Positions 1 to 64,000 of a DNA stretch of 64,000 bases are shown here, in pieces. The position numbers were made by a program, and so were the translations under genes. The stretch's first letter is position 1, and each line of letters begins with the position of its first letter. The notes below the pieces were generated by a model. The model searched no databases and was not told the DNA's origin. It was given only the letters and a program-made list of their open reading frames with translations. The stretch comes from Candidatus Omnitrophota bacterium. GTDB lineage: Bacteria; Omnitrophota; Gorgyraeia; Gygaellales; Profunditerraquicolaceae. The DNA lies in the NCBI GenBank assembly GCA_041651035.1, contig JBAZKC010000003.1, positions 5,153 through 69,152 of the forward strand, in the 5' to 3' direction.

Positions 1-113
1 TTTAGTGAAACAGAGAAAGAGAAAGCCATCAGCGATTTGAAAACTTACTGTGGACTTGATACCTATGCCATGTACGCAATCTGGTTTGAGTTGTATAAAC
101 TTTTATCCAGCTA
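1..113 (+). CDS. C-terminal fragment of an upstream gene (…DLKTYCGLDTYAMYAIWFELYKLLSS*), function unknown
   Basis: Open frame 1 from the window edge to TAA at 111-113; no start in window. Confidence 0.3.
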
Positions 114-155
114 ATCATGTTTAGCAATTTTTTCATTTTGGCTTTTACCCTTTTC

Positions 156-164
156 TGGTATAAT
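156..164 (+). promoter_or_regulatory. Extended -10 element TGgTATAAT, candidate promoter of the mod-res operon
   Basis: TGGTATAAT seen ~125 bp upstream of the mod ATG; the -35 is weak. Confidence 0.3.
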
Positions 165-288
165 AGGCGTAAGAAAGGGCATAATCTAACAGAAATAAAT
201 AAAATTTTCTCAGCATTAAATGTTAACGTAATCCCTCCTTATTTACTGCAGATGAGCTTAAAACAATAAGAATTAGCCGTGCGTAAGT

Positions 289-2016
289 ATGATGACAAAA
301 AGTGATATGAAAAACAATAATTCCTATAAAGGATCGCTGAGCTTAGATTGGATTAATAAGGACTACTCGCTATATTATGAAATTGACGAAAAAAAAGGCA
401 GAGGTATTCGTCCGGTTTGGGTACCTAAAAATGATATTCGTGTTGCGGAACCGAGGATTTTAAACCTTACAAAAAGCTATGGTGATCTGTCAAGCGAGAA
501 TATGCTTATCAAGGGTGATAATCTTCTGGTTTTAAGAAGCCTCGTGGAGATGTTCAAGGGGAAAAAAGAGAAAGACAAAGTAAGATGTATCTATATCGAT
601 CCGCCATTCAATACTGGTCAGGCTTTCGAAAAATACGATGACAACCTGAGACATTCCGAATGGCTTGCCATGATGAGGGACAGGCTGGAGTTGTTATATA
701 AGTTGCTGAGGAAGGATGGGTCAATCTTCATTCATATTGATGACGAAGAACTGCATTATTTAAAGACAATCTGCGATGAAATCTTTGGTAGAGATAATTT
801 TGTGTCTACGATTTGCGTTCGCGATTCTCATCCAAGCGGCATGAAGACGGCCCACAAAGACAAAACAATAATCAAAACAAAGTCGTATATATTGGTTTAT
901 AAAATATCCGGAAAAACGAGATTTAATCCGCAATATAGATCTAAAGAAGCTTGGGACTCCCATTACAATTATTTTCTGGACCGCAAGAAGAAAAAACTCC
1001 ACAGGCTTCTTGATATTTTAATCCGGAATGGGTTTCTTAAAAAGAGGCAATCTTTGGAAGATTTGGATCTTAAGGATCCGAAATTCAGAAAATTTTATTT
1101 GGAAAACCGGGAAAATATAATACAGACAACAAAAGAATTGCCGCCGGAAGTCAAAAAAAAGAGCCTGGAGAGAAAAGGTGAGATAATAACATTCACCAAT
1201 AAAAAGGGTCGGCAGCTTTTTGCTTTTAATGGAAGGCGTTTGGCGAGTTTAAGTGAAAGTGTCAATAACGTTGGTTTTGGCAATCAGTTAAAAGAAGCAA
1301 TTTCTTTATTGGTGTGCGATTTTTGGGATGACATAGATTTTAACAATACGCAGAACGAAGGCGGGGTCAGATTCCCCGCATCTAAAAAACCAGAACAACT
1401 GGTTGCCAGAGTAATTTCTTTGGCCTCGGAAGAAAACGATGTGGTTTTAGATTCTTTCGCCGGATCCGGCACGACTCCGGCAGTTGCCCACAAACTGAAC
1501 AGACGGTGGATTTCCATAGAGATAGGCAAACATGCAGAGGATTTATGCATAACGCGATTGAAAAGGGTTATTTCCGGTAAAGACAATTCAGGCATATCCC
1601 AGCTGTGCGGATGGACAGGGGGCGGCGGTTTTCAATATTACAAATTAGGCAGAAGCGTTATTTACGATAACGATATGAACTGGGAGATGAAAGCGGAGGA
1701 AATGGCAGAAGCGGTTTTCCTGCACTTTCAGTATAAGATAGAACGATGTGATTGGTTAAAAGAAGAGAACATGTATTTAGGAAAACACCGGGATACGCCC
1801 TATCAATTTGCCATATGTTTTGCATCGCGGGAAATAAAAATATTTAAAGAAGAACTATACGAAAAGATTACAGATTTTCTTGCCAAAGAAAAGAGATTCA
1901 AACACCTAACCATCTTTACAAATATGCCCGTGGCCGTATCGCCGGAATCTATGGACGATCGCATTTCCATTGAGAAAATACCGGCTAAAATATTGCGTGA
2001 GTACAATCTAATATGA
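289..2016 (+). CDS. mod: Type III restriction-modification Mod subunit (N6-adenine/N4-cytosine DNA methyltransferase)
   Basis: DPPF motif (IYIDPPFNTG, motif IV) and FxGxG AdoMet motif (DSFAGSGTT); mod-then-res order with a 4-bp overlap onto the next gene. Confidence 0.8.
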   Translation: MMTKSDMKNNNSYKGSLSLDWINKDYSLYYEIDEKKGRGIRPVWVPKNDIRVAEPRILNLTKSYGDLSSENMLIKGDNLLVLRSLVEMFKGKKEKDKVRCIYIDPPFNTGQAFEKYDDNLRHSEWLAMMRDRLELLYKLLRKDGSIFIHIDDEELHYLKTICDEIFGRDNFVSTICVRDSHPSGMKTAHKDKTIIKTKSYILVYKISGKTRFNPQYRSKEAWDSHYNYFLDRKKKKLHRLLDILIRNGFLKKRQSLEDLDLKDPKFRKFYLENRENIIQTTKELPPEVKKKSLERKGEIITFTNKKGRQLFAFNGRRLASLSESVNNVGFGNQLKEAISLLVCDFWDDIDFNNTQNEGGVRFPASKKPEQLVARVISLASEENDVVLDSFAGSGTTPAVAHKLNRRWISIEIGKHAEDLCITRLKRVISGKDNSGISQLCGWTGGGGFQYYKLGRSVIYDNDMNWEMKAEEMAEAVFLHFQYKIERCDWLKEENMYLGKHRDTPYQFAICFASREIKIFKEELYEKITDFLAKEKRFKHLTIFTNMPVAVSPESMDDRISIEKIPAKILREYNLI

Positions 2017-4778
2017 AAAAGAACGATAAAAATACTTTTTATGATCTAGTGACGCATGATCCGCAGTACCAAATAGCGGTCGGATCGCATTCTCTTGAAA
2101 ATATCGAAAATTTCAAGGATATTCAGAGGTTATTAAAATATCCGCTGCGTCCATATCAGCTTGAAGCCCTTAGCGCATTTCAACTATTCTGGAAAGACGG
2201 TTTTGATAGCCGTAGTATTAAGCAGAAGGCAATAGAGACTATAACCGGGCACGGTGGTAACGTTTTAAATTGGCCAAAAATCGGGTTTGAAATGGCTACT
2301 GGTTCGGGTAAAACCCTGCTGATGGGGGCGATTATTTTATATCTTTGGCACAAAAATTATAAAGATTTTCTGATTTTAACCCCAAATACGATTCTATTTG
2401 ATAAAACTGTAGAAAATTTCACGCCAAGGGCGGTTAAGAGTATTTTTGGCGACGGGTGGAATTTAAAATACAATTTGATAACCGGAAATAGTTATCGGGA
2501 TAAAACGTGTCATTACAGAATTGATCGTGATATATCATTTTATGTTTTTAACATGCAAAAATTTTATGAAAAAGCTTCAAAAGGTAAAGACGATGAAGGC
2601 GAAGATACAATGAAGGGCATGCCTTATGTAAGGAGACCCTTGGAAGAGTCGCTTTGGAAAGATGAATCCGGGAAGCATACAATTTCATTCATGGAGTTTT
2701 TGAAACAAAGGAGGCCGGTGATTATTTCAGACGAAGCCCATCATTATCAACAGAAGACAACGAGAGAGGCCATTTTTGAGATGTTGCCTAGTGTAGTAGT
2801 GGAATTTACCGGGACTTCCGTTGAGAAGAATGCTTTAAGGGGTTTGGGTCAAGACAATCTGTATAAGTATTCGATGCAGCGATACATTGGCGAAGGATAC
2901 GGGAAAAGAATTTTTGCATTAGGTTGTGGTACCCCAGAGGTAAAAATTACTGACGCGGTAACGGAGAGCGATAAGCAGAAACTAATCTGGGGAATGATCG
3001 TTCATCTTCTTAAAAGAGAAGCCTTGAAAACCGTAGACGCCCCCCTCAAAAAAGCCATGATGCTGGTAAAGGCCAGATCGATACAGCATGCTGAAAACGT
3101 TGATAATTATTTGCGTAATTGGCCGGAAACCATATCAAAAGAGCTGGATGATGTTTTAGAGCAGGTTAATCGTGAGCAAACTGATATTGTAAGAATGCTT
3201 CGCAAGTATTTGCCCCACCAGAAGAAAGACCGTCAAAGATTGGTCAAGGATTTAACCGGGGTTGCCAAGTCGGTATTTACGATACACAGCGAAAACAAAA
3301 GCGAAGAAGAAGTATGGACTGATTACAAAACTCTGGATGAAAATAAGGCCGAGGTAGTCAATCAGGTCAGGGTCTTCACCGAAGGCGTTGATTACGACCA
3401 TTTCTATACCATTGTGGTTCTTGGGGATACTGTGGAAAATGCTGGACTTGCAGCTGCCCAACTTATCGGCAGAGGGCTCAGACTCTTTAAGGAAAAACGC
3501 GAATATGACATTTTGGATTGTGACATAAAGGAACAAAGCGAAATATTGCACGTGATATGCGAAAAAGGCAAGCGTTTTGACAAAATAGTTGAAGATATCC
3601 GGCAAAAACTCGATTTGGCCAAAGGGATCATTGAGATACCGGTTGAAGAAGAGGAGAAAACCAATAGCATAAAGGTAAAATTAATTGATGATTATAAACT
3701 TCCGGTTCTGAATATTAGGTCTGTTGCAACCGGTGTAACCTTTAAAGATGCGTTAAAAGACAAAAAATTAAGTATAGATCAATTTATTAAAGAAACGTGT
3801 GTAATCATTCGCGGAGCAAAAGTTTTGAAACCGGAAGTATTGGCGTCAATTGAAGAGGTTGAAGTAACAAGCGATAAAGTTGAATTGCATCAAGAAAAGC
3901 CTAAAACCACCAGACGTACGCTGACACTGGATGAAAAAGACATGGGAAGATGGGCCTGGAGGTTTATTGAAGAAACGGCACCTTTCATTGGAAATATCGA
4001 ATTTGAATCAATTCTAAATCGTATTAAAGAAATATTTAAAGCCGGCATAGAAGTTGATGCTGCCTATTCCCAAGACTATCGGAAGGCGCTAAGAGCCTTA
4101 GAGAAAAGTATAAAATCTTTTCACAGAGATCGTTCATACGAATTAATGTTTAAAAAGGAACTTAAGATTAGACAGACAAACGTAAAAGAACTATTTAAGG
4201 ATAGTGCGGTGACGATAAGAAAAAGAGAAGGATGGACGAACCTGATTCCTTCTTACCAGCCCATGTCATCACATCTGCAGCAGAAAGGTGTCGTAGTTGA
4301 AGGTTATAAATATTCAATACGGCCATATGTCAAGTTTGATTCTCCGCCAGAGAAATGGGTTGCTGATAAACTCGAATATTTATGCACCCTGGACAAAACC
4401 GGGAAAAGTTTTTGGATTAGAAACGAGCCGAAAACAGAATATCCCATAGAGGCCCGTCCGGCCCCATTTTATCCCGATTTCCTTGCGTATATAAAAGGTA
4501 AATGGGCAGTGATAGACGTTAAAGGTAAACATCTGGCCGAAACAAAACAAATCGATGAGCGGAAAAAGGTTCTTAAACTTCTGGAGAAAGAAGGTAAAAT
4601 TATAACCTATTTTCTCGTGGATAAGGTTATGGAGAAAAAAGGCTTTGAGGATCAGAAAATTCAAAGTTTGGACGATTTCTCCGGTTTTGATGAGTTACGT
4701 CATGCTGAGTTAGGAGATGAAGAATTTATAAACGGAGCATTGTCAGATCTATTTAAAAAGCGAAGCAAAAGAACTTAG
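2013..4778 (+). CDS. res: Type III restriction enzyme Res subunit (SF2 helicase motifs plus C-terminal PD-(D/E)xK-like nuclease)
   Basis: Walker A MATGSGKT, DEAH box (ISDEAHHY), C-terminal PDF…IDVKGK; start overlaps the mod stop. Confidence 0.8.
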   Translation: MKKNDKNTFYDLVTHDPQYQIAVGSHSLENIENFKDIQRLLKYPLRPYQLEALSAFQLFWKDGFDSRSIKQKAIETITGHGGNVLNWPKIGFEMATGSGKTLLMGAIILYLWHKNYKDFLILTPNTILFDKTVENFTPRAVKSIFGDGWNLKYNLITGNSYRDKTCHYRIDRDISFYVFNMQKFYEKASKGKDDEGEDTMKGMPYVRRPLEESLWKDESGKHTISFMEFLKQRRPVIISDEAHHYQQKTTREAIFEMLPSVVVEFTGTSVEKNALRGLGQDNLYKYSMQRYIGEGYGKRIFALGCGTPEVKITDAVTESDKQKLIWGMIVHLLKREALKTVDAPLKKAMMLVKARSIQHAENVDNYLRNWPETISKELDDVLEQVNREQTDIVRMLRKYLPHQKKDRQRLVKDLTGVAKSVFTIHSENKSEEEVWTDYKTLDENKAEVVNQVRVFTEGVDYDHFYTIVVLGDTVENAGLAAAQLIGRGLRLFKEKREYDILDCDIKEQSEILHVICEKGKRFDKIVEDIRQKLDLAKGIIEIPVEEEEKTNSIKVKLIDDYKLPVLNIRSVATGVTFKDALKDKKLSIDQFIKETCVIIRGAKVLKPEVLASIEEVEVTSDKVELHQEKPKTTRRTLTLDEKDMGRWAWRFIEETAPFIGNIEFESILNRIKEIFKAGIEVDAAYSQDYRKALRALEKSIKSFHRDRSYELMFKKELKIRQTNVKELFKDSAVTIRKREGWTNLIPSYQPMSSHLQQKGVVVEGYKYSIRPYVKFDSPPEKWVADKLEYLCTLDKTGKSFWIRNEPKTEYPIEARPAPFYPDFLAYIKGKWAVIDVKGKHLAETKQIDERKKVLKLLEKEGKIITYFLVDKVMEKKGFEDQKIQSLDDFSGFDELRHAELGDEEFINGALSDLFKKRSKRT

Positions 4779-4890
4779 AAGAAGAACCTAAAATTGCATT
4801 ATTTTATCTTGACAATTACCATATATTGTAGTAAAAGAATACGGGGTTAGGCTAGATACACGTGGGAAAGCCTGACGAGTAAGTAGCAAT

Positions 4891-5126
4891 TATACAGTTT
4901 AAAGCTAGTTTTAGAACGGTTGATCAAAGGGCAGATCGAACCTTTTGGGCAACCGTTTTTTGTTTTTATCAGACTTACGCCAGGAAGGAGGAAAGAGATA
5001 AAATGGTGGCACAATAAGTAACGGTTATACGGTTTAAAAGCTAGTTTTAGAACGGTTGATCAAAGGGCAGATCGAACCTTTTGGGCAACCGTTTTTTGTT
5101 TTTGGGAGGCTTACGCCAGGAAGGAG
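4891..5126 (+). repeat. Tandem duplication (~135-bp period, two ~100-bp copies) of a structured element: 8-bp stem AACGGTTG…CAACCGTT followed by TTTTTTGTTTTT and an AGGAAGGAG SD-like tail
   Basis: Copy 1 at 4891-4990 and copy 2 at 5026-5126 are near-identical (one indel); each carries a hairpin+T-run and is followed by a tiny ORF (MVAQ*, MPGKLNIPGPGKII*). Confidence 0.7.
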
Positions 5127-5203
5127 AAAAGGTAATGCCCGGGAAACTTAATATCCCCGGCCCAGGTAAAATAATTTAAAAACACAGCACATAAGGAGGA
5201 AGC

Positions 5204-5524
5204 ATGAAAGATGAATTTTTGGAAAGCCTAAACTATGAGTGGAATTTTTTGGGAGGAGGTAATCTTGCAAGTGCATGGAAAGTTAAAATTAGCGAAAAAA
5301 GACGATTAATTTTTAGAGTCGAATTGGTAAGGTCAAAAACAGTCTGGGTTCTGGGGTTTTGGGTTTTTAATGCCGGGGTCGTCAAGTCTAGCGTGTATGA
5401 TCGGCTAATCAGCGACCTTAGGGTAATTATTAAAGACCAGCATACTTTCCTCCGGCCCTATAAGAAAGTTAACTTGGATATATGTTCTAGCGTAACCCAT
5501 AAAAATATTAAATTCTTATTGTAA
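5204..5524 (+). CDS. Hypothetical protein (106 aa)
   Basis: ORF with strong RBS AAGGAGGAAG 6 nt upstream of the ATG; no recognisable motif. Confidence 0.4.
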   Translation: MKDEFLESLNYEWNFLGGGNLASAWKVKISEKRRLIFRVELVRSKTVWVLGFWVFNAGVVKSSVYDRLISDLRVIIKDQHTFLRPYKKVNLDICSSVTHKNIKFLL

Positions 5525-5554
5525 CTTATCAACTTAAAAAGAAAGGAAAACCAA

Positions 5555-6823
5555 ATGGAGATTAGAAAATTAAGCATAAATCAAATTAACCCCGTGGCAT
5601 ATAATCCGCGTAAGGATCTTAAGCCAGGGGACCCGGAATATGAAAAACTCAAAGTAAGCCTTTCAGAATTTGGCTACGTAGACCCCTTAATCTGGAACGA
5701 GGCCACAGGTAATCTTGTTGGTGGCCATCAGAGATTTAAGATACTTAAAGAGCAGGGCATTCAGGAAGTAGAAGTAAGCGTAGTCAATCTGCCTTTAGAG
5801 CGGGAAAAGGCCCTAAATTTAGCCTTAAATAAGATCCAGGGTGCCTGGGATAACGATAAGCTCGCGATCCTGCTGGATGAATTAGTAAAAATCCCTGATT
5901 TTGAGATTAGCTTATCGGGGTTCGATATCCCGGAAATATCCAAAATATTCGATAATTACCTAGAGCCAGCAGTAGGCGATTCAGTCGAAGATCCGCAAGC
6001 CATTATCGAGCCTGTAACCAAGCAGGGCGATTTAATCCTGCTTGGCCCGCACAGGATTCTCTGCGGCGATTCTTCAATCCCAGATGATGTGGCTAAGCTT
6101 ATAACGGATAATAAGGTAAGCCAAATTTTTAGCGACCCTCCCTACTGCGTTAATTATTCCGCTGAAAACCGGCCTGTCTCTATAGATATAAAAGTAAAGC
6201 CGAATGAGCGCTGGAGGAAGATTCTTAATGACAACCTTCCTCAAAAGGATTACGAGAAGTGGCTTAAACAGGTTTTCCAAAACATTAATCCTTATCTGGC
6301 GAAAGGGGCTGCATTCTATATCTTTAACGGACATAGACAGTTTGGGCCTATGCATCAGATGTTGCTTGAGCTAGGAATGCATGTCGCCTGCACAATCACT
6401 TGGGCAAAGGAGAGTTTTTCCCCGGGTTACGGTGACTACAACCAGCAAACCGAGTTTTGTCTATACGGCTGGAAAGAAGATAATGGCGCGCACAACTGGT
6501 ACGGTTCTGAGAATGAATCAACCTTATGGCAGATACACAGGGAACAATCCTGCGATCTGGAGCACCCGACTCAAAAACCACTTCTTCTGGCAGAGCGAGC
6601 GATAAAGAATAGCTCCAAAAGGGGCGATATCGTACTAGATATGTTCTTAGGCTCAGGAACAACGCTAATCGCTGCAGAAAGATTATCTAGGGTCTGTTAC
6701 GGCATGGAGCTAGATCCACGATACTGCGATGTAATGGTCAGGCGCTACATAAGTTTTGCCGGCGCGGATGGGGTGAGCGAAGAAATCAGAAATAAGTACT
6801 TGAGGACGCCGACAAATGCCTAA
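5555..6823 (+). CDS. ParB-like nuclease domain fused to an N6A/N4C DNA methyltransferase (orphan MTase, phage-type architecture)
   Basis: N-terminal ParB/Srx-like motif (GGHQRFKIL); C-terminal DPPY (IFSDPPYCVNY) and FxGxG (DMFLGSGTT) motifs. Confidence 0.75.
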   Translation: MEIRKLSINQINPVAYNPRKDLKPGDPEYEKLKVSLSEFGYVDPLIWNEATGNLVGGHQRFKILKEQGIQEVEVSVVNLPLEREKALNLALNKIQGAWDNDKLAILLDELVKIPDFEISLSGFDIPEISKIFDNYLEPAVGDSVEDPQAIIEPVTKQGDLILLGPHRILCGDSSIPDDVAKLITDNKVSQIFSDPPYCVNYSAENRPVSIDIKVKPNERWRKILNDNLPQKDYEKWLKQVFQNINPYLAKGAAFYIFNGHRQFGPMHQMLLELGMHVACTITWAKESFSPGYGDYNQQTEFCLYGWKEDNGAHNWYGSENESTLWQIHREQSCDLEHPTQKPLLLAERAIKNSSKRGDIVLDMFLGSGTTLIAAERLSRVCYGMELDPRYCDVMVRRYISFAGADGVSEEIRNKYLRTPTNA

Positions 6824-7472
6824 AGAATATGCAAAAAAACTGAATGATTCCCCGGTCTATGAAACACTGCAGAAGATAAAGGATGGTTTGCTGGATTCGA
6901 AGCTGTTGCCCAAGTCAATAAGGCAGCTCTGCGTTGAAGTCCTGATTTTTGAGGGATATCAGCCATTCGCGATAGCAAGTCTTTTGAAGAGAAGTGATCG
7001 GACTATCCGCAGGGATGTGGAAGCCATGCGCAGCAAAAACGCCCTTAGTTCTAGCCCGCAACTTACTCAGATGTTTATAGGAGAGTTTATTATGAATGCT
7101 AGAAGTCATAATTCGCGCCTTAAACAGATGGCCCGTGAGGCAGGTGCGTCTTCACGCGAAAAAATACAAGCAGAGTTTTTGGCTTGGAGAGTCTATGCTG
7201 AGCTAATTGATAAGCTTCGTGCGGTTGGTTTCCTTCTTCCGGAGCATTGTCAGGCATATACCGGCAACTCCAGCGAGGCAGAAAAAAACCTGATAGAAAT
7301 GTCCGAGAAGAATAAGGAAATCGAAAGGCAATATTCGTTATTGGGCCCCATGGATAAAGATAGGCTTATAGAAAAACTGCGTAAGGATATAGTGAATCTT
7401 GATAAAGAGATAGCCAAAGAGGAGGATAAAGGTAAAGAAGGCTCGGCGTCAGATAATAAGCCTACACAATAA
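6816..7472 (+). CDS. Hypothetical protein: possible HTH N-terminus with coiled-coil/acidic C-terminus (small-terminase-like or regulator, uncertain)
   Basis: ORF overlapping the MTase stop by 8 bp; K/E-rich C-terminus; no diagnostic motif. Confidence 0.35.
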   Translation: MPKEYAKKLNDSPVYETLQKIKDGLLDSKLLPKSIRQLCVEVLIFEGYQPFAIASLLKRSDRTIRRDVEAMRSKNALSSSPQLTQMFIGEFIMNARSHNSRLKQMAREAGASSREKIQAEFLAWRVYAELIDKLRAVGFLLPEHCQAYTGNSSEAEKNLIEMSEKNKEIERQYSLLGPMDKDRLIEKLRKDIVNLDKEIAKEEDKGKEGSASDNKPTQ

Positions 7473-7496
7473 ATTCAGATTTCCAACTCAAATATA

Positions 7497-7540
7497 AAAC
7501 CCCGACCTGTTTTGATATCGCAGTCGGGGTTTCTGTTTTC
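7497..7540 (+). terminator. Rho-independent terminator after the MTase/HTH operon
   Basis: CCCCGAC…GTCGGGG stem (7500-7506 / 7523-7529) followed by TTTCTGTTTTC. Confidence 0.6.
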
Positions 7541-7607
7541 TCTATCCGTAAATAATTAAATTGGTTATAATTGGTTTATATCGGGATATGGACAGCTACG
7601 GCCCATG

Positions 7608-7823
7608 CTACAAATCCAATAGCTTTGAAGGGCTGACTTTAAGCGCTTTGGCAATCCTTACTATGGTAGTTAATCGCACATCTGGAGGGTTTTTACCTTC
7701 AATTCTTTGAAGGTATTTATAGCTGGTCGCAATAAGTTCAGCAAGCTGTTCTTGTGTAATGTCTCGCTTCCGGCGTAGTTCCTTAACTTTCCTACCCAAT
7801 TTTATCCCTGTAGTATTATTCAT
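7608..7823 (-). CDS. XRE-family (Cro/CI-type) helix-turn-helix transcriptional regulator
   Basis: 71 aa; LGRKVKELRRKRDITQEQLAELIATSYKYLQRIE is a canonical XRE HTH. Confidence 0.8.
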   Translation of the reverse strand: MNNTTGIKLGRKVKELRRKRDITQEQLAELIATSYKYLQRIEGKNPPDVRLTTIVRIAKALKVSPSKLLDL

Positions 7824-7853
7824 AACACCTATTATTGCATGATGTTATAGCTC

Positions 7854-7883
7854 TTGACACCCCCGCATATGATGGTGTATACT
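7854..7883 (+). promoter_or_regulatory. Sigma70-like promoter TTGACA-18-TATACT, divergent from the XRE regulator, pointing toward the 8098 operon
   Basis: TTGACA at 7854-7859 and TATACT at 7878-7883; an 11-bp direct repeat CATATGATGGT (7866-7876 and 7916-7926) overlaps and follows it, a candidate operator. Confidence 0.45.
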
Positions 7884-7997
7884 CCTAACTGCTACAAAAA
7901 TTATTTACAGGATACACATATGATGGTAGATTTAGCCATGTTTTAGAAAAATTTGTAAATTAGGGGAAAAGCGATGTTTTTGAAGCGCTATAAAATT

Positions 7998-8032
7998 AGA
8001 GCAGTCCTTAAAGGGACTGCTCTTTTGTGTTG
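7998..8032 (+). terminator. Perfect 10-bp hairpin AGAGCAGTCC-ttaaag-GGACTGCTCT plus TTTGTGTTG, an intrinsic-terminator-like element between the promoter and the first gene
   Basis: Direct inspection; lies ~110 nt downstream of the predicted TSS and 65 nt upstream of the 8098 ATG. Confidence 0.5.
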
Positions 8033-8097
8033 TATAGATAAAAATATATTTTAAGACGACACGATGTTCCTTGGGTAAAAAAGAGGGAGGTTCTTAA

Positions 8098-8724
8098 ATG
8101 AAAAATATATTAATAGCATTGGTCATCCTTTTGACAATTTCAGTTACTGGATGGTGCGAGACTGAATATTACAAGGGTCTTGAGGTTAATGTACCGCCAC
8201 GAGATTCTACTATATATACTTGGAAGGATTGTGCAGGTTATTCTCAGGGGCTGAATAAGGTTGTTAAGTGCAACGCAATATTTGGTGGAACCTCGTATCT
8301 ATATCGAGGGAATAAATTAACATCTGATCAGCTTGATAAGATGGTGAAAGCTGAAAATGAAAAAAGATTGATTGAAGATAAACAGTATGATCGCACTCAG
8401 AATGGGCAAGTTATATTTAGTATATTTATTGGAATAGGGATAGTAATTGTATTGTGGTGGGCATTAAAATCGGGTACATTAGGTCGGTTTACTTCCGGTC
8501 AATCTTCAACAACGAGCAGGTCTAATGATTTAACCAGCATGGGTCCTGGGAGTATTGCTTATGAACATCGGGTAAATCATCCTAAACTTAGATGTAAAGA
8601 TTGTAAAACAGTAGGTTGCAAACCATATGTTACAGGCGAGTCAGATTGCCCGTTTGTTCGGTTTAGTCAACACGGGAATCAATGTTTAGCTTGTGGCTCA
8701 TACAATACTGAGAGTTTTAATTAA
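8098..8724 (+). CDS. Membrane/secreted protein with a C-terminal Cys-rich zinc-ribbon-like region
   Basis: N-terminal hydrophobic signal/TM (ILIALVILLTISV), mid TM (IFSIFIGIGIVIVLWWAL), CKDCKTVGC…CLACGSY; RBS GAGGGAGG. Confidence 0.5.
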   Translation: MKNILIALVILLTISVTGWCETEYYKGLEVNVPPRDSTIYTWKDCAGYSQGLNKVVKCNAIFGGTSYLYRGNKLTSDQLDKMVKAENEKRLIEDKQYDRTQNGQVIFSIFIGIGIVIVLWWALKSGTLGRFTSGQSSTTSRSNDLTSMGPGSIAYEHRVNHPKLRCKDCKTVGCKPYVTGESDCPFVRFSQHGNQCLACGSYNTESFN

Positions 8725-8748
8725 AGAGATAAAAGGAGGTACGCAATA

Positions 8749-9039
8749 ATGAAACGCCAAGGAGATCTGTTGATAGTTAAGGTAAATAGTATCCCTGATG
8801 ATGCTGTCAGGCAGAAGAGCAGGATATTGGCAGAAGGCGAAACAACCGGACATGTGCATGAGCTTGAGAAAGGCGAGGTATATGAGAAAGAAGGAATATT
8901 GTATTTTAAGGTTTCAGATGGTGAGGTCTCAACGCTTAATCATCCGGAACATAAGGCAATTGAGTTTGAGCCAGGGGAATACAAGGTAATCAGGCAAAGA
9001 GAATATGAACCAAGAGGCTGGAGATATGTTAGAGATTGA
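8749..9039 (+). CDS. Hypothetical small protein (96 aa)
   Basis: ORF with RBS AAAGGAGG; no recognised motif. Confidence 0.4.
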   Translation: MKRQGDLLIVKVNSIPDDAVRQKSRILAEGETTGHVHELEKGEVYEKEGILYFKVSDGEVSTLNHPEHKAIEFEPGEYKVIRQREYEPRGWRYVRD

Positions 9040-9880
9040 TGAATATTCCTGGCTAAAAGGCACGTTAAAATATAAGCTTATCGGCGCGCCTGGAAGAAAC
9101 AGATCAGAAGCAATCGGGTATCACCCAAACGGCAACCCGAAATTCAGGTATTTCTTGGTGAATAGCGAACTAAATGGAGTCGGCAGGTTTTGGGATGAAG
9201 GAGGGCGTTTGTGTCTTGAGGAGAATTTTGTAAATGGCCAGGTGAATGGTATAAGAAGAGAATGGTATTCAAATGGCAATCTTGAATCAGAAGAATTTTA
9301 CAAGAGCGGATCAAGAAACGGAATTTCTAAATCATGGTATTTGGATGGGAGATTAAAAAGCCAATGCACATATTTAAATGACAGGCGTCACGGTTTAGCT
9401 TTGGAGTGGCATACAAACGGGCAATTAATTGAAAGAAAAAGCTATGAAAGCGGTTTAATGAACGGCGTTTGCATGAAATGGGATGAAAAAGGAGAATTGA
9501 AGGAAAAGAAGATTTATGTGCGAGGCGTAATTATCCCTCCTAAGATTCAAAAAATCATTGATTCAGGAAAACTGTCAGCACAGTATATTATCGCAATGCG
9601 CAATACCGCGTTAAGAAGAATTTGCCTTGAAGAGTTTGGTTATGAGAGATTTCTGCTTCAGGTTAACCACGAGGTTATTTCTAAAGATGATGATTGTGAA
9701 CTTGTAAGAATCGATTGGCATAAGCGCGAAGAATCAATTTTCTTGGTTAAAGTCAGGTGCCCTTCTACGGGTGTATTTTACACATTACGGGTACCACCAA
9801 GAATGAAGACAGTAAAACAGGCGATTGCTTGGACTTTTAATATGAAAGATTCAGAATACACCCCCCTGTCAGAAACTTAA
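9005..9880 (+). CDS. MORN-variant repeat protein (YwqK-antitoxin-like repeats) with an unknown C-terminal domain
   Basis: Repeated G-x-W/Y…NG…G motifs (EWYSNGNLESEEFYKSG, EWHTNGQLIERKSYESG, KWDEKGELKEKKIY). Confidence 0.55.
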   Translation: MNQEAGDMLEIDEYSWLKGTLKYKLIGAPGRNRSEAIGYHPNGNPKFRYFLVNSELNGVGRFWDEGGRLCLEENFVNGQVNGIRREWYSNGNLESEEFYKSGSRNGISKSWYLDGRLKSQCTYLNDRRHGLALEWHTNGQLIERKSYESGLMNGVCMKWDEKGELKEKKIYVRGVIIPPKIQKIIDSGKLSAQYIIAMRNTALRRICLEEFGYERFLLQVNHEVISKDDDCELVRIDWHKREESIFLVKVRCPSTGVFYTLRVPPRMKTVKQAIAWTFNMKDSEYTPLSET

Positions 9881-9937
9881 TAATTTTAGTTAGATTTTGC
9901 CACTTCCTACGTCTATTATAATAGGAGATGGAGAGAT

Positions 9938-10237
9938 ATGGTTCATTGTCCAGATGAGAACGATATGGCCTGTTACTTTGACGGATTGCTGTCCGAGGAT
10001 AAGGTAGGGCAGCTAGAAGAGCATTTTGTAGGATGTAAGAGATGTAGGGAGATCGTGGCTATTACAAGGCAAATTATGAGTCAAAAACCGAATTTCCTTG
10101 ACAATAGTCAGAGAAGCGGTAATATAAAGTCAACAATCAGGTGTGTCCCGTGTTTGAAGGGGGAAGTCCCGGACGTTAAAAAAGTAAAACCTTCGCTACA
10201 GGCGAGTTTGCCAAGCGAGGGTTTTTTGTTTTATTAA
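9938..10237 (+). CDS. Putative zinc-finger (zf-HC2) anti-sigma-factor N-terminal domain protein
   Basis: MACYFDGLLSEDKVGQLEEHFVGCKRCRE matches the HxxxCxxC anti-sigma zf-HC2 motif. Confidence 0.5.
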   Translation: MVHCPDENDMACYFDGLLSEDKVGQLEEHFVGCKRCREIVAITRQIMSQKPNFLDNSQRSGNIKSTIRCVPCLKGEVPDVKKVKPSLQASLPSEGFLFY

Positions 10238-10263
10238 CCATTTTTGCTAAGGGGAGGTAAGAA

Positions 10264-11016
10264 ATGGACGGGGTAAAGGTTTTACGCAGCACCCAGATAA
10301 TCATTCTGGGAATATGTTTTGTGGTGGCAACAATTACTTCAACGGTTATTCTTTCTAAGGGGCTTTTGCAGATGAAGAAGTATTCAGAGCAGGTAGTTAA
10401 GGTTACTGGTTCAGCCGAGAAGAACATCACTTCTGACGCCATGGTTTGGAAGCTGAGTTTCTCGCGTCGGGACGTTAAGATGGTGGGTGCTTTTGATCTG
10501 CTTAAGGAAGACCTTAAGATGGTAAAAGGATATTTACTTAGCAAGAGTGTTAAGGAGAGCGAAATTATCATTGCCCCGGTTACAACTACTGTCTTGTATA
10601 AGAAGAATGAGAAAGGAAATAATACTAACGAAATAGAGGGTTATATCTTGGATCAAGAGATTGAAGTTCGCTCAAACGATGTCATTAAGGTCACCGAAGT
10701 TTCCCGGCAAGCTACTGAGCTTATCGAAAAAGGTCTTGAGGTTATTTCTCAGGCTCCCGAATACTTTTATACCAAGCTTCCTGAGCTTAAGTTGTCCATG
10801 TTATCTGAGGCAACTGAGAATGCCAAAAAGCGCGCAGAATCAATGGCTAAGGCTTCAGGAAACAAAATTGGCAGCATCCGCTCTGCACGTATGGGGGTGT
10901 TTCAGATCACGCCGGTTAATTCTTATGATGTTTCTGACTGGGGTATGAATGATACTAGCTCCTTAGAAAAGAAGGTTAATGCCGTGGTCAATGTGGAGTT
11001 TGCTATTTCAGAATAG
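10264..11016 (+). CDS. TM-anchored SIMPL/DUF541-like domain protein
   Basis: N-terminal TM (IIILGICFVVATITSTVIL), VKVTGSAEK… start and …VNVEFAISE end typical of SIMPL domains; different frame from the preceding zf-HC2 ORF. Confidence 0.45.
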   Translation: MDGVKVLRSTQIIILGICFVVATITSTVILSKGLLQMKKYSEQVVKVTGSAEKNITSDAMVWKLSFSRRDVKMVGAFDLLKEDLKMVKGYLLSKSVKESEIIIAPVTTTVLYKKNEKGNNTNEIEGYILDQEIEVRSNDVIKVTEVSRQATELIEKGLEVISQAPEYFYTKLPELKLSMLSEATENAKKRAESMAKASGNKIGSIRSARMGVFQITPVNSYDVSDWGMNDTSSLEKKVNAVVNVEFAISE

Positions 11017-11027
11017 TTGCATAATTT

Positions 11028-12722
11028 TTGCACTCTCCGTGGTTTTACGGTAGAATGGTATCAATCATTAGAAGTATAAATTGTATGAATATCAATTGGT
11101 TAAAATATCGCAAGAACCTTCGCGGCCGAGACCCATTAGGTGTCCAGGCTATTAACATTCATTTATATAGTCTTCTTGTCCCTGGAATAACCAACGTTAC
11201 CGATCGCCTGCGCTACTATTCTTTTTTCCCATGGGTTCTCAAACTCTATAAAGACGAGAATATTAAATTAGATTTTGTACCATTTTTGAGACGCGCTGAA
11301 TTTTTATTTAGCGTTATCACAACTTATCACCATATTAATGAACCATCATGGTCTGGTCATATGGTTGGAACAATGGTAATGGGGCAGGCGACTAGTGAGC
11401 TAACCGTCAATAAAAAGATCGTTCTTTCGAAATATACAAGCCTAGAGGAAAGCAATCAGAGATATTTCAAAAATAGACTAGGTGGATTTGGGCAGTATTA
11501 TTTGGGTGTTTTAATTGCTAATGGGATACTAGATAGAAAAGGAAATCTTGAATTTGCGCTTTATCCTAGAGGCCTTGAGCTGGCAAATGCATTTGTTTCA
11601 GGAAATTCTAAAGATACTTTCATTACATGTGTTTTAAATGATAAAGTTACAGCGAAAGAGTTAGATATTATGAAAGACGATCTTTGCGCCTGCAATCTAA
11701 AGCGAAATAGTTCTGAGTATAAACTTTTATCAGAATTCCTCAAAGGACAAGATGACCCCTATGTACGTGAATCGACATATAAAAGACGCGATTCGCTTGC
11801 TCTCATGTTTTTACTTCTGGAGCAAACAGAAAAGACAACCGATTATTGGGAATTATTAAACGCTTTATACTATGGAGTAAGCGATAATAATAAGAAGATT
11901 AAAATCCCAGCCGGTCTAACCGAAACAGCCACTCTTTGGAAATACTACGTACAGCATGAATTTTTCTCTATGGCACTCTTATCATTATTTGTAAGCGCGC
12001 AACATCTTCTTGATGATAATGGCCTAGTAAATTCTGAAATTGGAGCAAGGTTATGGGAACGCTATTTATTAAACTGTAACCCGGATGAATTACAGGCAAG
12101 CCTTAAGCCATGTCTAATAAAACTAAAAAAGAATCCTACTTTATCAGAATTCATAGGATATTTAGATTCAGTATATGCCATTGATAAGGCCTGGGATAAG
12201 GATGCGCTTTCAGAAATTAGTATTAGTAAATTCTTGGATAACAAACAGTTTCCCCCAGATTCACTTTTAGTTGGAGGGCTGGTGTTATTATCTTTAGTAA
12301 TTCGTGCTATTAAGGATGAGCAAGGTGAACCTCAGGGTATAAATTTTAAAGGAATTTTTAGCCAATACCCTATAAATCTTAGTAAATTAAGAAAAGACTA
12401 TAATGATCGATGGCACAAAATGAAAATTTTCGAAGTAGTTCATGAATTAGTCATGGAGTATATATTAAATAGACATATAGAGGTAGCTGTTCGAAAGCTC
12501 TATACAGAGGGACTTGCGACCTTCCGCTTCTTAAGAGAAGACAATATATATAGACATAGTGAGATTGAATATGATTATGTTGGGAATACCAGCCCGCGTT
12601 TAAGGGAAAGCCTTCAGATGATGGCAGACCTTAAAATTGTGAATGAAGCAAAAGAGGGGTTTTCTATTATTGATAAAGATATTGGTACAAAGTATTTTCA
12701 CGAGGTAATTAGTGGAGCTTGA
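11028..12722 (+). CDS. Hypothetical protein (564 aa), first gene of the candidate defence cluster
   Basis: Long ORF with no recognisable motif; alternative start at 11085 downstream of a TTGCAC-17-TAGAAT promoter-like element (11038-11066); 3' end overlaps the next gene by 11 bp. Confidence 0.5.
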   Translation: MHSPWFYGRMVSIIRSINCMNINWLKYRKNLRGRDPLGVQAINIHLYSLLVPGITNVTDRLRYYSFFPWVLKLYKDENIKLDFVPFLRRAEFLFSVITTYHHINEPSWSGHMVGTMVMGQATSELTVNKKIVLSKYTSLEESNQRYFKNRLGGFGQYYLGVLIANGILDRKGNLEFALYPRGLELANAFVSGNSKDTFITCVLNDKVTAKELDIMKDDLCACNLKRNSSEYKLLSEFLKGQDDPYVRESTYKRRDSLALMFLLLEQTEKTTDYWELLNALYYGVSDNNKKIKIPAGLTETATLWKYYVQHEFFSMALLSLFVSAQHLLDDNGLVNSEIGARLWERYLLNCNPDELQASLKPCLIKLKKNPTLSEFIGYLDSVYAIDKAWDKDALSEISISKFLDNKQFPPDSLLVGGLVLLSLVIRAIKDEQGEPQGINFKGIFSQYPINLSKLRKDYNDRWHKMKIFEVVHELVMEYILNRHIEVAVRKLYTEGLATFRFLREDNIYRHSEIEYDYVGNTSPRLRESLQMMADLKIVNEAKEGFSIIDKDIGTKYFHEVISGA

Positions 12723-15156
12723 TCTAATACAGCGAATTAAGGACTTTAAACCAACAGAAGCATATGTTTTAACCTTCTCTATTGACCTTCATTATTATGA
12801 AGGATTTTTTCTACCTCTGATTCAACAGCTTGGATGTACAAAGAATATAGTTATTGCAGATAGTAACAAAATCAGCGAAAATTTAGAAACCAATTCCTCA
12901 TACATTAACAAACTTGGCAGAGAGTATCTATTAATACCAATTCATTCCGACTTTGCTTTCCATCCCAAAATCTATTTGTTTAAAAAAGTGCTTAAGGATA
13001 CTACTTCTTTGCTATGTTTTGTAGGAAGTGGCAATCTCACGTATCCTGGCTTAAATACCAATCAAGAAATATTCGTTGAAGAGATATGGGAAAAGACTGG
13101 GCGTCCACCTCAGTTTTGGAACGAAGTATCAGAATATTTCAATGTAATTCTAGGATCATGCCGCGGAGAAGCGGCAAAACTGGTAAAGAAATGGTTATCG
13201 TACAGTTATCCTCAGCAATTTGAGAAAGAAAATGAGAATCTATCGATTCTTATAAGATATCCTGCTGAAACTAATATCTTTGAGCAGTTTAAGGCAAGAC
13301 TTAAGGGAAAACCTGTAAAAAATATATTTTTAACTGCTCCATTTTATGATGAAGATTTAAGCGCAATAAAAAAAGTTGTTTCGGAATGTAAGCCCAAGAA
13401 GATAGAGCTTCTTATTCAGCCTGGTAAGACAAGCGTAACTACTAAGAAATTCATCTCATTTGTTAAGGCAAATCCAAACATTACTTTAAAAGCATTTGAG
13501 CCAAAGAATTATCTAGGAAGATACTTACACGCAAAAATGATTGTAGCCACTACCGGTGCAGAAGAGCATGTTTTATCCGGAAGCGCGAACTTGTCTGATG
13601 TGGCGCTTCTTGGAAGGCCAAAAGCGTTTAATTATGAAGCTTGTGTATATACGCGTGTAGATTTGAAAAACAGTGTACTTGAACGACTTGGTATAGAAAA
13701 AATGTCAAAGCCCATATCTTTAGATAAGATGCCTGAAACGGTTGTCGAAATAGCATTTAAAGAATCGGAAGGCCCTAAATTTAAGTTAATTTCTTCCGAG
13801 TGCTATGGCGGCAAATGCTATTTCACGGTTATTGGTGCCGAGAAACATTCAACGTTGGATGCAGAACTGCGCTATAGCGATAACAAAAGAGGAACGATCG
13901 TATTAACACAGAAAAAAGATTCAAAAGATACTTTTATTTGTGAAGGAAGAGCGCTGTTCTCTGCTATCGCAGCCAGAATATTGGCAGAGAAAGATCTGTA
14001 TACCAAATGGACGCCAATATTATTTGTAGCCGAAATTGAGAGGAGATCAAGAAGGTACTTTGAAAAAGCTGAAAAACTAAAGGATAGTTTCCTGCGTGCT
14101 GCAAATGAGTTAAACAGGGATAATTATCTTGATCTAATCTTTGATAGCTTAATAGAAGATTCTTTAAAAGCGCTTGAAGCAAAGGTTAGTTCTTCCAGGG
14201 TATCACTTAAGGAAGATGATGCAATGAAGGGCGTAGCAACGATAAATATTGAAACTGAAACGCCAATCATAGAGAAGACTGGTGAGTCAACCGCTGGGCT
14301 GGGGTTTAATGAAGGCTTAGACTATGTAATTTCAGTATTGCGTGAAAGACGGCAAGCCGGCTCTATGGAAGAAGACGTAACTAATACCGAACAGGACAAG
14401 GAGTTTGAAGAATACGATCAAAAGCTTCAAGAGTCAACAGAGGCTCAATTGCAGGAAGTAGATATTCTTTATGCAATATCGAGGCGTTTGAAATCAAGGA
14501 GAAGGGTTTTTATCAAGAATGAATCAATTAAAGATCCTGTCGTAAGAAGCTCTTATTTTTCACTGATAGCATTGCCGCACATGCCAAAGTTACACCGGTA
14601 TTATATTGGGGATGACAAGGAAAGGCATTCTTGCGTTAGCGATGATGATTGGAATGAATTTGTTATTGAATCATGCAATTCATTGGGTTTGCTTACGTTT
14701 AAAACACCTTCTAAAGATATTTGGCCTGATTTAGGAGTAGATATATTAAAAAAAGATATTTTTGAAGTTTGCATTGTTTCAATTTTGTATTCTTTTGTTA
14801 CAGTTTATCCAATATTAAAATACAGAAGCAATGCGTTAGGAGATGAAGGGTTTAATAGTTGTTTGCAGCTCAACCGCTTTACCAATCTTTTGGCAGCAAT
14901 GCTACAAAATTATCTTAAAATTGAAGGATCAAGCCCAGATATTCTTAAAGACAAGTTGAATGAAATTCGCGAACATTTCCCATGCGGTTGGTTATTTGTG
15001 GAAAAAAGCCTAGTAGAAGTTTTTGATAATGTATTAGATGTTATTAATCATAATTTTAAGAACCCAAAAGTATGGGAATTCGGAGACCTAAGTTATATTG
15101 CTGGTAAAGGGTTTCTATTACGGGCTAAAGGAAAAAGCATCTTACTCTGGGAATAA
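12712..15156 (+). CDS. PLD-family (HKD-like) nuclease-domain protein with a large unknown C-terminal region (814 aa)
   Basis: Two HxK…GSxN motifs: FHPKIYLFKK…VGSGNLT (aa 84-108) and LHAKMIVAT…SGSANLS (aa 273-293); the Asp of the canonical HxKx4D is replaced. Confidence 0.6.
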   Translation: MELDLIQRIKDFKPTEAYVLTFSIDLHYYEGFFLPLIQQLGCTKNIVIADSNKISENLETNSSYINKLGREYLLIPIHSDFAFHPKIYLFKKVLKDTTSLLCFVGSGNLTYPGLNTNQEIFVEEIWEKTGRPPQFWNEVSEYFNVILGSCRGEAAKLVKKWLSYSYPQQFEKENENLSILIRYPAETNIFEQFKARLKGKPVKNIFLTAPFYDEDLSAIKKVVSECKPKKIELLIQPGKTSVTTKKFISFVKANPNITLKAFEPKNYLGRYLHAKMIVATTGAEEHVLSGSANLSDVALLGRPKAFNYEACVYTRVDLKNSVLERLGIEKMSKPISLDKMPETVVEIAFKESEGPKFKLISSECYGGKCYFTVIGAEKHSTLDAELRYSDNKRGTIVLTQKKDSKDTFICEGRALFSAIAARILAEKDLYTKWTPILFVAEIERRSRRYFEKAEKLKDSFLRAANELNRDNYLDLIFDSLIEDSLKALEAKVSSSRVSLKEDDAMKGVATINIETETPIIEKTGESTAGLGFNEGLDYVISVLRERRQAGSMEEDVTNTEQDKEFEEYDQKLQESTEAQLQEVDILYAISRRLKSRRRVFIKNESIKDPVVRSSYFSLIALPHMPKLHRYYIGDDKERHSCVSDDDWNEFVIESCNSLGLLTFKTPSKDIWPDLGVDILKKDIFEVCIVSILYSFVTVYPILKYRSNALGDEGFNSCLQLNRFTNLLAAMLQNYLKIEGSSPDILKDKLNEIREHFPCGWLFVEKSLVEVFDNVLDVINHNFKNPKVWEFGDLSYIAGKGFLLRAKGKSILLWE

Positions 15157-15273
15157 GAGAAACGTTTTACGGTTTAGCATATACTTTGATAAAAAGAAGA
15201 AGACCGTTAAGTGTCCAAAGCGTGGTGAAGAGGTAAAGATTAGTTGGTATACAAAGATAGGAGGGGTCTTGTT

Positions 15274-16497
15274 ATGGAGTTTAATTGTCCTTTATGCAAA
15301 CAGCCAGTTACTGAAGAGCTATATGGTAAGATCACAGGTATTTGGAAAGAACAAAAAGTAGCCGAAAAGAAATTTAAGCAAAAAGAAAAAGAGCTTATTA
15401 AGCAACAAAAAGCGGATAAAAAACAATTATTAGATGAACGCAGAAAATTAAAAGCTGAGCAAAAAGTAGTAATTGAACAGAAGATCGCTGAAAAAACAAA
15501 GAAACATTCTTTAGAATTAGAGAAGATTCGGTCAGAAAAAGATAAAATTAAAGAGCAGGCAGATAAAAAGATATTGGCTGCTGTCAGGGCTGCCGAAATG
15601 AAAACTAGGAAAGAAATCAATAAGGATCTTAAGAGCAAAATAGATGAATCGGTTACGAAGCAAGTTGCAAAATCAACAGCCAAGGTTCAAAAAGATTTGC
15701 TACGGAAAGATCGAACAATTGATGCAACAAGAAAACAAATGTCGACCCTGCAAGAACAAAATTCAAAACAGCAGCAGCGCATAACTAATTTGGAAACCCA
15801 GCTTAAGAAAGAGACGACTCCGCAAATAGAGGGGTTGCTGTATGAGGATAATTTACTTGAAGCCTTGAAAAAAGAATTCCCGGAAGATAAATTTGAACAT
15901 CCCGGTAAGGGTGGCGATATTATTCAATTTACAATCCATAATCAAAAACAATGCGGAATAATTGTTTATGAGTGCAAAAAAGTTGGCCAATGGCAAATAG
16001 CTCACGCTGAACAGGCAGCTCAAGCTAAATTACAAAGAAAAGCCGATTTTGCTATTTTAGTTACAAATGCGTCAAAGAAAGGCGGAGGAGGATTCTTTTT
16101 AGAAAAAGGAGTTGTTGTGGTTCATCCTGGAGGAGCTTTAGCAATCGCAAGTATCCTTAGAGAGCAAATCGTAAAGATTGCCCAGATGAAGTTAACTCAG
16201 GCTCAGAGAGAAGAAGCTATTGAAAAAACTTTTGAATATTTGCGCGGCCCTGAATTCAAAAACTCATTAGATATTGTTATAAGAAAAACAATAGAAATGT
16301 ACGAGGAGTTAAAAAAGGAATGCCAGGATCATGTTAAGCTATGGAAGAAAAGGTACGATACATTAAAGATTGTCCATTCTAATTCGGTTCAGGTACAGAC
16401 AAAAACGGTAGCTTTAATTTCTGGTAAATCTGAGACAATCCAGCAGGAAGTAGAATCGCATCAATTTCCTGCTTTGCCCGATTTGACTACTCTTTAA
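15274..16497 (+). CDS. Zn-ribbon plus long coiled-coil protein with a C-terminal PD-(D/E)xK-like segment (DUF2130-like)
   Basis: CPLCKQPV at the N-terminus, ~180 aa K/E/Q-rich heptad region, C-terminal GDIIQF…IVYECKKV (D…ExK); RBS AGGAGGGG 7 nt before the ATG at 15274 (the ORF track begins at 15244). Confidence 0.5.
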   Translation: MEFNCPLCKQPVTEELYGKITGIWKEQKVAEKKFKQKEKELIKQQKADKKQLLDERRKLKAEQKVVIEQKIAEKTKKHSLELEKIRSEKDKIKEQADKKILAAVRAAEMKTRKEINKDLKSKIDESVTKQVAKSTAKVQKDLLRKDRTIDATRKQMSTLQEQNSKQQQRITNLETQLKKETTPQIEGLLYEDNLLEALKKEFPEDKFEHPGKGGDIIQFTIHNQKQCGIIVYECKKVGQWQIAHAEQAAQAKLQRKADFAILVTNASKKGGGGFFLEKGVVVVHPGGALAIASILREQIVKIAQMKLTQAQREEAIEKTFEYLRGPEFKNSLDIVIRKTIEMYEELKKECQDHVKLWKKRYDTLKIVHSNSVQVQTKTVALISGKSETIQQEVESHQFPALPDLTTL

Positions 16498-16504
16498 GGA
16501 TTAA

Positions 16505-17428
16505 ATGAAAGCAAACATAACAAACCAAACTCACGACAGACCTTCATTTTACAAGTACGTCTCAAGTGAAGTAGCAAAGAGTGTTCTTACAAATAAAACT
16601 TTGAAATGGAGTTCCCCTTTGCTGTTTGATGATCCATTTGACGTGACTCGCGTATTAGCCGCGGATATTAAAGCTTCTGAAATACAAGAATGTCTCATTG
16701 ATAGTATAATAGACTTAATTAAGAATAATACAGAGGTGCGCTCGGAGTTTAATCCTAAAGTATGTCTTATGATAGAGACCTTAAGGAAATCCGGAAGAAA
16801 TGATGTAAAAGAAGAAATTATTCGTTCGCTTTATGATTTGAAGAATGAGCCAATTATGGAGTCTTCTGCCTTAGGCGAATTAAGAAAAATGTGGGAAGAT
16901 ATGGTTTTAATTTCTCGTATTCTATGTCTCAGCGCTAGAAATAACATTGAACTGATGTGGGATCGTTATGCGGATAAATATAGGGGTGTTGTTCTTGAGT
17001 TTTCTTGTTTGAAGGAGCTTGATAGCCCGTGGCTTATATTTGAACCAGTTCAGTACAGGCCTTCTTTTTTGGATAAGGTTGGTTGGGGAAGAGTGCTAAC
17101 TTTGAATCAAGATGCGGCTACAAAATACATTTTTCATGAAAGCTGTTATACTAAAACATCGGATTGGTCATATCAGGAGGAATGGAGGATAGTAAGTTTC
17201 AAGAGAACAGGAGAAAATGGAGAATATTCGTACTATAAGTTTAATCCAAAAGAATTATCCGCCATTTATCTCGGCCCAGAGATTGTTGCAGAAGACAGGG
17301 AATGTATACTGTCATTACTAAATAATGAGCTATCGCATGTGAAGGTGTACTCCGGGAGTATAACGGTCGGATGCCGTATTGAATTTAGAGAATTACCAAG
17401 TGTTCGCGTAGAGAGATCAGTTGGTTAA
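16505..17428 (+). CDS. DUF2971-like protein
   Basis: N-terminal FYKY…LKWSSPLLFDDPFDV pattern characteristic of DUF2971; starts 8 bp after the preceding gene. Confidence 0.45.
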   Translation: MKANITNQTHDRPSFYKYVSSEVAKSVLTNKTLKWSSPLLFDDPFDVTRVLAADIKASEIQECLIDSIIDLIKNNTEVRSEFNPKVCLMIETLRKSGRNDVKEEIIRSLYDLKNEPIMESSALGELRKMWEDMVLISRILCLSARNNIELMWDRYADKYRGVVLEFSCLKELDSPWLIFEPVQYRPSFLDKVGWGRVLTLNQDAATKYIFHESCYTKTSDWSYQEEWRIVSFKRTGENGEYSYYKFNPKELSAIYLGPEIVAEDRECILSLLNNELSHVKVYSGSITVGCRIEFRELPSVRVERSVG

Positions 17429-17453
17429 TCTTACCCCTTAAAACTGTGCCACT

Positions 17454-17537
17454 TCCAATTGCGTGTACAGAGAGTTTTTCTGACATACCATATTTCTACG
17501 CCGCCTCTTAGGGATTACCTCTTATGATATACGATAA
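17454..17537 (+). repeat. R1 repeat copy 1 (TTCCAA…TACAGAGAGTnTTTCTG…TATTTCT…TAGGG.TACCTC…GATAA)
   Basis: ~80% identical to 21017-21110; located after the DUF2971 gene. Confidence 0.6.
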
Positions 17538-17766
17538 GAAAATTTAAAAAAGGATTTACAATGGGGAAGATGAGGTATAGAATAAATCCATCATTAAGAG
17601 GTGGTAAATGAGGTTTGAATAGCAAAATTTGAAGGCAATTCCTAAAAATAGGGGGGTTGTCTTTTTTAATTGACAGTTCTAATTTTTGAAATATAGAAAC
17701 ATTGCTAATTTATAATCATTTGATTTTTTTAAATCACCCTGAATTTAACGTGGGAGAGGCAATAAT

Positions 17767-20700
17767 ATGTTAAAGATTGATATGAAATTAATGAAAGATA
17801 TATTGCAATCCAAGCCCCTTGTTGTTATTGATCGAGTAATTGAATTTTCTCTTGTGGTCCCAGAAGAGGAAATTAATCCAGTGTTAGAGTTATTTTGCGA
17901 TGCGATTTCAAAGAAGCTTAATTTAAGTAGTGAAAGTGAATTTATTACAAAATCTAGTGAAACAATTTTTGAACAGAATTTAAGTCAAGAGAATAAACAA
18001 TTTGTTGCTATATGTCTACTTAGGATGCTTTCGGCAAATGATAAGTTTTTGCAAAAAGACGTTAATTTTAGGGCGAATGTTTTTAAGCTTTTTGATAATG
18101 TTTTTTTAAATGAAGTCTACATAAAACTTGGTATTTTACCCTCAAGCCAAACTTACGAGAAGGAAAATAGGTTGAAAGACTTGGTCCCGGTTATTGAAAG
18201 CGAGCTGGATGCCTTATTGTCCTCTTTTAATAATATGGAGTCGTTACCAAATTTTAGTCAAAGGTTTATTTCTATAATTCGTTCTAAAAGAGCGAAAAGA
18301 ATTATATGGCCATTTTGCCCAAAGGAATTATTAGATGTTAGATTGATTGGACTTTTCCGTCTTGCTAAAGAATACTTTGAGGCTAAAGGTGATAAGGCTG
18401 TTCAGGTTTTCGAGAAAGTTAAATCAAGTTTTACATCATTTATAAATATTGCTGATGAATTCGGAACTAAGTATAGCAAAAATTACCTTGGAGAATTGGC
18501 TAAGAAATTAAGATTATTAATTGTAGAGAGTTTTAACGAAAGCCCTTTAACGAAATCAACCAATGTCGTAATAAGACCCTCCATAAAGAAATATCCTTTT
18601 TGGGCTGTGGGCAAAATTATAAAGTTAAGTTTTATTGTAGAAAATTTGGGACCGGGTTATGCTTTTAATGTTAATTTAGGGACTAATTCAGAGATTCAGA
18701 TAGATAAAGAAAAGATATATTTAGGGAATCTTGAACCTGGTTTAATGACTATTGAAATTCCAGCAACTATTAATCAAGTTTCGGATTCTGTTAATATTAA
18801 GATTAGGCTAAGTTGGAACAATTTCGATAAGACTGAACAAATCCAGGAGTTTGATTTTAAGTTAGATGGGCAACGGTCAAATATTAAATGGGATGAAATT
18901 GCAAAAGAAGATCCTTATAGTCTTGAACCAATAAGCACAGAGGGTGAGCTTGTTGGTAGAGATGAAATTATTCGTCAATTGAAGGCGCAAGCTCAAGCAG
19001 ATAGCATTGGTTCATCATATGTTTATGGCCAAAAACGCGTTGGTAAAACTTCAATAGTGAAGACATTAAAGATGCAACTTAATAAGTTGCATTCTCAGGA
19101 TTATATGGCCATTTATCTAGAAGCCGGTGATTATATCGATCCAGACTCTAGGAATACCATAAAAAATTTAGGGAGAAAAATATGCAAAGAAATAAAGGAA
19201 TCAGATTTACGTTTTAAGAGTTTGGAAATTCCTTTTTTTGAAAGTGCGCTTTCTCCACTATCTGATTTTTTACAAGAGACATTGAGAATAGTCTCAAATT
19301 TAAGAATATTATTTATTCTAGATGAATTCGATGAGCTCCCAATCGAACTTTACAAACGAGGTTCTATTGGAGATGCATTTTTCCAAACAATTAGGGGTAT
19401 AAGTAATAAGAAATCTTTTGGATTTGTCCTAGTTGGTGGAGAGAAAATGGAACATATTTTAAGTTGCCAAGGTGACGTTTTGAACAAATTTCAACCAATT
19501 AGAGTTGATTATTTTGACAGAGAGCAGCATTGGCATGACTTTGAAGAGCTTGTTAGAAGACCAGTTGCCGATTGGTTTGAAATTCCAGATAATGCCTTAT
19601 TCGCTTTGTATGATCAAACCGCAGGGAATCCGTATTTCACTAAGTTAATATGCCGCTCTATTTTTAAAATCATGTTAGAAAGAAAGGATAGCTTTATAGC
19701 TGAATTAGAAGTAAAAGAAGCCATGGTTCAAGCTTTGCATGTTACTGGTAGTAATAGTTTTCAGCATTTTTGGGAGGATGATATTTTTGAAGTAGGGGAT
19801 AAAGCAGAAGTAATTTCCATGAACAGAAGAAAAGTTTTGCTTGCGTTGACAGAAGTATTTAGGCAGCACCCAGTTGCGAAAAGAGAACAAGTTTTAGCAC
19901 AAGCAAAGAACTATGGAGTTGAGTTAATTATTGAATCCGAGCTTAGAGAGCTTGAGCGTAGAAAAGTGCTTATTTCTGGAGCAGCAGGGTATAAATGTAA
20001 AGTGCATTTTTTTGAGGAATGGCTAAAAGAAAAAGGGGTCAATGAAATCATAACTACATTTACTGATTTAGACAGTATCTTGCTAAGAAAAAAACAAGAA
20101 GAGGAAGCATATGTTCGTTCAGATGAAGTTGTAAGATTGGTAAATAATTGGGGTACATATAAAGGAAGATTAATTACTGAAGATCGGGTGAGAGCATGGC
20201 TTGGTCAATTTGGAGATAATTCTAGTCAAAGACTAGCGTTTTGTATTTTACAAAATATTCGATTTTATAGTAATGATAAAATAAGGGCTAAATTGAAAGA
20301 AGCTCATGGAATCGTGGTTAGAGGACTAGTTCAGAAATACGAAGAAAAGCAGCGTAAGGTATCAAATATCGCAGTAAGCTATTTGGATGGCGTAGGAAAA
20401 AGTGGTGCTGAATTTGCACGACTTTATGCTGATGAGAACAGTATTTATTATAAGAACATAATTGAGCCTAATGAATTTGAACGTCTGGTAAAAAATAACA
20501 ATGGGATTCAGGTTTTGGTTTTTGTCGATGATTTTATGGGTACAGGAAACTCTGCAAAAGAAAATTTTAATAAATTATTTGATAAATATAGTGTATTTTT
20601 AAAAAGTATTGAATTACAAATGTTCTATGTTGCCATTGCTGGTTTTCAAGTAGCAAAAGTTAATCTCGAAAATGAACTTAGTAAATTAAATTTTTCTGTG

Positions 20701-20958
20701 AAAGTACATGTGTGCGATCCATTAGATGATTCTGCGAAGTGTTTTATTGATAAATCACAGATTTTCCCGAATCAGTTAGAGAGGGAAAAGGCGAAGGAGC
20801 TTTGCTCCCGGCTAGGAACGAAATTGCTAAAAGAAGCCCCATTAGGTTATGGAGATTGTCAAGCTACCGTAGTGTTTGAGGAATCGTGTCCGAACAATTG
20901 CCTTCCAATTTTATGGGAAGAGGGTAGTGACTGGGATCCTCTTTTTAAGCGCCTATAA
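17767..20958 (+). CDS. Large P-loop NTPase (STAND/AAA_16-like) with a C-terminal PRTase-like PRPP-loop motif (1063 aa)
   Basis: ELVGRDEII…GQKRVGKTS Walker A; ILFILDEFDE Walker B; near the C-terminus VLVFVDDFMGTGNS resembles the type I phosphoribosyltransferase hhhhDDhh-TG loop; RBS GGGAGAGG; candidate promoter TTGACA…TATAGA at ~17681-17710. Confidence 0.55.
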   Translation: MLKIDMKLMKDILQSKPLVVIDRVIEFSLVVPEEEINPVLELFCDAISKKLNLSSESEFITKSSETIFEQNLSQENKQFVAICLLRMLSANDKFLQKDVNFRANVFKLFDNVFLNEVYIKLGILPSSQTYEKENRLKDLVPVIESELDALLSSFNNMESLPNFSQRFISIIRSKRAKRIIWPFCPKELLDVRLIGLFRLAKEYFEAKGDKAVQVFEKVKSSFTSFINIADEFGTKYSKNYLGELAKKLRLLIVESFNESPLTKSTNVVIRPSIKKYPFWAVGKIIKLSFIVENLGPGYAFNVNLGTNSEIQIDKEKIYLGNLEPGLMTIEIPATINQVSDSVNIKIRLSWNNFDKTEQIQEFDFKLDGQRSNIKWDEIAKEDPYSLEPISTEGELVGRDEIIRQLKAQAQADSIGSSYVYGQKRVGKTSIVKTLKMQLNKLHSQDYMAIYLEAGDYIDPDSRNTIKNLGRKICKEIKESDLRFKSLEIPFFESALSPLSDFLQETLRIVSNLRILFILDEFDELPIELYKRGSIGDAFFQTIRGISNKKSFGFVLVGGEKMEHILSCQGDVLNKFQPIRVDYFDREQHWHDFEELVRRPVADWFEIPDNALFALYDQTAGNPYFTKLICRSIFKIMLERKDSFIAELEVKEAMVQALHVTGSNSFQHFWEDDIFEVGDKAEVISMNRRKVLLALTEVFRQHPVAKREQVLAQAKNYGVELIIESELRELERRKVLISGAAGYKCKVHFFEEWLKEKGVNEIITTFTDLDSILLRKKQEEEAYVRSDEVVRLVNNWGTYKGRLITEDRVRAWLGQFGDNSSQRLAFCILQNIRFYSNDKIRAKLKEAHGIVVRGLVQKYEEKQRKVSNIAVSYLDGVGKSGAEFARLYADENSIYYKNIIEPNEFERLVKNNNGIQVLVFVDDFMGTGNSAKENFNKLFDKYSVFLKSIELQMFYVAIAGFQVAKVNLENELSKLNFSVKVHVCDPLDDSAKCFIDKSQIFPNQLEREKAKELCSRLGTKLLKEAPLGYGDCQATVVFEESCPNNCLPILWEEGSDWDPLFKRL

Positions 20959-21016
20959 AATCTGTATAAAATATTCTCCAGTAGACTTTAACATCTAATC
21001 GTAGCCTTTTCTATAT

Positions 21017-21110
21017 TTCCAAGCTCTATACAGAGAGTCTTTCTGCCGCGCCGTATTTCTGGGCGTCTTTAGCGGGGTACCTCGTTTTAATTAAGATCTG
21101 ATATGATAAA
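21017..21110 (+). repeat. R1 repeat copy 2
   Basis: Matches 17454-17537 with one ~15-bp insertion; abuts the 21116 start codon. Confidence 0.6.
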
Positions 21111-21115
21111 TTATC

Positions 21116-21904
21116 ATGAAAACTAATCCAAATTTTCATCCCCTAGTAGAAAGAACAAGAAAGAGCATTAGTAAATATCCTTTAGACAAAGGTTGTCTTA
21201 TTGGTAGGCGCGAAGGACTTGATATCCGCGTAGGTCCCGATAGTGTAGATAGAGCATTAAAGATTATGGATACCTTGATTCAAGCCTTAGAAGCAAAAGG
21301 AGGACAGGTTTCTATAATTAAGAAAGACTATTATAAGAATCCCACTTGTGTTAATCTTTCTGGCGTAACCCTTGAATTCGACATTTATGAGAAAATAAAT
21401 ATTCTAAAGAATGGGCAGGATAAATTTGGTTATAACCAATTAGATTATATCCCTAACGGTAAGCTGGTTTTAAGGATTAAAAATACCTATGCTAATCGCA
21501 GCGAATGGAAAGACGGTGACCGTAAGAAGCTAGAAGATCAAATAGATAGTTTTATCGAAGGTTTGTATGCAGCAGTAGCGAAAGAGAAAGAGCTACAGAA
21601 GGAACGCGATAAATGGAAAGAAGAACAGAAGAAGAGAGATGAATTAGAAAGATTAAAAGAGTTGGAGCAGGAGCGCGTTGCTTACCTTGAAAAAGAAGCT
21701 ATGCGCTGGCAGAATAGCCAGATAATCCGCTCCTATGTGGAAGCCGCTACAAAGGCATATACTCAAAAGAACGGCAAGATCGAACCCGGTAGTGCATTTG
21801 ATAAGTGGAAAGATTGGGCCAAACAGCAGGCTGATCGTTTAGACCCCTTGCTAAATAGGCCGTTATTAGCCAAGAATGAAACAGTAATAAGCGAGAATAA
21901 GTGA
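21116..21904 (+). CDS. Hypothetical protein with a C-terminal coiled-coil (262 aa)
   Basis: ORF; K/E-rich heptad region KEKELQKERDKWKEEQKKRDELERLKELEQ. Confidence 0.4.
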   Translation: MKTNPNFHPLVERTRKSISKYPLDKGCLIGRREGLDIRVGPDSVDRALKIMDTLIQALEAKGGQVSIIKKDYYKNPTCVNLSGVTLEFDIYEKINILKNGQDKFGYNQLDYIPNGKLVLRIKNTYANRSEWKDGDRKKLEDQIDSFIEGLYAAVAKEKELQKERDKWKEEQKKRDELERLKELEQERVAYLEKEAMRWQNSQIIRSYVEAATKAYTQKNGKIEPGSAFDKWKDWAKQQADRLDPLLNRPLLAKNETVISENK

Positions 21905-21963
21905 ATGTCCGCCCATATACGGGTGGACAGGCCTTATCTATCTCTAGTATAACGAATTACGCC

Positions 21964-22118
21964 AATTTATCTCTGATAAAAGCGGACAAAACGGACAAAT
22001 TATCGTATTAACCATTATCTCTGAAGCCCGTAATTTCCTTGCAATTGGCAAAAATCATACCTATAATAAGGACTGCATGGTAAGAGATACTGTTATTAGT
22101 AACACCCATGCGGGGAGC
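21964..22118 (+). repeat. R2 repeat copy 1 (AATTTATCTCTGATAAAAGCGGAC … AATCATACCTATAATAAGGA…GTTATTAGTAACACC…CGGGGAG)
   Basis: Core 22053-22118 aligns with 22973-23037; the upstream TTATCTCT block is also shared. Confidence 0.6.
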
Positions 22119-22201
22119 CAAATATAACTCGAACTTTGCGATTTTCGCAAGGTTCGAAAAGGCCTTCTATAAGACTGCCTGCCGGTAAGCAGGCAAATGA
22201 C

Positions 22202-22230
22202 TTGCAGAGGGTTTTTTGTTGAGGTATAAT
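22202..22230 (+). promoter_or_regulatory. Sigma70-like promoter TTGCAG-17-TATAAT ending 6 nt before the ATG (leaderless-type arrangement)
   Basis: TTGCAG at 22202-22207, TATAAT at 22225-22230, ATG at 22237; no SD sequence. Confidence 0.45.
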
Positions 22231-22236
22231 TAGTTT

Positions 22237-22578
22237 ATGAAAATAATAACAGAAACATTATTATCAGATGAACTTAAGCAGATGGCTGAGGCTACCTTTG
22301 GTAATTTGGTAAAGGCTGTAGTTGATATCGATAGAGAAATTATTGCAGTTGATGCGGAGCTTCACTCTGATTTAGAAGCGTTGCTTTTAAAAGACGGCTC
22401 AAAACAAAAGAATCTCTGGGGTATTAATTTCTATCCAGAAATTAAGGGGGATGATTTTGTTGAATTTGACTCCATGATTAATATGCGCCCGTCTCAAGGG
22501 AATAGAAGCCGCGGTGTTGAGAATGAAGATATGCGCAAGAAGATTATTGCAATAGCTACAAAAAGGATTAAGCGATGA
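22237..22578 (+). CDS. Hypothetical small protein (113 aa), first gene of a translationally coupled pair
   Basis: ORF; stop overlaps the next start (ATGA). Confidence 0.45.
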   Translation: MKIITETLLSDELKQMAEATFGNLVKAVVDIDREIIAVDAELHSDLEALLLKDGSKQKNLWGINFYPEIKGDDFVEFDSMINMRPSQGNRSRGVENEDMRKKIIAIATKRIKR

Positions 22579-22907
22579 ACTATCAACATAAAGATTTAGC
22601 TGCTGGCCGTTGGAGTCAGCTATCCTTGATAGAGCAAATGGCAAATATTGGTAGCGAGGTTGAGCGAGCGCTTAACTGGCGAATAAAGAATAATGTTGAT
22701 TATACTCAAAAGGCATTTGAACGAGCCCTTGAGTTAATCGATTTAACATTAGAAAATGAAAAAAATTATGCACATCTGCAGGAAATTACCCGATTGAGAG
22801 AAGCAATTGTTGATTATTTCTTTGGGGTAAACCAGTTTATTTCTTCAGAAGGCTCTTGGCGGAGTTACTTCTTGCCATTTACCTACGCGTCTCGCAGAAA
22901 TCATTAA
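22575..22907 (+). CDS. Hypothetical small protein (110 aa), second gene of the pair (possible all-alpha MazG/HEPN-like fold, very uncertain)
   Basis: ORF overlapping the previous by 4 bp; WSQLSLIEQMANIGSEVERALNW helix-rich. Confidence 0.4.
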   Translation: MNYQHKDLAAGRWSQLSLIEQMANIGSEVERALNWRIKNNVDYTQKAFERALELIDLTLENEKNYAHLQEITRLREAIVDYFFGVNQFISSEGSWRSYFLPFTYASRRNH

Positions 22908-22930
22908 TTTTTAAGATTAATCTCACCTAT

Positions 22931-23037
22931 AAATTTATCTCTAAAGCTCGGAGTTTTCGTGTATTTGGTCATTAATCATACCTATAGTAAGGAAGTTATA
23001 TAAGAGATATAGTTATTACTTACACCAACACGGGGAG
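22931..23037 (+). repeat. R2 repeat copy 2
   Basis: AATTTATCTCTAAAGCTCGGAG … AATCATACCTATAGTAAGGA…AGTTATTACTTACACC…CGGGGAG. Confidence 0.6.
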
Positions 23038-23069
23038 TAAAAATAAAAAGGTATTTATAAATTATTTTC

Positions 23070-23097
23070 TTGAAAATCTTGCTATTTATGCTATAAA
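23070..23097 (+). promoter_or_regulatory. Sigma70-like promoter TTGAAA-16-TATAAA ending 7 nt before the ATG (leaderless-type)
   Basis: TTGAAA at 23070-23075, TATAAA at 23092-23097, ATG at 23105; no SD sequence. Confidence 0.4.
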
Positions 23098-23104
23098 ATA
23101 ATTT

Positions 23105-25435
23105 ATGTTTAAGTATAAATTTGTTGCTTTTGTCGCTTTAGTTTGTTTGGTATTATCTTTTACCACCACCCTTGCCTTTGCCGATAGCCCCAACAGCTCT
23201 CCCGTAAAAGTACAAATCTCAGCCTACGGCTCCAACGAAAGGAGCCAAAGAGGGCTTTTTACCACAGACTTTATCGTTCCTCTATATTATCCTGAAAACA
23301 AAAACACACTCTTTTTCTTTAACCCTAAATATACCTACACGACCCCGGATGCCGATGAGATCAACCAAGGCATAGGCCTGCGCCACATCTTCGATGATTC
23401 GTTTATCTTAGGGATAAACATCTTCTTCGACCGCCGCCTCGCTCATTCAGGCAAGTGGTATTCCCAGGCAGGCCTAGGTTTAGAATACCTCTCGCACCCC
23501 CTGGATGTACGCCTGAACTGGTACAAGCCTTTAACCAGGCCTAAAGTAGTAGATACAACCTACGGCTTCGGTTCCACAAGTTTAATCCAGTATGACAGTA
23601 AAGAAGAACCTCTCCAGGGCCTTGATTTTGAAGTTGGTGTCCCTGTCTTTGACCAATACACTAAGACACGCCTTTATCTCGGCGGCTTTTTTTACCAGTC
23701 CCGCTTGAGCAAAGACGTAAACGGATTCCGCACCAGGACCGAGACCAGCCTTGCTAAATGGCTTAGCCTGGACGCAACTTTTGAGTCTAAGTCTGACGGC
23801 CAGACTAAACTCTACGGCGGGGCGAGGGTCATTCTTCCCTTTGAATGGACCAAGCTCTTTAGAAAGAAGAGTAAGCAGGAATCTTCATCCCCGGCAGTTC
23901 CCAATACCTATATTGAAGACCGTATTTTTGACAGGGTAGTACGGGATATTGATATCCAGAGTAAGAGCTCTACTGCAGAGTCAAAAGAGAATGACTTAGT
24001 CTACGTGGATAACTCCAATACCTCAGGCACTGAAGACGGCTCCCTCCAGCACCCGTATAACACAATACAGGAGGGCGTTAACAATGCCTTTGGCGACAAG
24101 TGGGTCTATGTTAAAGAAGGCTTAAGCCAAGAGTCTACCCCTACATATTATGCCGCGGTTGACCTTACGAGCCATGATGATGTTGTATTATGGGGCAGCG
24201 GCTACGATGGGGGTTTTAAGGGTATAACTGCTCCGGGATATCCGGTTATTGATGGAGGGGGCTCGGATGATGATATCATTACCCTCGGGGATAAGAACAC
24301 CATCATGGGGCTACAGATCCAGAATACCGGAGGAAGTTGCATTATCGCAACAGACAGGACCCAGGCAGATATCACAAATAACATAATTAAGAAATTCGGT
24401 TATAATGGAGTATCTCTGGCCAACAACGGTGCAGTAGCGGCTAATTATAACATTAACGACAACATTTTCACTAATGACATTGATTCATACGATGATATAT
24501 GTATAGAAAATTACGGAAGCGGTTTAACAACGGCAAATATACTCAGGAACAATTTTGAAAACAATCTTGTATACCACTTAGGTATGGAAGTTTATGCCTA
24601 CTCTACGGGCCCGGTTAACTGCGTGATCAGGGATAATTCTTTTATTTTTAGCGGGGATAATTCCATGGGGATTTACGGTTGCGCTTTTGATACCAGCCAA
24701 ATGGATTTTATAATTACCGGAAACTCTTTCATCTTTAGTGGGGATTACATGACGGGGATCTACTATGACGCTTATGAGAATAGCCAGGCAAATTATACAA
24801 TTACCGGAAACTCCTATTTGTCTACCGCCACGTATAGTCCGTTTACGTTCGGCGGTCCAAATAATGACGCTACGCTTACCGCGGTAATCAGCGGTAATTC
24901 TTTAACAAGTGATATGGGTATAGATGTAGGCAGCTGGGATAATGCCAATGCCACCTACACTATCTTCGATAATACAATAACCGGATACAACGCTGATACC
25001 AGTTGGCTGGGCATAGAAATTCAATCATATCAGACTTCCAGCCTGTCGGCAGACGTATACGGCAATACCATCACAGGATTCCTCCATCCTCATACACAGT
25101 CTGGAGATCTTGATTGCGGGGCTGTGCAGATTGTAGCAGGTGATAGCGTCTCTTCCAGCGTCAAACTTTACCAAAATACCATAAATAATAATTATTTGGG
25201 AGTGCATGTCCACAACCTCACAACATCCGGGGTATACAACGTAGACTTAGGCGGGGGCACTCTTGGTTCTATGGGTTACAATTCTATCTATGGCAATACC
25301 CTGGATGTCAATAACGAATCCTCCGGCCTGTCTGTCAGCGCCCAGCACAACTGGTGGGGACAGGCCCCGCCTGATGCTGCTAAGTTCAGCGGCACAGTTG
25401 ACTATACTAATTACCTTTATTCAAACCCTAATTAG
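23105..25435 (+). CDS. Inverse-autotransporter-like (intimin/invasin-type beta-barrel) surface protein with a parallel beta-helix repeat passenger
   Basis: Signal peptide (FVAFVALVCLVLSFTTTLAFA); GIGLRH…GINIFFDRR…GLGLEYLSHPLDVRLNWYKPL resembles the IAT beta domain; many repeats like ITGNSFIFSGD/ITGNSYLS/ISGNSLTSD typical of right-handed beta-helix. Confidence 0.5.
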   Translation: MFKYKFVAFVALVCLVLSFTTTLAFADSPNSSPVKVQISAYGSNERSQRGLFTTDFIVPLYYPENKNTLFFFNPKYTYTTPDADEINQGIGLRHIFDDSFILGINIFFDRRLAHSGKWYSQAGLGLEYLSHPLDVRLNWYKPLTRPKVVDTTYGFGSTSLIQYDSKEEPLQGLDFEVGVPVFDQYTKTRLYLGGFFYQSRLSKDVNGFRTRTETSLAKWLSLDATFESKSDGQTKLYGGARVILPFEWTKLFRKKSKQESSSPAVPNTYIEDRIFDRVVRDIDIQSKSSTAESKENDLVYVDNSNTSGTEDGSLQHPYNTIQEGVNNAFGDKWVYVKEGLSQESTPTYYAAVDLTSHDDVVLWGSGYDGGFKGITAPGYPVIDGGGSDDDIITLGDKNTIMGLQIQNTGGSCIIATDRTQADITNNIIKKFGYNGVSLANNGAVAANYNINDNIFTNDIDSYDDICIENYGSGLTTANILRNNFENNLVYHLGMEVYAYSTGPVNCVIRDNSFIFSGDNSMGIYGCAFDTSQMDFIITGNSFIFSGDYMTGIYYDAYENSQANYTITGNSYLSTATYSPFTFGGPNNDATLTAVISGNSLTSDMGIDVGSWDNANATYTIFDNTITGYNADTSWLGIEIQSYQTSSLSADVYGNTITGFLHPHTQSGDLDCGAVQIVAGDSVSSSVKLYQNTINNNYLGVHVHNLTTSGVYNVDLGGGTLGSMGYNSIYGNTLDVNNESSGLSVSAQHNWWGQAPPDAAKFSGTVDYTNYLYSNPN

Positions 25436-25493
25436 CCCTTTGAACGCCTGCCATTTTTTATCTAGCTAGTGTATAAGTGAGATTATACGTTTA

Positions 25494-25535
25494 AAAGCCC
25501 TTGCAAATAAACTACTTGTGAGGGCTTTTTGTTTG
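25494..25535 (+). terminator. Rho-independent terminator
   Basis: AAAGCCCTT…AGGGCTTTTTGTTT. Confidence 0.55.
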
Positions 25536-25564
25536 GAGTAAAATAGAAAAGATGGGAGGGCAGG

Positions 25565-25942
25565 ATGGAGAAGAAAAGGCCGGTTGGTATAATAATATTA
25601 GGTAGCTTTTGGTTACTGATAGGAGTATATTACGGGATAGTAAATATTATAGGAAAAAGATTGCATCATTTTGATTTAGTCGTTCTTCCTATTTTATATC
25701 TTGGTATTGGAGCAGGGATCCTTATGCTAAAGAAATGGGCGCGATGGATCACTCTGTTTGCTATGGTTCTGCTTATGTTGAGCGGAGTATTGCTATTTAA
25801 TAGATGGTTAGAGGTAATAAGAAGCCTGCCAAATTCAGGATATCGTATAATAGCGATCCTCCTTTTTCTAGCTCGGTTCGCTTTAGCAGGAGGAGTAATC
25901 TTTTATCTCACGCGCGTTAAAGTAAAACAGCAGTTTAAGTAA
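25565..25942 (+). CDS. Small integral membrane protein (4 predicted TM segments)
   Basis: Hydrophobic segments; RBS GGGAGGGCAGG. Confidence 0.45.
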   Translation: MEKKRPVGIIILGSFWLLIGVYYGIVNIIGKRLHHFDLVVLPILYLGIGAGILMLKKWARWITLFAMVLLMLSGVLLFNRWLEVIRSLPNSGYRIIAILLFLARFALAGGVIFYLTRVKVKQQFK

Positions 25943-26012
25943 TTATAACCGGCTCTTTATGCGGAAGAGGCTTTTAAAAAAGCCCTGTCATTGTAAACGA
26001 AAGGAGGAAGAT

Positions 26013-26402
26013 ATGTTTAAGAAAGCAGCGGTTTTCGTCTTCTCGGGATTTTTACTCTTAAATATGTATGGCTGTTTTGCTTTATTCGCGGGGGCAGCAA
26101 GCGGGGCTGGAACAGCAGTTTGGCTTTCCGGGAAATCGACGCAGCAATTCAACGCTTCTTATGAAAGGACAGTAAAAGCGACTAAATCAGCTTTAAAGTC
26201 TTTAAATTTAGAAATAGCAAAGGAAACGAAAGAGGCAGATGTCACAACGTTCAGGAGTCACTATACCGATGGTAAGGAGATTTGGATTGATGTCAGAAAA
26301 ACTACTGATACTTCTACAAAGGTAGAAGTCCGCGTAGGCGGGGTGAGCGCAGATAAAGAAGCAAGTGCTGGAATTCTAGATAGAATAAAGCGTTATTTAT
26401 AA
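26013..26402 (+). CDS. Putative lipoprotein
   Basis: RBS AAGGAGGA 4 nt before the ATG at 26013; signal with LLNMYGC lipobox-like cysteine (the ORF track starts earlier, at 25959). Confidence 0.45.
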   Translation: MFKKAAVFVFSGFLLLNMYGCFALFAGAASGAGTAVWLSGKSTQQFNASYERTVKATKSALKSLNLEIAKETKEADVTTFRSHYTDGKEIWIDVRKTTDTSTKVEVRVGGVSADKEASAGILDRIKRYL

Positions 26403-26429
26403 GTTATTTTCCGCTGAGGAAGCGTCTGA

Positions 26430-27821
26430 GTGCCTAAATTGAATAGTTTCTTTAGCAGTTTCCGCATGAAGGTGGCGCTGGTGATGGTAGTTTCTTTGCT
26501 GTTTGCCGCGACACTGGGAAATTACTTCATTTATAAATTTGCCTTTGATTCCAATTTCAGCCAGTTAAGAGACAAGCTTAAGGTGGTCTCTCAGACCGCG
26601 GCTTTGGCAATTGATCCTGAACAGCTTGCCAGTGTGCCTTTGAGCCGCGAGGGCATAAATAGCCCAGCGTATCGGGCGGTCGTGGAAAAACTGGCCGCGA
26701 TAAAACAGGCCAATACCGGCATCAAGTTCATTTATACGATGGCAAAAACAGGCAAAGAAGGGTTGTTGCAGTTCATCGTTGATCCTGATGCCATTACTCC
26801 ACGGACAAAGACCTTTGGCGCGACTTCGTATCCCGGGGATAAATATGACGCGCGGCAATTTCCCGAGATGCTTAATGCTTTTAATGAGGCAGTCTCGGAT
26901 AAAAAGATCGAGTCAGACCAGTGGGGCAAGGCGCTTTCAGCTTACGCTCCTGTCCGGGATAAGGAAGGCAGGGTTATAGCTATACTGGGAGTAGATATGG
27001 CTGCCGATGATGTGTATCTGGTGGAAAAGGCGGTATGGCAGCGCGGGATATTGGTTTTAGTTTTTGGCCTTATTTTCTCTTTGGCCCTGGGCATACTTGT
27101 TTCTCGGCGAGTTACTGATCCCATCGCTGAATTGGCTAAAGGCACCCGCCATATTGCTGCCGGAGACCTGAATTATCAGGTAAATATAAAAGGCAAAGAT
27201 GAGATCGCCGAGTTGGCAAATGCTTTTAATAGCATGGCTGTTAATATTGCCGAAGCGCGCCGCAAAATGCACGATTATTTTTATCGCGCGATGCAATCTT
27301 TGGTGCGGCTCCTGGAATCAAAAGACCAATATACAAGGGGGCATTCTGACAGGGTTGCCAATTTCTCGGAGAAGATCGCCCGGGCAATGGGCTTTGCTTT
27401 GGAAAAGGCAGAGTTGTTGAAAAGAGCGGCGCAACTTCATGATATCGGTAAGCTCGGCATAGATGAAAGGATACTGAACAAGCCTTCTTCATTGACTAAA
27501 GAGGAATTAGAGCTAATTCATCAACACCCCAGGACAGGGGAAGAGATCTTGCGGCCGATAGCCTTTGATGAGGAATTAATAGCTATGGTCAGGTCGCATC
27601 ATGAGCGCTATGACGGCAGCGGTTATCCAAATAAGATCAAAGGTAAGGACCTGGAATTGATATGCCAGATCATCCCGGTTGCCGATGCCTACGACGCGAT
27701 GACCTCCAGCCGTTCATACCGTCCGGCAATGAGTAAGGAAAAGGCAATAGCCTTGCTTAAGAAAGATTCCGGCACGCAGTTTAATCCTAAAGTTGTAGAT
27801 GCCTTATTGAGGGTTATATAA
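26430..27821 (+). CDS. HD-GYP domain c-di-GMP phosphodiesterase with N-terminal TM/periplasmic sensor region and HAMP domain
   Basis: HDIGKLGI…HHERYDGSGYP (HD…GYP); HAMP-like AELAKGTRHIAAGDLNYQV…AELANAFNSMAVNI. Confidence 0.8.
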   Translation: MPKLNSFFSSFRMKVALVMVVSLLFAATLGNYFIYKFAFDSNFSQLRDKLKVVSQTAALAIDPEQLASVPLSREGINSPAYRAVVEKLAAIKQANTGIKFIYTMAKTGKEGLLQFIVDPDAITPRTKTFGATSYPGDKYDARQFPEMLNAFNEAVSDKKIESDQWGKALSAYAPVRDKEGRVIAILGVDMAADDVYLVEKAVWQRGILVLVFGLIFSLALGILVSRRVTDPIAELAKGTRHIAAGDLNYQVNIKGKDEIAELANAFNSMAVNIAEARRKMHDYFYRAMQSLVRLLESKDQYTRGHSDRVANFSEKIARAMGFALEKAELLKRAAQLHDIGKLGIDERILNKPSSLTKEELELIHQHPRTGEEILRPIAFDEELIAMVRSHHERYDGSGYPNKIKGKDLELICQIIPVADAYDAMTSSRSYRPAMSKEKAIALLKKDSGTQFNPKVVDALLRVI

Positions 27822-27860
27822 TGGAGCAGGGAGAGTGGTCAGTTTAAATGGGAGGTAGTT

Positions 27861-28181
27861 ATGTTTTTGGCACTTATCATAATAACCGCGGTAATAGTTA
27901 TATGGTTTGTTATAGGGTATAATCGGGGAGTAGCGGAGAGAAACCGTATAAACCATATATCAAAAGAAAGGCAGCAGGGAGAAAATGCCAGGTTAGAAGA
28001 AAAAAGAAGGATCAAAGCAGAAGAAAGGGCATCTGAGGATCAGGAAGAAAGAAAGCTGCGTATAGAATTGGAAGCTAATGTAAATAAGGTTAGGGAAGGA
28101 AGAGACCTTAGAGAAAAGGAACTGAGGCAGAAGATAGAGGACAGAAAGAAGCGTGAAGCGGAAGATAAAAAGATTGTATAG
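27861..28181 (+). CDS. Hypothetical TM-anchored highly charged (K/E/R) protein
   Basis: N-terminal TM then ERNRINHISKERQQGENARLEEKRR…. Confidence 0.35.
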   Translation: MFLALIIITAVIVIWFVIGYNRGVAERNRINHISKERQQGENARLEEKRRIKAEERASEDQEERKLRIELEANVNKVREGRDLREKELRQKIEDRKKREAEDKKIV

Positions 28182-28203
28182 AACAGATGAAAGAGGTGGG
28201 AAT

Positions 28204-28605
28204 ATGAAAAAGATATTTCTCGTATTAATCGCAGCCGCGTTTGCCGGTTCTGTGTGTTTTGCGCAGGAGCCGTCGAAAAAAGCTGATGAAAAGGCCCAGG
28301 AACCCAATACTTTCAAAGGAACGATTGAATCCATCGCGAAGGTTGCCCATACAAGATCAATAAGGCCATATTGTAAGATCGTAGTCGCTAACGATAAAGG
28401 GCGCAGCGCTACTTTTTACATAACTAAAAATACCGCTATTAGCGATGTTGATAATAAGCAGTTGCCCGGTAACCTGCTTAGTTTAGAGACAGGCAGAAAA
28501 GTAAAAGTAAAATATTCAAACACAGCGATTGGCGAAACCATAACAGACGGCCACTCGGTATCAAATAACCAAAATGTAGCCAGTTCGGTCAGCTACCTTG
28601 AATAA
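28204..28605 (+). CDS. Hypothetical secreted protein
   Basis: Signal peptide MKKIFLVLIAAAFAGSVCFA after RBS GAGGTGGG (the track ORF starts at 28153). Confidence 0.4.
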   Translation: MKKIFLVLIAAAFAGSVCFAQEPSKKADEKAQEPNTFKGTIESIAKVAHTRSIRPYCKIVVANDKGRSATFYITKNTAISDVDNKQLPGNLLSLETGRKVKVKYSNTAIGETITDGHSVSNNQNVASSVSYLE

Positions 28606-30637
28606 AAAAATAGACTACCAAAAAGAATTAAACCCCGCCCAGTTTGAGGCCGCGCGATCAACCGAAGGCCAGTATCTGGTTATTGCCGGGGCAGGCAGCG
28701 GCAAGACCCGCACGCTGGTATACCGCGTAGCTTACCTGGTTGAAAAAGGGGTCAGGCCCGACGAGATACTGCTGCTTACTTTTACCCGCAAAGCGGCGGA
28801 AGAAATGCTCAGGCGCGCCTCATTGCTTTTGGATGAACGCTGCCAGAAAGTCTCCGGAGGCACGTTCCATTCTTTTGCCAACGCTACTTTAAGGAAATAC
28901 GCCAGGCTTATCGGGATAGCCAATAATTTCACCATTATGGACCGTTCCGATTCCGAGGACGCGGTAAACCTGGTGCGCGCGCAGATGGGGTTTAATAAGA
29001 TGGATAAGCGTTTTCCCAGGAAGCGGGCGATCGCGGAAATAATTTCCATCAGCGTCAATAAATCCGAGGCGATTGAAGACGTGGTTTACGACGAATACCC
29101 GCAATTTATGGAGTGGACGGATGAAATTGAGAAAATAAATAAGGGCTATAAAGAGTATAAATATTCCAAGTCGCTATTGGATTACGATGACCTGCTGGTT
29201 TATTTAAAAGATCTGCTGGTAAAGCATGACGACGTGCGCCTTGCCCTGGCGAATAAATATAAGTATATTATGGTTGATGAATACCAGGATACCAATAAGC
29301 TGCAGGCTTATATTGTCAGCCTCTTAGCCTGTGAGCATAAGAATATCATGGTTGTAGGGGATGATTCGCAGAGTATTTATTCTTTCCGCGGCGCCAATTT
29401 CAAAAATATCATGGATTTCCCCGCTATTTTTAAGGGCGCTAAAGTTATTACCTTAGAGGAGAATTACCGCTCCACGCAGCCCATTCTGGATATGACCAAT
29501 GAGGTGATACGTTTCGCGAAAGAAAAATTCAAAAAGAGCCTGTTTACGCAAAGGCGGGGAGGAAAGCCCCCTGTTTTTATCGATGCTAAGGATGAAAATG
29601 GCCAATCCAGGTTTATCGCGGATAAGATACTGGAATTAAGGGAAGAGGGCGTAGAGCTGGGGGATATCGCGGTGCTTTTTCGTTCCGGGTGGCATTCAAA
29701 CGACCTGGAAGTAGAATTGGCAAACCGCAATATTCCTTTTGTCAAATACGGCGGCCAGAAATTCGTCGAGGCGGCGCACATCAAGGATGTGATAGCGTAT
29801 CTGCGCCTGGCCTCTAACCGCCTTGACCAGGTAAGTTATTACCGGGTGCTTTTGCTGTTAAAGGGCGTAGGCCCTAAGACCGCCGAGCGCGTAATCGGGG
29901 AATTAATGGCGCATAAATCCGGTTTTAACATTGGCCCTAAGTTTATTGATAAGATAGAGGGTTTAAAAGAACTGTTGGAGTTATTAAAGGAAACAGACGC
30001 GGAGAAACAAAGCCCCGCGGATATAATCCATGTTTTCCTGAAATATTACCAGCCGCTGCTTAAGGAAAAATATGATGATTTTAACAAGCGCCTTAATGAC
30101 CTGGATTCGCTGGAGCGTATAGCCACAAGGTATAAAACATTGGAACAATTTCTTACAGATATGGCGCTTGAACCTCCCGAGAAAAACATTATTGAAAGCG
30201 GCAGGAGGGACAAGGATGATTCCACTCTGACTTTATCTACTATTCATTCCGCCAAAGGCCTTGAGTGGCATACGGTATTTGTTATTTATGTGGCAGAAGG
30301 GCATTTGCCGTCATATCTGTCTCTGGAAGACAGCGAAGCGATTGAAGAGGAGCGCAGGCTTTTTTATGTCGCTGTAACGCGCGCGAAAGAGAACTTGTTT
30401 CTGCTAAAGCCCCGCGTTGACAGGTCACCCAGGAGTTATTTTGATGCCAGCGGGTCGGTATTTACTTCGGTATCGCGGTTCCTGGAAGAAGGGGATATCT
30501 TAGGCAGGTTTATGGACAGCGAAAGCGCGGATTCAGGCAGCCTGGATGATATTTTAGGGGAAGATATAACAGGCTCAAGGCGGGCGCCCAACAAAGAATT
30601 GCTTGAGACAATGAAGAAGTATTACCGCGATGTCTAA
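28598..30637 (+). CDS. UvrD/PcrA/Rep-family ATP-dependent DNA helicase
   Basis: LVIAGAGSGKTRTLVYR (motif I), TFTRKAAEEM (Ia), VDEYQDTN (II), motif VI …VAVTRAKE. Confidence 0.85.
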   Translation: MNKKIDYQKELNPAQFEAARSTEGQYLVIAGAGSGKTRTLVYRVAYLVEKGVRPDEILLLTFTRKAAEEMLRRASLLLDERCQKVSGGTFHSFANATLRKYARLIGIANNFTIMDRSDSEDAVNLVRAQMGFNKMDKRFPRKRAIAEIISISVNKSEAIEDVVYDEYPQFMEWTDEIEKINKGYKEYKYSKSLLDYDDLLVYLKDLLVKHDDVRLALANKYKYIMVDEYQDTNKLQAYIVSLLACEHKNIMVVGDDSQSIYSFRGANFKNIMDFPAIFKGAKVITLEENYRSTQPILDMTNEVIRFAKEKFKKSLFTQRRGGKPPVFIDAKDENGQSRFIADKILELREEGVELGDIAVLFRSGWHSNDLEVELANRNIPFVKYGGQKFVEAAHIKDVIAYLRLASNRLDQVSYYRVLLLLKGVGPKTAERVIGELMAHKSGFNIGPKFIDKIEGLKELLELLKETDAEKQSPADIIHVFLKYYQPLLKEKYDDFNKRLNDLDSLERIATRYKTLEQFLTDMALEPPEKNIIESGRRDKDDSTLTLSTIHSAKGLEWHTVFVIYVAEGHLPSYLSLEDSEAIEEERRLFYVAVTRAKENLFLLKPRVDRSPRSYFDASGSVFTSVSRFLEEGDILGRFMDSESADSGSLDDILGEDITGSRRAPNKELLETMKKYYRDV

Positions 30638-30655
30638 ATCAAAGGGAAAAATCAA

Positions 30656-30692
30656 GGGGACGGTTCTCTTCGAGAACCGTCCCCTAGTTTTT
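30656..30692 (+). terminator. Perfect palindrome GGGGACGGTTCTC-ttcg-GAGAACCGTCCCC plus TAGTTTTT (terminator-like; member of repeat family B)
   Basis: Direct inspection; same 13-bp arms recur at 33865-33893. Confidence 0.5.
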
Positions 30693-30920
30693 GAGCAGTT
30701 CTCCTAGTTTTCCCTTGACAATGCCCTTTTTGGTGGTATAGTTAGTATTGACAATTTGGCAGAGCGTGACTGGTGGTCAACATGGGAAACCATGAGGAAG
30801 CGCTTCTAACAGATAGCTAAAACCGTACACCTGGGTTTTTTAAACCAGGTGTTTTTATTTTATAAGCACCCCGGCTTATTGGATTGCCGGGTGCGCCCTT
30901 TCTGGGCAGGGGGTGGTAGC

Positions 30921-33131
30921 ATGTTTACAAGAGGAAGATGGGACAAGACGATAGACGTAAGGGACTTTATCAACAGGAATTATACTCCTTATGACGGTGA
31001 CGGGGCATTTTTAAGCGGGCCTACTCTAAGGACAAAGGCTCTTTGGGAAAAATGCCTGAAACTTTTTGAGCAGGAGAGAAAAAAGGGCGGCGTATACGAT
31101 ATAGATACGCAAACCGTATCTACCATAACCAGCCATAAGGCCGGTTATATAGATAAAAAGCTGGAGATCATTAAAGGGCTTCAGACAGACCAGCCGTTAA
31201 AAAGGGCTATTAAGCCTTTAGGCGGTATCCGGCTGGTGGAAGAGGCCTGCCAGGATTATGGCTATAAACTCAGCCCGCGTGTAAAAGAAATTTACACTAA
31301 ATACCGCACGACCCACAATGACGCGGTGTTTGACGCCTATACCGCGGATATATTAAAAGCCAGGCATACCGGGTTAATCACCGGTTTGCCGGATAATTAT
31401 TCCCGCGGCAGAATAATAGGCGATTTTAGAAGAGTAGCGCTTTATGGCGTAAAAAAGCTTATCGCCGCCAAGAATAACGATAAAAAGACGCTTGAAGATC
31501 ATTCTACCCCGGAAGCTATAAGATTAAGAGGGGAATTGGCAGAGCAGATCAAGGCGCTTGAAGATATTATAGCGTTAGGCAATATGTACGGGTTTGACCT
31601 TTCCCGACCGGCGGAAAACGCCAGGGAAGCGGTGCAGTGGACGTATCTTGCTTATTTATCATCCATAAAAGAGCAGGACGGTGCTGCCATGAGCTTAGGC
31701 AGTGTGAGCAATTTCTTTGATATATACATAGAAAATGACTTAAAGCGCGGGCTTATTACAGAAGAGCAGGCCCAGGAATTGATAGATGATTTCGTAATAA
31801 AACTACGGTTAGTAAGGCACCTGCGCACAAAATCATATTCGGAAATATTCGCCGGGGACCCGGTATGGATCACGGAGAGTATCGGCGGCGTAGGGATAGA
31901 CGGAAGGCACAAGATCACAAAAAGCTCTTACAGGTTTTTACAGACACTCTTTAATTTGGGGGCAGCGCCTGAACCGAACCTTACTGTGCTTTGGTCGTTT
32001 CGCCTGCCTGAGTCTTTCAAGGAATTTTGCAGCCAGGTATCCATAAAGACCAGCTCCATACAATATGAAAATGACGACATAATGCGCCTTATCGGCGGAG
32101 ATGATTACAGTATATCCTGCTGCGTGTCTTTGCTTAAAAATGGCAGTGAAATGCAGTATTTCGGGGCGCGCTGCAATCTGCCTAAGGTGCTGCTGTACGC
32201 TTTAAATGAAGGCAGGGATGAAATAACCGGTGAAAAAGTCGTCCCCGATATCACGCCTATCCAGTCTAATCCTTTAAACCATAGTGAAGTAAAAGAAAAA
32301 TTCCAGCAGGTCTTAAAGTGGACAGTCCGCACTTATGTGGAGGCCCTTAATATTATCCATTCCAGCCACGATACATACTATTATGAAAGGGCGCAGATGG
32401 CGTTATTGGATACCGCGCTCACCCGCTATATGGCTTTTGGTATTGCCGGGCTTTCAGTGGCCGCTGATTCTTTAAGCGCCATACGCTACGCTAAGGTAAG
32501 GGCTGTCAGGAACAAAAAGAACCTGACTACTTCCTTTAAGGTTGAAGGGGATTTTCCGAAATTCGGCAATGACGATGACCGCGTTGACGGCAGGGCGGTT
32601 GACCTGGTGAGTTCTTTTCTGGCGGAACTAAAGAAACATAAGCTTTACCGCGATTCAGTGCCGGCAGTATCCATACTTACCATAACTTCAAATGTGATGT
32701 ACGGAAAGAAAACAGGCGCTACTCCTGATGGAAGGGCTAAGGGTGTGCCTTTTGCCCCGGGCGCTAATCCCATGCACGGAAGGGATGAGAACGGGATCAT
32801 CGCTTCGCTTAATTCCGTAGCCGCTATTCCCTATACTGAATGCCGCGACGGGATATCCAATACTTTTTCCGCGATCCCTCAGGCGTTGGGCAGCAACCAG
32901 GAAAGCAGGATCGCGAATTTAAAAGGCCTGCTGGATGGTTATTTCCTGAAGGGCGCACAGCATTTAAACGTTAATGTCATAGACAAAAATACCTTAAGAG
33001 ACGCCATCAGGCATCCGCATAAGTATCCGCAGCTTACTATCAGGGTATCCGGTTACGCGGTGCATTTTAATAAATTATCCGCTGAACAGCAAAAGGAAGT
33101 TTTAGCAAGGACGTTCCATGAAAGTATGTAA
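30921..33131 (+). CDS. pflB: Formate C-acetyltransferase (pyruvate formate-lyase)
   Basis: N-terminus [35 protein letters not shown] matches the canonical PFL start; glycine-radical motif RVSGYAVHF near the C-terminus; true start taken at 30921 after GGGGGTGG. Confidence 0.9.
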
Positions 33132-33903
33132 AGCAGGAAAGACCGCGGGTAATGTCCATTCTGTTGAAACCTTTGGCGCTAATGAAGGGCCGGGGATCAG
33201 GTTTATAGTTTTCCTGCAAGGCTGCCTAAGCCGCTGTGTCTATTGCCAGAATCCCGATACCTGGAAAGAAGGCGCGGGAAAAACGATGTGGGCAGAAGAA
33301 ATAATAAAAAGGCTGGATAAATGCCTGCCTTATATTAAATCTTCCCATGGAGGCATAACTGTTTCAGGGGGAGAGCCGCTTTTGCAGATGGATTTCTTGC
33401 GCGAGCTGTTTCGGCTTTGTAAAGATAGGAAAGTGCATACTGCCATAGATACCAGCGCGTTTTACCGCGAAAGCGATGAATCAAAACTAGCCGCGCTCCT
33501 GGATTTAACTGATTTGTTCATTGTGGATATAAAGGCAGCCGGCAAAGAGCTGCATAAGCGCATGACCTCAAAAAACCTGGAGCAGGTAACCGGGTTCATT
33601 AAGCTGCTTGAGGATAATAAGAAACCATACTGGATACGCTATGTTTTGGTTCCCGGCTTAAACGATTCCCAGCAGGATTTAAATGAATTGAGCAGTTTAG
33701 TACGTACTTTTCGCTATTGCCGTAAACTCGAATTCCTGCCTTATCATACCCTGGGAAAACATAAATGGAAGAACCTTGGCTTAAAGTATCCTTTAGAAGG
33801 TAAAAAAGCGGCTACGGTTGGAGATATAAAGAAGGCGCAACAGGGACTGGGTCCGATAAAACGCGGGGACGGTTCTCAAAGAGAACCGTCCCCTTTATTC
33901 TAA
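33118..33903 (+). CDS. pflA: Pyruvate formate-lyase activating enzyme (radical SAM)
   Basis: [14 protein letters not shown] (CxxxCxxC) plus the glycine-radical activase pattern; overlaps the pflB stop. Confidence 0.85.
33865..33893 (+). repeat. Palindrome GGGGACGGTTCTC-aaa-GAGAACCGTCCCC (repeat family B) embedded in the last 12 codons of pflA
   Basis: Encodes …[12 protein letters not shown]. Confidence 0.5.
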
Positions 33904-34048
33904 AAGGAAGTAGAAGATGGCAAATGCCCTTACCTAATATATGTGGCATATATAATAGCTATATAAAATTATCCAAAGATATTGCCGCGGCTGCGGCGGG
34001 TATGTTGGGTACTATCAGCGTAAATAAACGGGAAACTAACAAAGGTAA

Positions 34049-34906
34049 TTGACCTTGAGCTTCAGGAATGATAATTTTATAGAGCGCTCGGTATTTAGCG
34101 CCGTTTCTTTCTTAAAGGAGTCCGTTTTCTCGGATGAAATAGCTTCGCGAAAAGGATTCCTGCAGTTTATAGACCCCCGCGTTAAAGCAGTATCTTTTGC
34201 GTTGTTCCTGATATCCGCGCTTATTATAAAAAGTATCCCGCTTTTGGCATTTATGTATTTAACATGCCTTTTATTGGCCTGTTCCTCTGGAATACAATTA
34301 GGGTTTTTCTTAAGAAGGACTTGGTTGTTTATACCGCTGTTTTCTCTTTTTATAGCCATACCCGCGTTATTCAGTATCATCAGCCCGGGAGAGCCGTTAT
34401 TTATTCTCCGGCTGGCGGGGATAAGATTGATCATTAGCAGGCAGGGGTTGTCCGCGGCAGTATTATTCCTGCTGCGCGTCGTAACCAGCGTATCCCTTGC
34501 CATTCTTTTAAGCTTGGTTACCCGGCATAACGAATTGCTGTCGGTTTTGCGAACCTTTAAGATACCCCAGGTTTTTGTTATGACGCTGGGTATGTGTTAC
34601 AGGTATATCTATCTTTTTGCCGGTATATTAGAAAATACTTATTTTGCTATTAAGAGCCGCGCGGGCGGCATAAGGGCAGACTATAAGCAAGGCCGGGGGA
34701 TAGCGGCCTGGAATATGGCCAGCCTCTGGCAGAGGTCAAGGCATTTAAATGAAGAGGTGTATAAGGCCATGCTCTCCAGGGGTTATACGGGAGAGCCGCG
34801 TTTATTAGATGAATTTAGAATTAACAGCGGGGATTGGCTTTGGTTATTTTTCGCGGCGCTAATTTCTGTTTTGGTTATCTATTTGGATAAGATATGGGCG
34901 ATTTGA
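34049..34906 (+). CDS. ECF-type transporter transmembrane T component (CbiQ/EcfT family)
   Basis: Multi-TM protein with the CbiQ-like pattern, immediately upstream of the ABC ATPase; exact start uncertain. Confidence 0.65.
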   Translation: MTLSFRNDNFIERSVFSAVSFLKESVFSDEIASRKGFLQFIDPRVKAVSFALFLISALIIKSIPLLAFMYLTCLLLACSSGIQLGFFLRRTWLFIPLFSLFIAIPALFSIISPGEPLFILRLAGIRLIISRQGLSAAVLFLLRVVTSVSLAILLSLVTRHNELLSVLRTFKIPQVFVMTLGMCYRYIYLFAGILENTYFAIKSRAGGIRADYKQGRGIAAWNMASLWQRSRHLNEEVYKAMLSRGYTGEPRLLDEFRINSGDWLWLFFAALISVLVIYLDKIWAI

Positions 34907-35706
34907 TATATGAATTAAAGGGTGTCTATTTTTCGTATCTGGCTAAGTTCCCCGCCTTATGCGGCATAGATATGAATATAAAGCGGGGCGAGAAGCTGGC
35001 GGTGATAGGCGCTAACGGCTCCGGGAAATCCACGCTTTTACAAATCCTCGACGGGATCATCTTTCCCGATAAGGGCAGCCTGAAGGCTTTTGGCAGGGAG
35101 TTAAAAGAAAGCGCGTTTGACGATGAAAGTTTCTCTAAGTATTTCCGGAGCAAAGTAGGATTAGCTTTTCAGAATTCCGATGCCCAGTTGTTCTGCCCTA
35201 CGGTAAAAGAAGATATTATTTTCGGGCCGTTACAGCTGGGGGTTGCAAAAGAAGAGATCAAAAAGCGCCTGGATAAGCTGGTTGCTATCTTGGGGCTAGG
35301 AGGCCTCTTAGACAGGCCGCCGTATCAATTAAGCGTAGGAGAAAAGCGCAAGGTTTCTATAGCTTCTACTTTGGCTGTTGAGCCGGATGTCATAATATTA
35401 GATGAGCCTACCGCCGGGCTTGATCCTTTGACCTCAAGGCATATCTTAGATATCGTTATTCAGGCCAACCTCGACGGTAAAACGGTTATCACCGCTACTC
35501 ATGACCTGCATATCGTAGAAGAAATATCCGACACAGTCTATGTGTTAAGCCGTGATAAAAAAATAGCCAGGGCCTGTCCGCCGCATGAATTACTGGAGGA
35601 CAGCCGGTTTTTAGAAGAGCATAATCTTGTCCATATCCATAGCCATAGGCATAAAGACCAGGTGCATACCCATCCGCATGAGCATTTGGGGCATCATTTT
35701 ATTTAA
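34894..35706 (+). CDS. ECF transporter ATPase (CbiO/EcfA family) with a His-rich C-terminal tail
   Basis: Walker A GANGSGKST, signature LSVGEKRKVSIAS, Walker B IILDEPTAGLD, tail HIHSHRHKDQVHTHPHEHLGHH. Confidence 0.8.
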   Translation: MGDLIYELKGVYFSYLAKFPALCGIDMNIKRGEKLAVIGANGSGKSTLLQILDGIIFPDKGSLKAFGRELKESAFDDESFSKYFRSKVGLAFQNSDAQLFCPTVKEDIIFGPLQLGVAKEEIKKRLDKLVAILGLGGLLDRPPYQLSVGEKRKVSIASTLAVEPDVIILDEPTAGLDPLTSRHILDIVIQANLDGKTVITATHDLHIVEEISDTVYVLSRDKKIARACPPHELLEDSRFLEEHNLVHIHSHRHKDQVHTHPHEHLGHHFI

Positions 35707-35735
35707 GTTAGGGACAGCAGTTTGATTTTTGTGTC

Positions 35736-35810
35736 CCGCCTCGTAAGATATGCTAAAATTTTTCTCGTTCCTTTTCTAGGAACTCGGATAATTTTAGCAT
35801 ACTCGGCGGG
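35736..35810 (+). promoter_or_regulatory. Nested long inverted repeat in the ecfA-asmA intergenic region
   Basis: Outer arms CCGCCTCGTAAGATATGCTAAAATT / AATTTTAGCATACTCGGCGGG around inner CGTTCCT-tttct-AGGAACT; preceded by hairpin GGGACA…TGTCCC at 35711-35736. Confidence 0.4.
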
Positions 35811-35843
35811 ATGGTTTTCCGATAAGCAATAGAGAGAAAACCT

Positions 35844-38297
35844 ATGAAAAAGAAAATTATCCTTGCTATTATTATCCTGATTACGCTTATCGGCGCCGGT
35901 ATTGTTTATTTGAATAATACCGTCCTGCCCACTAAAATAAAGAATTTGATCGTTAGCAGCCTCCAGGAGAAGACCGGGAAAAAAGTCAGTATCGGGTCAT
36001 TGCGGTTAAATATATTTAAGGGCCTGGTGTTAAAGGATCTGGCTGTTTATGATGATAAGGGGCCTATTATGAAACTGAAAGAAGGCTCATGCACGTTCCT
36101 TATCTGGCCGTTTTTTAAGAAAATGGTCATTATCCCCGGAGTAAAGCTGAAATTCCCGGAAATATTCTTAGAGCGGAAGCAGGATGGGACGTTTAGCCTT
36201 CAGGATCTATTCTCCGCCGCATCATCTTCAGCTCAAGCCGCGGGATTCAAGGTGTTGGTTTATAAAATAGTTATAACCGGCTCTGAAGCCCATTTTAAGG
36301 ATAATTATTTCGCTCCGCCATTTACCACGGATATCAAGAATTTGGATATTACTCTGCATTTATCCCTGCCTGCAAGCGTAAAATTTAACCTCAAAGCGGA
36401 AGTCCCGTCAAGCCGGCCCATGAAAATAAACGTGGCAGGCGAATTTAAGATCCCCGAGGGGAAATTGGCCGCCAAGGCCTCTATCCAGGACCTTTCTCCG
36501 AAAGATTTTTCTGTTTACTATCAGCATCTGGGTATCAATGTTGGAGAAGGTTTAATAAACGCTTTGATAAACCTGGAGTTTAAAGAGGGGATAATTTCTG
36601 CCGGGCTGACAGCACAGAATAATAATTTAGAGATATCTAAAGAAAAGGCCGCGGCCAGGTTGAGTTCGGTTATAAACGCCAGCTTCCAATATAACCTGAA
36701 AAGTAAACAGATCGAAACCCGCGGTAAGATAACGATCATTGACTCTGAAGCTACAGGGGTAGGGGACCTTGGCCGGATAAGCGGCATCAACGGAGAAATA
36801 ACATTTGATAATTCCGGGATTTTCGCTGATAAACTTAGCGCTAATATCTGGGGAGTGCCGGTAAATGCCAGGATAAGCTTAGCAGGTTTTACTAATTCTT
36901 TACTCAGCGTTAATATTACTTCCAGTTTTAGCCTGGCTGCTCTTCAGGGCATATTAAAGGATAAATTCAGGTTTAGTCTTCCTGGTGATGTCTACGGAAA
37001 AAGTAATTTATCTTTGACAATACAGGCCAAGATACCGTCTGTAGACCATTTGGATATAAGTGGCTACCTGGATATCTTAAGCGGCGCACTAAGGTTTGGC
37101 AAAGCAGGCCCTGTCGTTAGTGATATAAATGGCAGGATAGAATTCAAGCAGGCTCAGCTTAAATGCCCTGAATTAAACTTTAAATACCTGGGAATACCTT
37201 ATAAAGCATCGGGGACGGTGACTAATTTTCAATATCCGCGAATACAATTTACGGCATATTCAAAAGACTTCTCTTTGGAATCAAGCCTGGTGGTCGGCCA
37301 TAAGTTAATTGATTTATTAAAATGCAAGGGCCGGTATCTTAATTCGGAATTTACGTTTGCAGGGTCTATCAACACCGAATCCCCGCCTGAATTAAATACG
37401 GATATAAAAGGAGAGTTAAATATAAATCTGGAGGATGTTAAAGAGTTCTACCCAAAATTAAAGACCCTTCTGAAGCAGGCTGACCCGAAAGGCTTGATAC
37501 AGGCGCAGTTTGGCGTAAGCGGTAATGTAAACAATATTAAAACTTGCGCGGTTACTGTAAGCCTTTCCGGCTCTGGGGTTTCGGCCTATGGATTCAAAGC
37601 CGAACAACTGTTTTTAGATTATAATCAGGCAGGCGGGGTTATTAGCATTCCGCTGGCGCGTTTATCCTTGTATGGCGGGACTATCGAGGCCGCTGCCAAG
37701 ATGAACCTTAATTCAACTAACGTTCCTTATTGGGTTAGCCTGGATATGCAAGGCGTAAAGATCGAGAAATTAAAGCTTGATACGGGCGTAAAAGACAAGG
37801 ATATCGCAGGGACTATCAAGGCGCAGGTTAAGTTAAGCGGATTTTCTGATGACCTTTCCCGCTTAAGCGGAGCGGGGAATATTTTTATTAGCGAAGGCAA
37901 GCTCTGGCAATTGAATTTATTCCAGGGTTTAGGTTCGCTGCTTTTTGCCAGAGATTTTGCCAGTATTGTTTTTAATGAAGGATCCTGTAGTTTTTCTATT
38001 GCCGATAAGTATATTTTTACCGACAATTTAAAATTAAAAAGCAATATTACCAACCTGTCCGGTTCGGTAAAAATAGGTTTTGATAACTCCATTGCCGCTT
38101 CTCTTGATGTGGAGGTTTTAAATGAGATGGTCCCCTTATCGGGGACTTTTAAAGATATTACCACCGCTATAATAGATAAGGCGGGCAGGTTCGGGGTGAT
38201 AAAGATCAAAGGCACGCTCAAAGAGCCGAAATATAAATTTCAGCCGGCAGTAGTAGACATTATTAAAGGCCTAAAGGATGCTTTGTTTGGGCAATAA
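35844..38297 (+). CDS. AsmA-family outer-membrane assembly protein
   Basis: N-terminal TM anchor (ILAIIILITLIGAGIVYL), 817 aa beta-rich repetitive protein of AsmA/TamB-like composition. Confidence 0.6.
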   Translation: MKKKIILAIIILITLIGAGIVYLNNTVLPTKIKNLIVSSLQEKTGKKVSIGSLRLNIFKGLVLKDLAVYDDKGPIMKLKEGSCTFLIWPFFKKMVIIPGVKLKFPEIFLERKQDGTFSLQDLFSAASSSAQAAGFKVLVYKIVITGSEAHFKDNYFAPPFTTDIKNLDITLHLSLPASVKFNLKAEVPSSRPMKINVAGEFKIPEGKLAAKASIQDLSPKDFSVYYQHLGINVGEGLINALINLEFKEGIISAGLTAQNNNLEISKEKAAARLSSVINASFQYNLKSKQIETRGKITIIDSEATGVGDLGRISGINGEITFDNSGIFADKLSANIWGVPVNARISLAGFTNSLLSVNITSSFSLAALQGILKDKFRFSLPGDVYGKSNLSLTIQAKIPSVDHLDISGYLDILSGALRFGKAGPVVSDINGRIEFKQAQLKCPELNFKYLGIPYKASGTVTNFQYPRIQFTAYSKDFSLESSLVVGHKLIDLLKCKGRYLNSEFTFAGSINTESPPELNTDIKGELNINLEDVKEFYPKLKTLLKQADPKGLIQAQFGVSGNVNNIKTCAVTVSLSGSGVSAYGFKAEQLFLDYNQAGGVISIPLARLSLYGGTIEAAAKMNLNSTNVPYWVSLDMQGVKIEKLKLDTGVKDKDIAGTIKAQVKLSGFSDDLSRLSGAGNIFISEGKLWQLNLFQGLGSLLFARDFASIVFNEGSCSFSIADKYIFTDNLKLKSNITNLSGSVKIGFDNSIAASLDVEVLNEMVPLSGTFKDITTAIIDKAGRFGVIKIKGTLKEPKYKFQPAVVDIIKGLKDALFGQ

Positions 38298-38385
38298 TCA
38301 GGGACTGGGTCCGAGATGTAGCTCTCGAAAGGTTGTTCTTAGGAGCCTGTCCCTAAAATAAAAATGAGGGACAGTCCCTGTCAAA
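38289..38385 (+). repeat. Degenerate REP-like element of family A (GGGACTGgGTCC…TGTTCTTAGGagCCTGTCCCT … GGGACAGTCCCTG)
   Basis: Aligns with the elements at 40001-40062 and 44585-44641. Confidence 0.45.
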
Positions 38386-38388
38386 GCT

Positions 38389-39036
38389 ATGCGCGCTATC
38401 TTAAGAGTGTTAAAATTGATTAAGGGGCAGGTTAAGGATTTTAAGGTGCCTTCGGTTACCGAGATATCTTATAAGAAAGACCCTTACCGGGTTTTGATCT
38501 CTTGTATCTTGAGCCTGCGCACCAAAGATAAAACTACGCTTGAGGCCAGCAGCAGATTGTTTAAAGCCGCAAGCACCCCGGGCGATATGGTAAGATTGCC
38601 TGGCCGGCGCTTAGAGCGGTTGATATATCCCGTAGGTTTTTATCGTAATAAAACAAAGGTTATCCTGGAGGCATCCAGGAAGATCATCAAGGACCACGCG
38701 GGCCGGGTCCCGGATAAATTAGAGGGCCTGCTGGAATTTAAGGGCGTGGGAAGAAAAACCGCTAATTTAGTCCTGGGGTTAGGTTATAATATACCCGCTA
38801 TTTGCGTGGATACGCATGTGCACAGGGTCTCCAACCGCCTGGGCTGGGTAAAAACAAAAGCACCCGAAGATACCGAAGAGGCTTTAAAAAAGATCATACC
38901 TAGGGGCCGGTGGATAGTTTTAAATACGCTGCTGGTAGCCTTTGGCCAGAATATATGCGTACCGGTTTCTCCTTTTTGCGGCAGGTGTTTCGCGCGTAAA
39001 CTTTGTAAGAGGGTAGGAGTAGTTAGGTCGCGTTAG
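38389..39036 (+). CDS. nth: Endonuclease III (HhH-GPD DNA glycosylase/AP lyase with 4Fe-4S cluster)
   Basis: HhH motif LEFKGVGRKTANLVL; CVPVSPFCGRCFARKLC (Cx6Cx2Cx5C). Confidence 0.85.
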   Translation: MRAILRVLKLIKGQVKDFKVPSVTEISYKKDPYRVLISCILSLRTKDKTTLEASSRLFKAASTPGDMVRLPGRRLERLIYPVGFYRNKTKVILEASRKIIKDHAGRVPDKLEGLLEFKGVGRKTANLVLGLGYNIPAICVDTHVHRVSNRLGWVKTKAPEDTEEALKKIIPRGRWIVLNTLLVAFGQNICVPVSPFCGRCFARKLCKRVGVVRSR

Positions 39037-39069
39037 TATAAAGGCAGTATAAAGAAAGAGGAAGAGGCG

Positions 39070-40014
39070 ATGAGAATAAAAGATACCGAGATCAAAGTTA
39101 TCCAAGGCGATATTACCGGATTAAAAGTTGAGGCAATAGTAAACGCGGCTAACAATGAGTTAGTGATGGGTGGAGGGGTCGCGGGAGCCATAAAGAAAGC
39201 AGGGGGCAAGGTTATTGAAGAAGAAGCGGTTAAGTCAGGCTCGATAGATATCGGCCAGGCTGTTGCCACTTCCGCCGGGAAACTTCCCGCCAAATACGTG
39301 ATACATGCCGCGACCATGGGAATGGATTTTCATACGGATGAAACCAAGATCAGGAATTCCTGCAAGAATGCTTTAAGGGTAGCCGAGGAGCTAAAGGTAA
39401 GTTCAATAGCGTTTCCTGCTTTAGGCTGCGGCACAGGAGGGTTTCCTTTATTGGCCTCAGCTAAGATCATGGCCCAGGAGGTGCTTAAGCATTTACGCCA
39501 GGAGAAATCGTTTCTAAAAGAAATAATTTTATGCCTTTACGATAAAGAGGCTTACGCGGTATTTAATAAAGGCGTAACCGGATACCTGGAATATGTTACA
39601 CGCAAATTACAGGCAGGGCCGTTTACTACGGTAGACGCTATAATTGAGGTTGAGGGAGGTATCGTGATCATTAAAAGAAGTAATCCTCCTTTTGGCTGGG
39701 CTTTGCCGGGGGGATTTGTTGATTACGGAGAGAGCCTGGAAGAAGCGGTGATAAGAGAAGCAAAGGAAGAAACCGACCTGGAATTAACCGGAGTAAAACA
39801 ATTTCATACTTATTCTGATCCTGACCGTGACCCGCGCTTTCATACAATCGGGACGGTATTTATCGCCGGCGCAAAAGGCAAACCTAAAGCAGGGGATGAT
39901 GCCGCGGGAGTAAAGGTAGTGAAGTTAAGTGAGATCTCCGATCTGGAGTTCGCTTTTGACCATAAGAAAATTATTCAGGATTATATAAAATATAAAACAG
40001 GGACAGTCCCCTAA
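39070..40014 (+). CDS. Macro domain::NUDIX hydrolase fusion (ADP-ribose processing)
   Basis: N-terminal macro-domain pattern ([32 protein letters not shown]…HAATMG); C-terminal Nudix box [24 protein letters not shown]. Confidence 0.7.
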
Positions 40015-40062
40015 GAACAGCTCAGCAGGAGCTGCATTTCGGGGACAGTCCCTGTTTTTTCT
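40001..40062 (+). terminator. REP-like family A element acting as a terminator between convergent genes
   Basis: CAGGGACAGTCCCC…inner CAGCTC/GAGCTG hairpin…GGGGACAGTCCCTG followed by TTTTTT; its first 14 nt encode the last codons (…KTGTVP*) of the Macro-NUDIX gene. Confidence 0.6.
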
Positions 40063-41947
40063 ATCCCTCTCGTAATTGTTTTTCCGCGTCTACGATATCC
40101 CGATTGATCACCCGGATGGTTTCTTTGATCTTATCTTTTAAGATATGCGAAGAGACTGGGGCGTCTTTTATTTCCCTTAAGATCTGCACACTCATTCTAA
40201 AGTAGCGCACTACCTCGCCTTCGTCAGTATCCGTCAGCCGCAGTGTTTTGTCAAAATTAGTGCCGCGCAGCCATGCTTCTATGCCGGCGCTTAAATGAAA
40301 ATAAGGCAATTTACTAAAAGGGTATATCCTGTAACGCCGCTCCTGGTGTTTTATTTTATCGTATATCTCTTCGCAGGCTCTTTTTATGGAGCGGGTGGTT
40401 TTAGAAAGCCCCAGAGGCATACGCTGGTTTTTTCTCGGTTCGAATACAACCGCCGCCGCTAAAACGCCTAAGCCGAATTCGTCTAGCTGTTCCAGCATTC
40501 CTTCCGCGTATAGTTCGGATAATATTAATTCATAGCCATAAACCGTCTTGGCAAACCGGCCTTTTTCAGTCAATTCCCCGTTGTCTATATAACCTGAATC
40601 TTTAAGCAGTTTGAGTTTGCTTTCCAGCAGCCTGAGGGCTTCTTTTTGTTCATTCTGGCGGGATTGGAAATAATGCAAGGATAACGGATAGATCTTAAGT
40701 AAGCCCTCTTTGTGTTTCTCATAAAGGTTAAGTATGGTGGCATAAGATGTATTTAATTGGCTGCGGACTTCTTCGGGCTGGCCGAAAATAATACGCTGTA
40801 CCTCCGGCGGGGTTATCCTTTGCGGGTTGACGCGGCAATATACAAAGCCTTCTGTGTCTATGCCTCGCCTTCCGGCGCGGCCGGCCATCTGGTAGAAATC
40901 ACGGGTCTTTAAGTTCCTTACGTAGCGGCCGTAGAATTTTCTTAAGCCGTCGAAACATACTGAGCGGCTGGGCATATTAATGCCTAAAGCAAAGGTCTCG
41001 GTGGTAAAAATTACTTTTAACAGGCGGCTGGTAAAGATGCGCTCCACTACTTCTTTTAAGGTCGGAAGCATCCCGGCGTGGTGGAAGGCAACGCCTCTTT
41101 TGATCAAGGGGTATAATTCCTGGGCGGCCCGTTCATTGCTTAAGCCAAAACGCTGGCAGAGAGAATTAAACATAGATATGATCTCTTGTTCTTCGCTTTT
41201 ATTCAAGAAATTATAACTGGATAATTCAAAAGCCAGCTCTTCAGCCCGCCTTCTGCCAAACACAAAATATATGGCGGGCAGGCCGTTCTTCTCGCGCAGA
41301 TAATTTATAAGAAAGCTTAATTTCCCCGGTTTAGCGTAGCGGAATCTTTTTAGATAATCTACCTTGTCCACTATTTCATTAGCGCACTGGAAGAAGAAGT
41401 GCAGGGGGACGGGCCTTTTTTCCTCAATCACCGTCTTGATCGGCTTTTTATGTATGGATTCTATCCAGGAGGCAAGCTGTTTTATGTTGGGTATGGTCGC
41501 CGACAACCCCAGTAAATTCATATGGGCCGGCAGGAACATCAGGGATTCTTCCCAGACGGTCCCGCGCTCGGGGTTATCAATATAATGGATCTCATCGAAG
41601 ATGATCCAGGAATATTTCTTCAGGCTGTCCGGTTCGTCTAAGACCTTGTTGCGGAATATCTCGGTGGTCATGATCAGGACCGGCGCGTAGGGGTTTATGG
41701 ATACGTCTCCGGTTAAAATACCTATATCGTCTCCGAATTGGCCCTGGAAATCCCGGAATTTCTGGTTAGACAGGGCTTTGATGGGGGCGGTGTAGATCAC
41801 GCCTATTTTATCTTGGATCGAAGAGTTAATGATATGCTCGGCAATCACCGTCTTACCCGCGCCTGTGGGCGCGGATACTATTACCGAGAACCTTTGGTTT
41901 ATATGATCAATTGCCTCCTGCTGGAAACGGTCGTATTGCATAAGCAC
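40061..41947 (-). CDS. DEAD/DEAH-box (Ski2/Lhr-like) superfamily 2 helicase
   Basis: SAPTGAGKT (motif I), DEIH (motif II), SAT, QMAGRAGRRG (motif VI). Confidence 0.75.
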   Translation of the reverse strand: MLMQYDRFQQEAIDHINQRFSVIVSAPTGAGKTVIAEHIINSSIQDKIGVIYTAPIKALSNQKFRDFQGQFGDDIGILTGDVSINPYAPVLIMTTEIFRNKVLDEPDSLKKYSWIIFDEIHYIDNPERGTVWEESLMFLPAHMNLLGLSATIPNIKQLASWIESIHKKPIKTVIEEKRPVPLHFFFQCANEIVDKVDYLKRFRYAKPGKLSFLINYLREKNGLPAIYFVFGRRRAEELAFELSSYNFLNKSEEQEIISMFNSLCQRFGLSNERAAQELYPLIKRGVAFHHAGMLPTLKEVVERIFTSRLLKVIFTTETFALGINMPSRSVCFDGLRKFYGRYVRNLKTRDFYQMAGRAGRRGIDTEGFVYCRVNPQRITPPEVQRIIFGQPEEVRSQLNTSYATILNLYEKHKEGLLKIYPLSLHYFQSRQNEQKEALRLLESKLKLLKDSGYIDNGELTEKGRFAKTVYGYELILSELYAEGMLEQLDEFGLGVLAAAVVFEPRKNQRMPLGLSKTTRSIKRACEEIYDKIKHQERRYRIYPFSKLPYFHLSAGIEAWLRGTNFDKTLRLTDTDEGEVVRYFRMSVQILREIKDAPVSSHILKDKIKETIRVINRDIVDAEKQLREG

Positions 41948-42023
41948 ATTATACCTAATTTTGTTGATTTATCTAATAAAAATAGTAAAATGAATGAGAG
42001 CGTCGATATAGTCAGGGGTTGAA

Positions 42024-42575
42024 ATGAGTTACGACATAGCCATAAATAAGGCCTGGGATGAGCTTGCTAAGTTAAACCCGGGCAATACCTTTTTAGTTAA
42101 ATTCCTGGCCGACGAGTATACTATTGACTTAGGGGTTAAAAAAGTCCTTTCCTTGTCCTGTAACACCGTAGCAGGTGATTTTACGGCGATCCTGATACTG
42201 CATTACGCCAGGCAAAAGTTAAAAGGGCTGCCGGATCTGACGGGAGAGTGGCTTACGTTCAGGGAATTATCAGGCATAGAAGGTTATTATCCTGCTTTCA
42301 GAAAACGGGCTATAGAGCCGGTGATCAGGAAATACGGCAATAACCCTTTAGGGATATTACAGGTTTTAGAGAGGCTGCCGGCTAAGAGAGCAATGGAGCC
42401 GGATGTTTCTATTATCCTGGAGGCGTTTGAGGGAGTCCCTGCGTTGATCAAGCTCTGGGGCAGCGACGATGAATTCGGTCCGGACGCGAACATGCTTTTT
42501 GACAGGAGTATAAAGGCGATATTCTGCACTGAAGATATAATAGTGTTGGCAGGTATTGTAGCCGCGAGTTTATGA
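42024..42575 (+). CDS. Hypothetical protein (DUF3786-like, uncertain)
   Basis: 183-aa ORF; assignment from weak recollection only. Confidence 0.3.
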   Translation: MSYDIAINKAWDELAKLNPGNTFLVKFLADEYTIDLGVKKVLSLSCNTVAGDFTAILILHYARQKLKGLPDLTGEWLTFRELSGIEGYYPAFRKRAIEPVIRKYGNNPLGILQVLERLPAKRAMEPDVSIILEAFEGVPALIKLWGSDDEFGPDANMLFDRSIKAIFCTEDIIVLAGIVAASL

Positions 42576-42609
42576 TAAGGGATTATTCCTAAAACACGGA
42601 GGATATAAA

Positions 42610-43176
42610 TTGATGAAAACTTTTAGAATGATTTATGTATTTTTTTCCGCCTTCCTGTTATTAACTCTTTATTCCTGCAATAAAGACCAGGCAACGGTTT
42701 ATTATTCCGAAGACGGCACGTTTAGCGTTCCTTTTGGCAAGAGTTATAATTATGCCGATGTGTTTATTAAGAGAGTGGTTGATGGTGATACCTTGGTGTT
42801 GGAGAACGGGGAGAGGGTGAGGCTTATAGGCATAGATACTCCTGAGATGCATGAATCCAATAAGCTTTCCCGTGACGCCCGGCGCTCCGGCCAGGATAGA
42901 AAAACTATCCAGAAATTAGGCACAAGAGCGTATGAGTTTACGAAAAATTTAGCAGAGGGTAAGCGCGCCAGCCTTGAGTTTGATGTAGAAAAACGGGATA
43001 GATACGGCCGGCTGCTGGCTTATGTTTATTTAAAAGACGGCACATTCCTGAACGCGGAGATCGTAAAACAGGGGTATGCTTCTTTGATGACCATATCCCC
43101 GAACGTTAAATACTCCAGCATGTTCTTAGAGCTGAACCGGCAGGCGCGTGAAGGCCATAAAGGGCTCTGGAAATAA
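42610..43176 (+). CDS. Thermonuclease (staphylococcal nuclease-like), lipoprotein/secreted
   Basis: RVVDGDTLVLENGERVRLIGIDTPE SNase motif; signal ending …LLLTLYSC. Confidence 0.8.
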   Translation: MMKTFRMIYVFFSAFLLLTLYSCNKDQATVYYSEDGTFSVPFGKSYNYADVFIKRVVDGDTLVLENGERVRLIGIDTPEMHESNKLSRDARRSGQDRKTIQKLGTRAYEFTKNLAEGKRASLEFDVEKRDRYGRLLAYVYLKDGTFLNAEIVKQGYASLMTISPNVKYSSMFLELNRQAREGHKGLWK

Positions 43177-43197
43177 TATAATATTACGGAGGTAAAA

Positions 43198-44241
43198 ATG
43201 TTAAGATGTTTGTCTGCGGGTGAATCACATGGAAAAGGCATGGTGGCGGTCTTAGAGGGTATGCCGGCGGGGCTGCGTTTGGAATCAGGCAGGATAAATA
43301 AGGAATTAAAACGCAGGCAGCAGGGATTCGGCCGCGGCAGGCGTATGCGGATCGAAAATGACCGCGCGCAAATAATCTCCGGTTTAAAGAATGGGGCAAC
43401 TTTGGGCAGCCCTATTGCCATATTGATCGAGAATAAAGATTTCAGTATTGAAAAACTGAAGAAAGTAATTGACCCCAGGCCGGGGCACGCGGATCTGGCA
43501 GGCTTGTTAAAATACGGGTTCAGCGATATAAGAGCTGTCCTGGAGCGCGCTTCAGCCAGAAGTACCGCGGCAACTGTGGGGACGGGCGCGATATGCAGGA
43601 TCTTTTTGAGCGAATTTGGCATAGAAATATCCAGCAAGGCGTTATCTGTCGGGGGAATGGATTCTAAGCAGGAGATTACAGAGAAGATCACCGAGGCGAT
43701 TGAGGCAAGAGATACAGTGGGAGGGGTTTTTGAAGTTCTGGTAAAAGGCGCGCCCGTAGGCTTGGGCAGTTATACGCATCCGGATAGGCGCTTAGACGGC
43801 AGGCTGGCCGGAAGTGTGATGTCTATACCGGGGATTAAAGGAGTTGAGATCGGCTTAGGTTTTGGCTATGCTGATAAATTCGGCTCGCAGGTCCACGACG
43901 CGATATACCATAGTAAGTCCAAGGGGTATTTTCATCAGACAAACAATGCCGGCGGTATTGAAGGAGGCATTTCTAACGGCGAGGATATTATTCTGCGCGC
44001 CTGTATGAAACCCATAGCTACGTTAATGGATCCGCTGGATTCAGTAAATATTGTTACCCGAAAGGCCTCTAAGGCAGCCGTGGAACGTTCAGATACCTGT
44101 GTAGTGGAAGCAGCCGGCGTGGTCGCGGAATCAGCCTGCGCTTTTGTATTGGCGGATGTATTTTTAGAGAAATTCGGAGGCGACAGCCTTTCGGATATAA
44201 AAAAGTCATATTCTGATTACAAGAAGAGGATCAAACGGTAG
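43198..44241 (+). CDS. aroC: Chorismate synthase
   Basis: AGESHGKG and RPGHADL signatures. Confidence 0.9.
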   Translation: MLRCLSAGESHGKGMVAVLEGMPAGLRLESGRINKELKRRQQGFGRGRRMRIENDRAQIISGLKNGATLGSPIAILIENKDFSIEKLKKVIDPRPGHADLAGLLKYGFSDIRAVLERASARSTAATVGTGAICRIFLSEFGIEISSKALSVGGMDSKQEITEKITEAIEARDTVGGVFEVLVKGAPVGLGSYTHPDRRLDGRLAGSVMSIPGIKGVEIGLGFGYADKFGSQVHDAIYHSKSKGYFHQTNNAGGIEGGISNGEDIILRACMKPIATLMDPLDSVNIVTRKASKAAVERSDTCVVEAAGVVAESACAFVLADVFLEKFGGDSLSDIKKSYSDYKKRIKR

Positions 44242-44307
44242 CCGTTCTTTGGATAAAAATATTCTGTTAGAAAGTTATTTCCTTTCCGTCTATTAGATTG
44301 GAAGGGG

Positions 44308-44574
44308 GTGATAACGATGACAGAAGGACCATGTTTAAAGGTCGTGCGGCTGCACCGTTTTGACGGCAACACAAAGACAAAAGCTTTTGCCGATATTGCT
44401 GTCGGGGATTTTATCGTTAAGGGCTTACGCGTTGTAGAGGGGCAGAAGGGATTGTTTCTGTCTATGCCGCAGGAAAAGGCAAAGGACGGTAAGTGGTATA
44501 ATTCCTTTTATCCCGCGACCAAAGAAGCGCGGCAGGGCCTTACGGATATAGTTTTAGCAGCGTATGAGGAGTAA
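44308..44574 (+). CDS. spoVG: SpoVG-family protein
   Basis: VRLHRFDGNTKTKAFADIAVGDFIVKGLRVVEGQKGLFLSMPQEK… matches the SpoVG pattern. Confidence 0.65.
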   Translation: MITMTEGPCLKVVRLHRFDGNTKTKAFADIAVGDFIVKGLRVVEGQKGLFLSMPQEKAKDGKWYNSFYPATKEARQGLTDIVLAAYEE

Positions 44575-44584
44575 TTAGCAGAGT

Positions 44585-44641
44585 AGGGACTGTCCCCGAA
44601 ATATCGCTCCCGGTGAGCTGTTCTTAGGGGACTGTCCCTAA
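44585..44641 (+). repeat. REP-like family A element (GGGACTGTCCCCGAAAT…GCTCC…TGAGCTGTTCTTAGGGGACTGTCCCT)
   Basis: ~90% identical to the reverse complement of 40001-40062. Confidence 0.55.
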
Positions 44642-44652
44642 TTCGTATTAAT

Positions 44653-45162
44653 ATGAAAAATATTTATTTAGTCGGGTTCATGGGTACGGGCAAGACCGCG
44701 GTAGCTAAAGAGCTCTCCAAAAAAAAGAAATGGCGCTTCGCGGACCTCGATGAATTGATAGAATTAAAAGAGAAGAGAAGCATCGCCGATATATTTGCCG
44801 AAGAGGGAGAGCCGTATTTTCGCCGGATAGAACATAAGGCCCTAATAGAGATTTCTAAAGAAAAGAAATTCGTGGTTGCCTGCGGAGGCGGTATTGTTAT
44901 AAACGAGGCCAATATAGAGATAATGAAACATACGGGAATTATGGTTTGCCTGACCGCCAACACCCAGGTGATATTAAACAGGACTCTAGCGTACGCGCAC
45001 CGGCCTCTCTTAAATGTGCCTGATCCCGCTAAGCAGATAGAACTGCTGCTTAAATTGCGCGCCCACTACTACGCGCGGGCAGATGAAACTATTGATACCT
45101 CTAAACTTTCCGTAAAAGAGGCAGCAGGCAAGATCTTGAAATTAACCTCTAAGAAAAAATGA
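44653..45162 (+). CDS. aroK: Shikimate kinase
   Basis: IYLVGFMGTGKTAV P-loop; size and context next to aroC. Confidence 0.85.
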   Translation: MKNIYLVGFMGTGKTAVAKELSKKKKWRFADLDELIELKEKRSIADIFAEEGEPYFRRIEHKALIEISKEKKFVVACGGGIVINEANIEIMKHTGIMVCLTANTQVILNRTLAYAHRPLLNVPDPAKQIELLLKLRAHYYARADETIDTSKLSVKEAAGKILKLTSKKK

Positions 45163-46253
45163 ACCGTCTGGAAGCTCTTATCGGCTTAAACCTTGTTTCT
45201 GATATCGGCAGCATCAGGCTTAATAAATTGCTTGAGTTTTTCCATAAGCCGGAAAATATCCTAAAAGCTTCTCCGGAAGAATTAACGGCAGTTTCGGGGA
45301 TCGGGGAAAAGACAGCACATAAGATACGTTCGCTTAAAAAAGAGGAACTGGATAAAGAGTTTTCGCTGGCCAAGAAGCACGGCTTGAAAATCCTGACGTT
45401 AGATGACAGCGGCTATCCTGAGAACCTTAAAAATATACCTGACCCGCCGATCGTGTTGTATGTTAAGGGTGAGTTAAAGGCGGAGGATAAGTTCAGTATC
45501 GGGATCGTTGGTTCGCGCAGGGCGTCGTTTTATGGCTTGGATAACGCGCGGAAGTTCGCCTTAGACCTGGCGGATAAGGGCCTTACTATCGTCTCAGGCA
45601 TGGCCCGCGGCATAGATACTTACGCGCACCGCGGGGCTTTGAAAGCGGGCGGGCGCACCATCGCGGTTTTAGGCAGCGGGTTTAATAATATATACCCGCA
45701 GGAGAACAAAGGATTAGCTGAAGAAATATCCGGGTCAGGGGCGGTGATTTCTGAATTTCCTATAAACATGCTGCCTCTTAGGCAGAATTTTCCCCGCCGT
45801 AACCGCCTGATCAGCGGTATTAGTTTAGGCATATTGGTGGCTGAAGCGGCCAGAAACAGCGGCGCGCTTATTACCGCGGATTTCGCTTTGGAACAAGGCA
45901 GAGAAGTATTTGCCTTGCCGGGTAAAGTTGATTCCAGTACGTCTTACGGGACCAATGAATTAATAAAACAAGGGGCAAAATTGGTTTCCTGCCTGGATGA
46001 CATACTGGAAGAGTTATTGGTAGCGCCTCTGAATAAGAATTGTAAGCCGCAGGCAGCCCCGGAGGAATGCTCGCCGGTAAATGATGAAGAAAGGCGGGTA
46101 TACGAATTGATAAAAAAGCAGTCCATTTTGATGGATGAAATAGCGGAAAGGACGAGTTTTGACATCCCCAAGATTTCTGATATACTTCTAAAGCTAGAGA
46201 TAAAGAAGCTGGTCAGGCAATTACCGGGTAAACAATTCGCGAAAAATAAATGA
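45159..46253 (+). CDS. dprA: DNA processing protein DprA/Smf
   Basis: IVGSRRASFYG…GMARGIDTYAHRGAL…PGKVDSSTSYGTNELIKQGAKLV. Confidence 0.85.
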   Translation: MNRLEALIGLNLVSDIGSIRLNKLLEFFHKPENILKASPEELTAVSGIGEKTAHKIRSLKKEELDKEFSLAKKHGLKILTLDDSGYPENLKNIPDPPIVLYVKGELKAEDKFSIGIVGSRRASFYGLDNARKFALDLADKGLTIVSGMARGIDTYAHRGALKAGGRTIAVLGSGFNNIYPQENKGLAEEISGSGAVISEFPINMLPLRQNFPRRNRLISGISLGILVAEAARNSGALITADFALEQGREVFALPGKVDSSTSYGTNELIKQGAKLVSCLDDILEELLVAPLNKNCKPQAAPEECSPVNDEERRVYELIKKQSILMDEIAERTSFDIPKISDILLKLEIKKLVRQLPGKQFAKNK

Positions 46254-48262
46254 AAGATAAAAATTTAGTTATAGTTGAGTCGCCTACAAAAGCCAAGACT
46301 ATAGGCAGGATCCTGGGGAGTGAGTTTACGGTAGTTTCTTCCATGGGCCATATCATTGACCTGCCCAAAAAAGAATTGGGAGTGGATATTGAAAACGGCT
46401 TTGAGCCGAAATATATAATCATTTCGGGAAGGCAGAAGGTTTTAAAAGCCATGAAAGCGGGATTAAAAGAGAAGGCCAATGTTTATATCGCTACCGACCC
46501 TGACAGGGAAGGCGAAGCTATCGGCTGGCAGATAAAAGAGCGTATCCTGAAAAATAAGAATATTTTCCGGGTAGTCTTCCATGAGATAACTCCCGCGGCG
46601 ATAAATGAGGCATTTAATAATCCCCGTGATTTTGACGTTAAGATGGTAGAGGCCCAGGTCGGCCGCCGTATCTTAGACAGGATCGTGGGTTATTTCTTAA
46701 GCCCTTTATTATGGAAAAAGATAGGCAGGGGTTTAAGCGCCGGCAGGGTGCAGTCTGTGGCCCTAAGGCTGATCACGGATAGAGAAAGGGAGATCCAGAA
46801 ATTCATAGCGCAGGAGTATTGGGAGATCGAGGCGCTTCTTTCTAAGGATAAGCAGGAGGCGGCCTTTAAGGCGGAGTTAGCAAAGATAGAAGATAAAAAA
46901 GCGCAGATAGATAACCAGCAGCAAGCTGATGATATCGTCAAGGACTTAAAAGATAAGGAATTTAAAGTCGTTGAGATAAAGAAGGCCGAGAAAAAACGGT
47001 ATGCCCTGTCTCCTTTTATTACCAGCACGCTACAGCAGGAAGCGTTTAATAAATTAAGGTTTAGCGCCACCAAGACCATGATCATCGCGCAGCAGCTTTA
47101 TGAAGGTATAGATATAGGAGGCGATAATCCCGTGGGCTTGATCACTTATATGCGCACCGATTCTCCGCGTTCCGCGCCTGAGGCGATAAAAGAAGTAAGG
47201 AGCCATATCGTTGATAATTTCGGCAAGAATTATTTGCCTGAATCGCCTAATGTCTATAAAGTAAAAAAACTGGCGCAGGAGGCGCATGAAGCTATAAGGC
47301 CGAGCTCGGTTTCCAATTCTCCGGAAAGCATAAAGAGCTTTTTAAGCGAGGACCAGCTTAAGCTGTACGAGCTTATCTATAACCGTTTAGTAGCCAGCCA
47401 GATGGCTCCCGCTGTTTCTTTGGTAACTACGGCCAATATTAAGGCGGGAAAGTATCTGTTTACGGTTTCGGGAAGCACCTTGCTTTTTGACGGGTTTATG
47501 GCCGTATACAAAAAGAACAATGATGAGCAAGAGGAGAAGAATATAATTCCCATCTTGGAAAAAGAAGAGGTCCTGCGTTTAGCAGGGCTATCGCCCACGC
47601 AGCATTTTACCAAGCCGCCGCCCAGGTTTTCAGACAGCTCCCTGGTTAAGGCGCTGGAAGAAGATGGTATTGGCAGGCCTTCTACTTACGCGCCTATAAT
47701 TTACACGCTTATCCTGCGTAACTATGTGCGCCGCGAGAAGGGGTATTTTAAACCTACGGAATTAGGATTCATGGTCTGCGATATGCTGGTGGAATATTTC
47801 CCCAAGATCATGGATATAAAGTTTACCGCCGCTATGGAAGAAGAACTTGATGATATTGAAGAGGGCCGGTTTGATAAAACAAAAGTATTGGAAGATTTCT
47901 ACGGCCCTTTCAAAGAAAGCCTGGATTTTGCCCAGGCCAATATCAAGAAAGAAGTGATCGCTACCGGCGATATTTGCGATAAGTGCGGCAAGCCCATGAT
48001 CATCAAATGGGGCAGCCGCGGAAAATTCTTAAGCTGCTCGGATTTTCCGAAATGCAAGAACTCCCGGTCTATCACCTCGGGAGTTAAATGCCCTGAACCC
48101 GGATGCGGGGGGGAATTGATAGAGCGTCGTTCAAAACGGGGATTCTTCTACGGCTGTTCCAACTTTCCCAAATGTAAGTTTACGTCCAGCACCCTGCCTC
48201 AAGATGCCAAAGGGGCCGCCCCCGAAGCCCAGGATGAAAAAGGGGCTGTCTCTGAAACGTAG
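46250..48262 (+). CDS. topA: DNA topoisomerase I with C-terminal zinc ribbons
   Basis: LVIVESPTKAKTIGRILG TOPRIM start; C-terminal CDKCGKPM…C…C…CPEPGCGG zinc ribbons. Confidence 0.9.
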   Translation: MKDKNLVIVESPTKAKTIGRILGSEFTVVSSMGHIIDLPKKELGVDIENGFEPKYIIISGRQKVLKAMKAGLKEKANVYIATDPDREGEAIGWQIKERILKNKNIFRVVFHEITPAAINEAFNNPRDFDVKMVEAQVGRRILDRIVGYFLSPLLWKKIGRGLSAGRVQSVALRLITDREREIQKFIAQEYWEIEALLSKDKQEAAFKAELAKIEDKKAQIDNQQQADDIVKDLKDKEFKVVEIKKAEKKRYALSPFITSTLQQEAFNKLRFSATKTMIIAQQLYEGIDIGGDNPVGLITYMRTDSPRSAPEAIKEVRSHIVDNFGKNYLPESPNVYKVKKLAQEAHEAIRPSSVSNSPESIKSFLSEDQLKLYELIYNRLVASQMAPAVSLVTTANIKAGKYLFTVSGSTLLFDGFMAVYKKNNDEQEEKNIIPILEKEEVLRLAGLSPTQHFTKPPPRFSDSSLVKALEEDGIGRPSTYAPIIYTLILRNYVRREKGYFKPTELGFMVCDMLVEYFPKIMDIKFTAAMEEELDDIEEGRFDKTKVLEDFYGPFKESLDFAQANIKKEVIATGDICDKCGKPMIIKWGSRGKFLSCSDFPKCKNSRSITSGVKCPEPGCGGELIERRSKRGFFYGCSNFPKCKFTSSTLPQDAKGAAPEAQDEKGAVSET

Positions 48263-48267
48263 TTTTT

Positions 48268-49137
48268 ATGGAAAAGTATATAGAGAAATTTATACGTTAC
48301 CTGGAGGTTGAAAAGAATTACTCCCAGCATACGGTCCTGAATTACCGCCTGGATCTGGAAGATTTCCGGAAATTCCTAGGCGAAACCGCGTTAGAGAAAG
48401 TAGATTATCTTACCTTGAGGAAATTTCTGGTAGTTTTAAAAGAGAAGAATTTGGGTTCCAGGACTGTCGGCCGCAAGCTTTCTACCTTGCGCAGTTTTTT
48501 CAGATTTCTTACCCGCGAAGGTTATTTAAAGGCTAACCCCATACTTATAATTTCCAGCCCAAAACTCGATAAACACCTGCCTGATTTTATGACGGAAGAG
48601 GAGACTGCTAAATTAATTGAATCAGCATCTCCTAAAGATGAGTCAGACGAGCTGGGTTTACGCAACAAAGCGATCCTGGAGACGTTTTACTCAACCGGTA
48701 TGAGGATCTCGGAGCTGGTCGGAGCAAGTTTAGAGGATGTTGATTTTATCAGCGGTATTGTTAAGGTAATGGGTAAGGGTAAGAAGGAGCGGATAGTGCC
48801 TATTGGAGAAACCGCGATTAAGGCTATAAGGAAATATCTGGATAAAAGGAGTAAGCAATCCCAGGCGTTATTTTTAAACAAGAACGGCAAGCGTATTACC
48901 GCCAGAGGCGTGCGCGGTATGGTAGATAAATACATACATATTATCGGTATGAGGCAGGGAATTTCGCCGCATACATTAAGGCACAGCTTTGCCACGCATC
49001 TTTTAAACCGCGGGGCGGACCTTAGGACCGTCCAGGAATTACTGGGGCACGCGAATCTCTCTACTACGCAGATATATACTCATCTTACTACTGAGAAGTT
49101 GAAGAGCGTCTATGATAAGGCTCATCCGCGGGCATAG
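48268..49137 (+). CDS. Tyrosine site-specific recombinase (XerC/XerD family)
   Basis: N-terminal SAM-like LEVEKNYSQHTVLNYRLDLEDF; catalytic R…HTLRHSFATHLL…TQIYTH. Confidence 0.8.
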   Translation: MEKYIEKFIRYLEVEKNYSQHTVLNYRLDLEDFRKFLGETALEKVDYLTLRKFLVVLKEKNLGSRTVGRKLSTLRSFFRFLTREGYLKANPILIISSPKLDKHLPDFMTEEETAKLIESASPKDESDELGLRNKAILETFYSTGMRISELVGASLEDVDFISGIVKVMGKGKKERIVPIGETAIKAIRKYLDKRSKQSQALFLNKNGKRITARGVRGMVDKYIHIIGMRQGISPHTLRHSFATHLLNRGADLRTVQELLGHANLSTTQIYTHLTTEKLKSVYDKAHPRA

Positions 49138-49171
49138 TTTAGCAGGCAGGGGTTAGGAGTTTCTAAATAAA

Positions 49172-50461
49172 ATGTTTATAATATACGATCTGATATTTTT
49201 GGCCCTCTTGTTGGTCTATCTTCCGGTGTATCTATTAAAGGGTAAATTCCATAAGGACTTTTGGGAGCGGTTAGGATTTTTGCCTAAAGGATTAAACGCC
49301 AAGGGTTCCATCTGGGTGCACGCGGTAAGCGTGGGGGAAGTGATGGCGATAAGGGGCCTCATAGAAGAATTAAGAAAGATTTACCCGGATAAGAAATTCA
49401 TAATCTCTACCGTAACCGTAACCGGCAATAAAATTGCCCGGGGTATCGCTAAGGAAGGCGACTTTGTAACCTATCTTCCCCTTGATCTAAGTTTCATCGT
49501 AAGGCGCGTAATAGAGAGGGCCAGGCCCGCGTTATTCATCATCGCGGAAACCGAGATCTGGCCGAGCCTCATAACCTGTCTTTATAAAAGAAATATTCCT
49601 ATTATCACAGTAAACGGCAGGGTATCTGACGCTTCTTTCAGAGGGTACTTGAGCATAAAATTCCTGCTTAAGCCTATTTTAAATAAGATCAGTCTTTTTT
49701 GTGTGCAGTCTGAGCGGGACGCGGGAAGATTAACGCGCCTGGGGGTTCCTGAAGAGAAGATCCGCGTAACCGGTAATATGAAGTTTGATACACAGGATTA
49801 TCCGGACGGGGCCCAGGCCAACGCGGATTATAGATTGAAATTGGGACTGGCTCCAGAAGACAAGCTTCTTGTGGCAGGTTCCACCCACGACGGAGAAGAA
49901 GAAGAGGTTTTAGAAGTTTATAAAGGGCTGCAAAAAAGTTTTCCTCATTTAAAGCTTCTTATCGCCCCCAGGCATCCGGAGAGAAGCAAGGCTGTCGCGC
50001 AGGTAATATCGAAATTTGGATTCCGCAGCGCCTTTATTTCCAGTTCACCGCTTACTTGTTCCACCTGTATTACTGATCCGGTGTTTGTCCTTGATGAAGT
50101 AGGTAAACTGGTCTCTTTTTATGCCGCATCAGATATTGTTTTTGTGGGCGGCAGCCTGATAAAAAAAGGCGGGCATAATATCCTGGAGCCGGCCAGTTTA
50201 TCCAAACCGATATTATTTGGGCCGCATATGTTTAATTTCCGCGACATCGCCGATCTATTCTTAAACAACAGGGCCGCTATCGCAGTCCGCGATAAAGCAG
50301 GCTTAGAGGAAAGCATGGCGGGTTTGTTAAATGACCCTTTACGGGCAGCCGAATTAGGCAAGCGCGCCAGGCAGCTTATTACGCAAAACCGGGGCGCGAC
50401 TAAAAGGAACGCGGAATATATAAAGGCCGTTTACAGCCTGCCTTGCGGCAGGTCTACCTGA
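49172..50461 (+). CDS. waaA: 3-deoxy-D-manno-octulosonic acid (Kdo) transferase
   Basis: IWVHAVSVGEV…ISTVTVTG…LVAGSTH pattern, 429 aa. Confidence 0.8.
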   Translation: MFIIYDLIFLALLLVYLPVYLLKGKFHKDFWERLGFLPKGLNAKGSIWVHAVSVGEVMAIRGLIEELRKIYPDKKFIISTVTVTGNKIARGIAKEGDFVTYLPLDLSFIVRRVIERARPALFIIAETEIWPSLITCLYKRNIPIITVNGRVSDASFRGYLSIKFLLKPILNKISLFCVQSERDAGRLTRLGVPEEKIRVTGNMKFDTQDYPDGAQANADYRLKLGLAPEDKLLVAGSTHDGEEEEVLEVYKGLQKSFPHLKLLIAPRHPERSKAVAQVISKFGFRSAFISSSPLTCSTCITDPVFVLDEVGKLVSFYAASDIVFVGGSLIKKGGHNILEPASLSKPILFGPHMFNFRDIADLFLNNRAAIAVRDKAGLEESMAGLLNDPLRAAELGKRARQLITQNRGATKRNAEYIKAVYSLPCGRST

Positions 50462-50463
50462 AT

Positions 50464-51183
50464 ATGGAAATCAAAATAAGGCAGGAGAATAACGTTATTG
50501 TATTGGATCTGTCCGGGCGCATTGATGTGGATTCCGCCAATTTGGTAGAAGTTATAGGCCAGTGTGTGCACGACGGTTACCGCGACATCCTCTGTAATTT
50601 TGAAGAGGTCGATTTTATAGACTATATGGGTATCTCGGTAATAGTTATCGCTTATAAAGAAGTGATCAACAATAAAGGCCGGTTGAAGTTTGTTAATATT
50701 CCCGCGCATGTCAGGGGGGCATTTTCCGTTTCCGGGCTGGACAAGACCATTGAGATCTGCGCTACGGAAGACTTGGCAATAAATAGTTTTCAGGAAGATA
50801 AAATTATCGAAGATATCAAGAAAATGCAATTGCGGCGCAGGTTTAAACGTCTGCCTATTGACATAAAAGCGGAATTAAGGGCAAAATTTGATAAAAGCAC
50901 AACCTGCCTGAAGATAGATATTTTAAATTTAAGCGCGATAGGCGCTTTCGTATTCGGCTGCAGTCAATTTAAGTTGGATGATGAGGTTGTCTTGAGGCTT
51001 AAGCTGCCGCCTAAATCCGAAGAAATAGAATTAGAGGCAAAGGTGGTCTGGCTGCCTGACAAGCAGGTACAGCCTCATTTTTATCCCGGCGTAGGGGTGG
51101 AATTTCACAATGTCCCTGTGCCTGTCCAGCAGAAACTAGTGGAGTTTGTAGAAAGAAATCTGTCTTTTATGTCCGCGGACTAG
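50464..51183 (+). CDS. STAS (anti-sigma-factor antagonist-like) plus PilZ-like domain protein
   Basis: MEIKIRQENNVIVLDLSGRIDVDSANLV (STAS); C-terminal RRRFKRLPIDIKAE… PilZ-like; start at 50464 after the waaA stop (the track ORF starts at 50443). Confidence 0.5.
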   Translation: MEIKIRQENNVIVLDLSGRIDVDSANLVEVIGQCVHDGYRDILCNFEEVDFIDYMGISVIVIAYKEVINNKGRLKFVNIPAHVRGAFSVSGLDKTIEICATEDLAINSFQEDKIIEDIKKMQLRRRFKRLPIDIKAELRAKFDKSTTCLKIDILNLSAIGAFVFGCSQFKLDDEVVLRLKLPPKSEEIELEAKVVWLPDKQVQPHFYPGVGVEFHNVPVPVQQKLVEFVERNLSFMSAD

Positions 51184-51306
51184 CCGCATCCAAAACCTGT
51201 TGCTTCAAACTCGCCATTATGATAAAATAATTATTCTAAGTATTTGTTCTTATTAAAGTTTTACGCCAAAAGCAAATAGGCAATCTGCATTGCTACGGAG
51301 GAAAAA

Positions 51307-51579
51307 ATGGATTGGAAAATCTTCTTTATGGCGTTTGGAGCGGTATTCTTGGCGGAATTAGCGGATAAGACGCAATTAGTAGGTTTAGGATTGTCTTCTA
51401 AGACAGGAAGGCCTTTAGCGGTCTGGCTTGGTTCGGTATCCGCTTATATAGTTATTACCGCCATTACGGTCTTGGTTGGGGCGGCGTTAGGTAAATACAT
51501 TAAACCTGAAGTCATCAGGTATTCGGGAGCGGCTTTGTTCATAATCATCGGTTTATTGATGCTGCTTAAACTTATTTAG
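51307..51579 (+). CDS. UPF0016 (GDT1/TMEM165-like) half-size membrane protein
   Basis: FLAELADKTQL resembles the E-x-G-D-K-T motif; 90 aa, 3 TM. Confidence 0.5.
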   Translation: MDWKIFFMAFGAVFLAELADKTQLVGLGLSSKTGRPLAVWLGSVSAYIVITAITVLVGAALGKYIKPEVIRYSGAALFIIIGLLMLLKLI

Positions 51580-51582
51580 TAT

Positions 51583-52641
51583 ATGAGAGAATATCTATAT
51601 GGCCTGGCTACTGATAGGACAGCAGGATTTACCGCGGGGATAATCAAGGTTTTTTTGTTCGCGCTTTCTCTTATATACGGTTTAGCAGTCAGGGCCTTGT
51701 ATTTCTTTAACCGGTTTTTACTCCGCCGGCTGAATTGCACAGTTATCAGTGTGGGTAATATCACCTTAGGCGGCACAGGCAAGACCTCGCTTGTGGAATA
51801 TATCGCCGGGTATTTAAAACAGCATGGCCATAGCGTAGCCATATTGACCAGAGGCTATAAAAGAAAGGCCAAGGATCAGGGCGAGGGGGCTCTCAGTTGC
51901 GAGAATATGGGCGATGAACCGTATATGCTGCAGATGAATTTAAAAGATGTGCCGATAGTCGTAGGAGCTGACAGGGTGAGTTCCGGCAGGCAGGCGATAG
52001 GCGATTACGGGGCAGATACGGTTGTTTTGGATGACGGTATGCAGCAGTGGAGGATAAAGAAAGACTTAGAAATTGTGACTATAGATGCCGTCAATCCTTT
52101 TGGCAACCGGCAGATGATACCCAGGGGGATCTTGCGTGAGCCTGTTTCTTCTCTTAAGCGGGCGGATGTGTTTGTGCTGACTAAAACAAACCTTAACGCG
52201 GATACAAATTATATAAAAGACACCTTAAGTAAATTAAATCCTTCGGCGGTAATCGTAGAATCAATTCATAAGCCGTTAGGTTTTTATAGTATTGATAAGC
52301 CGGAAGGCTTACTTGATACCGCGCTCTTAAAAGGGAAAACCGTAACTTTGTTCTCCGGTATCGGTGATCCGGATTCGTTTGAGAATTTGATCCGCGGGCT
52401 CGGTATTAATGCCGGTTTATCCTTTAAGTTCCCGGACCACCATAATTATACCCTGCAGGATTTAGATAAGATCATAAAAAGTTCCCGGGATAAGAATATA
52501 GATACGATCATTACCACGCAGAAAGACGCTGCCAGGCTTTACGCGCCAGGCGCTTTACGCTTTTTAGTATTACGTATCGGTATGGTAATTAAAGATGAAC
52601 AAAGATTCCATAATAGATTACTTAAGCTGTATTCTCTTTAA
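51583..52641 (+). CDS. lpxK: Tetraacyldisaccharide 4'-kinase
   Basis: VISVGNITLGGTGKT P-loop; length and context. Confidence 0.85.
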   Translation: MREYLYGLATDRTAGFTAGIIKVFLFALSLIYGLAVRALYFFNRFLLRRLNCTVISVGNITLGGTGKTSLVEYIAGYLKQHGHSVAILTRGYKRKAKDQGEGALSCENMGDEPYMLQMNLKDVPIVVGADRVSSGRQAIGDYGADTVVLDDGMQQWRIKKDLEIVTIDAVNPFGNRQMIPRGILREPVSSLKRADVFVLTKTNLNADTNYIKDTLSKLNPSAVIVESIHKPLGFYSIDKPEGLLDTALLKGKTVTLFSGIGDPDSFENLIRGLGINAGLSFKFPDHHNYTLQDLDKIIKSSRDKNIDTIITTQKDAARLYAPGALRFLVLRIGMVIKDEQRFHNRLLKLYSL

Positions 52642-54544
52642 GGCAGTAGGTTTTATTATCAGGCTACCGCCTAAGGGTTTCAGCCTTTTTTTAGGCAGAA
52701 GGCTGGGCGGGCTTTTTTACCGTCTTAACGCAAAACAGAGACGCGTTGCCTATTCTAATATAAAGACCGCCTTCGGCAGCAAATTATCGCCCCGCCAGAT
52801 AAGCGGCCTCACGCGTGAATTCTACCGCGCCTTCGGCCAGAGTTTTATTGAGATATTTTTTATCCCTGTTGTTGATAGGGCCTACATGGATAAATATATA
52901 CATTTTGAGGGCTTAGAACATGTAGGCGAGGCCTTTAAAAAGGGAAAGGGCGTAATTTTCTTGGGTATGCATTCGGGAAGCTGGGAACTTTCCAATATTA
53001 TCTGCGCGAATTCAGGGTTTCCTTTTAATCTTTTTGTCCGCGACTTAAGGCATCCGCGTTTAAACAAGCTTCTTAATCAATACCGTAAGAACCGGGGCTG
53101 TAAGATAATCCAGAGAAAAAATCAACTGCGGTATTTAATAGACGCTCTTAAGAAAAACGAAGCAATAGGCATGACAGTGGATCAGGGCGGCAAGAACGGT
53201 ATGCCGGTTAAGTTCTTTGGCAAGGATGCTTCTATGGCGACAGGCGCGGTAAGGCTGAGCTTGAAATACGGTTCTGTTATCCTGCCGTCTTTTTACGCCA
53301 GGATCCGTGGGCCGCATATCCGGACCATTATCGGGGCTCCTTTTGAGGCTAAGAAGACTAAAGACCCCAAAAAGGACCTGCGCGATAATTTACAGGAGAT
53401 CGTCCGCACTTTTGAGAAAAATATTACAAAATACCCCGGGGATTATCTTTGGTCCTATAAGATATGGAAATATTCCAGGGAGCGCAGCATACTGATCATT
53501 TCCGACGGGAAAACCGGGCACTTAAGGCAGGCGCAGGCAGCAGCAGGAATAGTCAGTAGCGTTTTTAAAGAGAAGGGGATGTCTGTTAATGTCAATACAG
53601 TGGAAATAAGGCCAAAGAATATTTTTTCTAAGGCGGCATTGGCGTTTTGCAGCTGCCTGGCAGGCAAGCGCAGCTGCCAGGGCTGTCTTTGGTGCTTAAG
53701 GAAGTTTTTGCAAAAAGACGATTATAGATCGTTGATAAGTATAAAACCGGATATTATAATTTCCTGCGGCCAGGCGGCAGCGCCGGTTAACCGGATACTT
53801 TCTAAGGAGAACCTGGCTAAGTCCATAGTGGTTATGCGGCCGTCAATTTTAGGCGCCAGGAGATTTGACCTGGCGATCATCCCCAGGCACGATAATCCCC
53901 GCCGAAGGAAGAATATTGTAGTAACCTCAGGCGCGCTGAATTTGGTAGATGGGCAATATTTAAAAGAACAATCTGAAAAATTGCTTGAGGCTTTGGGCCT
54001 TAAGCTTAGCGTCTCCGGTGCCTGCATCGGGCTGTTGATCGGAGGAGATGCCAAGGGTTTCTGCCTGGATGAAGGCAGGATATCCGGAGTTATTAAACAG
54101 ATAAAATCGGTATCTGAAAAATTAGGAGCGGATATCCTGGTTACAACCTCAAGGCGCACTTCTAGGGAGGTCGAGGCCCGGCTAAAGGAAGAATTCCAGG
54201 ATTATCCCCGTTGCAAACTTCTGGTTATAGCTAATGAAAAGAATATCCCGGAAGCGGTTGGCGGGATATTGGGCCTAAGCCAGATCTTAATTGTTTCTCC
54301 TGAGAGCATATCCATGATATCTGAGGCGGCAAACAGCGGGAAGTACGTGGTGGTTTTTAACGCGGGCACGTTAGGGGCAAGGCATGAGAAGTTCCTGGAT
54401 AATTTCCTAAAAGATAAATATATACATATGTGCGAGCAAAGTGAATTAAGCGGTATTATTGAAAAGATCTGGCGGGATAAGCCGCCGGTAAATACTTCAA
54501 AAGATAATTACCTGGTTAGGGAAGCGCTAAAGAGAATACTATGA
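52595..54544 (+). CDS. Lipid A biosynthesis acyltransferase (LpxL/HtrB-like) fused to an ELM1/DUF1022-like C-terminal domain
   Basis: N-terminal half has the lauroyl/myristoyl acyltransferase pattern (FLGMHSGSWEL…); C-terminal ILIISDGKTGHLRQAQ resembles the ELM1-family SDGKxGHxNQ start. Confidence 0.55.
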   Translation: MNKDSIIDYLSCILFKAVGFIIRLPPKGFSLFLGRRLGGLFYRLNAKQRRVAYSNIKTAFGSKLSPRQISGLTREFYRAFGQSFIEIFFIPVVDRAYMDKYIHFEGLEHVGEAFKKGKGVIFLGMHSGSWELSNIICANSGFPFNLFVRDLRHPRLNKLLNQYRKNRGCKIIQRKNQLRYLIDALKKNEAIGMTVDQGGKNGMPVKFFGKDASMATGAVRLSLKYGSVILPSFYARIRGPHIRTIIGAPFEAKKTKDPKKDLRDNLQEIVRTFEKNITKYPGDYLWSYKIWKYSRERSILIISDGKTGHLRQAQAAAGIVSSVFKEKGMSVNVNTVEIRPKNIFSKAALAFCSCLAGKRSCQGCLWCLRKFLQKDDYRSLISIKPDIIISCGQAAAPVNRILSKENLAKSIVVMRPSILGARRFDLAIIPRHDNPRRRKNIVVTSGALNLVDGQYLKEQSEKLLEALGLKLSVSGACIGLLIGGDAKGFCLDEGRISGVIKQIKSVSEKLGADILVTTSRRTSREVEARLKEEFQDYPRCKLLVIANEKNIPEAVGGILGLSQILIVSPESISMISEAANSGKYVVVFNAGTLGARHEKFLDNFLKDKYIHMCEQSELSGIIEKIWRDKPPVNTSKDNYLVREALKRIL

Positions 54545-56652
54545 ATATCCTGCAGATATTGCCTGAACTTCATGTAGGCGGTGTTGAGACCGGAACGCTG
54601 GATCTGGCAAAGTATTTAGTCAGGCTGGGCCATAAAGCGGTCGTAGTCTCTAACGGAGGAGAACTGGTAAAAGAGTTAGAGTCGCATGGCGCGGTCCATT
54701 ACCAGCTGCCGGTGCATAAAAAATCGCTTTTCTCGATAATAAAGATGGTCCCGCTCTTAGCCGAGATCATTAAAAAAGAAAAAATAGATATCGTCCACGC
54801 CCGTTCCCGTGTCCCCGCCTGGGCTGCTTATTTCGCTTCCCGTAAGACCAACACAGTTTTTATCACTACCTGCCATGGCTATTATAAGAAACATCCTTTT
54901 AGCCAGGTTATGGGCTGGGCGAAAAGAGTGATCGTCTTAAGCAATGTTATCGCCCGCCATATGATCGATGATTTTGGCGTCCCCTATGAGCGGATAAGGC
55001 TGGTGCCGCGCAGCGTGGATCTGGAGAGGTTCACATATACCAGCCCGGATAAGAGGAAGAGAGAAGAATTCAACGTAGGTATTATCGGCAGGTTAACTCC
55101 CATAAAAGGCCACCTGCATTTTATCAAGGCTATGGCAAAAGTGGCCAGGTCCGTGCCGCGGATTAAGATCTGGATAGTAGGAGACGCGCCGGCTTCCCGT
55201 GAAGCGTATAAAGAAGAGATACAGGTTTTAGTCAGGAGGCTGGGGCTTTGGAATTCTACAGAATTCCTGGGCACACAGAGGAATATTCCGGAGATTTTAT
55301 CTAATTTAGACCTGCTTGTGCTTTCGACCGTTACTCAAGAGGCATTCGGCCGCGTAATTATAGAAGCGCAGGCCTCAGGCGTGCCCGTAGTGGCTACGGA
55401 GGTAGGAGGAGTAGTCGATATTATCGAGAACGGAAAGACCGGCCTGCTTGTGCCTCCGGCGGATCCTAACAGTATGGCAGGGGCGATAATAAAGATATTC
55501 AAAGATAAGGACTTAGCGCTTAGTTTAGCGGAGAATGCCTATAAAAAAGTCCAGGAAAAATATAATGTTGAGCTGATGGTGAAGAATACGCTGGATGTCT
55601 ATAAAGACGCCCTGAATAATTTTAAGATCTTGGTAATTAAATTCAGTTCTTTAGGAGATGTTATATTGTCTACGGCGGGCTTAAGGGCGATAAGAGAGAA
55701 ATTCGGCCATTCATCTCCTCCGGCGGGGGCTGACTTTAAGATAACTTTTCTTGTAGGAGAAGAATCAAAAGACGTGCTGTTAAGATGCCCGTATATAGAC
55801 GAACTCTTGGTCGCTGACCTTAAAAATAAAGATAAAGGTTTAGCCGGGCTCCTGAAGCTGGGGAAAATTATACGAAAGAAAAACTTTGATATCGTTATTG
55901 ACCTGCAGAATAACCGTAAGAGCCATTTGTTGTCTTTTTTAAGCCTTAGTACCCGCCGTTTTGGGTATGATAATAAAAAGCTAGGGTTCCTGCTGAATAA
56001 CCGTATTAAAGATGAAAAACCGCCTATCGATCCTGTAGCCCATCAGTTTAGGGTATTAAAGATGTTAGGCATAGATTCAGAAGACCGCCGTTTAGAGCTC
56101 TGGCCGACGGAGGAAGATCAGCGTTATATTGACGACTTATTGAGTTCGCAGTGGTTAAGCGCCAATCAAAAGATCGTCGGCATAAATATAGGCGCAAGCC
56201 CGAGGTGGCTGGCTAAAAGCTGGCCTCAGGCGCATATAGTAAAACTGTGCGAGGCATTGGGGCATAAAGATATACGGGTAGTGATCACCGGCACAGAAAG
56301 TGATTCGGCTAAAGGCCAGGAATTAGTGAATATGGTCAAGAACGCCAAGATTATTAATGCCTGCGGCAAGACCTCGGTTAACCAATTGGCGTCTTTGATC
56401 AAAAGATGCGCCGTATTTATTTCAGCCGATTCATCTCCTTTGCATATTGCCTCTGCCGTGGGCACGCCTTTTGTAGCGCTTTTTGGCCCGACAGACCCGC
56501 GCCGGCATCTATCCCTGGTGAAAGATTGCGTAGTGATCAATAAAGGCCTGGCCTGCGGCCCATGTTATAAGTCAAAGTGCAAGTCTAAGAAGTGTATGGA
56601 GTTGATAAGGCCCGAGGAGGTATTGGAGGCGGTAGATAAATTAATAAAATGA
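54541..56652 (+). CDS. Fused glycosyltransferase: GT4 (group 1) domain plus GT9 (heptosyltransferase-like) domain
   Basis: EAFGRVIIEAQASGVPVVATEVGG (GT4 EX7E region); second half ILVIKFSSLGDVILSTAGLRAIRE… (GT9 N-terminal signature). Confidence 0.65.
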   Translation: MNILQILPELHVGGVETGTLDLAKYLVRLGHKAVVVSNGGELVKELESHGAVHYQLPVHKKSLFSIIKMVPLLAEIIKKEKIDIVHARSRVPAWAAYFASRKTNTVFITTCHGYYKKHPFSQVMGWAKRVIVLSNVIARHMIDDFGVPYERIRLVPRSVDLERFTYTSPDKRKREEFNVGIIGRLTPIKGHLHFIKAMAKVARSVPRIKIWIVGDAPASREAYKEEIQVLVRRLGLWNSTEFLGTQRNIPEILSNLDLLVLSTVTQEAFGRVIIEAQASGVPVVATEVGGVVDIIENGKTGLLVPPADPNSMAGAIIKIFKDKDLALSLAENAYKKVQEKYNVELMVKNTLDVYKDALNNFKILVIKFSSLGDVILSTAGLRAIREKFGHSSPPAGADFKITFLVGEESKDVLLRCPYIDELLVADLKNKDKGLAGLLKLGKIIRKKNFDIVIDLQNNRKSHLLSFLSLSTRRFGYDNKKLGFLLNNRIKDEKPPIDPVAHQFRVLKMLGIDSEDRRLELWPTEEDQRYIDDLLSSQWLSANQKIVGINIGASPRWLAKSWPQAHIVKLCEALGHKDIRVVITGTESDSAKGQELVNMVKNAKIINACGKTSVNQLASLIKRCAVFISADSSPLHIASAVGTPFVALFGPTDPRRHLSLVKDCVVINKGLACGPCYKSKCKSKKCMELIRPEEVLEAVDKLIK

Positions 56653-57752
56653 ATATTCTCTACATATCCAATCATCTTAATATCGGCGGCATTACCAGTT
56701 ATCTTTTGTCCCTGTCCGCCGGCATGAAGCATAGAGGCCATAATGTGTATATAGCCTCAAGCGGCGGGAGGATGCTTTCTAAGTTCAGGGAAGAAGGGAT
56801 AACGTATGCCTCCATACCTATAAGGACAAAACAAGAAGTAAGCCCGAAAATACTATTAAGCATGTTTAAATTATCGGGATTGATAAAGAAGCACAAAATA
56901 GAGCTCTTGCATTCTAACAGCCGCACCACGCAGGTCTTAGGCTGCCTGTTGAGCAAATTTCTCGGGGTAAAACATATTTCTACCTGCCACGGGTTCTTTA
57001 AGAAAAGGCTTTTCCGGAAGATCTTCCCTTGCTGGGGTCAAAAAGTAATAGCCATAAGCGAGCCCGTAAAGGAACATTTGATCCGGGATTTTAAAGTAAA
57101 TGAGAAAGATATAGTAGTGATACATAGCGGCGTAGATACCAGTGAACCCCATACCCGGGACCCGAAAACGAGAGCCGGCATAAAAGAAAGGTTTGGCTTA
57201 GGCAAAGGGCCGGTAGTAGGCATTGTGGCGAGGCTCTCGGATGTAAAAGGCCATACCTATCTTATTGAGGCTATGGAGGGTGTTTTAAAGGATATCCCGG
57301 AGGCAGCATTGCTTATTGCCGGAGAAGGCAAGATGAAGGAAGGATTAGTAAGCCTGGTAAAAAGCCTGGGGATCGAAAAAAGCGTAGTCTTTTTGCCTGA
57401 GATCGAAGATACAAGGGATGTGTTGTCTGCCATGGATTTATTTGTCATGCCCTCTTTAAAAGAAGGGCTGGGGCTGGCGCTAATGGAGGCAATGGCATTT
57501 GGCCTTGCTGTTATAGGGACGGATACCGGGGGAATAAAGAGCTTGATACAGGATGGATATAATGGTTTATTAGTCAGGCCCAAGGACTCATGTCAGTTAC
57601 AGAAGGCTATATCCGGGCTGCTTAAGGATGAACAGAAAAGGGGATACCTGGGAGGCAATGCCCGGGATTTTATCTGCCGTAATTTTTCTTTGGAAAAAAT
57701 GGCTCAAGAGACAGAGGAGGTATACTTACAGTGCCCAGACGCAAGACACTAA
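56649..57752 (+). CDS. Glycosyltransferase family 4 (group 1)
   Basis: EGLGLALMEAMAFGLAVIGTDTGG motif. Confidence 0.75.
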   Translation: MNILYISNHLNIGGITSYLLSLSAGMKHRGHNVYIASSGGRMLSKFREEGITYASIPIRTKQEVSPKILLSMFKLSGLIKKHKIELLHSNSRTTQVLGCLLSKFLGVKHISTCHGFFKKRLFRKIFPCWGQKVIAISEPVKEHLIRDFKVNEKDIVVIHSGVDTSEPHTRDPKTRAGIKERFGLGKGPVVGIVARLSDVKGHTYLIEAMEGVLKDIPEAALLIAGEGKMKEGLVSLVKSLGIEKSVVFLPEIEDTRDVLSAMDLFVMPSLKEGLGLALMEAMAFGLAVIGTDTGGIKSLIQDGYNGLLVRPKDSCQLQKAISGLLKDEQKRGYLGGNARDFICRNFSLEKMAQETEEVYLQCPDARH

Positions 57753-58525
57753 TTACAGCTGTTTTCGGCGCGATATTTATAATTGTTTTACTGCTCGCCG
57801 GATTTATCCGGCAGCAGTACGTTATCCCCATACTTATGTACCATTTGGTCAATTCCAATGCCTCCCCGGATGATAAGTTGACCGTATCCGTGGATATATT
57901 TGAGCGCCAGATGCGGTTCCTTAAGGATCATCGTTATAATGTGGTTTCTTTGGAAGAAGCCGCGAGTTTGATCAGGGATAAAAAGAAAGTTCCTCCTAAG
58001 ACAATAGCCCTGACTTTTGATGATGGTTATAAAGATAATTATACCCATGCCTTTCCCATACTGAAAAAATATAATTTACCCGCGACCATATTCGTTATCA
58101 TTAATGAAATGGACAGGCCGCAGAATGACAGGTTAAGCTGGGATGAAATTAAAACTATGCGGGATTCCGGAATAATCACTTTCGGCAGCCATACCTTGAC
58201 GCATCCATATTTAATAAAGGTTGACTCTGAGCCGGAATTAAGAAGGCAGATATTTGATTCAAAGAAAATACTGGAAGAAAAACTGGGCATTCCGGTTAAT
58301 GCCTTCAGCTATCCTGCCGGAGGGTTTAACAGCCATGTAAGGCAGCTGGTAGTTGAGGCAGGGTATAAGCTGGCCGTTGCTTCAAACCCCGGGAAGAAAT
58401 TCAGCAATAAGGATATATTTGTTTTAAAAAGACTAAGGATATCTTCTAACGCGGGCAATCTCCTTGTTTTTTGGATAGAAACGAGCGGATATTATAACTT
58501 TATACGGGAGCTTAAGCATAAATGA
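57731..58525 (+). CDS. Polysaccharide deacetylase (NodB homology domain), TM-anchored
   Basis: ALTFDDGYKDNY…HTLTHP motifs. Confidence 0.75.
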   Translation: MPRRKTLITAVFGAIFIIVLLLAGFIRQQYVIPILMYHLVNSNASPDDKLTVSVDIFERQMRFLKDHRYNVVSLEEAASLIRDKKKVPPKTIALTFDDGYKDNYTHAFPILKKYNLPATIFVIINEMDRPQNDRLSWDEIKTMRDSGIITFGSHTLTHPYLIKVDSEPELRRQIFDSKKILEEKLGIPVNAFSYPAGGFNSHVRQLVVEAGYKLAVASNPGKKFSNKDIFVLKRLRISSNAGNLLVFWIETSGYYNFIRELKHK

Positions 58526-59544
58526 CCGAAAGCAAAAGAAGGATACTGATCTTTAATGTCAACTGGCTGGGCGACGTATTATTTTCCACCGCGACGATAA
58601 GGAATATCAGGCGGAATTTCCCGGACGGCTTTATTGCCTGTATAATCCCCAGCAGATGTTATCATGTTTTAAAAGACAACCCTTTTCTGGATGAAGTTAT
58701 CATTTTTGATGAAAAAGACAGGCACAAGAGCGTTTTAGCGCAGCTGACTTTCGTAAAACTGCTAAAAGCCAAGAGATTTGACACGGTATTTTTATTGCAC
58801 CGATCATTTAGCCGCGCGCTTATTTGCCGCCTGGCAGGTATCCCGCAGAGGATCGGTTATTACACAAAAAAGCGCGGGTTCCTGCTGACAAAGAAGATCA
58901 GCGTGCCCAGGAAAGACAGCCTGCACCGGATAGATTACTACTTGAACATTATAGAAAAAGCGGGCTTAAGGGTCGAAGACAGGTTTTCCGATTTCTTTGT
59001 TGCCTCTGAAGACGAGGTTTTCGTAGACGAATTCTTGTCTAAGAATTCGATAGACAAAGAAGATTTCCTGGCGGGGTTAAACCCGGGCGGGAACTGGAAT
59101 CCTAAGCGCTGGCCAAAAGAATACTGGGCTGTATTAGCCGATAAATTAATCCAAGAACGCGGGGCAAAGGTCATTATAACCGGGGATCATCGCGACCTGC
59201 CGCTGGCCTTAAGCATAAAAAATTCCATGAAGGAAAAACCGGCAATAGCCTGCGGCGTATTTAACATAAAACAGCTGGGCGCTTTATGCAAGAGGGTGGA
59301 TCTATTCATTACCGCGGATACCGGCCCGCTGCATATTGCCAACAGCGTAGGCTCCAAAAAGATAATCGCCATATTCGGCCCGACCTCTCCGGAAATAACC
59401 GGCCCCTATCCTTTGAAGAACGCCGTTATTTTGCGTAAGGATGTAGGTTGCAAAATACCCTGCTACCAGGTGAATTGCCAGGATAACCGCTGCATGAAAG
59501 CAGTCACTCCGGAAGACGTGATTGAGCAGGTTAGAAGATTATAA
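58522..59544 (+). CDS. Glycosyltransferase family 9 (LPS heptosyltransferase)
   Basis: ILIFNVNWLGDVLFSTATIRNIR…GPLHIANSVG pattern. Confidence 0.75.
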   Translation: MTESKRRILIFNVNWLGDVLFSTATIRNIRRNFPDGFIACIIPSRCYHVLKDNPFLDEVIIFDEKDRHKSVLAQLTFVKLLKAKRFDTVFLLHRSFSRALICRLAGIPQRIGYYTKKRGFLLTKKISVPRKDSLHRIDYYLNIIEKAGLRVEDRFSDFFVASEDEVFVDEFLSKNSIDKEDFLAGLNPGGNWNPKRWPKEYWAVLADKLIQERGAKVIITGDHRDLPLALSIKNSMKEKPAIACGVFNIKQLGALCKRVDLFITADTGPLHIANSVGSKKIIAIFGPTSPEITGPYPLKNAVILRKDVGCKIPCYQVNCQDNRCMKAVTPEDVIEQVRRL

Positions 59545-59547
59545 TAA

Positions 59548-61597
59548 AATGACGCTTAAAATTAATAAGGTCCTGTTTATTACTTCAAGCAATATGGGCG
59601 ATGTCATCCTGGCTCTGCCTGTCCTGGACTATTTGAGGGAGAATTTTCCCGCGGCTAAAATTACGGCGATGATAGGCCCGAGGCCAAAAGAGATACTCCA
59701 GGATAACCCGCATATAGACAGGCTTATTATCTATGATAAATATTCCAGATTAAGAGAAAAGATAAAGTTGTTCCAGGAACTGGAGAAAGAAAGGTTTGAC
59801 CTGATAATTGACCTGCGCAATACCTTCTACGGCGCGTTCCTGCCCGCGCGTTATAGGACTTCTCCATTTTTATATATCCCCGGGCATATCCAACATATGA
59901 AAGACCGCAACCTCTACCGGTTGCAGATGGCCCTGGCAAGCAGGAAGCCTTTAGCAATAAAGCAGGCAAGGCTATTCTATTCTGGCAGTGTTGAGGACGA
60001 GAATTATATTAATTGTCTTCTAAAAGATAACGGGATAAACAGCGAGAACAAGATCATTCTAGTCAGCCCCGGTACCGGCGGCGATACCAGGAGATGGGAT
60101 AGCCAGAAGTTTACCCGGCTATGCGCTGCCTTAAGCAGGGATTATAAGGTGGTTTTAATCGGCTCTGAGCCTCATCGGCCAATAACCCAGTATATCTACC
60201 AGAATTGCCCGAATAAAATTTTCGATTTTACGGGAAAAACTACTCTTGGCCAGTTTGCGCGTCTTTTGAAAAAGTCAGTGTTATTGGTTACCTGCGATAC
60301 GGGGACTTTGCAGTTAGCCAGTTATCTGGATACTCCCATAGTAGCGCTTTTTGGCCCAAGCGATGAGAGAAAATACGGCCCCTGGTCAAATAATTATAGA
60401 ATAGTTACTAAAGATATTTTCTGCCGGCCCTGTAAAAAGGCGCATTGCCGTTTTAAGACTGTAGAGTGCATGAGCCTGATAAAGGTTGAGGATGTGTCCA
60501 GGCAAATAAGAGATATATTAGTTACCGATACCCGATACCCTATAGCCTATAGCCGGGGTAATTTCAAGCGTATTCTCATTACGCGCACGGACAGGATCGG
60601 AGATGTTATGTTGTCTACGCCGGTAATCAAGGCCTTAAGAGAAAATTATCCAAACGCATATATCGCCATGATGGTATCGCCTTACGCTAAAGATGTCGTA
60701 GAAGGCAACCCTTATTTAGACGAAGTGATCACCTATGATAAAGACGGCAAGCATAAAAGCTGGGGCCGCTCTATCAAGCTTGGCCGCAACTTAAAGAAAA
60801 AGAAGTTTGACCTGGCGTTAATCCTCCATCCGAGTAACCGCGCGCATTTATTGACCTTTTTGGCCGGCATACCCAAAAGGGTAGGTTATGACATTAAGCT
60901 GGGGTCTCTGCTTACGGACAGGATAAAGCATACTAAACAATTTGGTGAAAAGCACGAATTAGAATACAATTTAGACCTGTTAAGATATTTAAGTATTGAA
61001 CCTGAAGATAAAAGCCTGTTTATGCCGATCAGGCCGGAATCAGAAAAATATGTAGAAGGCCTGTTCAGGGAGGAGGGGATAAAGAATAGCGACAGGTTAT
61101 TGGCTATTCATCCCGGGGCCAGTTGCCCCTCTAAAGTTTGGCCCAGCGAAAGGTTTGCCGAGGCCGCCGACAGGTTGGCGGAAAAATACGGGTTTAAAGT
61201 TTTAGTCGTAGCCGGACCTAAAGATACGGCTTTGGCGCAAAATGTGATTAAGCGGATGCGGCATCCCGTCCTTAACCTGGCAGGCAGGATATCAGTCAGC
61301 CAGTTGGCAAGCGTGCTTAAGAGGTGCCGGTTATTTATATCCAATGATTCCGGTCCCGTGCATATATCGTCGGCCTTAGGCACTCCGGTGATCTCTATTT
61401 TCGGCAGGAGCCAAAAAGGCCTAAGCCCGAAACGCTGGGGCCCTCTAGGCGAGGAAGACCGTGTTGTTTCTAAAACAGCCGGCTGTGTCGAATGCTTAGC
61501 GCATAATTGCACCAGGAGTTTTGCCTGCCTTAAAGCGGTAAGCGCGGATTATGTTGTAAGTGTAGCCGATTCGATCCTGGCTAAGGACGCGCTTTAA
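59548..61597 (+). CDS. Tandem double GT9 heptosyltransferase (two complete GT9 domains in one polypeptide)
   Basis: VLFITSSNMGDVILALPVL (domain 1) and ILITRTDRIGDVMLSTPVIKALRE (domain 2), each followed by the …D.GP.H… C-terminal half; start at 59548 after the upstream stop (the track ORF starts at 59522). Confidence 0.65.
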
Positions 61598-61633
61598 CTT
61601 GATCGGCAAGGTGTTTTACTCAAGGAGTTTTGC

Positions 61634-62377
61634 GTGCGTAAAATAATACTACTGTCTTTATTCATAATTCTATCGTGCGCGGGAGCCTGTGTTATATTTA
61701 ACAAAGCTTATTCTAAAAATACGGCTTTAGCCCAAGGGCCTAAATCTGTTTCTCGCGGGGTTGACCGCGCGGGAGAAAAGATAATTTACCGCGTGCAGTT
61801 AGGCAAGCTGTATTTGGGTAAGGCGGTGTTTAAGCATCTGCCAAAGGTAAAGTTCCAGGACAGAGAAGTAAACCTGATGACCTTTGAGACAAGGTTGACG
61901 CGGTTTGTTGATCTAGAAAAGATTTACAGCGATCCTAAGAGTTTTCTTCCTGTCAGGGTGGAGCGGGATATATCCACTTGGCCGTTCCCTGAAAAGATCA
62001 CGGAGGATTATGACCAGGAGAAGTTTACTTTGGTTATTAAGAAATTAAAGTACGGCAGAGAGAGCGAGTCGGTGATTAAAAAGAGCAGCGTTATAAATAA
62101 CGCGATCCTGCTTCCTTATTATGTACGGGATATAGCTAAGCTGGAAGTCGGGTATAATCTAATGGTTGTGCTGCCGACCCAGGAGTTTATAATAGAACTG
62201 GCCGCGATAGAAGAGATCAATGTCCCCGCCGGCAGGTTTATGGCTTATCGTTTCCAAAGCAGGCCGGAGAAATTCCAGATCTGGATAAGCGCGGATGAGC
62301 GCAGGATCCCCGTAAAAATCAGCGGGACAACCGGGTTGGGGTATTCTTTGGTTATGCAGGAATACAGCGCGGGTTAA
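61634..62377 (+). CDS. Hypothetical lipoprotein/secreted protein (DUF3108-like, uncertain)
   Basis: Signal LLSLFIILSCAGAC; LPS-cluster context. Confidence 0.35.
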   Translation: MRKIILLSLFIILSCAGACVIFNKAYSKNTALAQGPKSVSRGVDRAGEKIIYRVQLGKLYLGKAVFKHLPKVKFQDREVNLMTFETRLTRFVDLEKIYSDPKSFLPVRVERDISTWPFPEKITEDYDQEKFTLVIKKLKYGRESESVIKKSSVINNAILLPYYVRDIAKLEVGYNLMVVLPTQEFIIELAAIEEINVPAGRFMAYRFQSRPEKFQIWISADERRIPVKISGTTGLGYSLVMQEYSAG

Positions 62378-62440
62378 AAAGGCGAAACTCCAAAATTCAG
62401 GTTGATTTAGGCAGGATTTGTGCTAAAATTATAAATTCCG

Positions 62441-63370
62441 ATGATAAATATAAGCAAGGTAAAGACATATTCGATAAAAAAGAGGCGCAATAAGGTTGAT
62501 ATGAGCATTTTCGCCAAACCTCCTGTTAAGAGGAGCAGTTTCTCAAGTTTTTACGATTCTTTGCCCAGGGTATTAAAAGCTAAGGATTTACGCGCCGTAG
62601 TCGAAGCGCTGGTAAAGGCGCGCAAGGCAAAGAAATCGGTTATTTTTTCCTGCGGCGCCCACGTTATAAAATGCGGGTTGAATCCTGTATTGATCGAATT
62701 GATAAAGAAGAGGGTAATTGACTGTATTTGCTTAAACGGCGCCGGCATAATCCATGATTTTGAGATCGCTTTCCAGGGCAGGACTTCCGAGGATGTGGGA
62801 GATAGCCTGAAAACAGGGAAGTTCGGCATGGCCCGGGAGACCGCGCAGTTTTTGAATAGCGCGGTAACCGAAGGTGTAAGAGAAGGCTTAGGGTTAGGAT
62901 ATGCCGTAGCTAAGAAGATCAGCCAGGCGGATCTTCCGTTTAAGAACTCTAGCCTGCTGTATAACGCCTATAAGCATAAAATACCTGTATGCGTATTTGT
63001 AGGTATCGGCACGGATATTATACATCAGCATCCGTCTTTTAACGCCGCGCTTACCGGAGAAGGAAGCTTCAGGGATTTTAATTTGCTGGTAGAAAATATC
63101 TGCCGGATAAATAACGGGGGCGTGGTCATGAATTTCGGCTCCGCGGTGATCCTGCCGGAGGTGTTCTTAAAGGCATTGAATTTAGCGCGTAACCTGGGTA
63201 ATGTGGTCAAGGATTTTACCGCCGCTAATTTTGATATGGTGTATCACTACAGGCCGGCGCAGAATATCTGCCTGCGGCCGGTTATGTCAGGAGGAAAGAG
63301 TTATTATATTATCGGCCATCACGAGATAATGCTGCCTTTATTGGCTCAGGCGGTTATTGAGAAGCTATGA
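62441..63370 (+). CDS. Deoxyhypusine synthase-family-like protein (uncertain)
   Basis: KSVIFSCGAHVIKCGLNPVLIELIKKRVIDCICLNGAGIIHD resembles the DHS-family pattern …FL..TSNL.SSGLR..I..L…VD.iVTT.G…ED. Confidence 0.4.
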   Translation: MINISKVKTYSIKKRRNKVDMSIFAKPPVKRSSFSSFYDSLPRVLKAKDLRAVVEALVKARKAKKSVIFSCGAHVIKCGLNPVLIELIKKRVIDCICLNGAGIIHDFEIAFQGRTSEDVGDSLKTGKFGMARETAQFLNSAVTEGVREGLGLGYAVAKKISQADLPFKNSSLLYNAYKHKIPVCVFVGIGTDIIHQHPSFNAALTGEGSFRDFNLLVENICRINNGGVVMNFGSAVILPEVFLKALNLARNLGNVVKDFTAANFDMVYHYRPAQNICLRPVMSGGKSYYIIGHHEIMLPLLAQAVIEKL

Positions 63371-64000
63371 AGAATCTTAAGGCGATCATAAATCGTTTTT
63401 CTAAAGCGAAGATACTGGTTATCGGAGATGTGATACTGGATGAATATATCTGGGGGAATGTTGACAGGATCTCTCCTGAGGCGCCGGTGCCGGTGGTCTG
63501 GGCGAATAGAAGGACATATGTGCCGGGAGGGGCGGCCAATGTGGCTAATAATATCCGTTCTCTCGGCGCTGAGCCTTATTTGTTGGGGGTCGCGGGAAAG
63601 GATAAGAACACCGGTATTTTACTTTCTGAATTAAAGAAAAGAAAAATAAACACCAGGGGAGTATTTATCGAGCCTAAGAGGCATACGACATTAAAGACGC
63701 GCATAATTGCCGGGCATCAACAGTTAGTCAGGGTTGACTGGGAACACAGAGACCCGCTGCCCCGGGGCTTAAACAGCAGTATCATGAATTTTATACGCAG
63801 GAATATAAATGATTTTGACGCCATTGTTATCGAGGATTACGGCAAGGGAGTCATAAACATGCATTTGCTGGAGGAGCTTATTCATTTAGCCCGCTCCCGT
63901 AAGAAAGTTATCACCGTTGACCCTAAAGAGGACCATTTTCAGTATTACCGCGGGGTTACTGCCATTACCCCTAACCGGCGCGAACTTGAAAACGCGGTAA
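63367..64000 (+). CDS. hldE: Bifunctional heptose 7-phosphate kinase/heptose 1-phosphate adenylyltransferase, kinase domain I (partial, continues past the window)
   Basis: MKNLKAIINRFSKAKILVIGDVILDEYIWGNVDRISPEAPVPVV… is the canonical RfaE domain I start; ATGA overlap with the upstream stop. Confidence 0.8.
   Translation, partial: MKNLKAIINRFSKAKILVIGDVILDEYIWGNVDRISPEAPVPVVWANRRTYVPGGAANVANNIRSLGAEPYLLGVAGKDKNTGILLSELKKRKINTRGVFIEPKRHTTLKTRIIAGHQQLVRVDWEHRDPLPRGLNSSIMNFIRRNINDFDAIVIEDYGKGVINMHLLEELIHLARSRKKVITVDPKEDHFQYYRGVTAITPNRRELENAV

Follow-up and report, generated by a model that had tools for sequence, protein, structure and literature searches.

A widespread protein family in which an ORC/Cdc6-like ATPase is fused to the phosphoribosyltransferase-like domain of type III-A retrons

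Background

The phosphoribosyltransferase (PRTase)-like effectors of type III-A retrons, such as that of Retron-Eco11, belong to protein clusters 67 and 113 of Mestre et al. 2020, and activation of the Retron-Eco11 effector lowers PRPP by ~ 50%, a modest decrease (P = 0.04; PMC12746101). ShosT, also a PRTase toxin, binds PRPP, with no acceptor found so far. Among ATPases of the ORC/Cdc6 clade, BrxC serves in an anti-phage system (PMC12839542). Here, we describe a gene from a Candidatus Omnitrophota bacterium, analyzed within a stretch of 64,000 nucleotides (the window), whose product belongs to a large, uncharacterised family in which an ORC/Cdc6-like ATPase is joined to the PRTase-like domain of type III-A retrons.

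The gene and its flanks

The locus had originally been described as a single large reading frame in A/T-rich DNA, bracketed by repeats. Its features, in 5′ to 3′ order, are as follows.

17464..17535, + strand: left copy of a ~ 72-nt direct repeat, 36 nt past the stop of the preceding DUF2971/PDC-S31 gene
17631..17664, + strand: terminator-like hairpin and T run that ends the upstream unit, with the transferred block starting 13 nt further on
17677..20974, + strand: transferred unit of promoter region and gene, delimited by blastn of L001 and L002 (below) against the window
17686..17716, + strand: promoter-like TTGAAA (17686-17691), 19-nt spacer and TATAAT (17711-17716), read from the sequence
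17752..17759, + strand: ribosome-binding site GGGAGAGG, 7 nt 5′ of the ATG
17767..20958, + strand: coding sequence of 1063 aa with an ATG start, from the ORF call
21027..21098, + strand: right copy of the ~ 72-nt direct repeat, 69 nt past the stop of the gene

That description was borne out on all three points: this frame is the sole long ORF at the locus, the GC fraction is 0.34 at 18-20 kb, against 0.44-0.47 for most of the sequence downstream of 26 kb, and the two repeat copies flank the gene. The product is an exact match to MFA5145366.1 (NCBI), titled 'MAG: ATP-binding protein [Candidatus Omnitrophota bacterium]'. The genes adjoining it are the upstream DUF2971/PDC-S31 gene and a 262-aa ORF of no assigned family. 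The putative promoter, whose spacer is above the optimal length, was missed by a consensus promoter scan because of that 19-nt spacer.

Each repeat copy was detected by nhmmer at E ~ 1e-18 and matched by 0 of 100 shuffles, and neither nhmmer nor low-stringency blastn found a further copy in the 64-kb window, for a total of two. Folding of both strands produced no structure above shuffled controls, no tRNA was present at the flanking repeat and no Rfam family near the gene, and the repeat was therefore rejected as a tRNA-att site, an attC-like element or a riboswitch.

The promoter and gene have been transferred horizontally as a unit. Two contigs of another metagenome (L001 and L002), with flanks unrelated to those of the window, aligned to it by blastn in one 3301-nt HSP at 89% nucleotide identity, spanning 17677-20974 with nothing beyond it, and the promoter-like element is kept in L001 as TTGAAA-N19-TAGAAT.

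Domain organization

The protein is divided into the following modules and motifs.

17767..18540, + strand: all-helical N-terminal domain, aa 1-258, with a near-invariant QTYEK motif (Q128, K132)
18550..18876, + strand: Ig-like beta-sandwich of seven strands, aa 262-370, with motifs KKYP and NxGPGxAF
18949..19581, + strand: AAA+ ATPase core of ORC/Cdc6 type, aa 395-605, with N-linker ELVGR and Walker A and B
19027-19053, + strand: Walker A GQKRVGKTS, aa 421-429, from the sequence
19306-19335, + strand: Walker B ILFILDEFDE, aa 514-523, from the sequence
19582..20061, + strand: helical lid, then a helical region and winged helix, aa 606-765, from DSSP and conservation
20188..20955, + strand: PRTase-CE domain (Pfam PF24390), the proposed effector, aa 808-1063
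20512-20553, + strand: PRPP loop VLVFVDDFMGTGNS, aa 916-929, from sequence and conservation
20845-20907, + strand: retron-type motif G1027-x14-P1042-N-N-x-x-P1047, conserved as G1027-x14-P1042-N1043-N1044

Conservation was scored over 80 homologues at 34-88% identity. In the Walker regions, G421, Q422, R424, V425, G426, K427, S429, D519, E520, F521 and D522 are invariant (80/80), and in the PRPP loop the counts are 80/80 for D921, D922 and [TS]926, 77/80 for G925 and 78/80 for G927. The ATPase and PRPP-loop motifs are not due to chance.

The original prediction placed Walker A at precisely the nucleotides listed, downstream of ELVGRDE (aa 393-399), and also named the Walker B motif; both are present as described. 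Its assignment of the core to the STAND/AAA_16 style did not hold, as AAA_16 scored 24.3 bits against a cut-off of 32.6 and the fold is not closest to solved STANDs; other STAND models were also below cut-off (iSTAND, 14.4 vs 24; nSTAND6, 12.3 vs 27.7). PADLOC at E ≤ 0.01 returned no Avs and no NACHT match, and no TPR, WD40, LRR or other repeat domain was found as a C-terminal sensor, the C-terminus being the PRTase domain. An Avs/STAND identity was rejected on these grounds, as was a KAP P-loop NTPase, given no KAP_NTPase match and no hydrophobic insert within the ATPase; models and PADLOC thus place the protein in neither of the two characterised families, Avs and KAP, considered beforehand.

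The AAA+ core, with Walker A and B intact, is followed by a helical lid and, C-terminally, by a winged helix, the arrangement of the ORC/Cdc6 clade. Alignments to Cdc6/Orc1 and RuvB cover ~ 370-420 columns, corresponding to ATPase, lid and winged helix. In the lid, G620-N-P622 (19624-19632) is invariant, and DSSP resolves the winged helix as helices 706-716 and 722-731 and a hairpin at 735-744, with an invariant R732 between them. Candidate arginine fingers near strand 5 are R579 (46/80), K/R585 (70/80) and R597 (50/80), none of them invariant. When the PDB was searched by sequence and by profile, Clp, DnaX and RFC matched, in the Walker A region only. The TniB model was matched above cut-off (24.4 vs 22.4 bits), over the generic AAA+ core only and with a stronger match to AAA_22.

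A PRTase-like C-terminus had been proposed from the loop motif, and this was upheld: PF24390 matched with E 1.5e-55 (189.2 bits; cut-off, 27), with profile positions 1-253 of 253 aligned to aa 808-1062, the PRPP loop is conserved and the domain has the PRTase three-dimensional fold. The loop is that of a type I PRTase, a hydrophobic strand that ends in two acidic residues, then x-x-G-[ST]-G; the motif had been read correctly, while its coordinates (20513-20551) were off by 1 and 2 nt at the two ends. Canonical Pribosyltran (PF00156) was not matched by Pfam search of the isolated domain even at E ≤ 10, and the C-terminal profile showed no similarity by hhalign to Apt, Hpt, PyrE and Upp of E. 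coli, a weak comparison because each template was a single sequence and an option was possibly mis-set. No solved relative of the domain was found by sequence or profile search of the PDB. The likeness to toxins and effectors that had been drawn held for retrons, with a PADLOC PRTase_III-A match to the domain of up to 3.1e-37, but not for ShosT: no ShosT, ShosA or PsyrT match was found by PADLOC at E ≤ 0.01 in the gene or its neighbors, so ShosTA/PsyrTA was rejected for toxin and antitoxin alike. DS-32 was also rejected, as NCBIfam DS32_1 matched weakly (32.2 bits vs a cut-off of 250, E 6.4e-8) and there is no NADAR neighbor. From these comparisons, the domain groups with retron effectors and away from housekeeping PRTases.

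Pfam at E ≤ 10 gave no match for the N-terminal 395 aa or for aa 622-811. The helical domain of aa 1-258 is the fastest-evolving module in the protein, and we propose it as a putative recognition module.

Family distribution and neighborhoods

The family comprises ~ 1,100 clusters at 50% identity, spread patchily over ~ 24 bacterial and archaeal phyla. Members include Asgard and DPANN MAGs as well as bacteria that can be cultivated, from the genera Pseudomonas, Chryseobacterium and Paludibaculum; among the homologues are those of Pseudomonas trivialis DSM 14937 (L065), P. alliivorans (L066) and Chryseobacterium kwangjuense (L072). The Omnitrophota copy has its closest relatives in archaeal MAGs. 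Pseudogenised copies are frequent. PF24390 is present in every listed homologue that is not truncated ahead of the C-terminal domain; an effector swap in P0106, P0109, P0111 and P0116, where PF24390 is missing, was rejected, as these are truncated or frameshifted copies. By tblastn, no copy was found in phage genomes and no full-length copy on plasmids, where the search recovered only distant proteins consisting of PRTase-CE without the other domains.

Across 80 loci, no conserved neighbor or operon partner was found. By raw tally, restriction and defence genes occur near homologues and in the window, and many neighbors are housekeeping genes, e.g., enolase and ferrochelatase. The family shows a fixed architecture with no partner gene, invariant ATPase and PRPP-loop catalytic residues and a restriction/defence neighborhood. 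The original prediction could not place the architecture, and no description was found in the literature searched for the fusion or for 'PRTase-CE'.

Proposed function and alternatives

The joining of an ORC/Cdc6-like ATPase to the PRTase of the type III-A retron killing module makes a one-gene anti-phage system the most likely reading, and on balance we consider it probable that the protein is a single-polypeptide system of the abortive-infection type with three functional parts. In such a system, the fast-evolving helical and Ig-like N-terminal modules would recognize an infection cue, and the AAA+ ATPase, lid and winged helix would together form an ATP-dependent switch. The switch may alter its oligomeric state, possibly on DNA, in the manner of ORC/Cdc6, TnsC, MuB and BrxC, and this change would turn on the PRTase-CE domain, predicted to be the same type of enzyme as the type III-A retron effector. 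The active domain could then attack PRPP or the nucleotide pool, starving phage replication and arresting the cell. The sensor and effector roles are proposed from conservation patterns only.

A defence role with another trigger or chemistry is a plausible though clearly less favored possibility. Here, the AAA+/winged-helix region would polymerise on foreign DNA, as TnsC, MuB and ORC do, and PRTase-CE, instead of simply draining PRPP, would either phosphoribosylate a target (base, nucleotide, nucleic acid or protein) or produce a nucleotide that is toxic or acts as a signal. The fast-evolving N-terminal domains suit protein recognition at least equally, and PRPP depletion is the sole measured consequence for this effector type. 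A rather unlikely, and speculative, reading is that the family forms an immune-sensor class of its own. The AAA+/winged-helix region would then assemble on the DNA of an invader, or on an intermediate of phage replication or recombination, with specificity given by the hypervariable helical and Ig-like N-terminal modules. PRTase-CE would not plainly deplete PRPP but would phosphoribosylate a nucleobase, nucleic acid or protein or make a novel nucleotide, and the retron III-A effector would have this free-standing, ATP-controlled family as its ancestor or sibling.

It is improbable that the gene lies outside immunity, as a regulatory or metabolic ATPase whose PRTase-like domain senses PRPP or nucleotides, as in PurR or PyrR, and whose remaining parts have DNA or something else as their target. 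Regulators do occur among PRTase-fold proteins, DNA could be bound by the winged helix and many of the neighbors belong to ordinary metabolism. Against this stand the patchy spread over ~ 24 phyla with an Omnitrophota copy closest to archaeal MAG relatives, the near-identical cassette in unrelated flanks, the low-GC island with restriction and defence neighbors, the frequent pseudogenised copies, the lack of a conserved operon partner or target gene and the grouping with retron effectors, not housekeeping PRTases.

Service to a mobile element, as a Tn7/Mu-type target-selection ATPase (TniB/TnsC/MuB-like) or an ORC/Cdc6-like initiator of an integrated element, is very improbable. The protein does match TniB, but only over a generic AAA+ core that scores under AAA_22, and it is not a Tn7-like TnsC because no transposase adjoins it in the window; TniQ, a TniA/TnsB operon and an integrase are likewise absent beside it, no neighbor is conserved across the 80 loci, the unit in common with the 89% copy is gene and promoter only, and there are no phage matches and no full-length plasmid matches. 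There is the slightest chance that this is an orphan retron-type effector using a reverse transcriptase (RT) and msDNA encoded elsewhere, as its retron III-A-type domain and the DRT-type RT genes next to 3 of 136 neighbor positions might suggest, but the 6 kb to each side of the gene contain no RT, none is conserved beside homologues, and the 800-aa N-terminal sensor and ATPase apparatus of the protein is absent from retron effectors.

If the anti-phage reading is correct, the defence-system models searched would lack an immune gene of very wide distribution, of which PADLOC recognizes the effector domain only, as a retron part. The gene would show that a retron III-A PRTase effector can run under an ATPase switch instead of msDNA, would provide a simpler, one-protein handle on the chemistry of PRTase-like toxins, and would add an ORC/Cdc6-type AAA+, not a STAND, to the sensor-switch-effector immune proteins. 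For annotation, retron-effector matches on ~ 1,060-aa proteins should not be read as retrons.

Comparison with known systems

The retron III-A effectors share with this protein the PRTase-like family, the hydrophobic-DD-x-x-G-[ST]-G loop, the G-x14-PNN motif and an association with a winged helix. The Omnitrophota gene is not a retron because it has no RT: no RT domain was found in ORFs from 11028 to 26402, none is conserved beside homologues at the 80 loci, and the gene is accompanied by neither RT nor ncRNA. In addition, its winged helix lies N-terminal of the PRTase, within an ORC/Cdc6-like AAA+ module, it carries an additional 390-aa N-terminal region, its motif reads PNNxxP rather than PNNxP, and control is presumably by ATP rather than msDNA. 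ShosT/PsyrT and the DS-32 PRTase (DefensePredictor) likewise use a PRTase-fold domain as the toxic arm in phage defence, but each of them comes as two genes, the antitoxin being DprA-like or NADAR, and ShosT adds a pyrophosphatase domain.

With Avs/AVAST, bNACHT and STAND proteins, the family shares a proposed sensor, P-loop NTPase switch and effector in one large protein, as well as the lack of a partner gene, defence islands and patchy horizontal spread; the GxP-like motif (G620-N-P622) and the winged helix after the NTPase also resemble STAND NTPases. The best structural matches are BrxC/BrxD of BREX, TnsC, MuB and archaeal Orc1/Cdc6, with which it shares AAA+ core, lid and winged helix, and also the insertion of two helices that separates strands 2 and 3. 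These relatives work in multi-gene machines without such an enzyme effector, whereas the family described here is a stand-alone fusion to a PRTase-like domain.

Domain architecture and predicted structure

Positions 17767-20958 of the forward strand hold one long open-reading frame, with an ATG start, encoding a 1063-residue protein identical to MFA5145366.1 ('MAG: ATP-binding protein [Candidatus Omnitrophota bacterium]', NCBI, on a 199.7-kb contig). Database labels for this protein are limited to 'ATP-binding protein', 'AAA family ATPase' or 'phosphoribosyltransferase-like protein'. The motifs named in the original prediction were all located where it had placed them:

aa 393-399, ELVGRDE
aa 421-429 (nt 19027-19053), Walker A, GQKRVGKTS
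aa 514-523 (nt 19306-19335), Walker B, ILFILDEFDE
aa 916-929 (nt 20512-20553), PRPP-loop motif, VLVFVDDFMGTGNS

Pfam searches assigned PF24390 (PRTase-CE) to aa 808-1062 at 189 bits (cut-off 27, E 1.5e-55, profile positions 1-253 of 253) and AAA_22 to aa 415-565 (E 1.4e-11), with TniB narrowly above its cut-off (24.4 vs 22.4) and ATPase_2, AAA_16, iSTAND and nSTAND6 each below theirs. An AlphaFold2 model built from the 80-sequence family alignment was confident (mean pLDDT 89.6, pTM 0.70), and a separate model of the N-terminal 395 residues had a pLDDT of 93.3.

Modules of the AlphaFold2 model, with mean pairwise identity in the family alignment (80 sequences)
aa 1-258, all-helical N-terminal domain, 25.8%
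aa 262-370, seven-stranded beta-sandwich, 31.5%
aa 395-605, AAA+ core, 50.6%
aa 606-660, helical lid with invariant G620-N-P622, 46.5%
aa 661-765, helical region with a winged helix at its end, 40.1%
aa 766-807, linker helices
aa 808-1063, PRTase-CE domain, 44.8%

In structural comparisons, the ATPase scored 16.2 against archaeal Cdc6/Orc1 (2qby_A, 1w5s_A) and 15.9 against ORC4 (5uj7_C) and ORC5 (4xgc_E), followed by TnsC (14.2 and 14.1), BrxC of BREX (13.9), the archaeal AAA+ protein SSO1545 (13.3) and MuB (13.1), with the STAND proteins EfAvs5 (11.8), WRR4A (11.5), MalT (11.2) and ZAR1 (10.8) lower. Foldseek placed Cdc6/Orc1 first (4e-9) with RuvB, ORC and RFC next, and its top 50 matches for the ATPase included no STAND protein. 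As modelled, the ATPase fold is nearer to ORC/Cdc6 than to STAND; the 'STAND/AAA_16-style' label proposed originally was therefore near the mark, the ORC/Cdc6 clade being itself close to STANDs, but not the best fit, as ORC/Cdc6 scores higher. The beta-sandwich matched the MG domains of alpha-2-macroglobulin (11.1).

The PRTase-like C-terminus that had been proposed was borne out, as matches to uracil PRTase (1vst_A; 11.1, 146 residues aligned) and to the OPRT domain of UMP synthase (3qw4_C; 10.8) confirm a PRTase fold in the model. In sequence terms this domain is distant from canonical PRTases: PF00156 gave no match to it even at E<=10, and profile searches detected no solved structure as a PRTase-CE relative.

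Relation of the effector domain to type III-A retrons

The Retron-Eco11 type III-A effector is a distinct lineage within type I PRTases, has the PRPP loop VVILTDTIGSGNQ, is fused to a RuvB-type winged helix and carries G-x14-PNNxP, a motif specific to the type III-A effector family (PMC12746101). Defence is lost when its PRPP motif is mutated, and PRPP falls by about half when the phage helicases UvsW and D10 activate the effector (PMC12746101). In the protein studied, G1027 is followed by x14 and then P1042-N-N-x-x-P1047, reading PNN-x-x-P where the retron effectors read PNNxP. Among the 80 aligned family sequences, G1027 is conserved in all, P1042 in 79 and N1043 in 78, and D921 and D922 are invariant. 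Conservation of the G-x14-PNN motif and of D921/D922 identifies the effector domain, at the level of sequence, as retron III-A type. Five PADLOC models of retron type III-A PRTase effectors matched the C-terminal domain only (best 3.1e-37), the ATPase and N-terminus having no PADLOC match, and the NCBIfam model DS-32, 'phosphoribosyltransferase-like anti-phage protein', matched weakly (32 bits vs a cut-off of 250). No reverse transcriptase or ncRNA was found near the gene, nor was either conserved beside its homologues at 80 loci. Retron identity of the locus was rejected on these grounds, the shared PRTase-CE effector family notwithstanding.

Family size, spread and conservation

The homologue search returned 180 matches, and those listed are about 1,050-1,090 aa long, 34-88% identical over their full length, and all carry PF24390 and an AAA domain; effector swap in the few matches without PF24390 was rejected, as these copies are truncated or frameshifted. 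Among 1.84 billion cluster representatives, profile searching recovered 1,109 clusters at E<=1e-30; 149 of the best 150 cover the entire profile with one continuous match, and most are 1,040-1,080 aa. When one genome per species was scanned, relatives were present in at least 399 genomes from about 24 phyla (our own tally from record titles), including Woesearchaeota and Thermococcaceae MAGs. Cultured carriers include Pseudomonas trivialis, P. alliivorans, Chryseobacterium kwangjuense, Paludibaculum fermentans, Conexibacter and Gelidibacter algens. Besides one 88%-identical copy, the closest relatives among the matches listed are in archaeal MAGs at 51-53% identity, which points to transfer across domains of life, subject to the usual MAG-binning caveat. 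In alphaproteobacterial and Pseudomonas variants, tblastn lost the first ~270 residues, yet the ORFs keep a length of about 1,050-1,080 aa and their helical domain is homologous (hhalign probability 99.2%, 14% identity). Several copies (loci L085, L087, L036 and L056, at about 8000-10400 in each, and homologous proteins P0109 and P0111) are divided into two to three ORFs or lose the frame where the PRTase domain begins, suggesting frequent pseudogenisation, as expected of a costly or toxic gene.

Mobility and genomic neighborhood

Two contigs from another metagenome encode the 88%-identical protein, and their DNA matches the window only over 17677-20974 (89% identity), with unrelated flanks. 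The transferred unit therefore comprises the gene, the 90 nt before it and the 16 nt after it. The leading 90 nt contain a conserved promoter-like element, TTGAAA-N19-TA(T/G)AAT, and a ribosome-binding site, GGGAGAGG. Across 80 loci from genomes no neighbor was conserved, the largest neighbor cluster occurring in six. Among 136 immediately adjacent ORFs, the commonest PADLOC/Pfam families were mad2, GajB/UvrD, DRT RT-helicase, type I and type IV restriction, PbeA, ResIII and Mrr, a raw ranking that is not set against a background rate and in which ordinary housekeeping genes are also present. One homologue locus, L006, is clearly a defence island, containing genes for WYL, ARPP-1, RadC, MAD7, type I R-M and HerA. 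The gene had no match in phage genomes, and on plasmids only distant proteins bearing the PRTase-CE domain alone were found. Rhizobium beringeri plasmid pRlX2 (L089, 3941-4897) carries a stand-alone PRTase-CE-like gene of ~318 aa in a five-gene operon of hypothetical proteins, adjoining a SIR2-family gene and with an integrase near, and Bacillus mycoides p507 (L090, 3887-5470) encodes a 527-aa protein with a PRTase-CE-like domain; both appear to be other architectures for this effector.

GC content is 0.34 over the gene and 0.34-0.37 for 12-22 kb of the window, rising to 0.44-0.47 in most of the window beyond 26 kb. Judged by gene content, the first ~22 kb is a low-GC defence island:

289-4778 (+), type III R-M pair (N6_N4 methylase and ResIII helicase-nuclease)
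5555-6823 (+), ParB_N-fused DNA methylase
11028-16497 (+), DUF6361-like, PLD/ZacB-like and DUF2130 genes
16505-17428 (+), DUF2971/PDC-S31 gene, directly upstream of the gene studied

The tightly packed trio at 11028-16497 encodes proteins of 564 aa (weakly DUF6361/ZacA-like), 814 aa (N-terminal PLD domain, ZacB 3e-12, DrmC-like) and 417 aa (DUF2130, weakly LmuB-like) and may be one defence operon. The DUF2971 gene matched PDC-S31, a candidate defence family in PADLOC (2.9e-31), as well as phrog_1762 (1.6e-42) and may be another single-gene defence candidate.

The bracketing repeats of the original prediction exist as a ~72-nt imperfect direct repeat at 17464-17535 and 21027-21098, with a 32-nt core 81% identical and lower identity over the full length. 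The repeat has two copies only in the window, no predicted structure beyond shuffled controls and no tRNA or Rfam identity; its copies lie outside the shared block and it is missing from the other cassette-carrying locus. It therefore gives no evidence on the gene's mechanism of movement. Translated on the minus strand, each copy yields KYG-x-x-E-[KR]-LSV, a segment that we take to resemble a helix-turn-helix fragment, and we speculate that the copies may be what is left of a coding sequence.

Other repeats and elements were recorded in the window:

4898-4995 and 5034-5131, 98-nt direct repeats, 94% identical, 136 nt apart, lying shortly after the res gene, each with a terminator-like AACGGTTG...CAACCGTTTTTT hairpin
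22053-22122 and 22974-23042, ~70-90-nt repeat, 79-95% identical over two segments, upstream of a DUF5674 gene (22237) and an inverse-autotransporter-like gene (23105); may be a shared regulatory element
24635-24808, tandem 87-nt (29-codon) repeat, 70% identical, in the 776-aa inverse-autotransporter/beta-helix gene 23105-25435
30646-30685 and 33855-33894, GC-rich palindrome GGGGACGGTTCTC...GAGAACCGTCCCC, two copies at gene ends, resembling repeated terminators or a REP-like element
30756-30843 (+), ZMP/ZTP riboswitch (Rfam RF01750, 41.4 bits vs gathering score 39), directly preceding a 760-aa ORF (30849-33131)
54541-61597, three paralogous genes or a multi-domain gene set, with several 30-47-nt conserved segments (families D2, D4, D5) spaced ~2.0 and 2.9 kb

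Proposed function

Architecture, invariance of catalytic residues, autonomy of the gene, horizontal spread and context are observed here; function, sensor module, activation mode and chemistry are what we infer in proposing that the gene probably encodes a defence or abortive-infection system in a single protein. An infection cue would be sensed by the variable helical and Ig-like modules at the N-terminus, and the AAA+ module of ORC/Cdc6 type, together with its lid and winged helix, would act as an ATP-dependent switch that probably alters oligomeric state, perhaps on DNA like its structural relatives. This change would activate the PRTase-CE domain, which would perturb PRPP or the nucleotide pool by analogy with Retron-Eco11. 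A defence variant combining DNA-templated assembly, as the likeness to ORC and TnsC might allow, with a reaction other than PRPP depletion, the effect seen in Retron-Eco11, seems unlikely. Small probabilities attach to three other roles: in metabolism or regulation, in a mobile element, or as an orphan retron effector.

Comparison with known systems

We found no description of an AAA+/PRTase-CE fusion in the open-access literature, and one may exist elsewhere; the parts and logic of the fusion are already familiar. The family is very large, phylogenetically broad and easily tested, and gives a simple way into the chemistry of PRTase-like defence toxins. With type III-A retrons, the gene has the effector family in common but not the retron. 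Its ATPase is like those of BrxC, TnsC and ORC, whose multi-gene systems exclude it. Avs/STAND membership is out, as the STAND models are sub-threshold, the fold is nearer to ORC/Cdc6 and the protein has no repeat sensor, although it would share with Avs/STAND proteins a working mode of sensor, switch and effector.

Follow-up and report, generated by a model that had tools for sequence, protein, structure and literature searches.

Two intergenic repeats, called R2 here, lie on either side of a pair of small genes in the 64-kb stretch of DNA that was analysed (the window), and they raise the question of whether they delimit a mobile cassette, as a first-pass annotation had proposed, or have another role at this locus. 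Our data argue for a different identity: R2 is best explained as a small-RNA transcription unit, regulated and present in multiple copies, and not as the boundary of a mobile cassette, a reading to which we give an even chance of being correct.

Extent and distribution of the repeat

Collinear alignment of the two copies in the window (22012-22122 for copy A, 22932-23042 for copy B) shows identity at 82 of 112 positions (73%), and their local score of 53, against a best of 16 for 500 random windows, excludes chance similarity. The TAAGAGATANNGTTATTANTNACACC and AATCATACCTATARTAAGGA blocks are confined to copies A and B within the 64 kb, where 0.00-0.02 matches would be expected. The bipartite repeat of the first-pass annotation is as such real, far beyond chance, but the limits claimed for it (21964-22118 and 22931-23037) are wrong. 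The stretch 21964-21990, earlier read as the opening of copy A, lies inside the element, where it forms box 2 (TTTATCTCT), an internal repeat; in the alignment, the box of copy B is collinear with box 3 of copy A, at 22014-22030. Comparison with the copies of other genomes places the true start of copy A at 21905, right after the stop of a 262-aa gene, and this boundary is sharp, directly 3' of the TGA at 21902-21904. Copy A (21905-22117, + strand) is thus a complete element of type A, 213 nt long, which ends in GGGGAG, is followed by its own terminator and can be aligned over its whole length with seven full copies on other contigs, at identities of 74-94%. Full copies measure 211-213 nt, except for that on contig L005 (184 nt).

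Copy B (22932-23037, + strand; E = 9e-15 against the type A profile) is a decayed copy of R2, both truncated and diverged. It retains a box (22936-22942), a -10 hexamer TATAGT (22983-22988), the core (23001-23026) and the terminal GGGGAG (23032-23037), while its left ~110 nt and its terminator are missing and its -35 is degenerate; its 3' half is type B-like (GTTATTACTTACACCAAC). A leaderless-type promoter does follow each copy, as had been noted, but the spacing of ~90 bp given for both fits copy A and not copy B, the distance from the repeat end to the next -35 being ~85 nt in copy A and ~33 nt in copy B. The promoter-like sequence after copy B, TTGAAA-18-TAAAAT (23070-23099, + strand), precedes an inverse-autotransporter gene with its ATG at 23105.

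The first-pass annotation had suggested looking for R2 elsewhere, and further copies exist in many genomes. At least 21 related copies were recovered by pattern scans and profile searches; they are spread over 15 metagenome or MAG contigs, almost all of them assignable to Candidatus Omnitrophota. The pattern scans gave copies from one Omnitrophota MAG (three contigs), from JGI metagenomes (eight contigs) and from one 4-kb contig binned as Dehalococcoidales; profile searches gave further copies, three of them on the 4-kb contig L006. The R2 family is a previously undescribed intergenic element of Omnitrophota, dispersed and low in copy number, and the chances seem evenly balanced that its members are small transcription units complete in themselves. 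Copies tend to cluster: the window, L005, L006 and L015 each have two or three of them spread over 1-3 kb, and up to three occur in 4 kb. The earlier description of repeats bracketing small units holds for these same four loci, where units of one or two genes are enclosed. Truncated copies (L006b, L018 and copy B) keep the promoter and core and lose the left end; L004 consists of the core only.

Architecture of the element

All full copies share one collinear layout, consisting of a palindrome, TATCTCT boxes, a GCGGACAAAAYGGACA direct repeat, a promoter, a 26-nt stretch and a terminator, and the upstream architecture is collinear through types A, B and C. The TGTCC..GGACA palindrome sits just 3' of the upstream gene's stop codon in full copies. 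In copy A it reads ATGTCCGCCC-ATATAC-GGGTGGACAG (21905-21930, + strand) and could form a hairpin with a 9-bp stem. This stem is 94% paired over eight copies with no double compensatory change, and as such an RNA hairpin is indistinguishable from a DNA palindrome; in copy b of L038 the half-sites abut (TGTCCGGACA). Three direct TATCTCT boxes follow on the + strand between 21939 and 22022 (21939-21945, 21968-21974 and 22016-22022). Of the six + strand occurrences of the heptamer in the 64-kb window, four fall within R2. Types A and B conserve the boxes, and type C has them in the shorter form CTCT. The direct repeat GGACAAAACGGACA (21984-21997, + strand) is near-invariant in all type A copies and in the type C relatives L038 and L035; type B has GTGACAAAAGCGACA at this place. 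By inspection, spacing and order of these motifs do not fit sigma-54 or PhoB-box sites.

Promoter P1 (22039-22067, + strand) consists of TTGCAA, a 17-nt spacer and TATAAT, and scores 10/12 in a consensus scan. All type A copies have the form TTGCAA/TTGTAA-17-TATAAT; in types B and C the form is TTGATA-16/17-TATAAT, with TATAGT as an alternative -10 in type B. Hexamers and spacing are therefore common to the three types, and since the spacer sequences between them are unrelated from type to type, it is the hexamers and their spacing that appear to be under selection and not mere sequence. P1 looks functional, as a predicted near-consensus sigma-70 promoter. We note that a 7-bp inverted repeat, TATCTCT/AGAGATA, flanks P1 with its centres 67 bp apart. 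P1 does not look like an inverton, given that ~20 copies all have the same internal orientation and that no invertase is nearby.

The invariant 26-nt core, TAAGAGATACTGTTATTAGTAACACC (22081-22106, + strand), spans roughly +8 to +33 relative to the predicted start site and includes the inverted box AGAGATA at 22083-22089. The core is conserved in 16 of 16 aligned type A and B copies, a figure that is partly one of ascertainment, since it was a core-derived pattern that retrieved most of them. Homology between different loci stops at the right end, CCC-ATGC-GGGGAG (22105-22117, + strand).

Beyond this end, a branched intrinsic terminator with a U-tract (22163-22217, + strand) would complete a predicted ~145-nt RNA from P1; with the hairpin that precedes it, its fold energy is -31 kcal/mol. 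Homologous simple terminators, each followed by a T-run, lie 65-145 nt downstream across copies. In ten copies their 12-bp helix is 93% paired, with changes on both sides in 7 of 12 pairs, values that none of 500 shuffles reached; slid controls were 36-55% paired. The R2 terminator thus looks functional from its sequence. It is absent from copy B, L016 and L038b, which puts the core in the mRNA 5' UTR.

The hairpin before the terminator of copy A, TCGAACTTTGCG..CGCAAGGTTCGA (22129-22157, + strand), belongs to the locus-specific leader of the DUF5674 gene downstream; L018, L023 and L025 retain it, showing compensatory changes (TCGAAC/GTTCGA to TCAAAC/GTTTGA; TTGCG/CGCAA to TTACG/CGTAA). In L023 and L025 this leader begins at GGGGAGCC / GGAGAGCC. 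Promoter P2 (TTGCAG-17-TATAAT, 22202-22230, + strand) has as its -35 the 3' arm of the R2 terminator, and with the ATG at 22237 a leaderless DUF5674 mRNA is predicted. The sequence GAGGTATAAT..TATGAA is invariant in L018, L020, L023 and L025. Between the P2-type promoter and the gene lies a fluoride riboswitch in L006 and a TPP riboswitch in L023.

R2 is non-coding. No ORF is conserved among its copies, and the lone recurrent one, on the minus strand (MGVTNNSISYHAVLIIGMIF..), has no ribosome-binding site and is lost in L005, L006a and type B. A micro-ORF near the transcription start, MVRDTVISNTHAGS, was likewise discarded, as its ATG is lost in L012 and type B lacks the ORF. A type I toxin or other small ORF does not fit either, there being no conserved small hydrophobic ORF with a ribosome-binding site. 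Nor did R2 correspond to a known structured RNA: Rfam 15 gave nothing at the gathering threshold and nothing relevant at E <= 10 for 21850-23150, and only unrelated riboswitches and tRNAs on the related loci. Single-sequence folds of both copies on both strands were no better than shuffles, and RNAalifold gave no supported structure or covariation for the core or the whole 213-nt element on either strand. By inspection, neither a small hairpin around an AGAGA loop nor a long-range CUGCAUGG/CCAUGCGG stem is retained across copies. A riboswitch or cis-acting leader was rejected on the grounds that aptamer covariation is lacking, that the downstream genes are incoherent and that separate fluoride and TPP riboswitches follow R2.

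Small-RNA gene or regulatory DNA

R2 looks like a small-RNA gene in that it comprises a promoter of its own, a conserved stretch of short length that would be transcribed and, in most cases, a terminator. Such features are those of a gene for a trans-acting sRNA, with the promoter recognised by sequence only and the terminator being of the Rho-independent kind. The complete unit, as represented by copy A, starts directly after the stop codon of the upstream gene with ~135 bp of conserved DNA that is most likely bound by one or more regulatory proteins, at the TGTCC..GGACA palindrome, the GGACA direct repeat and the three TATCTCT boxes, with a fourth, inverted box just past the start site. Transcription from the sigma-70 promoter at 22039-22067 is predicted to start near 22074 and to give a non-coding RNA of 90-145 nt, proposed as the functional product, whose 5' third would hold the apparently unstructured invariant 26-nt sequence, a candidate seed or protein-binding site. 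A search of the window for complementarity between the core and possible targets found none that was convincing, only 9-10-mers at chance level. The predicted RNA would end at the terminator (22163-22217), of which the descending arm would double as the -35 of the next promoter. In copy B the upstream array, a good -35 and the terminator appear to have been lost, so any remaining transcript would run into the inverse-autotransporter gene.

The R2 unit is independent of the gene downstream of it. This follows from three observations: the genes flanking R2 are unrelated in function (PhoU, a sirtuin, crcB, TPR proteins, toxin-antitoxin pairs and others), riboswitches with their own promoter intervene, and some of the genes are convergent, namely those faced by copy a of L015 and by the copy of L035. 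Orthologues of the 262-aa gene in L037 and L038 are not followed by R2.

These same observations bear on the strongest alternative, that R2 is a shared cis-regulatory DNA module on which a common transcription factor acts through GGACA and TATCTCT, with the core as an operator, the RNA as a by-product, and conditional transcription of whatever lies downstream through read-through or a missing terminator. The absence of RNA structure or covariation in the core and the whole element agrees with such a module, as does the arrangement of the 7-bp motif, three times direct upstream of the promoter and once inverted downstream, with a match that is never longer than 7 bp in types A and B alike. The region 5' of P1 is as conserved as the transcribed part, and more so in type C, the deepest comparison, and it may therefore be a DNA module rather than an RNA that is the entity under selection. 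Terminator-less copies directly precede genes (copy B before the inverse autotransporter, L016 and L038b), and L038b stands before an OmpR-type response-regulator/kinase operon, which would suit autoregulation through the direct repeat. Against this, most copies place a strong covarying terminator and then a second promoter between P1 and the gene, two copies face convergent genes, the downstream genes have no common theme, and the 26-nt core is kept in L004 despite the loss of the promoter. We regard a shared cis-regulatory module as unlikely.

Mobility, 3' ends and known repeat families

The reading of R2 as cassette ends is not supported: the anatomy of R2 is that of a transcription unit, the bracketed gene pair occurs elsewhere without it, and inverted termini, target-site duplications and a nearby recombinase are all absent. 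The pair, within 22237-22907 on the + strand, comprises a DUF5674 gene (22237-22578; Pfam PF18924, E = 1e-35) and a gene for a conserved 110-aa protein (22575-22907) with 2605 homologues, the closest being 75-91% identical and, where named, from Omnitrophota or Omnitrophica. The two genes together with their own ~130-nt leader are found at 80-87% nucleotide identity in four other neighbourhoods, with no R2 of type A or B on either side. The DUF5674 leader follows a type A R2 in the window and in L018, and other sequence in L020, L023 and L025, the genomes of which are distant from the window and carry their own sequence variants. The first-pass annotation had also pointed to an associated recombinase as a check; neither a recombinase nor a transposase was called within about 10 kb either side of the window copies, and no gene called from about 12 to 32 kb matched an integrase or recombinase Pfam family.

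More broadly, R2 might be mobile or recombinogenic, or derived from something that was, either as a MITE-like promoter cassette or as an attC-like site delimiting cassettes. It is multi-copy and clustered in the four loci named above, its left boundary is sharp at a conserved palindrome starting with TGT, and 5'-truncated copies abut different upstream genes. On the variability of cargo about which the first-pass annotation asked, the genes next to R2 differ between related genomes (L005 versus L013; the window versus L014), the 11-kb defence-like island of the window standing against a toxin-antitoxin pair in L014. More distant genomes carry a sequence variant of their own at comparable positions, as in the crcB flanks of L006 and L030 and the DUF5674 leader of L023, and orthologous response-regulator/kinase operons carry an R1-type module (R1 being a sister family) in L037 and a type C R2 in L038. 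The L035 copy adjoins a large serine recombinase gene.

Other observations speak against mobility. The two ends of R2, ATGTCCGCCC.. on the left and ..GGGGAG or the terminator on the right, have no sequence relation, terminal inverted repeats are absent, and the sole palindrome of R2 is the 26-nt hairpin at its left end. In the eight full copies no target-site duplication was found; the longest word that the left flank shares with the right region was 4-6 nt, which was equalled or exceeded in 131-300 of 300 shuffles for all eight. Inspection of the alignments revealed no R''/L''..L'/R' cores (RYYYAAC ... GTTRRRY) at R2 ends. A comparison with the promoterless cassettes of integrons points both ways: R2 starts 0-26 nt past stop codons, and the units carry promoters, terminators and, in some cases, riboswitches. 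Nearly all copies are co-oriented with the surrounding genes, and the window holds no inverted copy. Copies from the same MAG (L005 and L007, 85% identical) are no closer than those from different metagenomes (up to 94%). Upstream of an orthologous 930-aa gene, one lineage has a type A R2 and a second lineage a type B R2, a pattern suggestive of stable inheritance. The gene replacement that separates L005 from L013 left no R2 remnant at its far breakpoint, R2 had no match in phage and plasmid collections and none in a pattern scan of IMG/VR, and no R2 is present in ~90 kb of DNA from relatives with a SIMPL protein of 78-91% identity. Together with the DUF5674 pair that lacks R2 flanks, these findings make mobility distinctly improbable. 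We also considered R2 as the general right edge of a variable region 3' of the SIMPL gene, which eight further SIMPL loci without R2 contradict; R2 does mark the right edge of the variable region past this gene in the window and in L014.

A related proposal, which we hold to be very doubtful, is that R2 and R1 form a portable promoter module swapped between loci by recombination. The module would consist of a promoter and a regulator-binding array, whether or not a small RNA goes with them, and might also be a landmark or hot spot of integration where defence and accessory genes are exchanged in Omnitrophota. If true, this would show the shuffling of promoters and accessory genes in a phylum with very poor synteny, and R2 would be comparable to integron cassettes at the level of promoters, though no recombinase is known for it.

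It is equally doubtful that R2 serves the gene upstream as a 3'-UTR element, in which case the two would be co-transcribed, its hairpin and boxes would act on 3'-end formation or stability of the mRNA, and the internal promoter would be incidental. Every full copy lies 0-26 nt past the stop of a co-oriented upstream gene, the first hairpin has no U-tract, so that transcripts from upstream may enter R2 and end at its terminator, and an L023-type element sits at the 3' end of thi4, where two genes converge. However, the promoter hexamers are maintained over the types despite divergent spacers, the upstream gene of copy b of L015 is divergent, truncated copies lose the stop-proximal part and not the promoter or core, and the 213-nt fold shows no RNA covariation. 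That R2 is a functionless product of chance similarity or trivial local duplication is scarcely credible, for although the 64-kb window has just two copies and these are adjacent, their local score far exceeds that of random windows (53 versus at most 16) and homologues of 74-94% identity lie beside unrelated genes in many other metagenomes.

As a small-RNA transcription unit, R2 resembles Qrr1-5 of Vibrio, Yfr2-5 of cyanobacteria and OmrA/B of enterobacteria, which are multi-copy families of trans-acting sRNAs with a conserved regulated promoter. Like R2, these are paralogous short genes with their own promoters and conserved regulator sites upstream, an invariant unstructured stretch of ~25-30 nt, a variable linker and a Rho-independent terminator. 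R2 differs in having no sequence relation to them and no Rfam match, in its unusually long upstream array (~135 bp), which is as conserved as the RNA, and in that some copies are terminator-less. The Correia elements of Neisseria, ERIC/IRU and REP/BIME are promoter-bearing intergenic repeats; Correia, ERIC and REP elements are similarly dispersed repeats of 100-300 bp, often at gene ends, which can lend neighbours promoters or terminators and vary in presence between strains. In contrast to these, R2 has no terminal inverted repeats and no duplication of TA or another target, and is low-copy and of nearly one orientation. Integron attC sites and Vibrio cholerae repeats share with R2 a location directly after the stops of successive co-oriented small gene units, lineage-specific variants, and toxin-antitoxin or hypothetical neighbours. 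Unlike attC, R2 has no IntI-type integrase nearby and no R''/R' inverted cores (RYYYAAC..GTTRRRY), each unit has its own promoter and terminator, and riboswitch-bearing housekeeping genes lie between copies. The SIB/ibs and LDR loci of E. coli are type I toxin-antitoxin repeats, likewise multi-copy and intergenic (150-500 bp), with promoters and terminators and sometimes in tandem, from which R2 is set apart by its lack of a conserved small hydrophobic ORF.

The Omnitrophota are uncultured, ultra-small and possibly host-dependent bacteria, and the literature searched yielded no account of a small RNA, regulon or repeat element from them. R2 is as such a testable candidate for the first sRNA family of the phylum, of about 90-145 nt with a 26-nt invariant segment, and it offers two candidate transcription-factor motifs, the GGACA repeats and the TATCTCT boxes. 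The overlap of a terminator with the promoter that follows, a conserved feature of the intergenic layout, should also be useful in annotating Omnitrophota genomes.

Anatomy of the R2 repeat

The first-pass annotation had described R2 as a bipartite repeat occurring twice in the window. The repeat itself is real, as positions 22012-22122 and 22932-23042 are collinear with 82 of 112 identities, the local score of 53 compares with at most 16 in 500 random windows, and the two longest conserved blocks are absent from the rest of the 64 kb, with none expected by chance. The stretch 21964-21990, taken as the first of copy A's parts, is instead an internal repeat: copy A has three occurrences of TTTATCTCT, the third of which (22014-22030) is collinear with the box of copy B. 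Copy A is complete (21905-22117, 213 nt) and begins with a 26-nt palindrome (21905-21930) directly 3' of the TGA of a 262-aa gene. There follow TATCTCT boxes starting at 21939, 21968 and 22016, a direct repeat GGACAAAACGGACA at 21984, the predicted promoter P1 (TTGCAA-17-TATAAT, 22039-22067), a variable stretch of ~14 nt, the invariant core TAAGAGATACTGTTATTAGTAACACC (22081-22106), which includes the inverted box AGAGATA, and the right end CCC-ATGC-GGGGAG, ending at 22117. Eight full copies of this sequence variant (type A) align from ATGTCC to GGGGAG with pairwise identity of 74-94%; seven are 211-213 nt long, and that on contig L005 is 184 nt through a 29-nt deletion.

Likeness among copies at different loci stops at GGGGAG. 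Next come a linker rich in A/U and then an intrinsic terminator, which in copy A is branched (22163-22217) and stands behind a hairpin specific to that locus (22129-22157). The 3' arm of this terminator supplies the -35 (TTGCAG) of a second promoter, whose TATAAT (22225-22230) lies 6 nt ahead of the ATG of a DUF5674 gene. We note that this design, in which a terminator's 3' arm (TTGNNG) doubles as the -35 of the promoter (TAAAAT/TATAAT) of the following gene and its U-tract forms the spacer, is recurrent, being found at 22163-22230 and 25484-25545 in the window and at 1085-1140 and 4255-4310 of L023; the overlap at 25484-25545 occurs without R2, as also in other genomes.

Distribution of the family

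With the more distant type C relatives included, the family numbers at least 21 copies, spread over 15 contigs. A core-pattern scan of one genome per species gave five matches, three on separate contigs of a single Omnitrophota MAG of Lac Pavin origin and one at the beginning of a 4-kb contig that had been binned as Dehalococcoidales; the fifth fell by chance within a Bacteroidetes ORF. The same pattern found 12 loci in JGI metagenomes, eight of them true relatives, the others being chance or coding matches (that same Bacteroidetes contig and three of one coding gene family). Further copies came from profile searches of all the DNA retrieved, among them three on L006 (a 4-kb contig), a second copy each on L005 and L015, and a partial duplicate on L014. 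The window belongs to a 199.7-kb metagenome contig (ENA ERZ27247363, k141_2957867); one window protein is entered as WC723_05135 from a Candidatus Omnitrophota bacterium, and for two others the nearest homologues, where named, are from Omnitrophota/Omnitrophica MAGs. The family has no counterpart in Rfam 15 or in the searchable literature.

Type C relatives occur in more distant Omnitrophota contigs (twice on L038, and on L035/L036), one directly ahead of an OmpR-type response-regulator/kinase operon. Their upstream layout is collinear with type A (palindrome, CTCT box, GAGTTACG, GCGGACAAAACGGACA, CTCTGAAG box, TTGATA-16/17-TATAAT), and their predicted transcribed part differs, being ~60 nt and ending in GGGACCCCA and a U-run. 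The L035/L036 relative (11900-12135) converges with the gene for a large serine recombinase; its -10 coincides with that gene's stop codon, and it has an HTH_17 (excisionase-like) gene upstream. This site may be an integration junction.

Nature of the element

R2 is most likely, in our view with about even confidence, a multi-copy small-RNA transcription unit under regulation. Types A, B and C all retain the -35 and -10 hexamers at a spacing of 16-17 nt with unrelated spacer sequences, and the predicted start lies ~90-145 nt from the U-tract. The ten simple terminators can be aligned into a 12-bp helix, 93% paired, with both-side changes in seven pairs, values matched by none of 500 shuffles, and slid controls fall to 36-55% pairing. 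What survives in truncated copies is the end bearing promoter and core: L006b is kept from the -35 on, L018 from the GGACA repeat and window copy B (22932-23037) from box 3, and L004 has just the core. Copy B retains box 3, a -10 (TATAGT), core and GGGGAG with a degenerate -35, and is without left arm or terminator; its 3' half is like the type B copies (L004, L015, L016, L017), which read GTTATTACTTACACCAAC. A further argument for a transcription unit is that R2 is independent of the downstream gene. The genes flanking its copies are functionally unrelated, and the copy on L035 and copy a of L015 both point towards convergent genes. In L006 crcB is separated from the R2 terminator/second promoter by a fluoride riboswitch, and in L023 a TPP riboswitch takes this position ahead of the gene.

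No ORF conserved across the copies was found, the core has no consensus fold, and the 213-nt element has no covariation on either strand. The left palindrome has 94% of cells paired and no double changes, and TATCTCT is concentrated in R2 (four of six plus-strand occurrences in 64 kb). The match of box to inverted box is never longer than 7 bp. The palindrome half-sites of one type C copy abut (TGTCCGGACA) and could not form a hairpin, which points to recognition at the DNA level. Taken together, these features suggest that the upstream ~135 bp is a protein-binding array and that the core serves either as an unstructured stretch of RNA or as an operator. The main rival, that R2 is a shared promoter/operator module acting on the DNA level, is conceivable, if rather unlikely.

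A mobile or recombinogenic role is improbable. The modularity seen in the first-pass annotation is real. Copies are clustered and adjoin genes differing between relatives, and comparable sites in more distant genomes carry their own sequence variant. L005 and L013 are 90% identical over 1.5 kb, beyond which come different genes and then R2. L014, syntenic with window 8.9-11.0 kb, next has a toxin-antitoxin pair ahead of R2, a place taken in the window by a defence-like island of 11 kb. However, a role as cassette ends is not supported: R2 has neither inverted termini nor target duplications, the check for an associated recombinase found none within ~10 kb either side of window R2, the other breakpoint of the L005/L013 replacement is without R2 remnant, and copies within one MAG are no more alike than across samples. 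An orthologous 930-aa gene has R2 upstream in two lineages. The ~90 kb around SIMPL orthologues (78-91% identity) has no R2, nor does R2 follow orthologues of the 262-aa gene. The bracketed pair, DUF5674 (22237-22578) and a 110-aa protein (22575-22907), is a highly conserved Omnitrophota gene pair (2605 homologues) and occurs with its ~130-nt leader in four other neighbourhoods, at 80-87% nucleotide identity, without type A/B R2.

Neighbouring features

The DUF5674/110-aa pair (window 22105-22929; L018, L020, L023, L025) travels with a conserved leader comprising GGGGAGCC, a hairpin that shows compensatory changes, then a branched terminator and a promoter of leaderless type, GAGGTATAAT..TATG; an internal deletion has cut the L018 DUF5674 gene down to 13 codons. 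The defence-like island (11028-21904, between the SIMPL gene and copy A) encodes a PLD nuclease (weak ZacB/DrmC similarity), DUF2130, DUF2971 (PDC-S31), AAA+PRTase-CE (PRTase type III-A) and the unknown 262-aa protein. Its position in L014 holds only the toxin-antitoxin pair, and other relatives have integrases, serine recombinases, CBASS or TIR genes downstream of SIMPL. R1, the other repeat family of the first-pass annotation, is conserved and distinct from R2; it consists of TACAGAGAGTCTTTCTGCCGCGCCGTATTTCTGGGCG with a promoter-like site after it (window 17457-17554, 21020-21116; L037 7554-7648, 9907-9996, 14402-14500). It precedes the 262-aa gene in the window and in L037 alike and, in L037, an AbiEii gene and an OmpR-type response-regulator/kinase operon, whose L038 orthologue has a type C R2 module in its place.

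Other Omnitrophota genomes carry short repeats peculiar to them at comparable intergenic positions: L023 has ..CCAGTTGCGAAATTCGTCCATGAGGGGGAGCC plus terminator at five sites in 7 kb (1070, 2193, 4239, 5657, 6593), and in L030 a 30-nt repeat (3157-3186, 4090-4119) flanks crcB-DUF190, where L006 has R2. Two 98-nt window copies (4898-4995, 5034-5131), 94% identical and 136 nt apart, each contain a terminator-like hairpin AACGGTTG..CAACCGTTTTTTG. GC-rich hairpins GGGGACGGTTCT..AGAACCGTCCCC, which look like REP elements or terminators, recur at gene ends in several Omnitrophota contigs (window 30646-30685, 33855-33894; L029 2135-2205; L038 ~15115-15160). A ZMP/ZTP riboswitch (30756-30843; 41.4 bits, gathering score 39) lies directly 5' of a pyruvate formate-lyase-like gene (30849-33131), and an 87-nt tandem duplication (24635-24808, 70% identical) within an inverse-autotransporter gene is presumably a repeated beta-helix unit.
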